64,000 nucleotides of DNA from Squalus acanthias (Eukaryota), in assembly GCA_030390025.1 (NCBI GenBank), contig CM059431.1:141300001-141364000 (forward strand), given 5' to 3'. The notes below the pieces were generated by a model. That model had not been told where the DNA came from. It did no database searches and saw only the letters and a program-made list of their open reading frames with translations. The translations under genes and the position numbers were made by a program. Shown here in pieces: positions 1 through 64,000 of the stretch. Within the stretch, counting starts at the first letter, position 1; every line of letters starts with the position of its first letter.

Positions 1-3000
1 CCCTGTCTCAGACTGAACCGTCCCCTCTCTCAGACTGAAAGCCCTCTCTCAGACTGAACCGCTCCCTGTCTCAGACTGAACCGTCCCCTCTCTCAGACTG
101 AAACACTCCCTCTCTCCGACTGAACCGCCCCACTCTCAGACTGAACCGCCCCGCTCTCAGACTGAAACCCCTCTCTCAGACTGAACCGACCATTCTCTCT
201 GACTGAACCGCCACCTCACACAAACTGAACTGCCCCCTCTCTCAGACTGAACCGCCCCTCTCTCAGACAGAAATGCCCCTCACCTAGCCTGAACTGTCCT
301 CTTTCAGACTGAAACGTGCCCTCTCTCAGACTGAACACAACCCTCACACAAACTACTGAACTGGCCCCTCTCTCAGCCTGAACTGTCCCTCCCTCAGACT
401 GAACCGCCCTCTCTCTCAGACTGAACCGCCATCTCTCAGACTGAACCGCCCCTCTCTCAGACTGAACCGTCCCCTCTCTCAGACTGAACCTCCCCTCTCT
501 CAGACTGAACCGCCCTCTCTCAGACTGAACCGTCCCCTCTCTCAGACTGAACCGTCCCCTCTCTCAGACTGAACCGTCCCCTCTCTCAGACTGAACCGTC
601 CCCTCTCTCAGACTGAACCGTCCCCTCTCTCAGACTGAACCGTCCCCTCTCTCAGACTGAACCCACCCCTCTCTCAGACTGAACCGCCCCCTCTCAGACT
701 GAACCGTCCCCTCTCTCAGACTGAACCGCCCCCTCTCTCAGACTGAACCGCCCCCTCTCTCAGACTGAACCGCCCCCTTCTCAGACTGAACCGTCCCCTC
801 TCTCAGACTGAACCGCCCCTCTCTCAGACTGAACCGCCCCCTCTCTCAGACTGAACCGTCCCCTCTCTCAGACTGAACCGCCCCTCTCTCAGACTGAACC
901 GTCCCCTCTCTCAGACTGAACCACCCCTCTCTCAGACTGAACCGTCCCCTCTCTCAGACTGAACCGTCCCCTCTCTCAGACTGAACCGTCCCCTCTCTCA
1001 GACTGAACCGTCCCCTCTCTCAGACTGAACCGCCCCTCTCTCAGACTGAACCGCCCCTCTCTCAGACTGAACCGTCCCCTCTCTCAGACTGAACCGCCCC
1101 TCTCTCAGACTGAACCGCCCCTCTCTCAGACTGAACCGTCCCCTCTCTCAGACTGAACCGCCCCCTCTCTCAGACTGAACCGTCCCCTCTCTCAGACTGA
1201 ACCGTCCCCTCTCTCAGACTGAACCGTCCCCTCTCTCAGACTGAACCGTCCCCTCTCTCAGACTGAACCGCCCCTCTCTCAGACTGAACCGTCCCCTCTC
1301 TCAGACTGAACCGCCCCTCTCTCAGACTGAACCGTCCCCTCTCTCAGACTGAACCGTCCCCTCTCTCAGACTGAACCGTCCCCTCTCTCAGACTGAACCG
1401 CCCCTCTCTCAGACTGAACCGTCCCCTCTCTCAGACTGAACCGTCCCCTCTCTCAGACTGAACCCCCCCTCTCTGTCTGAACCGTCCCCTCTCTCAGACT
1501 GAACCACCCCTCTCTCAGAATGAACCACCCCCTCTCTCAGACTGAACCATCCCCATTCTCAGACTGAGTCCCCCCTCTCTCAGACTGAACCCCCTCTCTC
1601 TCAGACTGAACCTCCCCAGTCTCAGACGGAACCGTCCCCTCTCTCAGGCTGAACCGCCCCTGTCTCAGACTGAACCGTCCCCTCTCTCAGACTGAAAGCC
1701 CTCTCTCAGACTGAACCGCTCCCTGTCTCAGACTGAACCGTCCCCTCTCTCAGACTGAAACACTCCCTCTCTCCGACTGAACCGCCCCACTCTCAGACTG
1801 AACCGCCCCGCTCTCAGACTGAAACCCCTCTCTCAGACTGAACCGACCATTCTCTCTGACTGAACCGCCACCTCACACAAACTGAACTGCCCTTTCTCTC
1901 AGACTGAACCACCCCTCTCTCACAGAGAAATGCCCCTCACCTAGCCTGAACTGTCCTCTTTCAGACTGAAACGTGTCCTCTCTCAGACTGAACACAATCC
2001 TCACACAAACTATTGAACCGTCCCCTCTCTCAGCCTGAACTGTCCCTCCCTCAGACTGAACCGCCCTATCTCTCAGACTGAACCGCCATCTCTCAGACTG
2101 AACCGCCCACTCTCTCAGAGTGAACCGCCCTTTCTCTCGGACAGAACTGCCCCCTCTCTCAGACTGAAACCCCCACTCTCAGACTGAACCGTCCCCTCTC
2201 TCAGACTGAACCGTCCCCTCTCTCAGACTGAACCGTCCCCTCTCTCAGACTGAACCGCCCCCTCTCTCAGACCAAATCGTCCCCTCTCCCAGACTGAACC
2301 GTCCCCTCTGTCAGACTGAACCACCCCTCTCTCAGTCTGAACCCCCCCTCTCTGTCTGAACCGTCCCCTCTCTCAGACTGAACCCCCCCCTCTCTCAGAA
2401 TGAACCGCCCCCTCTCTCAGACTGAACCATCCCCATTCTCAGACTGAGTCCCCCCTCTCTCAGACTGAACCCCCTCTCTCTCAGACTGAACCTCCCCAGT
2501 CTCAGATGGAACCGTCCCCTCTCTCAGGCTGAACCGCCCCTGTCTCAGAATGAACCGTCCCCTCTCTCAGACTGAAACCCCTCTCTCAGACTGAACCGCT
2601 CCCTGTCTCAGACTGAACCATCCCCTCTCTCAGACTGAACCGTCCCCTCTCTCCGACTGAACCGCCCCCTCTCTCAGACGGAACCGTCCCCTCTCTCAGG
2701 CTGAACCATCCCTTCTCTCAGACTGAACCGTCCCCTCTCTCAGACTGAACCGTCCCCTCACTCAGACAGAACCGCCCCCTCTCTCAGACTGAACCGCCCC
2801 CTCTCTCCCACTGAACCACCCCCTCTCTCCGACTGAACCGCCCCTCTCTCAGACTGAACCGCCCCCTCTCTCAGACTGAACCCGCTCTCTCAGACTGAAC
2901 CGCCCCCTCTCTCTGACTGAACCGCCCCCTCACAGAAACTGAACTGCCCCTCCCTCAGACTGAACCGCCCCTCTCTCAGACTGAACCGCCCCTCTCTCAG

Positions 3001-6000
3001 ACTGAACCGTCCCTCTCTCAGACTGAACCTCCCCTCTCTCAGACTGAACGTCCCCTCTCCAGACTGAACCGTCCCCTCTCTCAGACTGAACCGACCCCTC
3101 TCTCAGACTGAACCGCCCCTCTCTCAGACTGAACCGTCCCCTCTCTCAGACTGAACCACCCCTCTCTCAGACTGAACCGACCCCTCTCTCAGACTGAACC
3201 GTCCCCTCTCTCAGACTGAACCGTCCCCCTCTCTCAGACTGAACCGTCCCCTCTCTCAGACTGAACCGTCCCCTCTCTCAGACTGAACCGTCCCCTCTCT
3301 CAGACTGAACCGTCCCCTCTCTCAGACTGAACCGTCCCCTCTCTCAGACTGAACCACCCCTCTCTCAGACTGAACCGCTCCCTCTCTCAGACTGAACCGT
3401 CCCTCTCTCAGACTGAACCGTCCCCTCTCTCAGACTGAACCGCCCCCTCTCTCAGACTGAACCGTCCCCTCTCTCAGGCTGAACCATCCCTTCTCTCAGA
3501 CTGAACCGTCCCCTCTCTCAGACTGAACCGTCCCCTCACTCAGACAGAACCGCCCCCTCTCTCAGACTGAACCACCCCCTCTCTCCCACTGAAGCAACCC
3601 CTCTCTCCGACTGAACCGCCCCTCTCTCTGACTGAACCGCCCCCTCTCTCAGACTGAACCCGCTCTCTCAGACTGAACCGCCCCCTCTCTCTGACTGAAC
3701 CGCCCCCTCACAGAAACTGAACTGCCCCTCCCTCAGATTGAACCGCCATCTCTCAGACTGAACCGCCCCTCTCTCGGCCAGAACCGGCTCCTCTCAGGCT
3801 GAAAATCCCCTCTCTCAGGCTGAACCGTCCCCTCTCTCAGACTGAACTGCCCCCTCTCAGACTCAACCGCCCTCTCTCTCAGACAGAACCGCCATCTCTC
3901 AGACTGAACCGCCCCTCTCTCGGCCAGAACCGGCTCCTCTCTCAGGCTGAAAATCCCCTCTCTCAGACTGAACCGTCCCCTCTCTCAGACTGAACTGCCC
4001 TCTCTCACAGACTGAACCACCCCCTCCCTCAGACTGAACACCCACTCTCTCAGACAGAGCCGTCCCCTCTCTCAGACTGAACCGACCCCTCTCTCAGACT
4101 GAACCGCTCACTCTCTCAGACTGAGTCGCCCCCTCTCTCGGACTGATCCGCCCCCTCTCTCAGACTGAACCGTCCCCTCTCTCGGACTGAACCGCCCCCT
4201 CTCTCAGACTGAACCGCCCCCACTCTCAGACTGAGCCCCCCCTGTCTCAGACTGAACCGACCCCTCTCTCGGACTGAACCGCACCCTCTCTCAGACTGAC
4301 CCGCCCCTTTCTCAGACTGAACCACCCACTCTGTCAGACTGAACCGCCCCTCTCTCGGACAGAAACGCAACATCTCTCAGACTGAAAACCCCCTCTCTCA
4401 GACTGAACCGTCCCCACTTTCAGACTGAACCGCCCCCTCTGTCAGACTGAACCGCCCCCTCTCTCAGACTGAACACCCCCTCTCTCAGACGGCACCATCC
4501 CTTCTCTCAGACTGAACCGCCCAACTCTCAGACTGAGCCGCCCCCTCTCTCAGACTGAACTGCCCCCTCTCTCAGACTGAGCCCCCCCTCTCTCAGACTG
4601 AACCGACCTCTCTCTCGGACTGAACCGCCCCCTCTCTCAGACTGAGCCGCCCCCTCTCTCAGACTGAGCCCACCCTCTCTCAGCCTGAATTGCCCCCTCT
4701 CTCAGACTGAGCCACCCCTCTCTCAGACTGAACCGCCCCTCTCTCAGACTGAACCGCCCACTCTCTCAGACTGAAACACTCCCTCTCTCCGACTGAACCG
4801 CCCCACTCTCAGACTGAACCGCCCCGCTCTCAGACTGAAACCCCTCTCTCAGACTGAACCGACCATTCTCTCTGACTGAACCGCCACCTCACACAAACTG
4901 AACTGCCCTTTCTCTCAGAATGAACCACCCCTCTCTCACAGAGAAATGCCCCTCACCTAGCCTGAACTGTCCTCTTTCAGGCTGAAACGTGCCCTCTCTC
5001 AGACTGAACACAATCCTCACACAAACTATTGAACCGTCCCCTCTCTCAGCCTGAACTGTCCCTCCCTCAGACTGAACCGCCCTCTCTCTCAGACTGAACC
5101 GCCATCTCTCAGACTGAACCGCCCACTCTCTCAGAGTGAACCGCCCTTTCTCTCGGACAGAACTGCCCCCTCTCTCAGTCTGAAACCCCCACTCTCAGAC
5201 TGAACCGTCCCCTCTCTCAGACTGAACCGTCCCCTCTCTCAGACTGAACCGTCCCCTCTCTCAGACTGAACCGCCCCCTCTCTCAGACTGAACACACCAT
5301 CTCTCAGACTGAACCGTCCCCTCTCTCAGACTGAACCGCCCACTCTCTCAGACTGAGCCACCCCCTCTCTCAGACTGAAACGCCCCCTCTCTCAGACTGA
5401 GCCCCCCTCTCTCAGACTGAACCGCCCCTCTCTCAGACTGAACAGTCCCCTCTCTCAGAATGAACCGCCCCCTCTCTCAGACTGAACCGCCCCCTCTCTC
5501 AGACTGAACCGCCCCCTCTCTTAGACTGAACCGTCTCCTCTCTAAGACTGAAACCCCCCTCTCTCATATTGAACCGCACCCACTCTCATACTGAGCCGCT
5601 CCCTCTCTCAGACTGAACCGAACCCTCTCCCAGACTGAACCCCCCCCTCTCTCAGACTGAACCGTCCCCTCTCTCAGACTGAACAGGCACCCTCTCTCAG
5701 GCTGAACCGTCCCCTCTCTCAGACTGAAACACCCCCTCTCTCAGACTGAACCGTCCCCTCTCTCAGACTGAACCGTCCCCTCTCTCAGACAGAACTGCCC
5801 CTCTCTCAGACTGGACCCTCCCCTCTCTCAGACTGAACCACCCTCTCTCAGACTGAACACCCCCTCTCTCAGACTGAACCACCCCCTCGCAGACTGAAAC
5901 ATCCCATCTCTCCGACTGAACTGCCCCCCTCTCTCAGACTGAACCGTCCCCTCTCTCAGACTGAACCGCCCCCTCTCTCAGACTGAACCCCGCTCTCTCA

Positions 6001-9000
6001 GACTGAACCGCCCCCTCTCTCACACTGAACCGTCCCCTCACACAAACTGAACTGCCCCCTCTCCAAGACTGAACCCCCTCTCTCAGACAGAAGTGCCCCC
6101 TCACCTAGCCTGAACTGCCCTCTTTCAGTCTGAAACATGCACTCTCTCAGACCAAACCGTCCCATCTCTCAGACTGAAATGCCCCCTGCATCAAACTGAA
6201 TCCCCGTCTCTCAGACTGAACCGCCCCCTCTCTCAAACTGAATCGCCCCCTGTCTCAGACCAAACCGTCCGCTCTCTCAGACAGAACCGCCCCCTATCTC
6301 ACACCAAACCGTCCCCTCTCTCAGACTGAACCGTCCCCTCTCTCAGACCAAACCTTCCCCTCTCTCAGACTGACCCGCCCCCTCTCTCAGAATGAACCGT
6401 TCCCTCTCTCAGACTGAACCGTTCCCTCGCTCAGACTGAACCGTCCCCTCTCTCAGACTGAACCCTCCCTCTCTCAGACTGAACCGCCCCTCTCTCAGGC
6501 TAAACACCCCTTCTCTCAGTCTAAACACCCCCTCTCTCAGAGTGAAACACCCCTCTCTCAGACTGAACCGTCCCTCTCTCAGACTGAACCGTCCCCTCTC
6601 TCAGACTGAACCGTCCCCTCTCTCAGACTGAACACCCCCTCTCTCAGACTGAACCACCCTCTCGCAGACTGAACCCCCCTCTCTCAGACTGAACTGCCCC
6701 CTCTCTCAGACTGAACCGTCCCCTCACACAAACTGAACTGCACCCTCTCCAAGACTGAACCCCCTCTCTCAGACAGAAGTGCCCCCTCACCTAGCATGAA
6801 CTGCCCTCTTTCAGTCTGAAACGTGCCCTCTCTCAGACCAAACCGTCCCCTCTCTCAGACTGAAACGCCCCCTCCATCAGACTGAACCCCCCTCTCTCAG
6901 GCTGAACCGCCCCCCCTCTCAAACCGAATTGCCCCCTGTCTCAGACCAAACCGTCCCCTCTCTCAGACAGAACCGCCCCCTCTCTCAGACCTGAACCGTC
7001 CCCTCTCTCAGACTGAACCGCCCCCTCTCTCAGACTGAACCGTCCCCTCTCTCAGACTGACCGTCCCCTCTCTCAGACTGAACCACCCCTCTCTCAGACT
7101 GAACCGCCCCCTCTCTCAGACTGAACCCCCCCTCTCTCAGACTGAACCGTCCCTCTCTCAGACTGAACCGTCCCCTCTCTCAGACTGAACCATCCCCTCT
7201 CTCAGACTGAACCCGCCCCTCTCTCAGACTGAACCGACCCCTCTCTCAGACTGAACCACCCCTCTCTCAGACTGAACGACCCCTCTCTCAGACTGAACCC
7301 CCCTCTCTCAGACTGAACCGTCCCCTCTCTCAGACTGAACCGTCCCCCTCTCTCAGACTGAACCGTCCCTCTCTCAGACTGAACCGTCCCCTCTCTCAGA
7401 CTGAACCGTCCCCTCTCTCAGACTGAACCGCCCCTCTCTCAGACTGAACCGTCCCCTCTCTCAGGACTGAACCGCCCCCTCTCTCAGACTGAACCGTCCC
7501 CTCTCTCAGACTGAACTGTCCCCTCTCTCAGACTAAACAGTCCCCTCTCGCAGACTGAACCGTCCCCTCTCTCAGACTGAACCGCCCCCTCTCTCAGACT
7601 GAACCGTCCCCTCTCTGAGACAGAACCGCCCCCTCTCTCAGACCAAACCGTCCCATCTCTCAGACTGAACAGTCCCCTCTCTCAGAATGAACCGCCCCCT
7701 CTCTCAGACTGAACCGCCCCCTCTCTCAGACTGAACCGCCCCCTCTCTTAGACTGAACCGTCTCCTCTCTAAGACTGAAACCCCCCTCTCTCATATTGAA
7801 CCGCACCCACTCTCATACTGAGCCGCTCCCTCTCTCAGACTGAACCGAACCCTCTCCCAGACTGAACCCCCCCCTCTCTCAGACTGAACCGTCCCCTCTC
7901 TCAGACTGAACAGGCACCCTCTCTCAGGCTGAACCGTCCCCTCTCTCAGACTGAACCCCACCTCTCACAGACTGAACCCCCTCTCTCCGAATGAACCGTC
8001 CCCTCTCTCAGACTGAACCGTCCCCTCTCTCAGGCTGAACCGTCCCATCTCTCAGACTGAACCGCGCCCTCTCTCAGACTGAACCGTCCCCTCTCTCACA
8101 CTGAAACACCCCCTCTCTCAGACTGAACCGTCCCCTCTCTCAGACTGAACCGTCCCCTCTCTCAGACAGAACTGCCCCTCTCTCAGACTGGACCCTCCCC
8201 TCTCTCAGACTGAACCCCCCTCTCTCAGACTGAACACCCCCTCTCTCAGACTGAACCGCCCTCTCGCAGACTGAAACATCCCATCTCTCCGACTGAACTG
8301 CCCCCCTCTCTCAGACTGAACCGCCCCCTCTCTCAGACTGAACCCCCCTCTCTCAGACTGAACCGCCCCCTCTCTCACACTGAACCGTCCCCTCACACAA
8401 ACTGAACTGCCCCCTCTCCAAGACTGAACCCCCTCTCTCAGACAGAAGTGCCCCCTCACCTAGCCTGAACTGCCCTCTTTCAGTCTGAAACGTGCACTCT
8501 CTCAGACCAAACCGTCCCCTCTCTCAGGCTGAAATGCCCCCTCCATCAGACTGAATCCCCCTCTCTCAGACTGAACCGCCCCCTCTCTCAAACTGAATCG
8601 CCCCCTGTCTCAGACCAAACCGTCCGCTCTCTCAGACAGAACCGCCCCCTATCTCAGACCAAACCGTCCCCTCTCTCAGACTGAACCGTCCCCTCTCTCA
8701 GACCAAACCTTCCCCTCTCTCAGACTGACCCGCCCCCTCTCTCAGAATGAACCGTTCCCTCTCTCAGACTGAACCGTTCCCTCGCTCAGACTGAACCGTC
8801 CCCTCTCTCAGACTGAACCCTCCCACTCTCAGACTGAACCGTCCCCTCTCTCAGACTAAACACCCCTTCTCTCAGTCTAAACACCCCCTCTCTCAGAGTG
8901 AAACACCCCTCTCTCAGACTGAACCGTCCCTCTCTCAGACTGAACCGTCCCCTCTCTCAGACTGAACCGTCCCCTCTCTCAGACTGAACCGTCCCCTCTC

Positions 9001-12000
9001 TCAGACTGAACCGTCCCCTCTCTCAGACTGAACCGTCCCCTCTCTCAGACTGAACCGTCCCCTCTCTCAGACTGAAACACCCCCTATCTCAGACTGAACC
9101 GTCCCCTCTCTCAGACTGAACCGTCCCCTCTCTCAGACAAAACTGCCCCTCTCTCAGACTGAACCATCCCATCTCTCCGACAGAACCGCCCCCTCTCTCA
9201 GTCTAAACCCGCCTCTCTCAGACTGAACCGTCCCCTCACACAAACTGAACTGCCCCCTCTCCCAGACTGAACCCCCTCTCTCACACAGCAGTGCCCCCTC
9301 ACCTAGCCTGAACTGCCCTCTCTCAGACCAAACCGTCCCCTCTCTCAGACTGAACCGCCCCCTCTCTCAGACTGAACCGTCCACTCTCTCAGACTGATCC
9401 GACCCCTCTCTCAGACTGAACCGCCCCCTCTCTCAAACTGAACTGCCCCCTCTCTCAGACCAAACCGTCCCCTCTCACAGACTGATCCGCCCCCTCTCTC
9501 AGACCAAACCGTCCCCTCTCTCAGACTGACCCGCCCCCTCTCTCAGACTGACCCGCCCCCTCTCTCAGACTGAACCCCCTCTCTCTCAGACTGAACCACC
9601 CACTCTCTCAGACTGAACCGTCCCCTCTCTCAGACTGAACTGCCCCTCCCTCATACTGAACCGCCGCCTCTCTCAGACTGAACCGCCCCCTCTCTCAGAC
9701 TGAACCGTCCGCTCTCTCAGACTGTACCCTCCCCTTTCTCAGACTGAACCGCTCCGGTCTCAGACTGAACCGCCCCCTCTCTCAGACTGAACCGACCCCT
9801 CTCTGAGACAGAACCTCCCCCTCTCTCAGACCAAACCGTCCCCTCTCTCAGACTGAACCGTCCCCTCTCTCAGACCAAACCGTCCCCTCTCTCAGACTGA
9901 ACCGTCTCCTCTCTAAGACTGAACTCCCCCTCTCTCAGACTGAACCGCACACTCTCTCAGACTGAGCCGCTCCCTCTCTCAGACTGAACCGTCCCCACTC
10001 TCAGTCTGAAACCCCCTCTCTCAGACTGAACCGCCCCCTCTCTCAGACTGAACCATCCCCACTGTCAGACTGAAGCCTCCTCTCTCAGACTGAACCGTCC
10101 CCTCTCTCAGACTGAACCGCCCCCTCTCTCAGACTGAACCTTCCCCACTCTCATACTGAACCGTCCCCTCTCTCGGACTGAGCCGCCCCCTCTCTCAGAC
10201 TGAACCGTCCCCTCTCTCAGACTGAGCCGCCCCCTCTCTCAGACTAAACAGTCCCCTCTCGCAGACTGAACCGCCCCCTCTCTCAGACTGAACCGTCCCC
10301 TCTCTGAGACAGAACCGCCCCCTCTCTCAGACCAAACCGTCCCCTCTCTCAGACTGAACAGTCCCCTCTCTCAGACTGAACCCCCCCTCTCTCAGAATGA
10401 ACCGTTCCCTCTCTCAGACTGAACCGTCCCCTCGCTCAGACTGAACCATCCCCTCTCTCAGACTGAACCCCCCCTCTCTCAGACTGAACCGTCTCCTCTC
10501 TCAGACTAAACACCACTTCTCTCAGTCTAAACACCCCCTCTCTCAGACTGAAACCCCTCTCTCTCAGACTGAACCATCCCTCTCTCAGACTGAACCGTCC
10601 CCTCTCTCAGACTGAACCGTCCCCTCTCTCAGACTGAACCGTCCTCTCTCTCAGACTGAACCGTCCCCTCTCTCAGACTGAAACGCCCACTCTCTCAGAC
10701 TGAACCGTCCCCTCTCTCGGACTGAACCGCCCCCTCTCTCAGACTGAACCGTCCCCTCTCTCAGACTGAACTGCACCCTCTCTCAGACTAAACAGTCCCC
10801 TCTCGCAGACTGAACCGTCCCCTCTCTCAGACCGAACCGCCCCCTCTCTCAGACTGAACCGTCCCCTCTCTGAGACAGAACCGCCCCCTCTCTCAGACCA
10901 AACCGTCCCATCTCTCAGACTGAACAGTCCCCTCTCTCAGACTGTACCGCCCCCTCTCTCAGACTGAACCGCCCCCTCTCTCAGACTGAACCGCCCCCTC
11001 TCTTAGACTGAACCGTCTCCTCTCTAAGACTGAAACCCCCCTCTCTCATATTGAACCGCACCCACTCTCATACTGAGCCGCTCCCTCTCTCAGACTGAAC
11101 CGAACCCTCTCCCAGACTGAACCCCCCCCTCTCTCAGACTGAACCGTCCCCTCTCTCAGACTGAACAAACACCCTCTCTCAGGCTGAACCGTCCCCTCTC
11201 TCAGACTGAACCCCACCTCTCACAGACTGAACCCCCCTCTCTCAGACTGAACACCCCCTCTCTCAGACTGAACCGACCCCTCTCTGAGACAGAACCTCCC
11301 CCTCTCTCAGACCAAACCGTCCCCTCTCTCAGACTGAACCGTCCCCTCTCTCAGACCAAACCGTCCCCTCTCTCAGACTGAACCGTCTCCTCTCTAAGAC
11401 TGAACTCCCCCTCTCTCAGACTGAACCGCACACTCTCTCAGACTGAGCCGCTCCCTCTCTCAGACTGAACCGTCCCCACTCTCAGTCTGAAACCCCCTCT
11501 CTCAGACTGAACCGCCCCCTCTCTCAGACTGAACCATCCCCACTCTCAGACTGAAGCCCCCTCTCTCAGACTGAACCGTCCCCTCTCTCAGACTGAAACG
11601 CCCCCTCTCTCAGACTGAACGTTCCCCACTCTCATACTGAACCGTCCCTTCTCTCGGACTGAACCGCCCCCTCTCTCAGACTGAACCTTCCCCACTCTCA
11701 TACTGAACCGTCCCCTCTCTCGGATTGAGCCGCCCCCTCTCTCAGACTGAACCGTCCCCTCTCTCAGACTGAACCGCCCCCTCTCTCAGACTAAACAGTC
11801 CCCTCTCGCAGACTGAACCGCCCCCTCTCTCAGACTGAACCGTCCCCTCTCTGAGACAGAACCGCCCCCTCTCTCAGACCAAACCGTCCCCTCTCTCAGA
11901 CTGAACAGTCCCCTCTCTCAGACTGAACCGCCCCCTCTCTCAGACTGAACCGCCCCCTCTCTTAGACTGAACCATCTCCTCTCTAAGACTGAACCCCACC

Positions 12001-15000
12001 TCTCTCATACCGAACCGCACCCACTCTCAGACTTATCCGCTCCCTCTCTCAGACTGAACCGTCCCCTCTCCCAGACTGATCCCCCCGCCTCTCTCAGACT
12101 GAACCGTCCCCTCTCTCAGACTGAACAGGCACCCTCTCTCAGGCTGAACCGTCCCCTCTCTCAGACTGAACTGCCCCCTCTCTCAGACTGAACCCCCCCT
12201 TTCACAGACTGAACCCCCTCTCTCCGAATGAACTGTCCCCTCTCTCAGACTGAACCGTCCCCTCTCTCTGACTGAACCGCGCCCTCTCTCAGACTGAACC
12301 GTCCCCTCTCTCAGACTGAACCGTCCCCTCTCTCAGACAGAACTGCCCCTCTCTCAGACTGAACCCACCCCTCTCTCAGACTGAACACCCCCTCTCTCAG
12401 ACTGAACAACCCTCTTGCAGACTGAACCCCCCTCTCTCAGACTGAACCGCCCCCTCTCTCAGACTGAACCGTCCCCTCACACAAACTGAACTGCCCCCTC
12501 TCCCAGACTGAACCCCCTCTCTCAGACAGAAGTGCCCCCTCACCTAGCATGAACTGCCCTCTTTCAGTCTGAAACGTGCCCTCTCTCAGACCAAACCGTC
12601 CCCTCTCTCAGACTGAAACGCCCCCTCCATCAGACTGAACCCCCCTCTCTCAGGCTGAACCGCCCCCTCTCTCAAACCGAATCGCCCACTGTCTCAGACC
12701 AAACCGTCCCCTCTCTCAGACAGAACTGCCCCCTATCTCAGACCAAACCGTCCCCTCTCTCAGACTGAACCGCCCCCTCTCTCAGACCAAACCGTCCCCT
12801 CTCTCAGACTGACCCGCCCCCTCTCTCAGATTGAACCACCCCCTCTCTCAGAATGAACCGCCCCCTCTCTCAGACTGAACCCCCCCTCTCTCAGAATTAA
12901 CCGTTCCCTCTCTCAGACTGAACCGTCCCCTCGCTCAGACTGAACCATCCCCTCTCTCAGACTGAACCCCCCCTCTCTCAGACTGAACCGTCCCCTCTCT
13001 CAGACTAAACACCCCTTCTCTCAGTCTAAACACCCCCTCTCTCAGACTGAAACCCCTCTCTCTCAGACTGAACCGTCCCTCTCTCAGACTGAACCGTCCC
13101 CTCTCTCAGACTGAACCGTCCCCTCTCTCAGACTTAACCGTCCTCTCTCTCAGACTGAACCGTCCCCTCTCTCAGACTGAAACGCCCACTCTCTCAGACT
13201 GAACCGTCCCCTCTCTCGGACTGAACCGCCCCCTCTCTCAGACTGAACCGCCCCCTCTCTCAGACTGAACCGTCCCCTCTCTGAGACAGAACCGCCCCCT
13301 CTCTCAGACCAAACCGTCCCATCTCTCAGACTGAACAGTCCCCTCTCTCAGACTGTACCGCCCCCTCTCTCAGACTGAACCGCCCCCTCTCTTAGACTGA
13401 ACCGTCTCCTCTCTAAGACTGAAACCCCCCTCTCTCATATTGAACCGCACCCACTCTCATACTGAGCCGCTCCCTCTCTCAGACTGAACCGAACCCTATC
13501 CCAGACTGAACCCCCCCCTCTCTCAGACTGAACCGTCCCCTCTCTCAGACTGAACAAGCACCCTCTCTCAGGCTGAACCGTCCCCTCTCTCAGACTGAAC
13601 CCCACCTCTGACAGACTGAACCCCCCTCTCTCAGACTGAACACCCCCTCTCTCAGACTGAACCGCCCTCTCGCAGACTGAAACATCCCATCTCTCCGACT
13701 GAACTCTCCCCTCTCTCAGACTGAACCGTCCCCTCTCTCAGACTGAACCGCCCCCTCTCTCAGACTGAACCCCCCTCTCTCAGACTGAACCGCCCCCTCT
13801 CTCAGACTGAACCGTCCCCTCACACAAACTGAACTGCCCCCTCTCCAAGACTGAACCCCCTCTCTCAGACAGAAGTGCCCCCTCACCTAGCCTGAACTGC
13901 CCTCTTTCAGTCTGAAACGTGCACTCTCTCAGACCAAACCGTCCCCTCTCTTAGGCTGAAATGCCCCCTCCATCAGACTGAATCCCCCTCTCTCAGACTG
14001 AACCGCCCCCTGTCTCAGACCAAACCGTCCGCTCTCTCAGACAGAACCGCCCCCTATCTCAGACCAAACCGTCCCCTCTCTCAGACTGAACCATCCCCTC
14101 TCTCAGACCAAACCTTCCCCTCTCTCAGACTGACCCGCCCCCTCTCTCAGAATGAACCGTTCCCTCTCTCACACTGAACCGTTCCCTCGCTTAGACTGAA
14201 CCGTCCCCTCTCTCAGACTGAACCCTCCCTCTCTCAGACTGAACCGTCCCCTCTCTCAGACTAAACACCCCTTCTCTCAGTCTAAACACCCCCTCTCTCA
14301 GAGTGAAACACCCCTCTCTCAGACTGAACCGTCCCTCTCTCAGACTGAACCGTCCCCTCTCTCAGACTGAACCGTCCCCTCTCTCAGACTGAACCGTCCC
14401 CTCTCTCAGACTGAACCGTCCCCTCTCTCAGACTGAACCGTCCCCTCTCTCAGACTGAACCGTCCCCTCTCTCAGACTGAACCGCCCCCTCTCTCAGACT
14501 GAACCGTCCCCTCTCTCAGACTGAACCGTCCCCTCTCTCAGACTGAACCTGCCCCTCTCTCAGACTGAACCTCCCCTCTCTCAGACTGAACCCCCCTCTC
14601 TCAGACTGAACCGCCCCTCTCTCAGACTGAAACATCCCCTCTCTCAGACTGAACCGCCCCCTCTCTCAGACTAAACCCGCCTCTCTCAGACTGAACCGTC
14701 CCCTCTCACAACTGAACTGCCCCCTCTCCAGACTGAACCCCCTCTCTCAGACTGACAGTCCCCCTCACTCAGACTGAAACCGCCCCTCTCTCAGACTGAA
14801 CCGCCCCTCTCTCAGACTGAACCCCCACACTCTCAGTCTGAACCGTGCCCTCTCTCAGACCAAACCGTCCCCTCTCTCAGACTGAACCGCCCCCTCTCTC
14901 AGACTGAACCGTCCCCTCTCTCAGACTGATCCGCCCCTCTCTCAGACTGAACCGCCCCTCTCTCAACTGAACGCCCCCTTTCTCAGAACAAACCGTCCCC

Positions 15001-18000
15001 TCTCACAGACAGAACCACCCTCTCTCTCAGACCAAACTGTCCCCTCTCTCAGACTGATCCGCCCCCTCTCTCAGACCAAACCGTCCCCTCTCTCAGACTG
15101 ACCCGCCCCCTCTCTCAGACTGACCCGCCCCCTCTCTCATACTGAACCCCCTCTCTCTCAGACTGAACCACCCACTCTCTCAGACTGAACCGTCCCCTCT
15201 CTGAGACTGAACTGCCCCTCCCTCATACTGAACCGCCGCCTCTCTCAGACTGAACCGCCCCCTCTCTCAGACTGAACCGTCCGCTCTCTCAGACTGTACC
15301 GTCCCCTTTCTCAGACTGAACCGCCCCTGTCTCAGACTGAACCGCCCCTCTCTCAGACTGAACCGCCCCCTCTCCCAGACTGAACCGACCCCTCTCTGAG
15401 ACAGAACCTCCCCCTCTCTCAGACCAAACCGTCCCCTCTCTCAGACTGAACCGTCCCCTCTCTCAGACCAAACCGTCCCCTCTCTCAGACTGAACCGTCT
15501 CCTCTCTAAGACTGAACTCCCCCTCTCTCAGACTGAACCGCACACTCTCTCAGACTGAGCCGCTCCCTCTCTCAGACTGAACCGTCCCCACTCTCAGTCT
15601 GAAACCCCCTCTCTCAGACTGAACCGCCCCCTCTCTCAGACTGAACCATCCCCACTCTCAGACTGAAGCCCCCTCTCTCAGACTGAACCGTCCCCTCTCT
15701 CAGACTCAAACGCCCCCTCTCTCAGACTGAACGTTCCCCACTCTCATACTGAACCGTCCCTTCTCTCGGACTGAACCGCCCCCTCTCTCAGACTGAACCG
15801 TCCCCACTCTCAGACTGAAGCCCCCTCTCTCAGACTGAACCGTCCCCTCTCTCAGACTGAACCGCCCCCTCTCTCAGACTGAACCTTCCCCACTCTCATA
15901 CTGAACCGTCCCCTCTCTCGGACTGAACCGCCCCCTCTCTCAGACTGAAACGTCCCCTCTCTCAGACTGAACTCCCCATCTCTCAGACTGAACCGCACAC
16001 TCTCTCAGACTGAGCCGCTCCCTCTCTCAGACTGAACCGTCCCCACTCTCAGTCTGAAACCCCCTCTCTCAGACTGAACCGCCCCCTCTCTCAGACTGAA
16101 CCATCCCCACTCTCAGACTGAAGCCCCCTCTCTCAGAATGAACCATCCCCTCTCTCAGACTCAAACGCCCCCTCTCTCAGACTGAACGTTCCCCACTCTC
16201 ATACTGAACCGTCCCTTCTCTCGGACTGAACCGCCCCCTCTCTCAGACTGAACCGTCCCCACTCTCAGACTGAAGCCCCCTCTCTCAGACTGAACCGTCC
16301 CCTCTCTCAGACTGAACCGCCCCCTCTCTCAGACTGAACCTTCCCCACTCTCATACTGAACCGTCCCCTCTCTCGGACTGAACCGCCCCCTCTCTCAGAC
16401 TGAAACGTCCCCTCTCTCAGACTGAAACCCACCTCACTCAGACCAAACCGCCCCTTCTCTCAGACTAACCAGTCCCCTCTCGAACACTGAACCGTCCCCT
16501 CTCTCTGACTGAACCCCCCTCTCTCAGACTGAACCCCCCCTCTCAGACTGAACCCCCCCTCTCTCAGACTGAACGCCCCCTCTCTCAGACTGAACCGCCA
16601 CCTCTCTCAGACTGAACCATCCCTCTTTCAAAATGAACCGCCCCCTCTCTCAGACTGAACCGTCCCCTCTCTCAGACTGAACTGTCCCCTCTCTCAGACT
16701 GAACCGTCCCCTCTCTCAGAATGAACCGTCCCCTCTCTCAGACTGAACCGTCCACTCTCTCGGACTGAACCATCCCCTCTCTCAGACTGAACCGCCCCCT
16801 CTCTCAGACTGAACCGCCCCCTCTCTCAGACTGAACCGCCCCCTCTCTCAGACTGAACCGCCCCCTCTCTCAGACTGAACCGACCCCACTCTCAAATTGA
16901 ACCGCCCCCTCTCTCAGTCTGAAACCCACCTCACTCAGACCAAACCGCCCCCTCTCGCACACTGAACCGTCCCCTCTCTCAGACTGAACCCCCCTCTCTC
17001 GACTGAACCCGCCCCTCTCTCGACTGAACCCGCCCCTCTCTCAGACTGAACCGTCCCCTCTCTCAGACTGAACCGCCTTCTCTCTCAGACTGAACCGCCC
17101 CCTCTCTCAGACTGAACCGCCCACTCTCTCAGACTGATCCGCCCCCTCTCTCGGAATGAACCATCCCCTCTCTCAGACTGAACCGTCCCCTCTCTCAGAC
17201 TGAACCGCCTCCACTCTCAAATTGAACCGCCCCCTCTCTCAGTCTGAATCACCCCTCACTCAGCCCAAACCGCCCCCTCTCTCAGACTAAACAGTCCCCT
17301 CTCGCAGACTGATCCGTCCCCTCTCTCAGACTGAAACGCCCCCTCTCTCAGACTGAACCGTCCCCTCTCTCAGACTGAGCCGTCCCCTCTCTCAGACTGA
17401 ACCTTCACCTCTATCAGACTGAACCACTCCCTCTCTGAGACAGAACCGCCCCCTCTCTCAGACTGAACCACCCCCTCTCTCAGACTGAACCGTCCCTCTC
17501 TCAGGCTGAACCGTCCCCTTTCTCAGACTGAACCGCCCCCTCTCTCAGACTGAACCGGCCCCTCTCTCAGACTGAACCGCTCCCTCTCTCAGACTGAACC
17601 GCCCCCTCTCTCAGACTGAACCGTCCCCTCTCTCAGACTGAACGCCCCCTCTCTCAGACTGAACCGCCCCCTCTCTCAGACAGAACCGCCACCTCTCTCA
17701 GACTGAACCGTCCCCTCTCTCAGACTGAACCGCCCCTCTCTCAGGCTGAACCGTCCCCTCTCTCAGACTGAACCGTCCCCACACTCAAATTGAACCGTCC
17801 CCTCTCTCAGACTGAACCGTCCCCTCTCTCAGACTGAACCGTCCCTCTCTCAGACTGAACCGTCCCCTCTCTCAGACTGAACCCCCCCCTCTCTCAGACT
17901 GAACCGCCCCCTCTCTCAGGCTGAACCGCCTTCTCTCTCAGACTGAACCGTCTCCTCTCTCAGACTGAACCGCTCACTCTCTCAGACTGAACCGTCCCCT

Positions 18001-18180
18001 CTCACAGACTGAACCGCCCCCTCTCTCAGACTGAACCATCCTCTTTCTCAGACAGAACCCTCCCTCTCTCTGGATGAACCGTCCCTCTCTCAGACTGAAC
18101 CGTCCCCTCTCTCAGACTGAACTGCCCGCACTCTGAGACTGAACCGCCCCTCTCTCAGACTGAACCGCCCCCTCTCGCAG
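1..18180. repeat. Satellite array of a 22-bp unit (CTCAGACTGAACCGTCCCCTCT; 21-bp variants) with higher-order repeat structure; runs off the left edge
   Basis: Unit read directly (starts at 541 and 563 give period 22). Rare variant CACCTAGC recurs at 281, 1938, 4954, 6102, 6788, 8457, 9300, 12541, 13884. The array ends abruptly against a CR1 fragment. Confidence 0.98.
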
Positions 18181-18502
18181 AATTAAACTATTTCAACTGG
18201 TGGGGTGTCGAGAACAAAGTTGCATAATCTTCAAATCAGAGCGAGGCCGTTCAGTGGTGATGTCTGAAAGCATTTCTTCACACAAAGGGTAGTGGATGTC
18301 TGGAACTCTCTCCTTCAAAAAGCTGTTGCGTCTAATCGAAAATTTAAAGTCTGAGTTTGGTAGATTTTTCTACATCAAACGTATTAAGGGTTATGGAACT
18401 AAGGCGGGTAAATGGAGTTCCGACATAGATCAGCCATTATCTAATTGAATTGCTAAACAGGATCAAAGGGCTGAGTAGCCCTATACTCCTTCCTATGTTC
18501 CC
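18181..18502 (+). mobile_element. CR1-type LINE 3' fragment
   Basis: Degenerate ORF2 C-terminal region (TTCTTCACACAAAGGGTAGTGGATGTCTGGAACTCTCT) plus 3' UTR ending CCTATGTTCC; same subfamily as 58390-58775. Confidence 0.85.
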
Positions 18503-18842
18503 AACTTCTTTCCTCTGATCCTTTCTTCCTCACAATTAGCTTGCATGGCACATCGTTTTGCTAGCATTGTTAGGGTTCCCTGTCAGTATTAAGCTTAAAA
18601 CACCAGGGGCTGGGGACCCGCAGCGAATACCGATCGATAGTTTTGACTTTCAATTCCAGGTGTGTGTCAGTTCTAAATTGTTCAGAATTCATTACTACTC
18701 CTGGTATGACTTTGGGTGATAGTGTAAAATAGGAAATAGCTAATCATTCGCAGATTTTATATCGTTTTTCTTTGTTCTGATGTCATTGGGAGCTGTGTAA
18801 ACCCGGCTGGCGACTCACTATTACCTGCTTTACTGTAGTGTC

Positions 18843-19095
18843 CGCCGTGGTTCAGTTGGTGGCACTCTCGTCTATGAGTCAGAACATTGTGGGTTGAAGG
18901 CCTACTCTAGAGACTTGAACAAAGAGATAAGCCTCCCGTTGCAGTACTGAGCAGAGGATTTGTCCTGATCAATATTTGTCCCTAAACCAACATCATTAAA
19001 AACAGATTATCTGGTTGTTTGTGGGACCTAGCTGTGGGCATATTAGCTGCAGCGTTTCCTACATTACAGCAGCGACTACACTTGGAAGGTACTTA
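18843..19095 (+). mobile_element. tRNA-headed Deu-domain SINE (SacSINE1-like), internally deleted
   Basis: A-box-like TGGTTCAGTTGG head and body shared with the other SINE copies in the window (27522-27985 etc.). Confidence 0.75.
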
Positions 19096-19107
19096 GATAC
19101 ATGTTAG

Positions 19108-20410
19108 ATTCATAAAAAAGAGGCAATTCGGCCCATCGTGCTTTGCCAGCACTCTGCAACAGCTATCCAATTAGTCCCACTCCCTGCTCATTCCCCACAG
19201 CGCTGCAAATTGTTCTATTTCAAGTATTGATCCAATTCCCGTTTGAAAGATGTTATTGAAACTGCTTCCACCACACTTTCAGGCTATGCATTTCAGATCA
19301 TAACAACTCGCTGCGTAAAACATGTTTCATCATGTTGCCTCTGCTTCTTTTGTAAATAGTGGCATTTAAATCTGTCTCCTCTGGTTACCGACCTTGCTGC
19401 CACTGGAAAAAGTTTCTCCTTAATTACTCTATCAAAATCCTTCCTAATTTTGAACTCCTCTATCAAATCTTCCTTTAACCAGCTCTGCTCCAAGGCGAAC
19501 AATCCCAGTTTCTCTAGGCTTTCCACGTAACTGAAATATCTCACTCCTGGTGCCATTCTATTAAATCTCATAGAATCATAGAATCTTACTCTACAGGTCA
19601 TTTACCTCGTCATGCCCGTGCTGGATTTTTGAAATAACTGTCCAATTTAGGTCCACATCCCAGATTTTTCCATATAATCCTGCCAATTATTTCTCTTGAA
19701 ATACAGGTACAACTGACTTTGAAAGTTCCTATGGATTCTGATTCAACCATCCTATCAGATTGTGCGTTCCAGATTATGAAAAGCCGAGTGGCAAACAAAG
19801 TCTCATAATCTCCCCTCTCGTTTTTTTTCCAATTATTTTAAATCTATGACCTCTGGTTACCGACCCAATTACCAGAGGAAACAGTTTCTCCGTTCATGCT
19901 CTATCAAAAGCCCGTATAATTATGAATAAATCTATTAGATCTCCCCTTAACCTTCACGGCTCTAAGGAGAACACTCTCAGCTTCTCCGATGCCTCCACAT
20001 AACTGAAGTCCCTCATTCCCAGTATCATCTTTGCAAAACTCCTCTGAACCCTCTCCAAGGCCTTTACATCATTCCTAAAGTGTGGTGCCCAGAATTGTAC
20101 ACATTACTGCAATAAGGCCTAACCAGTGCTTTGTAAAGGGCTAGCATGACTTACTTGCTTTTCCTGTCAATGCCCCTATTTACAAAGTCTAGGATCCCAT
20201 ATGCTTATTAACTGCCTTATCAACTTGCCCTACGAACTTCAAGAATTTGTGCTTTGTACCCCAGATATCTCTGCTCTTGCACCCCTTCACAAATAGTACC
20301 TGTTAGATTATATTGCCTCTCCATGTTGTTTCCCCCAAAGTGTGTCACATCACACTTATCCCCATTAAATTGAATTTTCCATGTGCCTGCCCATTGCAAC
20401 TCAGTCAATT
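19108..20410 (-). mobile_element. Two adjacent 5'-truncated CR1 LINE 3' fragments (about 19108-19567 and 19568-20410)
   Basis: Minus-strand ORF pieces LEKLGLFALEQ..LKEDLIE and KCDVTHFG; CATAGAATCATAGAAT tail at about 19569. Confidence 0.85.
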
Positions 20411-23040
20411 ATTGTGCCTCCAGAAGAGCTCCTTCGTTGTCACTAATTAGTCTCAGCATTCCTTTAACGGTCATTTTACTTTACATATGTTTATAAAATA
20501 TTGTTTTCCCTTTTACGTTACCCGCTAATCTCGTCGCATACTCTCTCTTTGCCCTTCAGATATCCTATTTCAATTTCCCCCCTGCACTCTCAGTATTCTG
20601 TGTGGTTTTCGACAGTAATCTGGACCTGAAATTTGTCATAAAACTCCTGTTCTGTTTTAAATAAACCTCCATTTACTTTGTCCTCCAGGCAACTCTAGCT
20701 TTGGATAGCCCATCTGTCCTCCTTATGGGAATATATTTGGTTTGTACATGAAATATGTCTGCATTGAAGGACAGCAATTGCTCATTTACTGTAATCCTGA
20801 CCAATCATTTTTTACAGTCTACCTGTGCTCGATACCTTCTCAAATAATTGCAATTAGCTCTCTTTATGTTGGGTATCTTCACGATTGATTGTCCGTTGTC
20901 CATTTCCATAATTATTAAAAATCTAATTATATTATGATCACTATTATCTAGAAGTTATCTCACTGCAATGCATTACAATTGTCTTACTTAATTCATCAGA
21001 ACTAGTTCCAGCACTGCTTCCTTCCTCATTAGACTAGAAACATAAAAGTTAAAGTAGTTCTCCTGTACACATTTTAGGAATTCTTCACCCTCCTTACCCA
21101 CTACTCTGTTTCCCCCAGTCTATATTGGGGTAATTGAAGTCGCCTACTATAACTGCTCTATTATGTTTAACTTTCTTTGAAATGTGATTACATATTTATT
21201 CCTCTAACTCCTTCTCACTGTTTGGGGGTCTGCAATAATCACCCAGCAAGGTAACAAGTCCGTCTGTCAATTTTTTGCCTACTCACTTAACCTATCTATA
21301 TCCCTTTGCACTCTTTGTGTCCTCCTGACAACTTGCTTTCCCACCCATCTTTGTATCGTCAACAAATTTGGCGACAATACAGTCGGTCCCTTCGTTGAGG
21401 CCCCAGCACTGTTCCCTGTGGCACCCCACTAGTTACAGTTTCCCAAACTGAAAATGACCCATTTGTACCGACGCTCTGTTTTCTGTTAGCTAGCCAATCC
21501 TCTATCCATGCTAATATATTACCCGAACACTATGAACTCTTATCTTGTGCAGTAAACTTTGATGTGGCAGCTTAACGAATGCCTTCTCGGTAATCCAAAT
21601 ACACTACATTTACTGGTTCCCCTTTATCCACCCTGTTCGTTACATCCTCAAAGAACTCGAATACATTTTTCAAACACGATTTCCCTTTCATGTTGACTCT
21701 GCTTGATTGTATTATGATTTTCTAAATGTCTTGCTACTACTTCCTTATTAATGGATTCCAGCATTTTCCCACTGGCAGAAGTTAGGCTAACTGGGCTGTA
21801 GTATTCTGCTTTCAGTCTCCATCCTTTCTTGAATATGGCCCTTACATTTGCGGTTTTCCAATCCGCTGGGAGCTTTCCAGAGCCTAGGGAATTTTGAAGA
21901 TTACAACCAATGCAACCACTATATCTGCAGCCAATGTGGGAAAATATGAGGTTATCGACTTTCGTAGGAAGAATAGTGAAGCAAAATATTATTTAAAAGG
22001 AGAGAGACTACAAAATCTTGCGGTACAGAGGGATCTGGTGTCCTCGTACATGAAACACAAAATGTTAGCATGCAGGTACAGCAACTAATTAGGAAGGCAA
22101 ATGGAATGTTGGCCTTTTTTGCAAGGGGGATGGAGTATAAAAGTAGGGAAGTCTTGCTACAACTATACAGGGCGTTGGTGAGACCTCACCTTGAGTACTG
22201 CGTACAGTTTTGGTTTCATTATTTAAGGAGGGATATACTTAAATTGGAAGCAGTTCAGAGAAGGTTCACTCGGTTGATTCATAGGATGAAGGGGTTGTCT
22301 TATGAGGAAAGGTTGAGCAGGTTGGGCCTCTACTCATTGGAGTTCAGAAGAATGAGAGGTGATCTTATTGAAACATATAAGATTCTGAGGGGGCTTGAAA
22401 GGGTAGATGCTGAGAGGATGTTTCCCGACGTGGGGGAATCTAGAACTAGGGGTCATACATTCAGAGTTAGGGATCGACCATTTAAGACGGAGATGAGGAG
22501 GAATTTCTTCTCTCAGAGGGTCGTGAATCTTTGGAATTCACTACCCCAGAGAGCTGTGGAGGCGGAGTCATTGAATATATTCAAGGCTGAGATAGACAGA
22601 TTTTTGAACCACAGGAGAGTTAAGAGTAATGGGGTACAGGCAGAAAAGTGGAGTTGAGGCCAAGATCAGATCAGCCATGATATTATTGAATGGCGCAGCT
22701 GGCTCGAGTGACTGAATGGCCTATTCATGCTCCTTTTTTATATTCTTATGTTCTTATGTCCTTTTCTGTTCCTTAACTCTTAGCCAATTGATTCAGTCTT
22801 TGATCCCTCTACTATATCCTCCCTCTGTGGAAATGTAATATTATCCTTGCCACACCCGTCTGTCTTTTTCCTTCCCTGTCCCTCCTTAATACATTGGAGC
22901 CAGGAATGTTTCGTACCCGTTCCTGCTCATGTTTAAGCCAGTTTCTCCGTTGTAGACATTACCTCATAACCCCATGTGTTAACTTGCGCCTGTAACTGGT
23001 CAACCTTATCTGTTACACTGCTCACATTAAAACACATGCA
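20411..23040 (-). mobile_element. Old degenerate CR1 endonuclease-region fragment, interrupted at 21261-22758 by a younger CR1
   Basis: Degenerate similarity to the EN region of the long CR1 at 52600-53300; sequence reads continuously across the insertion (…GGTAACAAGTC|CTTTTCTGTTCCTTAAC…). Confidence 0.6.
21261..22758 (+). mobile_element. CR1 LINE with 5' inversion: 21261-21932 inverted, 21933-22758 forward 3' part
   Basis: The minus piece ends at a degenerate KNWQM and the plus piece begins NVGK(C)EVI(H)F; these are adjacent in CR1 ORF2 (compare WQMKYNVDKCEVIHFG in ORF 36987-38483). ORF 22070-22657 is the ORF2 C-terminus; TTCTTATG tail. Confidence 0.85.
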
Positions 23041-23702
23041 TTTCAACATCATGCAAGTCTGCTTCGCTTTTTCCTCCATCTATATCATGCTCTGCCTACG
23101 CTATTCGTTTCTACTCTTCATTGGCTATAAAGTGTTTTGAGACATCTTGAGCTCTCAATGTTGCGATATAATTGCACGTCTGTCTTTTTCTTTTTGCATT
23201 ATCGCAACAAGTCCACATCTATCCCAGAGGAGCTGATTTTAACTTCGGCCAGTGATATTAAATGGGCAATATGGAATTATAAAGAGAACGAAAGGAAAGT
23301 CTTGTGAGGTTTAGAACAGGCATCTAATCGGAAACGGGGTGCTCTAACTTAAGATCACCCCCACTGATGGCTAGTAATTCTAAATCCTCCCTTTTTTAGT
23401 TTAATTGTTCAGAACTGCAGGTGCAAACTCAAGACTGGTGTGGGGGAAGAGGGGAGAAAACATGCTGTTAAACGACATTTAAAGGGGCAGGGACAATTAA
23501 AGGGTAGTCACAACAACAACAAAAAATCGCAAAGTGCTTTCGGGGGCAAGGGGAATCGAAAGGGAATCGTTGCAAGCGTGCGTCTGTTTGGGCTGTTCTG
23601 AAATACTGGTGTTAGCCGAGAGGACATTTGCCCTATGTGCCAACTTCAGCGCATTATTCCCGTGGGTTCAGCTGTGTAAGGAGACGGAGCCAAGTTTCAG
23701 AC

Positions 23703-24180
23703 CATAAAATCATAGAATCATACAGCACAGAAGGAAGAGCTGTTCAATTCGTCCCACTCCCCTACTCTTTCCCTATAGCCCGCGATTTCTCTCCCGTCTA
23801 CTTTTTATCCAATTCCCTTTTGAAAGTTACTATTGAAAGTGCATTCCAGATCATAACAATTCGTTGCATGACAAAAAACTCATCTCGCCACTTTTGCCAT
23901 TTATCTTAAACCAGTGTCCGCTGGTACCGACCTTTCGGCCGTTGGAAACAGTTCCTCCTTATTTACTCTATCAGAACTGCTCATAAGTTTGAACACCTCT
24001 GTTATGTCTCCCCTTAATCTTCTCTGATCTAAGGAGAACAATCCCGGCTGTTCTAGTCTCTCCGTGAATATAAAGACATTCATTCCTGCGACCATTCTAG
24101 TCATTCTCTTCTTCGCCCTCTCTAAAGCATTGACATGCCACTAAAGTGTGCTGCCCAGAATTGGAAACAATACTCCATTC
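23703..24180 (-). mobile_element. CR1 LINE 3' fragment
   Basis: ERLEQPGLFSLDQRRLRGDITEVFK on the minus strand; CATAGAAT tail. Confidence 0.85.
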
Positions 24181-24654
24181 TAAAATGTCTTTCAAAAGTA
24201 AATTACGGAATAATAGTTGGCCATTTTTAGCTCTTCCCAAAGTTTCCTAACTGAAATTTGCTGCAACGGCAGTGATATATATATTAACCGGCACGCCAAC
24301 AGGACACCGGTACAGGAACGATAGACCGAATTACCTCCCGCTGCGCTGCAAGATCCCATCATTCTGTCAACTTGGGAGCGTATATTCGGCAAGGAAAGTT
24401 ATTTTTTTCAAAAACCGGAGCGTCCATATCAGGCTTACAACTCCCAGAATCACACCCAGTCATTTAATTAAAAACAAATTCTTACCTAAATCCGGAGAAG
24501 CAAACCTCCTCAGCTGGCGGGAAGGGGTAAAGTATTTTAAAGCTTGCCCAGCGCATGGAACAATCTGCCTGTGGGTGGAGTAACAAGTTGCACAGTCACA
24601 GTCATTTAGAAACTAAGTCTATGCAATTCTTTGAGCTGACTGAAGGATAGAAAA

Positions 24655-26672
24655 GTGTTACAACTCTGTTAAAAAAAGCAGGGGAGAGGAATAAACCCGG
24701 CTAGTAGAGACCAGTCAGTCTAATGTCGGTGGTGGGGAAACTTTGAGAGAGAATAATCCCGGACTAAATTAATTCACATGTGCGAAACTATGGGCTAATA
24801 AATGAAAGTCAGCAAGGATTTGTTAAAGGCAAATCGTGTTTGTCTAACCTGATCGATTTCTTTGATGAATTAGCGGAGAGGGTTGATGAGGGTAGTACGG
24901 TTGATGTTGTGTATGGGGACTTTCAAAAGGCGTTTGACAAAGTAACACATAATAGTCTGGTAAACAAAATTAAAGCCCATGGGACTAAAGGGACATAAGA
25001 ACATAAGAAGATAAGAAGTAAGAAAAGGAGTAGGCCATACGGCCCCTCGTGCCATTGAATAAGATCATGGCTGATCATCAACCTCAACTCCACTTTCCCG
25101 CCCGATCTCCATATCCCTTGATTCCCCTAGATTCCATATATCTATCTATCTCAGCCTTGAATATACTCAGAGACTCAGCATTCAGAGCCCTCTGGGGCAC
25201 AGAATTCCAAAGATCCACAACCCACTGAGTGAAGAAATTTCTCCTCATCTCAGTCTTAAATGTCCTACCCCTTATACTGAGACTATGCCCCCTAGTTCTA
25301 GACTCTCCAGCCACGGGAAACAACCTCACAGCTTCTACCCTGTCAATCCCCTTCAGAATCTTGTATGTTTCATTGAGATCACCTCTCATTCTTCTGAATT
25401 CCAGAGAGTATAGGCCCATTCTACACAATCTCTCATCATAGGACTGCCCTCTCATCCAGGGAATCAATCTAGTGAACCTTCGTTGCACCGCCTCCAAGTC
25501 AAGTATATCCTTCCTTAGATAAGGAGACCAAAACTGTGCACAGTACTCCAGGTGTGGTCTCACCAAGGCCCAGTACAATTGTAGCAAGACTTCCTTGTGG
25601 CAGCATGGATACGAATTTACCTAAGCGGCAGAAGGCAGAGAGTAGCGGTGAACAGTTGTTTTTCTGACTGGAAGGAGGTACACATCGGTGTTCCTCAGGG
25701 GCTCGTGTTATTTGGGACCACTGCTCTTTCTGGTCTATATTAATGAAATGAACTTGGGTACATAGGACATAATTCAATGTTTTCAGATGGCAGGAAACTC
25801 GGAAATGCAATAAAAAATTAGTTGGATAGCAATATACTTCAGGAGGACATTGACAGACTGGTAAAATGGGCAGATGCATTGAAGATGATATTTAGCACAG
25901 TAAAGTGTGAAGTCATACATTTTGGTGGTGAGAATGAGGAGAGACAATATAAACTAAATGGTATAATTTAAAGGGGGTGTAGGTACACACATCTTTGAAT
26001 GTGACAGGACAAGTTGAGAAGGCTGTTAAACAGCATATGGGATAATTGGATTTATTAACAGAGCCATAGAATACAAAACAAGGAGGTTGTGCAAAACATT
26101 TATTACACACTGTTTAGGCCTAAGCTGGAGTATTTTTTTCAACTCTGGGCACCACACCTTAGGACGGATGCCAATCTCTTAGAAATGTTGCAGAAGAAAT
26201 TAACTGGAATGGAACCAGTGATCAGGGACTTCAGTTATGTGGAGAGACTGGAGAAGCTGGGGTTGTTCTCCTTCGAGCAGAGAAGTTTCAGTGGAGAATT
26301 TATGGAAATGCTCAAAATGATGAAGGGTTTTGATAGAGTAATTAAAGAAAAACGGTTTCCACTGGAAGAGTAGTCGGTAACCAGAGGACACAGATTAAAG
26401 GTGATTGGTAAAAGAACCAGAGGCGACTTGAGGATTTTTTTTTATGCAGCGAGTTGTTATGATCACCAATGTAATGCCTGAAAGTGTGGGTGAAGCAGAT
26501 ACAATTTACTTTCAAAAGGGAATTGGATAAATAATTGAATGGAAAATTTGCACGGCTATTGGGAAAGGGCAGGACCGTGTAACGATTTGAAAAGCTCTTT
26601 CAAGAGCTGGCACAGGCTCGAGGCGCCGAATGCACTTCTTCTGTGTTCTATCATTCTATGATTCTATGGATT
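24655..26672 (+). mobile_element. CR1 LINE RT/3' region (pieces 24655-24995 and 25596-26672) split by a nested CR1
   Basis: SQQGFVKGKSCLSNLIDFF, DFQKAFDKV, RPKLEY, ERLEKLGLFS motifs; host resumes GGGACA|…|TGTGGCAGCATGGAT. Confidence 0.88.
24996..25595 (-). mobile_element. Younger 5'-truncated CR1 inserted antisense into an older CR1
   Basis: Uninterrupted 167-aa ORF2 C-terminus (LVRPHLEYCAQFWSPYLRKD…NFFTQ); TAAGAACA tail repeats at 24996. Confidence 0.92.
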
Positions 26673-26714
26673 GCAATGATGAACTTTGAGTTGAATTATG
26701 GCTCGACAGCACAG

Positions 26715-27082
26715 AAGGAAACACGGCCGCTAATTTTCGCACAGCAAGTTCTCACAATCAGCAATGAGATAAATGACCAAATCATCTGTTTAAGTGATGC
26801 TGGTTTAGCGTTAAATATCGGCCAGGACTCCAGTTGAGGGAGAACATTTCTGCTCTTCTTTGAGAAGGTGCGGTGCATCTTTTATGTCCAAACGGGGAGG
26901 GCAGTTGTGGTCATTGGTTTAACACTTCATCCGAAATAAGGCACCTACCCACAGCACAGCACAGCACTCCCTCATTGCTGCACTGGATGTGTCAATCTAC
27001 ATTTCGTGCTCAAATCCCTGCAGTGAACCCAAGACCCTCTGACTCAGAGGCGAGAGTGCTACCAACTGAACCATTGCTGACA
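26715..27082 (-). mobile_element. Deu-domain tRNA-SINE
   Basis: Reverse complement of the SINE head (CTCTGACTCAGAGGCGAGAGTGCTACCAACTGAACCA) and body. Confidence 0.8.
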
Positions 27083-27521
27083 GGTAAATTGTTTGAGTGG
27101 AATTTCGAAGAATTGTTACCTAAATTGGTCGAAGGATTTACCTCTTGTGCTTTTTTTTATTGCTACTTCCAGGAGCTTGTGTGTCTGGTGGGTGGATGGT
27201 GGAGGTCCTTTGTAGAAGTTACACCATTAGTGCATGAGGAAAGCTCGATAGATCCTTTAGTCTTTTCCTGGCCTTCAGTATCACAAGTTTGTATGTCAAC
27301 AATGTAGTTTATCATCCCGCATTGAGGTTTTCAGATCTTACTGTGTGAATAAAACAATTTCAGTTCCTACGTTGTACAGCCAGCGAACAACTTATGTTGC
27401 TTGTTAAGTCTTCCAAGTGACCTAACTGGATGGAGTCAGTAATTGTCCTTTTTCTGAATAATTTTACTGATTTTATTGATTAGACATACAATCAATACAT
27501 AATCTTTCATGGCTCATGTGT

Positions 27522-27985
27522 CAGACGTGGCTGAGTGGGTACCATTATCGCTTCTGTGTCAGAAGGCTGTGGGTTTATCCCTCACTCGAGAGACTGAGCG
27601 AAAAATGTAGGCCAACACTCCCAGTGCAATATTGAGGTTGCGCTGCTGCATTGTCAAATGTGCTGTCTTTATGATAAGACGTTAAACCGAGGGCCCTGTT
27701 TGCCCTCTTCTTAGAAGATCAAATGACATTATTTTCCAGGAGCAAATGAATTCTCCCCAGTGTCTTGGCCAATATTTACCCCTCAACCAACATCAATAAA
27801 CAGATTATCTGTTAATTGTCACAATGCTTTAATGAGAGCTTTCTGCTCGCAATTTGGCTGCTGCATTTCCTGCATTACAACAGTGACTACATTGCAAAAA
27901 GTAATTAATTGGCTGTACAGTGTTTTGGGACGTCCTGAGGTCTTGAAAGTAACCATATAAATGCAAGCCTTTCTTTCTTTTTATT
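27522..27985 (+). mobile_element. Near full-length Deu-domain tRNA-SINE (SacSINE1-like)
   Basis: Head GTGGCTGAGTGG…; core GACGTTAAACCGAGGGCCCTG…; tail ATATAAATGCAAGCCTTTCTTTC. Confidence 0.85.
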
Positions 27986-28879
27986 TCGACATTTAATGGT
28001 TAGTACAGAATATCACCAACAGACTCCCACTGTAATGAAAGCTTTAAATTGTCACGTCTCAGTTTCAAATTCCAACTAACAGATCTGCAATATTCTGCAA
28101 AGCAACACAGAATCTGCACGTATACACGAGTTTCATCAACAGTTCCTCATTGATATCTTTCTTAGCTTTCGTCAATGTGTCATAACTACTTCTGTTAGGC
28201 CCCAACTCCAGCCTTTGACCTCATTCACATTTTCAGTATTTCCATCTGATGGGGCAAATCTCTCCTTAACCGGGACATATTGATTAACGAAATTCTAATG
28301 ATCAAATCGATGGAATGCGGTTAGGACGTGCATTGACCACCGGGTTGCACCTCATCAGGGAGTCCTGTGTTTGAGCAGATTCAACCCCACCATCCTCATG
28401 GGATCAGATGGCCTTTTCCAATTCAACTGTTGAGTTAATTAAAATCCTGTTTGGACAGTTTAGAAGTTTATGCTGATAGGCTTAGATCAAGCGGGATGGG
28501 GGGAGCCTTCTGTGGAGCATGCACCAGTGAGTTGAAATGCTCTGATAAGTGTTGCACATGCAATGTTACTCTTTGTCGCTTCCATATTGTTGATAGGAAT
28601 TTAATTGTTAAAATAATTTTCCAAGTTAACTGTCAGCTTTTGCACAAGTACAGGATTGTGGGATTTCGATTGGAGGTACTCCAGCTGATGATTATAAGAT
28701 CAGTTCACAATTGGAGAGGAGCAAAGCTATTTATGCTAATTGGTGACTCGGCAGCTGAGTAGCTTCTATTTCCAATAACTACCTGATCCCTTGAGGTAGA
28801 CACCACGCATGCCTGTTAAATGAGGAATTAGCGACCGTGTCTCTCCTGGCTTCAGGTGGACACCGGGTAGTCATTCAAG

Positions 28880-29365
28880 CTCTTAGGATCATAGGACAGG
28901 AAGAGGACATTCAGACCCTCGATACTGTTACTTAGAAACAGGAAGAGGCAATTCTGCACCTCGAGCCTGTTACATAGGCAAAGGGGAAGGCCATTCTGCA
29001 CCTCGAGCCTGTTACATAGGCAGAGAAATAGGCTGTGCAGACCCTCTGTCCTGTTACCTAGGAACCGAAGTATAAATTTCTTCCCACACCCCCCGCCGGC
29101 CCACCAGAGCCTGCTAAATAGCAACAGGAGGAGGCCATTCACCCCCTCGAGCCGTTACATTGGAACAGGAGGAGGCCATTCATCCCCTCACGTCTGTTAC
29201 ATAGGAAACGGAGGAGGCCATTTAACCAAACGGGACATTTAATTAGGAACATCATGATGCCATTCAGATCCTCGAACATTTTACAAAGGACGAGGAGGAA
29301 GCCGTTCAACCCCTCGATCCTATTACTTCGTCACAGGACGATGCCAGTCCGCCCCCTCGAACCTA
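28880..29365. repeat. 42-bp minisatellite, copy in unit A
   Basis: Unit about CATAGGAACAGGAGGAGGCCATTCAGCCCCTCGAGCCTGTTA, diverged. Confidence 0.85.
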
Positions 29366-29870
29366 CTGCACCATTGAATTAGAAAATGGCTGATCTATAC
29401 TTCAATTCTATTATTCTGCATTTACTCTGAATCCCTCAAATACATATCCATCAAACATCTAGCGATCCCAATATTCAACTGTTCTCTATTGATATCCTTG
29501 ATACTCTTCATCACAGTGGCATTACTGTGTATCCAGAAACTCAGCTCGTAATCTTATACTCACTCTTAGTATTTCCACTTTAGGCTGCAATTCCCTGTCA
29601 AAGTTGGCAGTCACTTTGGAAACTATCATGAAAGGGAAGATTGATCATTTATTTCCGATCATGAGCCACACGGTAGACATCAAACAGGATGCAAGTGAAC
29701 TCAAATCTTGAATTGGATAAGGACATCTTGGCCCAATGAAGATGGTGGGATTCGATTTGTCTCCGTGATTGAGTTCGCCAGTGGTCAGAGAAAGACAAAA
29801 GAACGTATCCTCATTTATATCATGATTGGCGATTTCAGGGCGCCCCAAAGCGCTTTACAGCTAATCCAGT

Positions 29871-31253
29871 GTGGTCAATATTATGGTGGTAAGATCAATA
29901 ATGGAATCCCTACTAAAGGAGGAAATGGAAGAACATCCAGAAACCAAAAACATACTAATGAATAGTCAGCATGGATTTCAAAAGGGAAAGTCTTGCTTGA
30001 CCAACCTCATTGAATTGTTTGAAGAGGTAACCGAGAGCGTAGACCATGGTACTGCAGCAGATGTAATTTATCTAGATTTTCAAAAGGCCTTCGATAAGAT
30101 AGCCCGTAATAGACTGATGAACAAGGTCGGAGAATGCGGAGTCAGGGGACGAGTAGCGGAATTGATAGTTAGCTGGCTTCAAGACAGAAAGCAGAGAGCA
30201 GGGGTAAAGGGTAGCTATTCACACTGGCAGAAGATGGGTAGTGGTGTTCCACAAGGATCAGTGCTGGGACCACTGCTGTTCACAATTTATATTAGCGACT
30301 TAGACTTTGGAATCAACAACACAATTTCTGAATTTGCAGATTGCATCAAATTGGGGGGTATAGTCAATACTGAGGAGGACTGCAACAAATTACAGGAGGT
30401 CATTAATAAACTTGCAGAATGGGCATATAATTTACAAATGAATTTAAACACAGATAATGTGAGGTATTGAATTTTGGTAGGAAGAATAGGGGTTCACTTA
30501 TACTTGGATGGTGCGAGTCAAGGTCTGGTAGAGGAACAAAGAGATCTCGGAGTACAAATTAACAAATCACTGAAAGTTGCGACACAGGGTAGCAAGGCCA
30601 TACAAATAAAAAAAAAGCACTAGGGTTAAAAGGTGTAGAATTGAAAAGTAGGCAAGTTATGCTAAACCTGTACCGAACCTTAGTTAGACCACACTTAGAG
30701 TGCGTACAGTTATGGTCGCCATATTATGCAAAGGATATAGAGGCACTGGATAGGGTGCAGAAAAGATGTACATGGATGATACCAAAAATGCGAGGGTATA
30801 CATTTCAGGAAAGCATGAACAGGCTGGGTCTCATTTCTCTTGAAAAAAATAAAGCTGAGGGGCGACCTAATAGATGTCTTTAAAATTATGGAAGGCTTTG
30901 AAAGAGTGGATATAGATAGAATGTTTCCATTTGTCGGGTAGAGCATAACTAAAGGGCATCAATATAAGATAGTCACAAAGAAATCCAGTAGGGAATTCAG
31001 AAGAAACTTCTCTACCCAAGGAGTGATGAGAATCTGGAACTCGCTAACACAGGGAGTGGTTGAAGCGAATAGTATAGATGCATTTAAGAGGAGGCTAGGG
31101 AAGCATATGAGGGAGAAGGGAATAGAGGGTTATGCTGATAGATTTAGATCAGTAAAGACAGGAGGAGGCACGAGTGGAGCATAAATTCCAGTTTGGACTG
31201 GTTGGATCGAATGGACTGTTTCTGTGCCGTATATCCTATGTAATCCTATGTAA
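29871..31253 (+). mobile_element. 5'-truncated CR1 LINE inserted inside a minus-strand SINE
   Basis: RT motifs SQHGFQKGKSCLTNL, YLDFQKAFDKI, GVPQGSVLGPLLF, FAD; TAATCCTATG tail; SINE halves at about 29800-29865 and 31255-31600. Confidence 0.9.
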
Positions 31254-31254
31254 T

Positions 31255-32040
31255 ATTGTAATATGGAAACACGGCAGCCAGTTTGCGCACAGCCAAGCTC
31301 CCACAATTAGCAATAAACCGTCAATCTGTTTTTTTACTGAGGCTGGTTGAGGGATAAATACATGGCCGAACACCGGGGCGAACTCCCCTGCTCTTCTTCC
31401 AATAGTGCCATGGATCATTTAGGTCCACCTAAGAGAAAGACAAGGCCTCGTTTTAACGTCTTATCCGAATGACGGATTCGCTGACAGAACAACGCTCCCT
31501 CAGCACTGTCAACGGAAGTGTTGACCCAGAATATGTGCTCTACTCTGTGCAGTGGGACTTGAACCCTCGACCTTCTGACATAGAGGTCAGAGTGAGGTGA
31601 ACCATGTCAAGCATAGGGGCACATCTGAATCAGAAGGCTTTGGGTTCAAGCCCCTCACCAGAGTCCTTTGCACAAAATCTAGGCCAACACTCCCAATGCA
31701 GTATTGAGGGGGTGCAGCGCTATCTGTGGTGCTGTCTTTCAGAAGAGACGTTAAAATGAGGGCCGCGCCTGCCCTCTCATGTGGACGAGAACGAGCCTAT
31801 GGCAAGATTTTCGATGCACAGCAGGCGAGTTCCCCCGGTGTTCGAGCCAATATTGGTCCTTTACCATCATTACTGTAAAACAGATTACCCAATCATTGGC
31901 GCATTGCTGTAGTTGGAGCTTGCTGTGTGCAAATTTAGCTGCCGTGTTTCCTACATGACAACAGTGACTGCAATTCAAAAATGCTTAATGTTCTGTAACG
32001 CGCTTTGGGACGATCTGAGGTTGTGAAAGTCGCTTTATAG
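31255..32040. mobile_element. Head-to-head pair of Deu-domain SINEs (minus about 31255-31605; plus about 31617-32040)
   Basis: Mirror-image SINE heads GTGGGACTTGAACCC…CTTCTGAC and TCAGAAGG…GGGTTCAAGCCCC separated by a few tens of bp. Confidence 0.85.
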
Positions 32041-33055
32041 AATCGTAGAATAGTACTGCATAGATGGAGGCCATTCGGCCTAGCGCGTCTGCGCTTGCTC
32101 TTTCAAAGAGCAATCCAGTTAGAACCACTCCCCCACCCTTTCCCCATTTCCCAGCATTTTCTCTTTTTCAAGTATTTATCGAATTCCTTTTTGTAGGTTA
32201 CTATTGAATCTGTATCCATTACCCTATCAGACATTGCATTCCCAATCCTAACCACTCGCTGTGTAAACATGTTTTCCCTCATGTGGCCTCTGGTTCTTTT
32301 GCCAATCACCGTAAATCTGAGCCCTCTCGTTATCGACCATTCAGTCATTGGAAACAATTTCTCCTTATTCACTGTATATAAATCCTTGATGATTTTAAAC
32401 ATCTCCATCAATTCTCCTCTTAGCCTTCTCTGCTTCAAGGAGAACAACCCCAGCTTCTCTGGACATATACCGATAACTGTAATCCCTCATTCCTGGAACC
32501 ATTCTAGTAAAGCTCTGCTGTACCCTGTCCGAAGCCTTCACGGCCTTCCTAAAGTGTGGTGTCCAGAATTGGAACCATTACTCCAGCTGGGGTGGAAATT
32601 GTGTTTTATACAAGTTTAGCATAACTTCCTGGCTTTGGTATTCAATGCCTCTATTTATAAAGCCCAGGATGGATCCCATATCGTTTATTATCTGCTTTGC
32701 TAACTTGTCCAGCCAATGTCAAACATTTATTAAAACAACACGCTCTCTGTTCTTTCACCCCCTTAAAATTGTACCATTTAGTAGGCATGGTCCCTGCACA
32801 TTCGTCGTACCAAAATGTTTCACCTCACACTTCTCTGTGTTGAATTTCATTTCAGATGTGTCCATCATTCCACCGGCCTGTGACTTTTTGAAGTCTATTG
32901 CTATCTTCCTCACTGTTTACTGCACTTCTAAGTTACGTGTCAGCAGCAAATTTCGAAATGGTGCCCCGTACCCACAAACTCAAGTCATTAATGTATATCA
33001 CAAACAGCAGTGGTCCGAGTACTGAGCCCGGGGGAACGTCACTATTTACCTGCAT
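32041..33055 (-). mobile_element. CR1 LINE 3' fragment (unit A)
   Basis: FSLKQRRLRGELMEMFK…MFTQRVVRI; degenerate VPQGSVLGP at the 5' end. Confidence 0.88.
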
Positions 33056-33904
33056 CTTTCTTTTCTTTTTATTTCAACATTTAATTGTTAGTCCACAATA
33101 TCACCAAGAGTCTCCCACTGAACTAATACCCTAATTGTCACGTCTCAGTTTCAGTTCCATCTGAACAGTTCACCAAGATGATTTTTTCTGCAAAGCAAAG
33201 CAGAATCTGCACGTACACATGTGGTTTCACAACAGTTCCGCTTTGACATCTTTCATAGCTTTCGTCAAATTGTCATAACTAGTTAGATTATAGCCCAAAT
33301 TCAGTCTTTGGTCTCATGCATATTATCAGTATTTCCATCTGATGGGGCAATTCTCTTCGCAACCGGAAGATATTGATCAACAAGATTCTAATGAACATAT
33401 AGATGGAATGCGGTTTGGAAGTGCATTGAGCACCGGGTGGCCCCTCATCAGGCAACCCTGTGATTGAGCAGATACAAGCCCACCATTCTCCCTCAAGAAG
33501 GGTGGGAGGAGGCTGATGGTGAGCTTGAACACCGCGCGCACCAGTTATGGAAAATTGTCTGTTACTGTGCTGCACATTCAATGTTACCCTGTTTCTATTT
33601 CATATTGCTGATGATAGTATATTAATTGTCGAATGTGTTCCCAAGTTAACTGTCAAGTTTTGCAAAGGAGCAGAGAAATGTGCCATTTCGATTGGAGGTA
33701 CCCCAGCTGATGAATATAAGATCAGTTCACAATTGCAGAGGAGCAAAGCTCTTTATGGTAAATGGTGAGCGGACATCTGAGTGGATTTTATTTCCACTAT
33801 CTACCTCATCGTTAAGCTGCTCACCACCCAGGGCCTGTTAAATAAGAAAGGACAACTGTATCTCTCCTTGATGCAGGTGGACACAGCATACTCATTAAAA
33901 CTAT

Positions 33905-35060
33905 TAGGAACACAGGCAAAGGAGGAGGCTATTCTTCAGCTCGAGTCTGTTACATAGGAACAGGAGGAGGCGATTCTGCAGCTCGATCCTGTTACATAGG
34001 CACAGGAGGAGGCTATTCCGCAGCTCGAGCCTGTTACATAGGAACAGGAGGAGGCGATTCTGGAGCTCGATCCTGTGACATAGGCACAGGAGGAGGCGAT
34101 TCTGCAGCTCGAGTCTGTTACATAGGCACAGGAGGGGGCTATTCTGCCGCTTGACCCGTGACATAGGCACAGGAGGGGTCTAATCTGCAACTGGATTCTG
34201 TTAATTAGGCACAGGAGGGGGCGATTCTGCAGCTCGATCCTGTTACATAGGCACAGGAGGAGGCTAGTCTGCAGCTCGATTCTGTTACAGAGGCACAGGA
34301 GGAGGCCATTCTGCAGTTCGAATCTGTTACATAGGAACAGGAGGAGGCTATTCTGCAGCTCGAGTCTTTTACATAGGCACAGGAGGAGGCTATTCTGCTG
34401 CTTGATCCCGTTACATAGGCACAGAAGGAGGCTATTATGCAGCTCGAGTCTGTTGCATAGACACAGGAGGAGGCTATTCTGCCGCACGATCCCGTTACAT
34501 AGGCACAGGAGGAGGCGATTCTGCAGCTCGAGTCTGTTGCCTAGACACAGGAGGAGCCTATTCTGCAGCTCGATCCTGTTGCATAGACACAGGAGGAGGC
34601 GACTCTGCACATCGAGCCTGTTACATAGACACAGGAGGTGACTATTTTTCAGTTCGTTCCTGTTACATAGGCACAGGAGGTGGCGATTCTGCACCTCGAG
34701 CCTTTCACATAGGCAGAGAAATAGGCTGTGCAGACCCTCAATCCTGGTACCTAGGAACCGGAGAATAAATTTGTTCCCCCACTCCCCGCCGGCCCGCCGG
34801 AGCCTGCGAAATAGCAACAGGAGGAAGCCATTCACCCCCTCGAGTCTCTACATTGGAACAGGAGAAGGCCATTCACCACCTCACGTCTGTTACATAGGAA
34901 ACGGAGCAGGCCATTTAACCACACGGGACATTTAAGTAGGAACATCATGATGCCATTCAGTTCCACGAGCCTTTTACATAGGACCAGGAGGAAGCCGTTC
35001 AACCCCTCGATCATATTACGTCATCAAAGGAAGATGCCAGTCCGCCCCCTCGAACCTACT
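33905..35060. repeat. 42-bp minisatellite, expanded copy in unit B
   Basis: Unit CATAGGCACAGGAGGAGGCTATTCTGCAGCTCGAGTCTGTTA; gives 14-aa periodic ORFs. Confidence 0.95.
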
Positions 35061-35564
35061 GCACCATTGAATTAGAAAATGGCTGATCTATACTTCAATT
35101 CTATTATTCCGCATTTACTCTAAATCCCTCAAAGACTTATCCATCAAAAATATATCGATCCCAAGACTCAACTGTTTTCTATTGATATCCTTGATACTGT
35201 TCATCACAGTGGCATTACTGTGTATCCAGAAACTCAGCTCATAATCTTATACGCACTCTCAGTATTTCCACTTTAGGCTGCAATTCCCTGTCACAGTTGG
35301 CAGTCACTTTGGGAACTATTATGAAAGGGAAGACTGATCATTTATTTCCGATCATGAACCACACGGAAGATATAAAACACGATGCAAGTGAACTCAAATC
35401 TTGAATTGGACAAGGCCATCTTGGCCCAATGAAGATGGTGGGATACGATTTGTCTCCGTGATTGAGTTCGCCAGTGGTCAGAGAAAGACATAAAGTAAGA
35501 ACTCTCGTTTATATCATGATTGGCGATTTCAGGACGCCCCAAAGCGCTTCACAACTAATCCAGT

Positions 35565-36895
35565 GTGGTCAATATTATGGTGCTAAGATCAATAATGGAA
35601 TCCCTACTAAAGGAGAAAATGGAAGAACATCTAGAAACCAAAAACATACTAATGAATTGTCAGCATGGATTTCAAAAGAGAAAGTCTTGCTTGACCAACC
35701 TCATTGAATTTTTTGAAGAGGTAACCGAGAGCGTAGACCATGGTACTGCAGTAGATGTAATTTATCTAGATTTTCAAAAGGCCTTCGATAAGATACCCCG
35801 TAATAGACTGATGAACAAGATCAGATAATGCGGAATCAGGGGACAAGTAGCGGAATTGATAGTGAGCTGGCTTCAAGACAGAATGCAGAGAGCAGGTGTG
35901 AAAGGTCGCTATTCACAGTGCAGAAGGTGGGTAGTGGTGTTCTACAAGAATCAGTGCTGGGACCACTGATGTTCGCAGTTTATATTAACGACTTAGACTT
36001 TGGAATCAACAACACAATTTCTGAATTTGCAGATTACACCAAATTGGGGGGCATAGTCAATTCTGAGGAGGACTGCAACAAATTACACGAGGACATTACT
36101 AAACTTACAGAATGAAGTTCAACACAGATAATGTGAGGTATTGCATTTTGGTAGGAAGAATACGGAGGTCACTTATTGGGATGGTGCGAGTCAAGGTGAG
36201 GTAGAGGAACAAAGGGATCTCGGAGTACAAATGAACAAATCACTAAAAGTTGCGACACAGGCTAGCAAGGCCATACAAATAAAAAAAATGCACTAGGGTT
36301 TAAAAGTATAGAATTGAAAAGTAGGCAAGTTATGCTAAACCTGTACCGAACCTTAGTTAGACCACACTTAGAGTGCGTACAGTTATGGTCGCCATATTAT
36401 AAAAAGGATATAGAGGCACTGGATAGGGTGGAGAAAAGATGTACAAGGATGATACCAGAAATGCGAGGGTATACATGTCAGGAAAGGATGAACAGGCTGG
36501 GTCTCTTTTCTTTTGAAAAAAATAAAGCTGAGGGGCGACCGATTAAATGTCTTTAAAATTATGGAAGGTTTTGTAAGAGTGGATATAGATAGAATGTTTC
36601 CATTTGTCGGGTAGAGCATAACTAAAGGGCATCAATATAAGATAGTCACCAATAAATCCAGTAGGGAATTCAGAAGAAACTTCTTTACCCAAAGACTGGT
36701 GAGAATCTGGAATTCGCTAACACAGGGAGTGGTTGAAGCGAATAGTATAGATGCATTTAAGGGGAGGTTAGACAAGCATATGAAGGAGAAGGGAATAGAG
36801 GGTTATGATGATAGATTCAGATGAGTAAAGACAGGAGGAGGCACGAGTGGAGCATTAATGCCAGTTTGGATTGGTTGGGCCGAATGGACTGTTTC
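35565..36895 (+). mobile_element. CR1 LINE, duplicate of 29871-31253; its tail resumes at about 38391-38425
   Basis: Highly similar to the unit A copy, with the same 5' truncation point. Confidence 0.9.
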
Positions 36896-38390
36896 ATAGA
36901 AACATAGAAAATAGGTACAGGAGTAGACCATTCGGTCCTTCGAGCCTGCACCGCCATTCAATGCGTTCATGGCTGAACATGCTACCTCAGTACCCCATTC
37001 CTGCTTTCTCGCCATACCCCTTGATCCCCTTAGTTGTGAGTGTTATATCTAACTCCCTTTTGAATATATTTAGCGAACTGGCCTCAACAACCTTCTGTGG
37101 AAGAGAATTCCATAGATTCACCACTCTCTGGGTGAAGAAGTTCCTCCTCAGCTCAGTCCTAAATGGCTTCCCCTTAATCCTTAGACTGTGACCCCTGGTT
37201 CTAGTTTTCCCTACCATTGGGAACATTCTGCCCGCATCTAATTTGTCTAAACCAGTCAGGATTTTAAATGTCTCTATAAGATCCCCCCTCATTCTTCTGA
37301 ACTCCAGAGGATACAAGTTCAGTTGACCCAATCTTTCTTGATATGTCAGTCCGGCCATCCCAGGAATCAATCTAGTGAACCTTCGCTGCACTCCCTCAAT
37401 AGCAAGAATGTCCTTCCTTAAGTTAGGAGACCAAAACTGCGCACAATACTCCAGGTGTGGCCTCACCAAGGCCCTGTACAACTGTAGCATCACCTCCCTA
37501 CTCCTGTACTCAAATCCCCTTGCTATGAAGGCCATCATTCCGTTTGCTTTCTTGACTGCCTGCTGCACTTGCATTCCCACCTTCAGTGACTGATGTACCA
37601 TGACGCCTAGGTCTCGTTGCACGTCCCCTTTCCCTAATCTGCCACCATTCAGGTAATAGTCCGCCTCTCTATTTTTACCACCAAAGTGGATAACCTCACA
37701 TTTATCCACATTGTACTTCATCTGCCATACATTTGCCCATTCACCCAACCTGTCCAAGTCACTCTGTAGCCTCCTAGCATCCTCCTCATTGTTCACACTG
37801 CCTCCCAATTTAGTGTCATCCGCAAATTTGGAGATATTACATTTAATCCCTTCGTCCAAATCATTAATATATAATGTAAACAGCTGGGGTCCCAGCACCG
37901 AACCCTGCGGTACCCCGCTGGTCACTGCCTGCCATTCTGAAAAGTACCCATTTACTCCTACTCTTTGTTTCCTGTGTGCCAACCAGTTCTCAATCCACGT
38001 CAACACATTACCCCCAATCCCATGTGCTTTAACTTTGCTCACCAATCTCTTGTGTGGGACCTTGTCGAAGGCCTTCTGAAAGTCCAAATACACCACATCT
38101 ACTGGTTCCCCCCTGTCCACCCTATTGGAAACATCCTCAAAAAATTCCAGAAGATTTGTCAAGCATGATTTCCCTTTCACAAATCCATGCTGACTTGGAC
38201 CTATCATGTCGCCACTTTCCAAATGGTCTGTTATGACATCTTTAATAATTGCTTCCATCATTTTACCCACGACCGATGTCAGGCTGACCGGTCTATAATT
38301 CCCTGCTTTCTCCCTCCCTCCTTTTTTAAAAAGAGGGGTTACATTGGCCACCCTCCACTCCATCGGAACTGATCCAGAGTCTAAGGAATG
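36896..38390 (-). mobile_element. Young 5'-truncated CR1 LINE with an uninterrupted reverse transcriptase reading frame
   Basis: About 465 stop-free codons: NYRPVSLTS, QHGFVKGKSCLTNL, YLDFQKAFDKVPH, GVPQGSVLGPQLF, KFADDTKL; CATAGAAA tail; absent from unit A. Confidence 0.96.
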
Positions 38391-38424
38391 TCTGAGCCGT
38401 ATATCCCATGTAATCCTATTTAAT

Positions 38425-39205
38425 ATTGTAATGTGGGAAACACAGCAGCCAGTTTGCGCACAGCAAGCTCCCACAATTAGCAATAAACCGTCAATCTGTT
38501 TTTTTAGTGATGCTGGTTAAGGGATAAATACATGCCCGAACACCGGGGCGAACTCCCCTGCTCTTCTTCCAATAGTGCCATGGATCATTTAGGTCCACCT
38601 AAGAGAAAGACAGGGCCTCGTTTTAACGTCTTATCCGAAAGACGGAATCGCTGACAGAACAACACTCCCTCAGCACTGTCAACGGAAGTGTTGACCCAGA
38701 ATATGTGCTCAACTCTGTGCAGTGGGTCTTGAACCCACGACCTTCTGACTTAGAGGTCAGAGTGAGGTGAACGATGTCAAGCATAGGGACACCTCTGAAT
38801 CAGAAGGCTTTGGGTTCAAGCCCCTCACCAGAGGCTTTTGCACAACATCGAGGCCAAGACTCCCAGTGCAGTATTGAGGGAGTGCAGCGCTATCTGTGGT
38901 GCTGTCTTTCGAAGAGACGTTAAAATGAGGGCCGCGTCTGCCCTCTCAGATGGACAAGAACGAGCCCATGGCACGATTTTCCAAGCACAGCAGGCGAGTT
39001 CCCCCGGTGTTTTAGCCAATATTGGTCCTCAGCCATCATTACTGTAAAACAGATTACCCAATCATTGGCGCATTCCTGTAGTTGGAGTGCGCTGCGTGCA
39101 AATTTAGCTGCCGTGTTACATTACAACAGTGACTGCAATTCAAAAATGCTTAATTTTCTGTGAAGCGCTTTGGAACGATCTGAGGTTGTGAAAGTCGCTA
39201 TATAG
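38425..39205. mobile_element. Head-to-head Deu-SINE pair (unit B duplicate of 31255-32040)
   Basis: Highly similar to the unit A pair, including the spacer. Confidence 0.85.
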
Positions 39206-40213
39206 AATCGTAGAATAGTACTGCATAGAAGGAGGCCATTCGGCCTATCGCGTCTGCGCTTGCTCTTTCAAAGAGCAAGCCAGTCAGTCCCACTCCCCCA
39301 CTCTTTCCCCATTACCCTGTATTTTGTCTTTTTCAAGTATTTTACCAATTCCCTTTTGAAGGCTACTATTGAATTTGTATCCATCACCATATCAGATTTT
39401 GCATTCCCAATCCTAACCACTCGCTGTGTGAAAACGTTTTCCCTCATGTGACCTCTGGTTCTTTTGCCAATCACCGTAAATCTGTGCCCTCTCGTATCGA
39501 CCATTTAGTCATTGGAAACAGATTCGCTTTATTCACTCTATACAAACCCTTCGTGATTTTAAACATCTCCATCAAATCTCCTCTTAGTCTTCTCTGCTTC
39601 AAGGAGAACAACCCCAGCTTCTCTCGTCTATCCCGATAACTGTAATCCCTCATCCCTTGAACCATTCTAGTCAATCTCTTCTGTACCCTGTCCGAAGCCT
39701 TCACGGCCTTCCTAAAGTGTGGTGCCGAGAACTGGAAACATTACTCCAGCTGGGTGGAACTAGTGTTTATACAAGTTTAGCATAACTTCCTGGCTTTTGC
39801 ATTAAATGCCTCTCTTTATAAAGCCCAGGATCCCATATCCTTTATTAAATGCTTTGCTACCTTGTCCAGCCAATGTCAAACATTTATAAAAAAAAACACA
39901 CTTTGTTCTTTAACCCCTTTAACATTTTACCATTTAGTAGGCATGGGCCCTGCTCATTCTTAGTACCAAAATGTAACACCTCACTTCTCTGCATTGAATT
40001 TCATTTGTGATGTGACTGTTCACTCCACCGGCCTGTCTATGACTTTTTGAAGGCTATTTCTATCTACCTCACTGTTTACTGCTCTTCTAAGTTTCGTGTC
40101 ATTTGCAAATTTCGAAATGGTGCCCCGTACCCACAAGTGCATGTCATTAATGTATATCACAAACAGCAGTTGTCCGAGTACTGAGCCCTGAGGAACGTCA
40201 CTAGGTACCTCCA
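39206..40213 (-). mobile_element. CR1 LINE 3' fragment (unit B duplicate of 32041-33055)
   Basis: VPQGSVLGQLLFVIYIND…KFANDTKL; LGLFSLKQRRLRGD. Confidence 0.88.
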
Positions 40214-41144
40214 TCTTTCTTTTCTTTTTATTTCCACATTTAACTGTTAGTCCACAATATCAGCAAGAGTCTCCCACTGAAGTAATAGCCTAATTGTCAC
40301 GTCTCAGTTTCAGTTCCATCTAAACAGATCACCAAGATGATTTTTTTGCAAAGCAAAGCAGAATCTGCACCTACACATGTGGTTTCACAACAGTTCCGCT
40401 TTGACATCTTTCATAGCTTTCGTCAAATTGTCATAACTAGTTACATTATGGCCCAAATTCAGTCTTTAGTCTCATGCACATTATCAGTATTTCCATCTGA
40501 TGGGGCAATTCTCCTCACAACCGGGAGATATTGATCAACGAGATTCTAATAAACACATTGATGGAATGCGGTTTGGAAGTGCATTGACCAAAATCAGGCC
40601 CCTCATCATGGAATCCTGTGTTTGAGCAGATACAACCCCAGCGTCCTCCCTTTTGGCCTTTTCCAATAAAACTGTTCACTTCATTCATATCCTATTTTGT
40701 CTGTTTAGATGGTTATGCTGATAGGGTTAGATCAAGAGGGGTGGGAGGGGGCTGCTGTGGAGCTTGAACTCCGCGTGCACCAGTTATGGAAATGGTCTGT
40801 TACTGTGCTGCACATTCAATGTTACTCTGTGTCTCTTCCATATTGCTGATTATAGTATTTAAATTGTCAAATGTGTTCCCAAGTTAACTGTCAAGTTTTG
40901 CAAAGGAGTAGAGAATTATGGCGTTTCGATTGGAGGTACCCCAGCTGATGAATATAAGATCAGTTCACAATTGCAGAGGAGCAAAGCTCTTTATAGTAAA
41001 TGGTGACGGGACATCTGAGTGGCTTTTATTTCCAATAACTACCTGATCCGTTAAGCAGCTCACCACCCAGTGCCTGTTAAATAAAGAAAGAACGACTGTA
41101 TTTCTCCTTGATGCAGGTGGACACAGCATACTCATTAAAACTGT

Positions 41145-42465
41145 TAGGAACATAGGCAAAGGAGGAGGCCATTCTGCAGCTACAACCTCTTACATAGGAA
41201 CAGGAGTAGGCCATTCGGCAGCTCGAGCCTGTTACACAGGAACAGGAGGAGGCGATTCTGCAGCTCGAGCCTATTACATAGGACAGGAGGAGGTTATTCT
41301 GCAGCTACAACCTCTTACATAGGACAGGAGGAGGCCATTCTGCAGCTACAACCTCTTACATAGGAACAGGAGGAGGCCATTCTGCAGCTCGATCCTGTTA
41401 CATAGGAACAGGAGGAGGCTATTCTGCAGCTCGATCCTGTTACATAGACACAAGAGGAGGCTATTCTGCAGCTCGAGTCTGTTACATAGGCACAGGAGGA
41501 GGCTATTCTGCAGCTAGAGTCTGTTACATAGACACAGGAGGAGGCTATTCTGCAGCTCGATCCTGTTACATAGGAACAGGAGGAGGCTATTCTGCAGCTC
41601 GTGTCTGTTACATAGGACAGGAGGAGGCTATTCTGCAACTCGATCATGTTACATAGGACAGGAGGAGGCTATTCTGCAGCTCGAGTCTGTTACACAGGAA
41701 CAGGAGGAGGCTATTCTGCAGCTCGAGCCTGTTACATAGGCACAGGAGGAGGCCATTCTGCAGCTCGAGTCTGTTACACAGGAACAGGAGGAGGCTATTC
41801 TGCAGCTCGAGTCTGTTACACAGGAACAGGAGAAGGCTATTCTGCAGCTCGAGCCTGTTACATAGGGACAGGAGGAGGACATTCTGCAGCTCGAGTCTGT
41901 TACATAGACACAGGAGGAGGGGCTTCTGCAGCTCGAGCCTGTCACATAGGCACAGGAGGAGGGGATTCTGCAGCTCGAGTCTGTTACATAGACACAGGAG
42001 GAGGGGATTCTGCAGCTCGAGCCTGTCACATAGGCACAGGAGGAGGGGTTTCTGCAGCTCGAGTCTGTTACATAGGAACAGGAGAAGGCCATTCTGCAGC
42101 TCGAGTCTGTTACACAGACACAGGAAAGGAATAGGTTTAGCAGGCCCTCGATAATGTTAAATAGGTACAGGAGGAGTCTGTTCATACTTTCGAGCCTGTT
42201 ACATAGGAATAGCATGATTCCATTAAATCATTCGATCCTGTTAAATAGGAACCAGACAAGGAGTTTCTTCTCCCCAGAGCCTGTTACATAGCAATATGAG
42301 GAGGCCTTTCATCCCCTCGAGGCTGTTTCATAGGAATAGGAAAATTCCATTCAGTCCCTCGAGCCTTTTACGTCGTAACAGGAGTAGGCCAATCAACCCC
42401 TCGAGCCTGTTGGTTAGGAACCAATGGAGACCATTCAGAGCCTCGCTCCTCTTACATAGGAAGAG
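41145..42465. repeat. 42-bp minisatellite, expanded copy in unit C
   Basis: Same 42-bp unit, with some 41-bp units causing frame changes. Confidence 0.95.
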
Positions 42466-42774
42466 TATCATTCGATCACCATACCCACCAAAAATCTATC
42501 GATTTCAACACACAACAGTCCCCCAATCTCATACTCATTCTCAGTATTTCCATTTATGACAGCAATTCCCTGTCAACATTGACGGATACTTTGGGAATTA
42601 TTATGAAAGGGAACACTGATCATTTCATTCCGTGCATTAGTCACATGGAAGAGACCAAACAAGTTGTGAATGAATTTAACTCTTTAATTGGATAAGGCCA
42701 CCTTGGCCCAATCAGATTAGTGGGATTGGGTTTGTCTCCGTGATTTTTTGCACCTGTGGTGTGAAAGATGTAAA

Positions 42775-43535
42775 GAAAGAAGTTCCATTGATATATCGTC
42801 ATTCCCGATCTCAGGGCGTCCCAAAGCGCTTTACTCAATGAAGTGATTTGTTTTTTTTTGGAGATGTTCAATTTTATAATGTAAGAATCGGGCCAGCCAA
42901 TTTGCTCAGAGTAAGCACCCACTATATGATAATAACTCGTTAATCTGTTTTTATTGATGCTGGCCTGCTGACTTACAGGCAAGAGTTCTACAACTGAGCC
43001 ATGGCTGTTTCCTATGGCTTGTATTCCATGGAGTTGTTCACTATAATGCTGTTTATCTGTATTTCCCCATTGAGGAAAGAATGTTATCATCAGATGAAAA
43101 TAGTGAAGATGAACTTGAGATCAAGGGTTGAATTTGGGATCTAACGTGACTAGATATGGTTCCTTAAAGATCACAAAGATTTCAAAATTAGGGAGTGCTG
43201 CACTGTCTGTGGTGCTGTCTTTCAGATGAGAAGTTATACCGAGGTCCCGTCTGCCCTCTCAGGTGGACGTCAAAGATCGCATGGCATTATTTTCTAAGAA
43301 GAGTAGGTCAGTTCTCCCCGGTGTCTTGGCCAATATTGGTCCATCAATCAACATCACTGATAAACAGTTGATCTGATAATTGTCATATTGCTGTAGTAGG
43401 ATGTTGCTGTGCGACACCGGGCTGCCTTGTTGCCTACATTAAAACAGTGACTCCATTTCAAAAGTGCTAAAACGCTTTGGGATTTCCTGAGGTTGTGAAA
43501 GGCGCTCTCTAAATTCGAGTCCTTTTTTTCTTCTT
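42775..43535. mobile_element. Partial Deu-SINE (minus, about 42775-42965) and 5'-truncated Deu-SINE (plus, about 43190-43535)
   Basis: CAGGGCGTCCCAAAGCGCTTTAC tail on the minus strand; core GTCTTTCAGATGAG…CCGAGGTCCCGTCTGCCCTCTCAGGTGGACG on the plus strand. Confidence 0.8.
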
Positions 43536-43913
43536 ATTTCGATATTTAATTTTTAGTATACAGTATCACCGACACTCTTCCACTGTAATGATAGCTTAAT
43601 CTTGTCACTCTCCGTTTCAATTCCATCTAAGCAGTTCATCAAGATGGTTTTGTTTTGCAAAGAAAAGCGAATTCTGCACGTATACATGAGGCTTCACAAT
43701 AGTTCCTCTTTGACATCTTCCATAGCTTTCGGCAAATTGTCATGACTAGTTACATTATTCCCCAAATACAGCCTTTGATCTCATGCACATTGTCAGAATT
43801 GTCATCTCATTGTGCAATTCCCTTTTCAAACGGGACTTATTGATCAATGAGATAATAAGAAACAAATCGATTTAATGCGGTTAGGAAGTGCATTGACCAA
43901 CAGGTGGCAATTC

Positions 43914-45112
43914 TTTATTATTCATTCATGGGATGTGAGCGTCACTGGTAGGTCCAGCATTTATTGCCCATCCCTAATTGCTCTTGAGAAGGTGGTGGTG
44001 AGCCATCTTCTTGATCCGCTGCAGTCCGTGTGGTGAAGGTACTTCCATAGTGCTATTAGAGAGGGGGTTCCAGGATTTTGACCCAGCGACAATGAAGGAA
44101 CGGCGATACATTTTCAAGTCAGAATGGTGTGTGACTTGGAGGAGAACATAAAGGTGTTGCTGTCCCCATGTGCTTGCTGCCCTTGTCATTCTAGGTGGTA
44201 GAGGTTGTGAATTTGGAAGGTGCTATTGAAGAAGCCTTGGCGAGTTGCAGCATTGCATCTTGTAGATGGAACACACTGCAGCCACGGTACGCCGGTGGTG
44301 GAGGGAGTGAATGTTTAAGGTGGTGGATGGGGTGCCAATCAAGCGGGCTGCTTTATCCTGGATGGGATCGAAAATCTTGAGTGCTGTTGGAGCTGCACTC
44401 ATCCAGGCAAGTGGAGAGTATTCCATCACACTCCGGACTTGCGCCTTGTAAATGGTGGCAAGGCTTTGGGGAGTCAGGATGTGAGTCAGCCCCCGCAGAA
44501 TCCCCAAACTTTGACCTGCACTTGTAGCCACTTTATTTATCTGGCAGGTCCAGCTCTGGTTAATGGTAACCCATAGGATGTTGATGGTGGGTGATCTACG
44601 ATGGTAATGCTGCTGAATGTCAAGTGGCGATGGTTAGACTATCTCTTGTTGGAGATGGTCATTGCCTGGCAGTTATGTGGCCCGAATATTACTTGCCACT
44701 TATGATCCCAAGCCTGTATATTATCCAAAAATTGTCTCACAGTAACTCTACCTGAGGAAGGGGCGACAGCTCCGAAAACTTGTAATTTTAAATAAATCTG
44801 TTGGACTATAACCTGGTGTTGTGCGACTTCTCATTTTTGTCCACCCCAGTCCAACGCCGGCATCTCCACATCATGTATATTATCCAGGTCTTGCTGCATG
44901 TTGGCGCGGACTTCTCCATTATCTGAGGAGTTGCGAATGGAACTGAACACGTTGAACATTCCTACTTCTGACCTTATGTTGGAGGGAAATTCATTGATGA
45001 AGCAGCTGTAGATGTTTGGGCCTAGGACACTGCCCTGAGGAACTCCTGCAGTGATGTTCTAGGCTGAAATGATAGGCCTCCAAAAACAACAATCATCTTC
45101 CTTTATGCTAGG
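43914..45112 (-). mobile_element. Non-LTR retrotransposon 3' fragment of a different family from the abundant CR1s (L2/Crack-like; clade tentative)
   Basis: LGILRGLTHILTPQSLATIYKAQVRSVMEYSPLAW…IQDKAARLI; (ATGA)n-type tail; related 3' end at 57725-58030. Confidence 0.75.
44728..44873 (+). mobile_element. 146-bp Penelope-like terminal-repeat insertion carrying a minimal hammerhead ribozyme core
   Basis: Exact 13-bp direct repeat TGTATATTATCCA at 44715-44727 and 44874-44886; core CTGAGGA-A-GGGGC-GACA-GCTCC-GAAA at 44752-44777, followed by AATAAA. Confidence 0.8.
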
Positions 45113-45410
45113 AACTCTTAGGAACATAGGAACAGGAGAAGGCCATTCAGGCCCTCGATCCTGTTACATAGGAACAGGAGGAGGCTATTCAGATCCTCCA
45201 TACTGTTACATAGGGACAGCAGGAGGCTTGTCATACCCTCCATACTGTTACATAGGGACAGGAGGAGCCCATTCAGGCCCTCGATCCTGCTACATAGCGA
45301 CAGCGAGAGGCTATTCAGGCCCTCCATACTGTTACATAGGAACTGGAGAATGACTTTCTGCCCCTCGAGCCTATTACATAGCAAGAGGAGCAGGCCAATT
45401 AGTCCACCAA
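45113..45410. repeat. 42-bp minisatellite, copy in unit D
   Basis: CATAGGAACAGGAGAAGGCCATTCAGGCCCTCGATCCTGTTA-type units. Confidence 0.9.
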
Positions 45411-46417
45411 TCAATTAGGTAGTTGCTGATCTGTACGTCATTTCCATATTCCCAACTTTACTACAAATACCTCGATACCCACAAAAATCTATCTATTTCA
45501 ATACCCAACAGCCCTCCCATTGATATATTTGGTACTCTTCATCAAAGTTTCATAATTGTGTACATGTGTCCAGAAATTCAGCCCATAATCTCATACTCAT
45601 GCTCAGTATTTCAATTTATGGCTGCAATTGCCTGTCAACATTGACGGTCCCTTTGGGGCAGTTCAGCTGACATCTGAATCCGCTCCCGAGATACCCCTCG
45701 CCAATTCAACCGATGAGTTTAAATGCAAAATTCCATCAATTGCTCCCTGGGACCGCTGTAGTAACTGATCAAATTGCCTTGGTGCATCACATGGTACCAG
45801 CCTCATGGCGGGATGGTTTCAGCGCTCCACACTGCAATGGAATGTTTGTTTGGATGTATGTAAAGGAATCCGCTTCTTTATTGTTTCTCGAATATGAACA
45901 AGTTATAGAACCATCCAAGGTTTCGCTTGAAGGGGCTTGTATCTGTAATTGCACCGTCCCTGCGAGGTACTCCGGCTTGACCTGGACCGCACAGTTAGAG
46001 TGTGAATGGAGGTTCAGTGCAGTGTCAGGGGCAATAGCGATTGAAATGACAATCGGGAGAGATGTATGACGGCCGGCTGATCCAATGTCGCCGGTTTTAC
46101 ATTATCTCACAAAGTTAATATCCCCCTATATCAGTGCCTGGGTGTCTGTGGTGGTGGGGATCGCTCTCCGTGTCCATTCCTGATACTGAATCCGAGCGAC
46201 CCTCCTCCCCCGCCGTCTTGACAACTTCTGAATGTAGAATGCTGGAAGAAAGGCCCTCTATAGTGAGTGTAGAATTATGCATTTCTTTTGAACAAAATAT
46301 CGACAACGCTCACCTATATTAAAAATAATAGGAACACATCTCAGCATTTCCTTACAATAAGCTGTGAGATTTATCTGTGTGTCCCCGTTACTGACCTCTT
46401 CTCCCTCTCTCTCAAAG

Positions 46418-46910
46418 CGAAGCTATTGACAATGGTGATTCTCTCCAGAGGAAACTGCGGCCTTTCCAAATGTCTCTCTCTCTACATGGTGGCCATGGCA
46501 ACAGCAGATCTACTGGTCATGATCCTCAATGTAATAGTGTATCAAAATTTGTACAAATCACTTTCCACATTCCTTCCTGTCCTACACTGCCGTTTGTAAG
46601 ATCATTATTTATATCAATTCTACCAGTCGGTGTGGTTTACAATCTTGTTCACATTGGCCGATTTGAAGCCTTATGTTGCAGAGTGAAAACTGCAGCTGTG
46701 TCCATAACAACGGTCTCTGTCCTGATCTATTTACAAAGCATTTCAGATTTGATTGCCTATTAACCTGATCGAATAATTAACAATATTCATTGAGTTATTT
46801 ACCCCGGACTGGACTATTTTACTTCGCCTGCAGGTGTCGTGTTCTCCTGGTTACAAGATATTTAAACGACGTGCATTTCTTTTGTTTTGATATTACTGTT
46901 TAATTTGTGA
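46418..46910 (+). pseudogene. GPR139-like class A GPCR pseudogene exon (about TM1 end to TM5), frameshifted and truncated
   Basis: After a pyrimidine tract and AG: (A)KLLTMVILSRGNCGLSKCLSLYMVAMATADLLVMILNVIVY, then across frameshifts HFPHSFLSYTAVCK, SVWFTILFT-GRF (DRY position), KTAAVSITTVSVL, RIINNIH*, FTSPAGVVFSWL, FVLILLFN. Several stops and deletions; first exon not found. Confidence 0.85.
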
Positions 46911-47049
46911 CCTCCCGGAATCCCAAAGGCAGCCCTTGGACAACGTCTGACTTAAGTGTGCTGGAAGGACGGCGCAATCTTAGTCCCTCGATATTGTGTG
47001 TTTAATGATTACTTTCGTTTGAAAAAATATATCGTCAATGCTCACACCT

Positions 47050-47309
47050 CACCTTTTGTTTCTTAACCTGTGCCATTACCATCTCGTCTTGCCTTGAGTA
47101 TCTCTTAAAGTCTCTACTTACCATAGGCCACCCCTTTTGTTATTTTATTCCTCCGCCCAGCCTCCCCCTTGCATTTTTATCTGTTTAATTTCCTGCTCTT
47201 CTCTCAGTTCCGACGAAGGGTTTCGACCTGCAATCTTAACTCTGTTTCTCTCTCCACCGATGTTACCTGGGCTGCTGAGTTTTTCGAGCGTTTTCTGTTG
47301 TTATTTCAG
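47050..47309 (+). mobile_element. Degenerate Penelope-like terminal-repeat remnant with a decayed hammerhead core
   Basis: CAGTTCCGACGAAGGGTTTCGACCTGCAATCTTAACTCTGTTTCTCTCTCCAC resembles the layout CTGANGA-stem-GAAAC-GTTAAC; a similar remnant lies on the minus strand near 60860-60912. Confidence 0.55.
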
Positions 47310-47323
47310 TAGAATTTAAGGCC

Positions 47324-47440
47324 TGAGTCAGGCAGCCGGCGGAGGTTTTAGTTCCATCAGTCAGAGATGTTCTGCACCCAGCTACAATCCTGAGAAGGCG
47401 CCCTGCAATCAACCACATCATCCAAACACCGCAGGTAAAT
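47324..47440 (+). promoter_or_regulatory. Candidate promoter and first non-coding exon
   Basis: AP-1 site TGAGTCA (47324-47330), GC-box-like GGCGGAG, Inr-like TCAGTC (47357), then donor CAG|GTAAAT at 47434/47435. Motif-level evidence only. Confidence 0.35.
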
Positions 47441-47447
47441 TAGAAAG

Positions 47448-48441
47448 CAGCTATTCACAATATATATTAATGATCTAGACAAGGGATCTAGATGTAATAT
47501 ATTCAAGTTTGCAGACGACACAAAGCTGGGTGGGCGTGTGTGCTGTGAGGATTATGCCGATAAAATCCAGGATGATTTGGACAGGTTGGGTGATTGGGCA
47601 GAAGCATGGCAGATGCAATATAACGTGGATAAATGCGAAGTTATCCACTTTGGTTTCAAAAACAGGAAGGCAGATTATAATCTGAATGGCAATAGATTGG
47701 GAGAAGGGGAAGTTCAACGAGACCTGGGTGTCCTTGTGCACCAGTCGCTGAAGGTAATCATGCAGGTGCAGCAGGCGTTTAAGAAGGCAAATGGTATGTT
47801 GGCCTTCGTAGCGAGATGGTTTGAGTACAGGAACAAGGATGTCTTGCTGCAGTTGTACAGGGTCTTGGTGAGACCACATCTTGAGTATCGTGTGCATTTT
47901 CGGTCGCCTTATCTGAGGAAGGAGGTTCTTGCCATGGAAGGAGTTCAGCGAAGATTCACCAGGCTGATACCTGGGATGGCAGGAATGACCTATGAGGAGA
48001 GATTGGGTCGATTGGGCTTATACTCGCTGGAGTTTAGAAAAATGAGAGGGGATCTCATTGAAACTTATAAAATTCTGACAGGACTGGACAGAATAGATGC
48101 AGGAAGGATTTTCCCGATGGTCGAGGAGTCCAGAACCAGGGGTCACAGTCTAAGGATAAGGGGTAAGCCATTTAGGACAGAAATGAGGAGGAATTTCTTC
48201 ACCCAGAGAGTGATGAACCTGTGGAATTCTCTACCACAGAAGGCAGTAGAGGCCAATTCATTAAATATATTCAAGAAGTAGTTGGATATATTTCTTAAGG
48301 CTAAAGGGATCAAGGGATATGGGGAGAAAGCAGGGATAGGGTTCTGAATTTGGATGATCAGTCATGATCGCATTGAATGGCGGAGCAGGCTAGAGAGGCC
48401 GAATGGCCTACTCCTGCTCCTATCTTCTATGTTTCTATGTT
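47448..48441 (+). mobile_element. 5'-truncated CR1 LINE
   Basis: QLFTIYINDLD…KFADDTKL and 247-aa ORF2 C-terminal ORF; TTTCTATG tail. Confidence 0.93.
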
Positions 48442-49866
48442 TTAAAGGCATGAATAATTAACCATTACATTACCGTGTCACATTCAATCTGGTGTGGTTG
48501 TGATTCCCCGTCCCCTGTTTCTAATTAATCAGTTGTTGTATTCCCTTGTGTGTCTCTATTTCTAATTAAGCCATTACTGTGTTCCCCTATGTTACTTTTA
48601 TTTTATTTCTAATTAAAAGTTCGTTGTTTCCACTTAATTATCATGTTCTCCATTTCGAATTAAACATTTACAGTGTTCCCCTAAATTCCCCTTTATTCTA
48701 TTTCTATTTATGCTTCTCGTGTTCCGCTGAATTCCCCTGTCCTCTAGTTTTAATTCTAAAGATTAGGAGCAAGTCTGTTCCATAGATAAACCGTCGCTCA
48801 TTGAAATAATGGTTCCTTGAAATTAGTTTTGAATTTACCCCACCAATCTCAGGCCATGTCCTCTGGTTTTACAGTTCTGGACAAGGTGAAACATCTCGTC
48901 ATGTTCCACATTACCTACTGGATAAAGAGCAGTGTCTCGCACATATTCAGGTTCCGGATATTCCTATGCACTTTTTTTGTTTGTCATAGGATTGTTAACA
49001 TGAAAATGGTAATTAAACTTCTGGTGCTGAAACCAGCTACAATTTAGCAGTTTCAGTGGTTTACATTGGGCCGTATTTTGTGACCTACGGGTGCGTATGA
49101 CGTGCGCAGGCGCCCGGAGGGGCCGCGCAAGTTCCGGGTTCAGGCATGCAAAGCGCATGCGATAAAAATCGGAAATTGCGATCTGTCAAGATTCCTCTTG
49201 ACAGATTGCACGCATCCCCAGGAAAAGTAGCACTGCTGGCGCAGATTTACGCTAATTGTCCAACTACTGGCCAGCAGTTACGGACGAAACTGCAACGATA
49301 GAAAAAAACAGGCAGGATGAAGACCTGGAAGTCAGGGGGCTTGGAAACGGGACTGTTTTAACTTTTAAAGTTAACAAAATTATTGGTACAAAACCTGATT
49401 TAAGTTTTTAACAGCTCTAATTTGTTAAATATTTCATTCGTTTTGGATCTAGTTCCGAGGACTGTAGGTAATTTGAAGAGGAACTTTCGCTGTGGACAAA
49501 GTAAGCATTGTATTAGATTACATTTTTTTAAACTTAAAAATGACTGTAACAAAATGATTTTGTTCACATTTACTAATGTTTAAAACAATTATGCCAGATT
49601 ATATGAATAGTTTAAATGTTAACTTTTTTATGTTGTTTATAAATTTTATGTCTGACTTTCTAAAAAATGTAACTTCCTAGAAATGGTTCTCGGGCGGTGA
49701 GATTGATCAGGCGGGTATGACGGGCGGCCGATCCGATAGCGCCCATTTTGCGCCACCTCCCGCCGTGAACTTCTACCCACTCACTTTATTATATGACGTT
49801 TACACTCTTTTCCTTTTACCCTGCATTTACTGCATCTATTTAAAGAGGAAGCCTGGAAGGAGAAAC

Positions 49867-52800
49867 ATGCCTCTTGACGATATTGCCCCGATCTTTTGTG
49901 TGATTCTGGCGCAGAAAATTATAAACGCCAGGGAACAACAAAGAAGCCTGAGGAACCATGACCGCCGCCTAATCAAGAAGCGCTACTACCTACCCCAGAG
50001 AGTGTACAGGGAGAGGCTGTCTTGTGAGATGCTGTCGGAGGAGTTGTGTGTGATTAGGCTGCGCTTTAGCAAAGAGGCAATTGGTCGACTATGTGACATG
50101 TTAAAGGACGGCCTTTAAACACGCTCGAAGACCCGCTCTGCCTTGTCAGTGTCGATGAAGGGAATTACATCACTGAACTTCTTTGCATGTGGGTCAATTG
50201 AGTCAGGCACTGGTGACATTTCAAACATCACCCAGAGCGCTCGAGGGCCTGCTTTTACCAGTTCACAAATACCATATTCTGCAGGGTCTCTGAGTTCATA
50301 GACTACGACTTGTCCACTCGGCATCAAAAAGGGAGGTCCCTTGCATTTGACAGGATTGCCGGCTTCCCCAAAGTGATTGGGGCCGTCGATGGAAACCATG
50401 TTGCATTGAAGGCACCAATTGATGCGCCAGTGACATACATCAACAGGAAGGGGTTTCATTCATTCAATATAATTGTAATCTGTGATAAGAACGTAAGAAA
50501 AAAAGAGCAGGAGTAGGCCATACGGCCCCTCGTGCCTGCTCTGCCATTCAATAAGATCATGGCTGATCATTGACCTCAACTTCACTTTCCCGCCCGATCT
50601 CCTTATCCCTAGATTCCCCCAGAGTCCAAAAATCTATCTATCTCAGCCTTGAATATAATCAAAGACTCAGCATTCATAGCCCTCTGGGGCAGAGACTTCC
50701 AAAGATTCACAACCCTCTGAGTGAAGAAATTCCTCCTCATCTCAGTCTTAAATGGCCGACACCTTACCCTGAGACTATGCCCCCTAGTTCTAGACACTCC
50801 AGCCGGGGGAAACAGCTTCAGCATCTACCCTGTCAATCCCCTTCAGAATATTTTATGTTTCAGTGAGATCACCTCTCATTCTTCTAAACTCCAGAGAGTA
50901 TCGGCCCATTCTACATAAGCTCTCATGATAGAACAGCCTTCTCATCACAGGAATCAATCTAGTGAACCTTCGTTGCACCGCCTGCAAGGCAAGTATATCC
51001 TTCCTTACAGAAGGAGGTCAAAATTGTGCACAGTTCTCCAGGTGTGCTCTCACCAAGGCCCTGTAAAATTGTAGCAAGACTTCCTTACTCTTATACTCCA
51101 ACCCCATTTCAATAAAGGCCAACATGATATTTGCCTTTCTTATTGCTTGCTGTAGCTGCATGCTAGCTTTCCGTGTTTCTTGCATAAGGACACCCAAATC
51201 TCACTGAACACCAACATTTGAACATTTCTCTCCATTTAAAAAATATTCTGTTTTTCTATTCTTCCTACCAAAGTGAATAACCTCACATTTCCCTACATTA
51301 TACTCCATCTGCCATCTTACTGCCCACTCACTTAGTCTATCTATATCCCTTTGCAGACTCTTTGTGTTCTCCACAGCTTACTGTCCCACTTAGCTTTGTA
51401 TCATCAGCAAACTTGGATACATTACAGTCGGTCCCTTCATCTAGTTCATTAATATAGATTGTAAATAGCTGAGCTCACAACACTGATCCTTGCAGCACAC
51501 CACTAGTTACAGCCTGCCAACCAAAAGATCCGGTTGTCCCTACTCTCTGTTTTCTGTCCGTTAACCATTCCTCTATCCATGCTACTATGTTACCCACACC
51601 CCATGAGCCCTAATCTTGTTTAATAATCTTTTCTTTGGCACCTTATCGAATGCCTTTTGGAAATCCAAATATACTACATCCACTGGTTCCCCTTTATCTA
51701 TCCTGCTAGTTACATTTCAGAAAACTCTAATAAATTTGTCAAACACAATTTCCCTTTCATAAAACCATGTTGACTCTGCCTAATCATGTTATGATTTTCT
51801 AAGTGACTTGATACCACTTCCTTAACAATTGATTCCAGCATTTTCCCGACGACTGATGTCAGGCTAACTGGCCTGTAGTTCCCTGCTTTTTTCTCTCCCT
51901 CCTTACTTGAATAGCGGTGTTACATTTGCAACCTTCAAATCTGCTGGGACCATTCCAGAATCTAGGGAGTTTTGGAAGATTAAAATCAATGCATCCACTA
52001 TCTCTTCAGCCACCTCTTTTAGAACCCTAGGATGTAGGCCGTCAGGTCCGGGGGATTTGTCGGCTTTTATTCCCATTAGTTTCTCTAGTACTTCTTTTCT
52101 ACATATATTAATAATGTTAAGTTCGTCACACTCATTAGACCCTTGGTTCGCCAACATTTTTGTTATGCTTTTTGTGTCTTCTACTGTGAAGACAAATACA
52201 AAATATTTTTTTAACGTTTCTTCCATTTCCTTATTCCCCATAATAAATTTTCCTGTCTCAGCATCTAAGGGATCAACGTTTACTTTTGCTGCTCTTTTCC
52301 TTTTTACATATTTGTAGAAACTCTTACAATCTGCTCATATTTCTCGTAGTTTTCTCTCATTTTCTATTTTTTCCCTTTTTATCAATTTTTTGGTCAACCT
52401 TTACTGGTTTCTGAAACTCTCCCAATCCACAGTCTTACTATTATTCTTTGCAGCATTATACGCTTCTTCTTTCAATCTAATGCTATCCTTAACTTCGTTA
52501 GTTAGCCACCGTGGATCCCTTTTCCCGTGGAATTTTTGTTTCGCAATGGAATGTATTTTTGTTGAGAATGATGAAATATTTATTTAAATGCTAGCCACTG
52601 CTTTCTATCGCCATACCTTTTAATCTATTTTTCCAATCTACCTTAGCCAACTCGCCCCTTATAGCTATGTAATTGGCTTTATTTAAGTTTAAGACTCTAG
52701 TTTCGGACTTAGGCAAGTCATCCTCAAAATTAATGTAAAATTCTATCATATTATGATCATTCTGCACCAACTGATCCTTTACTATGAGATTGCTAATTAA

Positions 52801-55214
52801 ACCAGTCTCATTACACAATTCAAGATCTAAAATAGCCTGTTCCCTGGTTGGTTCCATGACATATTGTTCCAAGAATCTGTCCCGAATGCGTTCCATGAAC
52901 TCGTCCTCCAGACTACCTTTGGCAACTTGATTTGTACAGTCGATATGAAGATTAAAGTCCCCCAACATTATTGCATTAACTTTGTTACAAGCTCCTACAA
53001 GTTCTTGATTAATATTCTTTCCAACGGTATAGCTGCTGTTAGAGGGGCCTATATGCTACTCATATCAATGTTTTCTGCCCCTTGTTATTCCTTATCTCCA
53101 CCCATACCGGTTCTACTTCCAGATCTTCCAAGCCGAGATCCTTTCGCGCTACTGTCCTTATGTCATCCTTTATTACCAGGGCTCCTCCCCCTCCTTTTCC
53201 ATTCTGCCTGTCTTTTCGAAACGTCAAGTACCCTGGGACATTTAGTTCCCAAACTTGGCCAGCTAGCAACATATCTCTGGAATGGCTATTAGATAAAAAC
53301 CATTTATCTCAATTTTTGCCACTAATGTGTCTATCTTGTTACGAAAGCTTCGTGCATTCAAATAAACAGCCTTGAATTTAATGTTTTTACCACTATTCCC
53401 TGCTTTGACCTTAATCTTTGCTGCACTGCTACCATTAAACTCTCAACTCCCTTCCTGTCACACTCTGCTTATTTTTTTTGTTACCAAATCGCTACATTGC
53501 TCTATTGCCTTGACCTTTCTCTTTAGATTTCTAAATTTCTCCTCATCTCACCCCTCCCCCCTTCTTTTTTATTTTAGAGACCTATCTACAGCCCTAGTTA
53601 TTCGATTCGCCAAGACGCTGGTTCCAGCTCGGTTTAAGTGGAGCCCGTTCCGACGGAACAGCTCCCTCTTTCCCAGTACTGGTGCCAGTGCCCCTTGAAT
53701 TGAAACCCCTTTTTTCCTACGCCACTCTTTGAGCCATGCACTTATCTCTCTGATCTGCTTGACCCTATGCCAATTTGCGCGTGGCTCAGTTAGTAATCCA
53801 GAGATTATTACCTTGTTGTTCTACTTATTAATTTAGACCCTAGCTCCTCAAAATCACTCAGCAGAACCTCATTCCTAGTTCTACCTATTACGTTGGTTCC
53901 TACATGGAACACGGCAACCGGATTCTCCCTCTCCCACTCCAATTTTTTCTCCAGCCGCGAGGAGATATCCTTAAACCTGGCAACGGGCAGGCAACACAGC
54001 GTTCGGGAAACTCTTTCACGGCTGCAGAGAAATAATCTATCCCCCTGACTATACTGCCCCTACTACTACCACATTCCTTCCTTCTCCCCCCACTTGGATG
54101 GCCCCCTTTCACACAGTGCCGTGGTCAGTTTGCCCGTCCTCCCTGCAGCCCTTTTCCTCATCCAAAGAGGTAGAAAGTACCTTGTACCTGTTGGACAAGG
54201 TCCAGGGCTGAGGCTCCTCCATCACTACATCCTGGGTCCCCATACCTTCCTGACTCGCAGTCACACCCTCCTGTCCCTGACCACTGACGAATTCTAAAGT
54301 ACTACTTAACCTAAAGGGTGTGACTGCCTCCTGGAACAAAGTGTCCAGGTAACTCTCCCCCTCCCGCATGCATCGCAATGTCTGCAGCTCGTACTCCAGC
54401 TCAACAATTCTGAGCCGAAGTTTCTCGAGTTGCAGACACTTACTGCAGATGTGATTTCTCGGGATCGCGATGCTCTACACAAACTCCCACATGCTGCAGT
54501 TACGACACACTGCCTGCCCGGCCATCTCTAGCCTTTTTTTATTTATTAATTACTTAGCTTAAGATTTTATTCAATCGATATTTTAGGTTTATTGTTTGAT
54601 TGTTTTATTTAGTTTAAGTTATTAATGTAATAAATACTAGCAGGTTACAGTTTCTCAGCTCTTAAATTAACCCCATTCCCTAACTTATGGAGCAAAACAG
54701 AGCAACTGATGATCTTAACGTGAATGCGGATCACCAGGGAAGTGCTCATGACTCCGTCGTCCTCCAGCACTCGGACTTATATGGTGCCCACAGCACATTG
54801 CCTCCAGGATCCACATGGATGTTGGATGACAAGGGCTGCCCGCTAAAACCGTGGCTGATGACACCATACCGCAGGACAAATAATGAGGCAAAGGGGAGAT
54901 ACAACCGGGTACACGTGTCACACAGAAAGTGGTGGAGAGGACAACTGGGCTTCTGAAATCACGCTTCCGTTGCCTGGACAGGATAGGCGGAACTTCGCAG
55001 TACTCTCCTGTGAAACTGTCAAGGATTGTGGTGGCATGTTGCGCATTACACAACTTTGCCCTCTGGAAGGACTGACCTTAACGCTACAGACGAGATCCCC
55101 GTGGAAATGGAGGACACGGAGGATGCCAACATTGATGCACCTGTGGCCAGGCTTGATGGGGAGGAACCAAGCCCTGCAAGAGAACAGCTAGTAGCCAACA
55201 CGTTTACAAGGTGA
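49867..55214 (+). pseudogene. Harbinger DDE transposase (HARBI1-like) pseudogene in two pieces: 49867-50486 and 54700-55214
   Basis: RLRFSKEAI, LNFFACGS, GFPKVIGAVDGNHV, YINRKGFHSFNIIVICD | EQLMIL-NVNADHQGSAHDS, DDKGCPLKPWLMTPY, VVERTTGLLKSRFRCL, IVVACCALHNFA; premature TAA at 50116-50118 plus frameshifts. Confidence 0.93.
50487..54699 (-). mobile_element. Near full-length CR1 LINE (about 4.2 kb): ORF1 (zinc finger, leucine zipper, esterase remnant) and ORF2 (EN-RT), decayed
   Basis: ORF1 from about 54525: MAGQAVCRNCSMWE…ICSKCLQLEKLRLRIVELEYELQTL, SIVRGID; ORF2 EN LGDFNLHID/NDHNMIEF, KSPGPDGLHPRVLKE, RT and C-terminus; tail at 50487. Confidence 0.93.
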
Positions 55215-55644
55215 TGATTGTGTCGCCTCTTACCTCCCCCTCCCCCAGCAAGGCACAGAAAAGAACACACACAATATAAAGTGAAACAGTGAACTTTTAT
55301 TGCAACATCAAAGATGTTTGACGAACTTTTTTGATGTTCTTAGTCTTTAAATGCAAATAGCTAGCTTTTTTCTACTTTCTATAAATTGTAATGATAAACT
55401 GGTTGATAAAAAATGTAAACAGTTTAAAGTGCATTTTTGTGTTACTTAGTTCAATAAAGATGTAAACTAGATTTTTTCTACTTTTTAAACAGTTGTAATG
55501 TTAAATTGTTTTTAATAAAAAGAGTTAAAATACTTTAAAGAGACTACAGGTATAAATATGAAACGAAATGTTTACATACACTATCAGTCACAAATATAAA
55601 TTTCAAGAATTAAAACAACACCAACAATTAAATAATAGGAAACA

Positions 55645-57439
55645 TTAAAGAATTGAACGATATGCCCCCTCGCATCTGTGACTGAGGGTTGAAGGAGATG
55701 GATTGTGCAGAAGGAGGCACTCTACTCTCTCCTGCTCTTCCCCTTCCATGTGACCGGAGCCCTTTAATGCCAAGGGCATGACCTCAGTGCGCCATCTCTT
55801 GCTCTTCACCAGTTGACTCCTGGCAGGGTTACTGCTGCTGCTGAAAAGTAACATTTGCTTCCACCATAATTGGCGGAGCTGCTGACTCCTGGCGTTGCAC
55901 TGTGTCTGCGCTGGGAGCAGGCAAGGGGGTTTCTGAGGGAGTCACATTAATGGCAGCCGAACCTGCTGTCCTCAACTGGATTAGTTGACCCAGAGACCCT
56001 TTAACCTGATTAATCGTCTGATGAACATGGCTCACCACCTCAGAAATGCTGTGTAAAGCCATGACGATCTCAGTAAAAATTGTCTGTGCAGTTTTGCCGA
56101 ACTGATTGATGGTCTGTAGACCTCTGTCCAACCTATTGCACATATTGCTCCAAGAACATCAATCCCCTGCCTGATAGAGGCAAGAGAGTCAAGTTTCTTC
56201 CCATGAAGAGTGAGCATTTCTCGCCTCAACCCTGCAATCTGTTGCACCTGAGTTTCTAAATCATTCTGCTGCGCGAAACGTCTAGCTGCTTCTAGCGACT
56301 GCTCTGCAGTATAAAGTCGGTGACTGGCTTTGGGACGACAGTCATCTGTGCCTCTCACAGAGCCAGAGGGGCCAGGAGATGGAGAGGGGGTGTGCAGTGT
56401 TTCATCATGGTCAAGATTCCCACTTCGCTCGGCCACCAACCCAGGTTCCAGACCGTCCCCTTCCACTAGCTGACACTCCACAAATTCCTCTTCCTCCGCC
56501 TCACTTACTGTTCGCATTTGATCTGTGACCCCTTCCCCAATGCCCCTGCAGCCGCAGACTCGCTGCACTGTTCATCCCGTGTGTACGAAGACAGCTTTCC
56601 ACCTGTAGGAAGGGAACAGTAAACAGCACCACCGGCTTTCAAGGTACCATCTCTGGCGTTATGTGCCATTTTACACTGAATTGAAAACAGAAATGAAAAT
56701 GAAATTCAGTATTCCTGTAGAGACCACCCACCTGCTGCCGAAACAGGGCCAGATGCTGCTTTGGAGCCTGGGTATTTTTCACTAATTGAAATTTCACACC
56801 TCAAATCTGCGGAGTACAGATACGATGTTTACAAGCACAATAGATGACCCTGACCGACTCCAAAACCATTACATTTTACTACTAGCTCAGATGCCTAGCT
56901 AATGAAGTCACTTCGCAACAGCTATGCAACTAAACATGTTTTAAAATAGTAAAGTTAAATTTTATCAAGATTTACATTTGACATTTCTAAGAAGTGCACA
57001 ATCCCTGGCAGATCGCATCAAATCATTATATTTTTGCGGCATTGTTCCGCTGTCCGTGGAATGGTGGTGTGAGCGCAAACAGCCTCGGCCACTTCTGTCC
57101 AAGCTGTCATTTGTCCTTTCTGCGGGGCTCTGGGCTTCCTGGTCCCAATGATCCACAGTTGCTTCACCTCAACCTCACTGTGGAAATTGCTGATATCATC
57201 GTCAGTGAAATTCTGAGCTCTCTTCATCATCACAAATATGCCTTCTCCTTCCATTTCACGTTGCTGTTTAAATAAAATTATTGAAAATTATTTTAAAGTT
57301 TTTAAAACACTTTAAATTGCTTTAAATCTCTTCAATATTCTTTAAAATTATTTAAAATTCTTCAAATCCATGTAAAAGTCTTTAACATTTTCTAAAAGTT
57401 TACAAAAGTTTTTTAAACCTATAAAAAAGAACTTACCAT
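55645..57439 (-). pseudogene. Harbinger Myb/SANT-like DNA-binding protein gene (NAIF1/MSANTD-like), spliced, frameshifted
   Basis: ATG|GTAAGT at 57439-57431, acceptor TTTTAAACAG| at 57263 in frame; KRAQNFTDDD…AWTEVAEAVCAHTTIPRTAEQCRK(K)YNDLMRSAR; second acceptor TTTTCAATTCAG| at 56675, then CKMAHNAR…AGG; acidic, coiled-coil-like C-terminal part. 3' end approximate. Confidence 0.88.
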
Positions 57440-57724
57440 TAAGACTTACAGCTTCTTTTAATGCTGAAGGCTCTGAGAGTGTTTAAAAATCGGGGGCGTG
57501 GCCTATGCAAATATAGAATTTTGACTGGTCTTGTGGGCGGGTCTCACGTACGCATGAAGCCCGCGGCTCCGCGCACGCTGCGCTCCTGGGCGGCGTGACG
57601 TCACACGCTGCCGAGACAAAGTCCGACTCTCCGTGTGGGGACAGCTGCAGGTAGGCGCTGATTTATTTTGCTGTTCGGAGGCGTTCGCCCGCGGGAAGCC
57701 TCCGACCACAAATTCAGGGTCGGT

Positions 57725-58030
57725 ACCAGTATAAGTGACCATAAAGCTGTCGGACTGTATTAAAAACCAAACTGGTTCTCTGAGGTCCATTTAGGGAAGG
57801 AAACCTGCCGTCCTTACCCGCTCTGGGCGCCTATATGTGATTCGAGTACCACAATAACGTGATTGATTCTAAACGATCCCCTGAATTGGACCTAAACATT
57901 CACTCGATTGTTTGAAACCCGCTACCAGCAGTTCAAGAAAAGGCCCACGACCATCACCTTTTCTCAGGCCAACTAGGACGAGCAATAAATGTCGACTTTG
58001 CCAGCGACACCCACATCTCCAGAACGAATA
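57725..58030 (+). mobile_element. 3' end of the LINE family seen at 43914-45112 (or a SINE sharing it)
   Basis: CAGCAGTTCAAGAAAAGGCCCACGACCATCACC…GGCCAACTAGGACGAGCAATAAATG…CCCACATC matches the reverse complement of 43920-44020. Confidence 0.7.
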
Positions 58031-58182
58031 ATAAGCAAACATTGTAAAGATTAGATTGAATTCTCCCTTGGTGACTGTGATATGAATCTCAGCTTCGAAC
58101 AGGGTGTGGAGGGGAATTACTGTCAGGATTAGAGCGAAAAATCACTGTTTGTGGACTTTGCTCAGGGTGTTTTTGTTAACAG

Positions 58183-58227
58183 GACAAACATTCAACTGAG
58201 TAACTTCAGAAGGTGCTGCGGTACAAG
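58183..58227 (+). other. Candidate 45-nt 5'-UTR exon of the downstream NLR-like gene
   Basis: Acceptor TTTTTGTTAACAG| and donor AAG|GTAGGA in non-repeat sequence. Confidence 0.4.
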
Positions 58228-58389
58228 GTAGGAACAAAGCAAATTATGAGAGCATGTATATTATGGGTTTATATAGCTTATAATCTGAAAATCAGTACAT
58301 TTATCCCAGTAATATAATTTTGGAATTGAAAGGCATAATGTGTTATGTGTTTGTCAGATCACTGCAACGTTCTTTTAAAAGAAAAGACA

Positions 58390-58775
58390 AGGGATGGTCT
58401 ATTTGAGGTGTTTAAGATGATTAAATGAGGTGATAGTTTGATACGGTAGATAGAGCGAAACCAGCTTTCCTCTGGTGAGGAAGTCCAGAACAAAGGGGTC
58501 ATAAACTTAAATTAGAGCTAGGCCGTTCGGGAGTGATGTCAGGCAGCATCTCTTCAGACAAAGGGAGGTGGAAATCTGGAACTCTCTCCCCCAAAAAGCT
58601 GTTGAGGCTGGTGATCAATTGAATGTTTCAAAACTGAGATTGATAGATTTTTGTTGAGTAAGGGCATTAAAGGTTACGGAACCAAGGTGGGTGGATGGAG
58701 TTAAGATACAGTTCAGCCGTGAATTAATTTAATGGAGGAACAGGCTCGAGGGGCTGAATGGCTCCTGTTCCTATA
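58390..58775 (+). mobile_element. CR1 LINE 3' fragment
   Basis: Degenerate ORF2 C-terminus and 3' UTR ending GAATGGCTCCTGTTCCTAT. Confidence 0.85.
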
Positions 58776-60045
58776 TCCCTGTCCCTAAGTCACTATGACC
58801 CGAAGTCACTGTGTCCCCCTTTCACTCTGTCCCTATGTGTCTATATCCCGAAGTTCCTATGTTCCTATGTCCCTCTTTCACTCTGACCGCCTGTCATTAA
58901 TCCTTCTTTACCTCTGTCTCTATATCTCCATATCCCTATTTTCCTACGTCCCTCTGTCCCTCTGTCCGTATGTCCCTCATACACTCTGTCTCCATGTCTC
59001 TATATACCTATGTTCCTATGTCCCTTTGTCCCTATGGTCCTCTGTGCCTCTGTCGCCCTGATCCTATGCCCCACCTCCCCTCTGTCCCCCTGTCCCTATG
59101 TCCCCCCTTCCCTCTGTCCCCTTGTCCCTATGTCCTCTTTTCCTCTGTCCCAATGCCGTTATGTCTCTAAGTCCCTTTGTCTAATTTCCCCTATGTCGCT
59201 ATGTCTCTACGTCCTCCTGTCCCTTTGCCCCCTTTCCCCCTGTACCTCTGTTCCCTGTCCCCTTGTACCTCTGCCCCCAGTCCCCCTTTCTCTCTGTCCC
59301 CCTGTAACTCTGTTCCCTGACCACCTGTACCTCTGCCCTCTGTCCCCCTGTACCTCTGCCCCCTGTCCCCATGTACCTCTGCCCCCAGCCCCCTGTCTCT
59401 CTATCCTCTGTCCCCTGTACCTCTGTTTCCTGTCCCCCTGTACCCCTGCCCTCTGTCCCCCAGTACCTTTGCCCCCGTGCCCCTGCCTCACTGTCCCCGT
59501 CCCCATGTACCTCTACGCCCTGTCATCATGTACCTATGTTGCTATGCCTCTATTTCCCTATGTCCTTCTTTTCCTCTGTTGCACAGCACCCCCGTGTCAT
59601 GTCCCTCTGTTGCCCAGCCCCTCTGCCCCCCTGTCCCCATCTCCCCATGTGCCTCTGTCCCTCTGTCCCATGTCCCCTTGTCCCCTGTCTCTCTGCCCCC
59701 TGTCCCCATGTCCCTCTGTTTCTATGCCTCTATTTCTCTATGTGCTTCTGTCTCTTTGTTGTCCTGTACCCCTGTCCCCTGTTCTTCTGCCCACTGTCCC
59801 CATGTCCCTCTGTCCCTCTAACACCGTCCCCCTGTCCCTCTGCCTCCTGATCCGCTGTCTCTCTGTCTCTCTGTCCCCGTCTCCATGTACCTCTGCCCCC
59901 TGTCCGAATGTACCTCTGTTGCTATGCCTCTATTTCCCTATGTCCAACAGTCCCTCTGTTGCCCTGCCCCCTCCCCCCTGTGCCATGTCCCTATGGCCCT
60001 CTTTCCCACTGTCCCTATGTCCCATGTCAATATGTCCCTCTGTGA
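58776..60045. repeat. C/T-rich degenerate 7-8 bp tandem repeat (CCTATGTC/CCTCTGTC) continuing the CR1 tail
   Basis: Starts directly at the CR1 3' terminus and includes TTCCTATGTTCCTATG units. Confidence 0.88.
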
Positions 60046-60424
60046 AAATGCTACTTTTCAGGGTTGGCATGGCGACCGACATCTCCCCTCATCACTCGAT
60101 GATCAAATAAAAGGCTTGTTTTGAAAATACCCCTACAGGCAAGCATGGTGCCAGGTCTGATCTCTTGTCCCTGCTGCCTTAGCCCAAAGTGGGTGGTGGG
60201 GGAAATCTTGGAATGGAGGAGGGAAAATAAAATGTCCCCTTATTTTTCCATGTCTGGTATCCTTGCAGTTGCCCCTGTGCTGGTTAACTGCCCCGTTTTA
60301 AAATCTTTGAGCAGGAAACATGCTCGAAAGTGATGGCTCCAACTCTCCATGAACCGGCCAGCACTTGCGGGGCACGTTGCTGCTAGGCTTCAGCGTGTGG
60401 ACAACCAATGCAGAACTCCATTTC

Positions 60425-60850
60425 TATTGTGCTATTCACGAGCTCATGACGTCCCAAAGTGCTTAACACCCAATGAAATACTTCATTTGTTGTAATGTAG
60501 GGAAACGCGGCAGCCACTTTCCACACTGCAAGCTCGCACATACACCAATGTGATATTGACAATCTGTATCCGTGCTTTTAGTTGATTGCTAAATATTTGT
60601 CCTGGACACTGGATATAACTGCTCTGCTCTTCATCAAAATAGTGCTGTGGAATCTTTTCTGTCCAAGTGAGAGGGCAGACAGTACCACGGTGTAACGTCT
60701 CATCCGAACATGGCACCCGAACATTGCAGCGAGCTGATCGGCCTCTGTGCACCTCGGTAGTGACTCTGAGTGTCAGTCTGGATTTTTGTGCTCAACTTTC
60801 TGGGTTGGGATTTTGAACCCATGACCTTCTGACTCAGGGGCGAGAGCTCT
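60425..60850 (-). mobile_element. Deu-domain tRNA-SINE
   Basis: Reverse complement of head (TTTGAACCCATGACCTTCTGACTCAG), core and tail; another 3' fragment on plus at about 61200-61357. Confidence 0.8.
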
Positions 60851-61719
60851 ATAATGAAAACAGAGGAGAGATAAACAGAGTTAATGTTTCCAGTAAATGA
60901 CCTCCCGTCACATAGTAAGCCAAGAATGATAGTCACTAATCCAATTTGGAGTTGGCTCGATGTGTTAGTCACTCTTTGTGTGATAATGAACTCCTGATGA
61001 CATCTGCCAATTGCTTTAGGCCGAGAAACATTGAATCTCTGAATTTACGGTGCCTGTGGAGGGTTTAGAATCGCTGTTACCCACGCCCCTCGTGGTAGTC
61101 ACAGTTATTGCCTTGGAATATGCTCATTCTCAGACCCCAAATCGTGAGGGGAATTCAATAGTCCAACTGGATAAAGTTAGGGCCTCACTGCAATGTAATT
61201 GATGTTTGTGGGACCTTGCTGTGCACACATTAGCTCCCATGATTCCCTACGTTACAACAGTGACTGAACGTAAAGAAGTACGTCATTGGGTGTAACGCGC
61301 GTTGGGAGGTCCTGATGTCTTGAAAGGTGCGATATAATTACAAGTTCTTTCTTTCCTTCCAGCGAGTAATATTGGATTTGCACTCGGTTGTCTTTCTCCC
61401 GACGGACGGATCAGGAGGAAATTGGCACCCTTAATATGTCCGTAAGTGAGAGAGTTGTGAAACAATAATTAAATTATAACCTCAATAATGAAAATGGAAA
61501 GAAATGAAGAGAGATCTCAATAATTCTGCCCGATATAATTTCATAACATCGAATTGTGATATCTACAAACTAAACTCATTGTCGGTGTAATTTCATTCCA
61601 ATAATGATGCTGAATTAATCCACAAGATAACATTTGTTGATATTTAACTATCATCAGAAGGAGAGATTATGTTTTATTAGATTCTCAGCAGGTGCAATAT
61701 TGTGGCCGAGTGATTGAAA

Positions 61720-61804
61720 ATGGAACCAGAACAATCCACATCCACAGGTGGGAAAGGTGGAAAAGGTACAATTCGAAAAGTGATCAACTATATAACTGCC
61801 AATG
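61720..61804 (+). CDS. First coding exon of a putative NLR (NACHT-LRR) family gene: MEPEQSTSTGGKGGKGTIRKVINYITAN
   Basis: Strong Kozak context GAAAATGG, in-frame upstream TGA at 61711, upstream acceptor TTTTATTAG (61680), phase-1 donor G|GTAAGG matching the next exon. Confidence 0.65.
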
Positions 61805-61894
61805 GTAAGGGAGGAAAAGTAAAACAGGCAGGCATCAGAGGATAGATAGTTATGGCTACATGAATGAGTTAGATGTTAACTTGGCTAACAGGAT

Positions 61895-62530
61895 GGAACA
61901 GAGCAAGAGAGGAGAAGGCCGCCCAGCCCCTATAACCTGTTACATAGGACCAGGAGGAGGCCATTCAGCTCTTTGAGCCCCTTACATAGGAATAGGAGTG
62001 CGCCATTCAGCCCCTGGAATCCGTTACATAGGAATAGAAAGAGGTCAGTGAGCCACTTGACCCTGTAACCCAGGAACAGGAGGACGCCATTCTGCCCCTG
62101 GAACATGTTACATAGGAACCGAAGGAGGCCAGTTATGCACTCGATCCTGTTACATGGTAAGAGGAAGAAGCCAGTTAGTCTCTCGAGCCTATTACATAGG
62201 AACAGGAGCAGGCCATTTACCTCATCGAGCCTATTGCACAGGAACAGGAATAGACCATTTAGCTCTTCGAGCCTGTTACATAGATAAAGAAGTAGACCAT
62301 TCAGCCCTCGAGCCTGTTACATAGGAACAGGAGAATAACATACAACTCTGAGAGCCTATTACGTAGGAGCAGGAGTAGACCATTCAGCCTCTCAACTCTG
62401 TTGCATAGGAGCAAGAGTAGACCATTCAGCCTCACACCACTGTTGCATAGGAGCAGGAGTAGACCATTCAGCCGCTGAAACCTGTTACATAGGAACAGGA
62501 GAAGGCCATTCTGCCCCTCGAACTTGTTCC
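61895..62530. repeat. Diverged 42-bp minisatellite at a CR1 3' end, inside the first coding intron
   Basis: CATAGGAACAGGAG…CCATTCAGCC…GAGCCTGTTA units running into CCACCATTCAGTGAAGTCATGGCTGATCTG (reverse complement of a CR1 3' UTR). Confidence 0.88.
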
Positions 62531-62733
62531 ACCATTCAGTGAAGTCATGGCTGATCTGTATCATAATTCTATTTAGATATTGTTCAAGTGAGATAAAAAA
62601 AGTTGTTTATGGCCAATTTAAAAGTGGTGCCAATCGGTTGACAGTAATAGTTATTTGTACTAATATTCCTATAAATGGATCAGTCATATTTTGTAAATTG
62701 CTATTTTCATTCACATTCGCTTATTTTTTATAG

Positions 62734-62903
62734 CTGAGGATAAAGATGGAATCAGTCAAACACTGGACAGTTACAGTCACACGAAGTTAAACATGATCAC
62801 CCAGTTTTACCGTCAGAGATTAGAGGAGGCGATTTTGGAACTGGTGGAGAATATCGCCCTGGCACTTATGGCCGCAGATTTGTTGAGTGGCGAGGAATAT
62901 GGG
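62734..62903 (+). CDS. Second coding exon, putative helical N-terminal domain of an elasmobranch NLR: (A)EDKDGISQTLDSYSHTKLNMITQFYRQRLEEAILELVENIALALMAADLLSGEEYG; gene continues beyond the window
   Basis: Acceptor TTATTTTTTATAG|, 170 nt open in phase 1 to 0, donor |GTAGGT; motif L..IT.FYR.RLEEAI…V..I…L…SG.E recalls N-termini of shark/ray proteins annotated NLRC3/NLRP3-like. Confidence 0.72.
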
Positions 62904-64000
62904 GTAGGTTGGATTACACGAGTCCTATGTTAAAACTAATTTTTTGTTAAGGTTCAATCGAACAGAAAGCTCATTTTGAGTCAAGGGTAAAGTATCAAAT
63001 AGTGCTTATGAAAGAGATTAAAATGGAAAGGAAATTCGAGCCTGGTCGAATTTGGACGCTCCCTGCAAGGAGGGCAATTTTCACTTTGGGAAATGCTGTA
63101 AATTGGGTGTTCGCCAATTGGTCACCCATTAAACGCCATGCCCGATTTATTTAATTTAGGCGCACAACTGCTCCATTCCCCAAATACCTCCAACATGCCC
63201 AGCATTTACCAACCAAGACAGCTGGTTGGCAGTCAACTGCTGGATCCTTCCCCATGTGTCTAACTGGCGCCAGCAAATGCTCGGATTAACTCCAGAGCGA
63301 TTGGCCCACTTGTCTTTCCTCAGCTTCTCTTGAAATCTTAGCAGAAGCTTCATTGGAGGTTGCATTCAGCTTCGATGGAATAATGTAGGGTGCTGAAAAT
63401 CAGACATGTGTAATCGAGCTGTGGAGCAAATACCCGCAATAAAAGATCGAGGAAACTCTGCTGCAAGCGTGTAACGCTATACCTGAATTTCCTCACTGTT
63501 TTTGCTTGTCTGTCAATCCATGCCCTCAAACTTATCTCGGCACATTATAATAGGTCGGCCTCCAGGCTTAAGAGTCATAAACGCGCGAATTTCCAGCAAT
63601 TGTTCTGGTCAACTGAATTGTATAATTAAGCCCAGAATTTTAGCGGCAGCATTAATTAATGGCACGGATTTTGCAGTCAGCGGCTAAGGAATGTTGCTTG
63701 TCATTCACCTCGCTGACAGCTGACGACGACGATTTGACGGGCTTCAGAGTGGAGACTTGCTCTAATCCAGAGTCTGATCCAGCATGGTGCCCTCTACGGG
63801 GGATCTGTGGCATCTGTGAAACAGCGAGTCTGTTCAATCGATCAAATTGGAGAATCCGCACTGAGGCACGCAGAGTGCAAACCAGGATGTATAAAGCAGG
63901 AAAAGTAAATTAGATTTAAATGATTGCCAAAAGCAAAATAAAGACTGGGAAATACAGATGGGATTAAGGGAGAGAGATGAAAGTAACAGATGGGCAAAAT

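Follow-up and report, generated by a model that had tools for sequence, protein, structure and literature searches.

Among cartilaginous fish, the whale shark has been described as carrying an expansion of NLRP-related NLRs that evolved by birth–death or concerted evolution and whose members are proposed inflammasome activators (PMC8455134). The available whale-shark passages say nothing of the N-terminal domain, and we infer the membership of the gene analyzed here in that family, which it resembles as a cartilaginous-fish NACHT–LRR expansion. Screening by title and abstract opening, across a literature mostly without subscription journals, returned no paper on the N-terminal domain of this shark NLR family, and a term search of one preprint (bioRxiv 10.64898/2026.04.26.720791) matched no shark terms. 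A second described system that bears on this locus is the endonuclease-independent insertion of human L1 elements, in which target DNA is deleted, the normal 3′ end is absent and short homology is found at the joints (PMC1920257).

We analyzed 64,000 nt of Squalus acanthias CM059431.1 (141,300,001 to 141,364,000, hereafter the window) together with the adjoining DNA of the same contig, into which the window numbering is continued beyond 64,000 (adding 141,300,000 gives the contig position). The gene that starts toward the end of the window is a known kind of shark NLR that is broken as assembled. As the best explanation, with about an even chance of being correct, we propose that the window copy is a recently disabled allele of a conserved shark CARD–NACHT–LRR gene in a birth-and-death cluster.

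Results

Gene start in the window

Two exons on the plus strand had been put forward in the preliminary description as the hidden start of an NLR gene. Both are real: the canonical splice sites, matching phases, ATG context, upstream TGA and 85 stop-free codons were all reproduced by computation, and the exon edges recur in paralogues. Exon 1 (61720-61804, 85 nt) holds 28 codons plus 1 nt, ends in phase 1 and is followed by the donor GTAAGG, while exon 2 (62734-62903, 170 nt) lies between the acceptor TTTTATAG and the donor GTAGGT and leads from phase 1 to phase 0. The start ATG has A at −3 and G at +4, and the in-frame TGA lies three codons upstream. Between the two exons, intron 1 (61805-62733, plus strand, GT..AG, phase 1) contains ~14 copies of a 42-bp minisatellite; the first part of intron 2 (62904-64000, plus strand) runs to the window end, beyond which lies the remainder of the gene. 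In six of six close paralogues, at 92-96% DNA identity, exons 1 and 2 have the same edges, with one paralogue lacking the exon-1 donor. Both exons match an NLR of the catshark Scyliorhinus canicula (P0002), exon 1 at 20/25 residues (80%, residues 9-33) and exon 2 at 37/56 (66%, residues 36-91), and these matches are therefore colinear across the predicted junction. Together with the edges shared by the paralogues, this agreement exceeds what chance would give.

The annotated start of P0002 lies six codons earlier than the Squalus start (window 61702-61722). At the catshark start position all seven close Squalus copies have GTG, followed by an in-frame TGA and by ATG at codon 7, and this upstream TGA may mark a lineage-specific start shift. 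Further upstream, a tandem CAGCAG acceptor ending at 61692 suggests a putative non-coding exon. Exon 1 encodes a basic Gly/Lys-rich N-terminal extension before the CARD, which passes into an amphipathic-looking stretch and is 80% conserved with the catshark; the basic peptide could possibly act in membrane targeting, although this is a guess. Exon 2 encodes helices 1 and 2 and the first turn of helix 3 of the predicted CARD, ending at orthologue residue 48.

The window also holds a 22-bp satellite (1-18181, ~840 copies, strong C skew) and dispersed arrays of the 42-bp minisatellite (28896-45397 and 61936-62511), which are the source of several long window ORFs.

Downstream NACHT and LRR exons and their relatives

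A large NACHT exon and LRR exons had been predicted to lie past 64,000, and all were found on the plus strand, 6.7-14.4 kb beyond the window. The NACHT–WH–HD2 exon (70660-72406) is 1,747 nt long and starts in phase 1, and three LRR exons follow at 76538-76624, 77478-77645 and 78310-78397 plus stop. All four are open and have canonical sites, which in itself argues against a disabled copy. Pfam identified NACHT (E = 2.2e-34), HD2 (6.7e-18) and NOD2_WH (8e-11) in the NACHT exon, and Walker A and Walker B motifs were found there. The three LRR exons are 68-80% identical to the LRR region of the Mustelus asterias protein P0001, on which Pfam LRR_6 was detected, and terminate at the same residues as the orthologues. 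In a profile search against solved structures, the NACHT–LRR part scored best with NLRP-type sequences; dominated by NACHT–LRR columns, that search was uninformative on the CARD. Judged by its predicted domains (NACHT with Walker A and B, winged helix, HD2 and C-terminal LRRs), the product is an NLR, and its earlier assignment to an expanded family of shark NACHT–LRR receptors holds.

Orthologues were identified in M. asterias ('NLRP12-like' P0001, 823 aa) and S. canicula ('NLRP3-like' P0002, 859 aa). The NACHT exon is 79% identical to both and grouped with them with support of 100/100 in a 10-row tree, built without whale-shark or human NLRs, in which two NLRs of this genome's main expanded type were set apart (56-57% identity). 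A paralogue at ~157 Mb of CM059431.1, in which a frame other than the NACHT exon is the longest, was for that reason not included in the tree. The gene had been called a divergent member of its family; having orthologues in two further shark species, it is no divergent orphan. P0001 and P0002 resemble the window copy in their C-terminus and in being colinear over exons 1 and 2; unlike it, they keep the whole CARD and the linker.

In the 3.7-Gb genome, NACHT matches number at least 95 (481 candidates, of which 95 were scored), and many lie at the same end of the chromosome; for the second CARD exon, with 150 of 435 candidates scored, the number is at least 150. A second NLR, of the main expanded type, lies on the minus strand 88-135 kb past the window (CM059431.1 141,452,000-141,499,400); its CARD is divided between exons in the same way, and its NACHT exon is open. 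At 153.7-159.2 Mb, second-CARD-exon matches recur at ~7-kb spacing (for example, seven within 158,854,853-158,895,776), and the homologues P0005, P0006 and P0011 contain 3-4 matching stretches; these may point to shark genes with long tandem-CARD arrays.

The N-terminal domain is predicted to be a CARD

With the Pfam CARD family (PF00619, cut-off 23.9 bits), the orthologues scored below the cut-off (P0001, 15.3 bits; P0002, 17.0 bits), and one of the 14 homologues scanned passed it (P0007, 30.3 bits). Single exons searched each alone gave no Pfam match, half-domains being too short, and no PYRIN row was returned for P0001 at E ≤ 1. Newer Pfam releases place these shark proteins in family PF27087. 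The fold was modeled on the Mustelus orthologue, not on the window copy, from 51 sequences; 78 homologues had been drawn from cluster representatives, and 50 of these (single matches, mostly short) were aligned to the N-terminal 134 residues of the Mustelus protein. The resulting model (pLDDT 90) has six helices with helix 1 kinked, and a single-sequence fold (pLDDT 54) was not used for structure search.

Compared against 48,161 solved chains, the model matched the NLRC4 CARD best (Z 13.2, rmsd 1.9, 87 aligned), with the CARDs of ARC (Z 13.1, rmsd 1.4, 80 aligned), zebrafish ASC (Z 12.5, rmsd 2.2, 90 aligned), NOD1 and caspase-1 at Z 12.4-13.1 and the best death domain at only Z 7.9. Judged by title, 34 of the 36 chains with Z ≥ 8 were CARDs or CARD-bearing proteins, although helical bundles may also attain Z values of such size. 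Foldseek ranked CARDs first as well (top hit ARC CARD, probability 1.00 but E = 0.093), and the three leading clusters of an Atlas search were CARDs (0.89-0.90); with exon 2 alone, the Atlas search gave sub-0.9 leads only. Neither fold list contained a pyrin domain other than full-length ASC aligned on its CARD, an absence that is not proof; a family outside these lists could still match. In the model, the shark domain shares the six-helix fold with kinked helix 1 of CARD-bearing NLRs (NLRC4 and NOD1) and of the ARC, ASC and caspase-1 CARDs, whereas sequence identity to these is merely ~9-24%. By prediction, the N-terminal domain is a diverged CARD of ordinary fold, which supports the identity of the gene as a CARD-NLR. 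The death fold suspected at first agrees with this model, but the idea of an atypical domain is at odds with the predominance of CARDs among the best-matching chains. The names given to P0001 and P0002 imply a PYD, whereas the orthologue model matches CARDs.

A LINE fragment in place of exon 3 and most of exon 4 in the assembly

Between exon 2 and the NACHT exon, six of six close paralogues have two further exons: exon 3 of 172 nt (168 nt in one), which encodes the remaining half of the CARD, and exon 4 of 66 nt. In the window copy, exon 3 and most of exon 4 are absent, and a 2,004-bp LINE fragment on the minus strand (65015-67018) stands in their place, followed by a plus-strand remnant of exon 4 (67019-67039) that consists of its last 21 nt and its donor. 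The alignment of the window copy to the paralogues ends at ~65,025 and restarts at 67,017; relative to the four paralogues that can be aligned up to the left joint, 449-455 bp are missing. A genome search with exon 3 recovered the six paralogues at 87-100% and no match at this locus, and the search with exon 2 recovered seven copies. With the 81 catshark residues that lie between exon 2 and NACHT, paralogue B gave E = 8e-27 and this locus E = 1.7 at best. The gene had been considered apparently intact, but in the assembly the bridge from phase 0 to phase 1 is missing, and the absence of exons that all six paralogues have argues for a disabled copy.

Along its entire length the insert shares 98.1% identity with the middle of another genomic copy, whose 1,002-aa ORF2 is open; it is an internal ORF2 fragment from which both LINE ends are absent and which has no tail. 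Each joint has 2-3 exact shared bases, and the left joint matches imperfectly at 10/11. A further fragment from this LINE family lies in the window (36895-38391, Pfam RVT_1); it matches the intact copy at 99.1% identity and is free of indels. The family, which we take to be of the CR1/L2-type clade, is young (~1% from the intact copy). Other RT remnants lie in the window at 29865-30467 and 47439-48278. Classical target-primed LINE insertion was rejected, as the fragment lacks a 3′ end. The insert has neither a 3′ tail nor a target-site duplication, a target deletion accompanies it and microhomology is seen at both ends, so that its layout matches that described for endonuclease-independent L1 insertions (PMC1920257); by this analogy, the layout would favor a disabled copy. 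It differs from the L1 cases in that the shark LINE is of another clade, that DNA-templated repair is indistinguishable from RNA capture and that the insert is known from the assembly. To judge from its structure, the lesion would most likely have arisen in the repair of a double-strand break, in which a segment from the interior of a LINE was captured and ~450 bp were lost.

Alternatively, the LINE replacement could be an artefact introduced in assembly or polishing, or could represent just one allele of two, the real gene being an intact CARD–NACHT–LRR gene like the orthologues; we regard this as possible but doubtful. In its favor, the 2,004-bp insert lacks single bases at 17 places, 15 of them in homopolymer runs, and contains no insertion, compared with 0 deletions in the 1,497 bp of the same-family window LINE (P = 9e-5), one single-base deletion in total in five other local pieces and six in ~10.4 kb of flanks. 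This excess, restricted to the insert, looks like poor read support and counts against a disabled copy; it suggests that the insert is backed by few reads, as could be the case for a heterozygous allele, for a stretch with poor polishing or for an artefact. Neither LINE junction was found at a second place among the best 40 candidates of each search, which points the same way. Against an artefact, a single raw noisy read would be expected to carry differences well in excess of 2%. The clean two-sided swap with short homology at its joints is, moreover, a described biological outcome (PMC1920257).

Damage to paralogues and private changes in the window copy

Each of the six close paralogues is damaged by a stop, a frameshift or a deletion. 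In two copies that are more distant (94%), the 21-25 kb retrieved upstream of the NACHT match hold none of exons 1-4. Of the copies found, at least nine, none is complete (best candidates were scored, and more may exist). Damage in all six paralogues is in line with a disabled window copy; that the orthologues are intact in two other sharks, yet 0/9 copies here are, would fit an artefact. Some of the 1-bp frameshifts in the paralogues may be sequencing errors.

Private changes are distributed unevenly along the window copy. Its exon 2 has four private amino acid changes and one silent change in 56 codons, three of the four at residues where the two orthologues have D/D, D/E and S/S. Four changes against a neutral expectation of 1.9 are not significant (P = 0.12), which counts against a disabled copy, while the divergence of exon 2 from the paralogues (29 per kb, against 12-30 in intron 2) is close to the intron rate and unlike that of a constrained exon, which speaks against an intact gene hidden by an artefact. 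The LRR exons have no private amino acid changes and two silent ones, where ~3.8 amino acid changes would be expected under neutrality (P = 0.02, a rough estimate), and this argues against a disabled copy in that the 3′ part would have been under selection until recently or would still be. The NACHT exon has three private amino acid changes, none beyond codon 63, and the contrast between exon 2 (4/56) and the NACHT exon (3/581) is significant (P = 0.0015). The LRR and exon-2 pattern fits either a copy that was the working one and was lost recently or a CARD-less form that is still used.

Selection alone was rejected as the cause of the low NACHT change rate, which continues into intron 5. Over a tract at 70861-74050, only two of 1,546 exon sites and none of 745 intron-5 sites differ privately, compared with 107/6,980 intron-wide (~15 per kb; P = 1e-5 against 0/745), and the tract is close to the majority sequence of the six paralogues. 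Because the low change includes an intron, gene conversion or a pooled-read consensus is indicated, and the NACHT exon is not fully trustworthy. Pooled reads of several copies would be expected to yield such a tract, which is consistent with an artefact, although gene conversion could produce it as well.

Predicted products of the window copy

Joining exons 1, 2 and NACHT in silico shifts the frame, because the phase-0 end of exon 2 does not fit the phase-1 start of the NACHT exon, and brings a stop at codon 102; the assembly holds no continuous frame from a whole effector domain into NACHT. This early stop and the four private changes in exon 2 both argue for a disabled copy. Default splicing from exon 2 to the NACHT exon would thus shift the frame, and the transcript would probably undergo nonsense-mediated decay.

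As the CARD module lies between two phase-1 introns, a CARD-less form is conceivable. If the lesion is real and exon 2 is skipped, exon 1 (phase 1) would join the NACHT exon (phase 1) to encode 724 residues, and the gene would persist as a sensor partner or dominant-negative decoy; we consider this unlikely. The computed frame is open to the normal stop, and private amino acid changes fall in exon 2 but not in the LRR exons or in NACHT after codon 63, as such a form would predict. Both canonical exon-2 splice sites are kept, however, so skipping would be a minor path; homogenisation accounts for much of the low change rate, which reaches intron 5; and a LINE family this young leaves little time for selection on a new form. 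Quite improbable is the fuller scenario in which a LINE-repaired break halved the CARD of the one working copy and a CARD-less NACHT–LRR protein is now made by exon-2 skipping, to act as a decoy or as a sensor that depends on a partner; in that scenario the CARD exon decays, and NACHT and LRRs remain clean.

Use of a cryptic acceptor that lies 19 nt ahead of the remaining exon-4 donor would restore the frame after exon 2 and give a 787-residue protein with half a CARD. One of four in-phase AG sites within 400 nt yields an open micro-exon, and no stop interrupts the joined frame. Against this, an AG preceded by pyrimidines 18 nt upstream would probably be used first, bringing a stop, and two and a half helices, judging by the model, are unlikely to fold. 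We hold this outcome to be very improbable.

Three same-species runs guessed to be RNA, available as contigs, gave no cover on exons 1 and 2 and were uninformative on expression. One 179-nt contig at depth 2, from a run guessed to be RNA, fits the NACHT exon of the window copy best (1 difference; paralogues, 2-7), which would count against a disabled copy, although the contig shows no splicing and may be DNA. All three runs contain short contig pieces at L011:7483-7552 and 7850-7884, several at depth 400-1,300, which continue into other NLR family members, and the main expanded type seems well represented. The intron-1 minisatellite attracts many repeat-derived contigs in the three runs.

Discussion

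In its intact form, the receptor would be expected, from what is known of the family, to sense through its LRR and NACHT parts, to oligomerise in a nucleotide-dependent manner and to recruit an adaptor or caspase, a hypothetical partner, by CARD–CARD contact. Under the reading that we prefer, a recently disabled allele, this gene would have been broken by capture of a LINE segment in the course of birth-and-death turnover in a large NLR cluster, with the window copy one of at least nine, none complete as assembled. The locus clearly illustrates how exons of an NLR cluster can be lost through LINE capture, and it cautions that assemblies of such clusters may not be reliable. Its significance is modest and would be greater if the CARD-less form proves to be expressed. 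For the family, the model points to a CARD, and not a pyrin domain, at the N-terminus of these shark 'NLRP3/12-like' proteins; if these shark NLRs form inflammasomes, direct CARD–CARD recruitment of caspase-1 or ASC would be implied.
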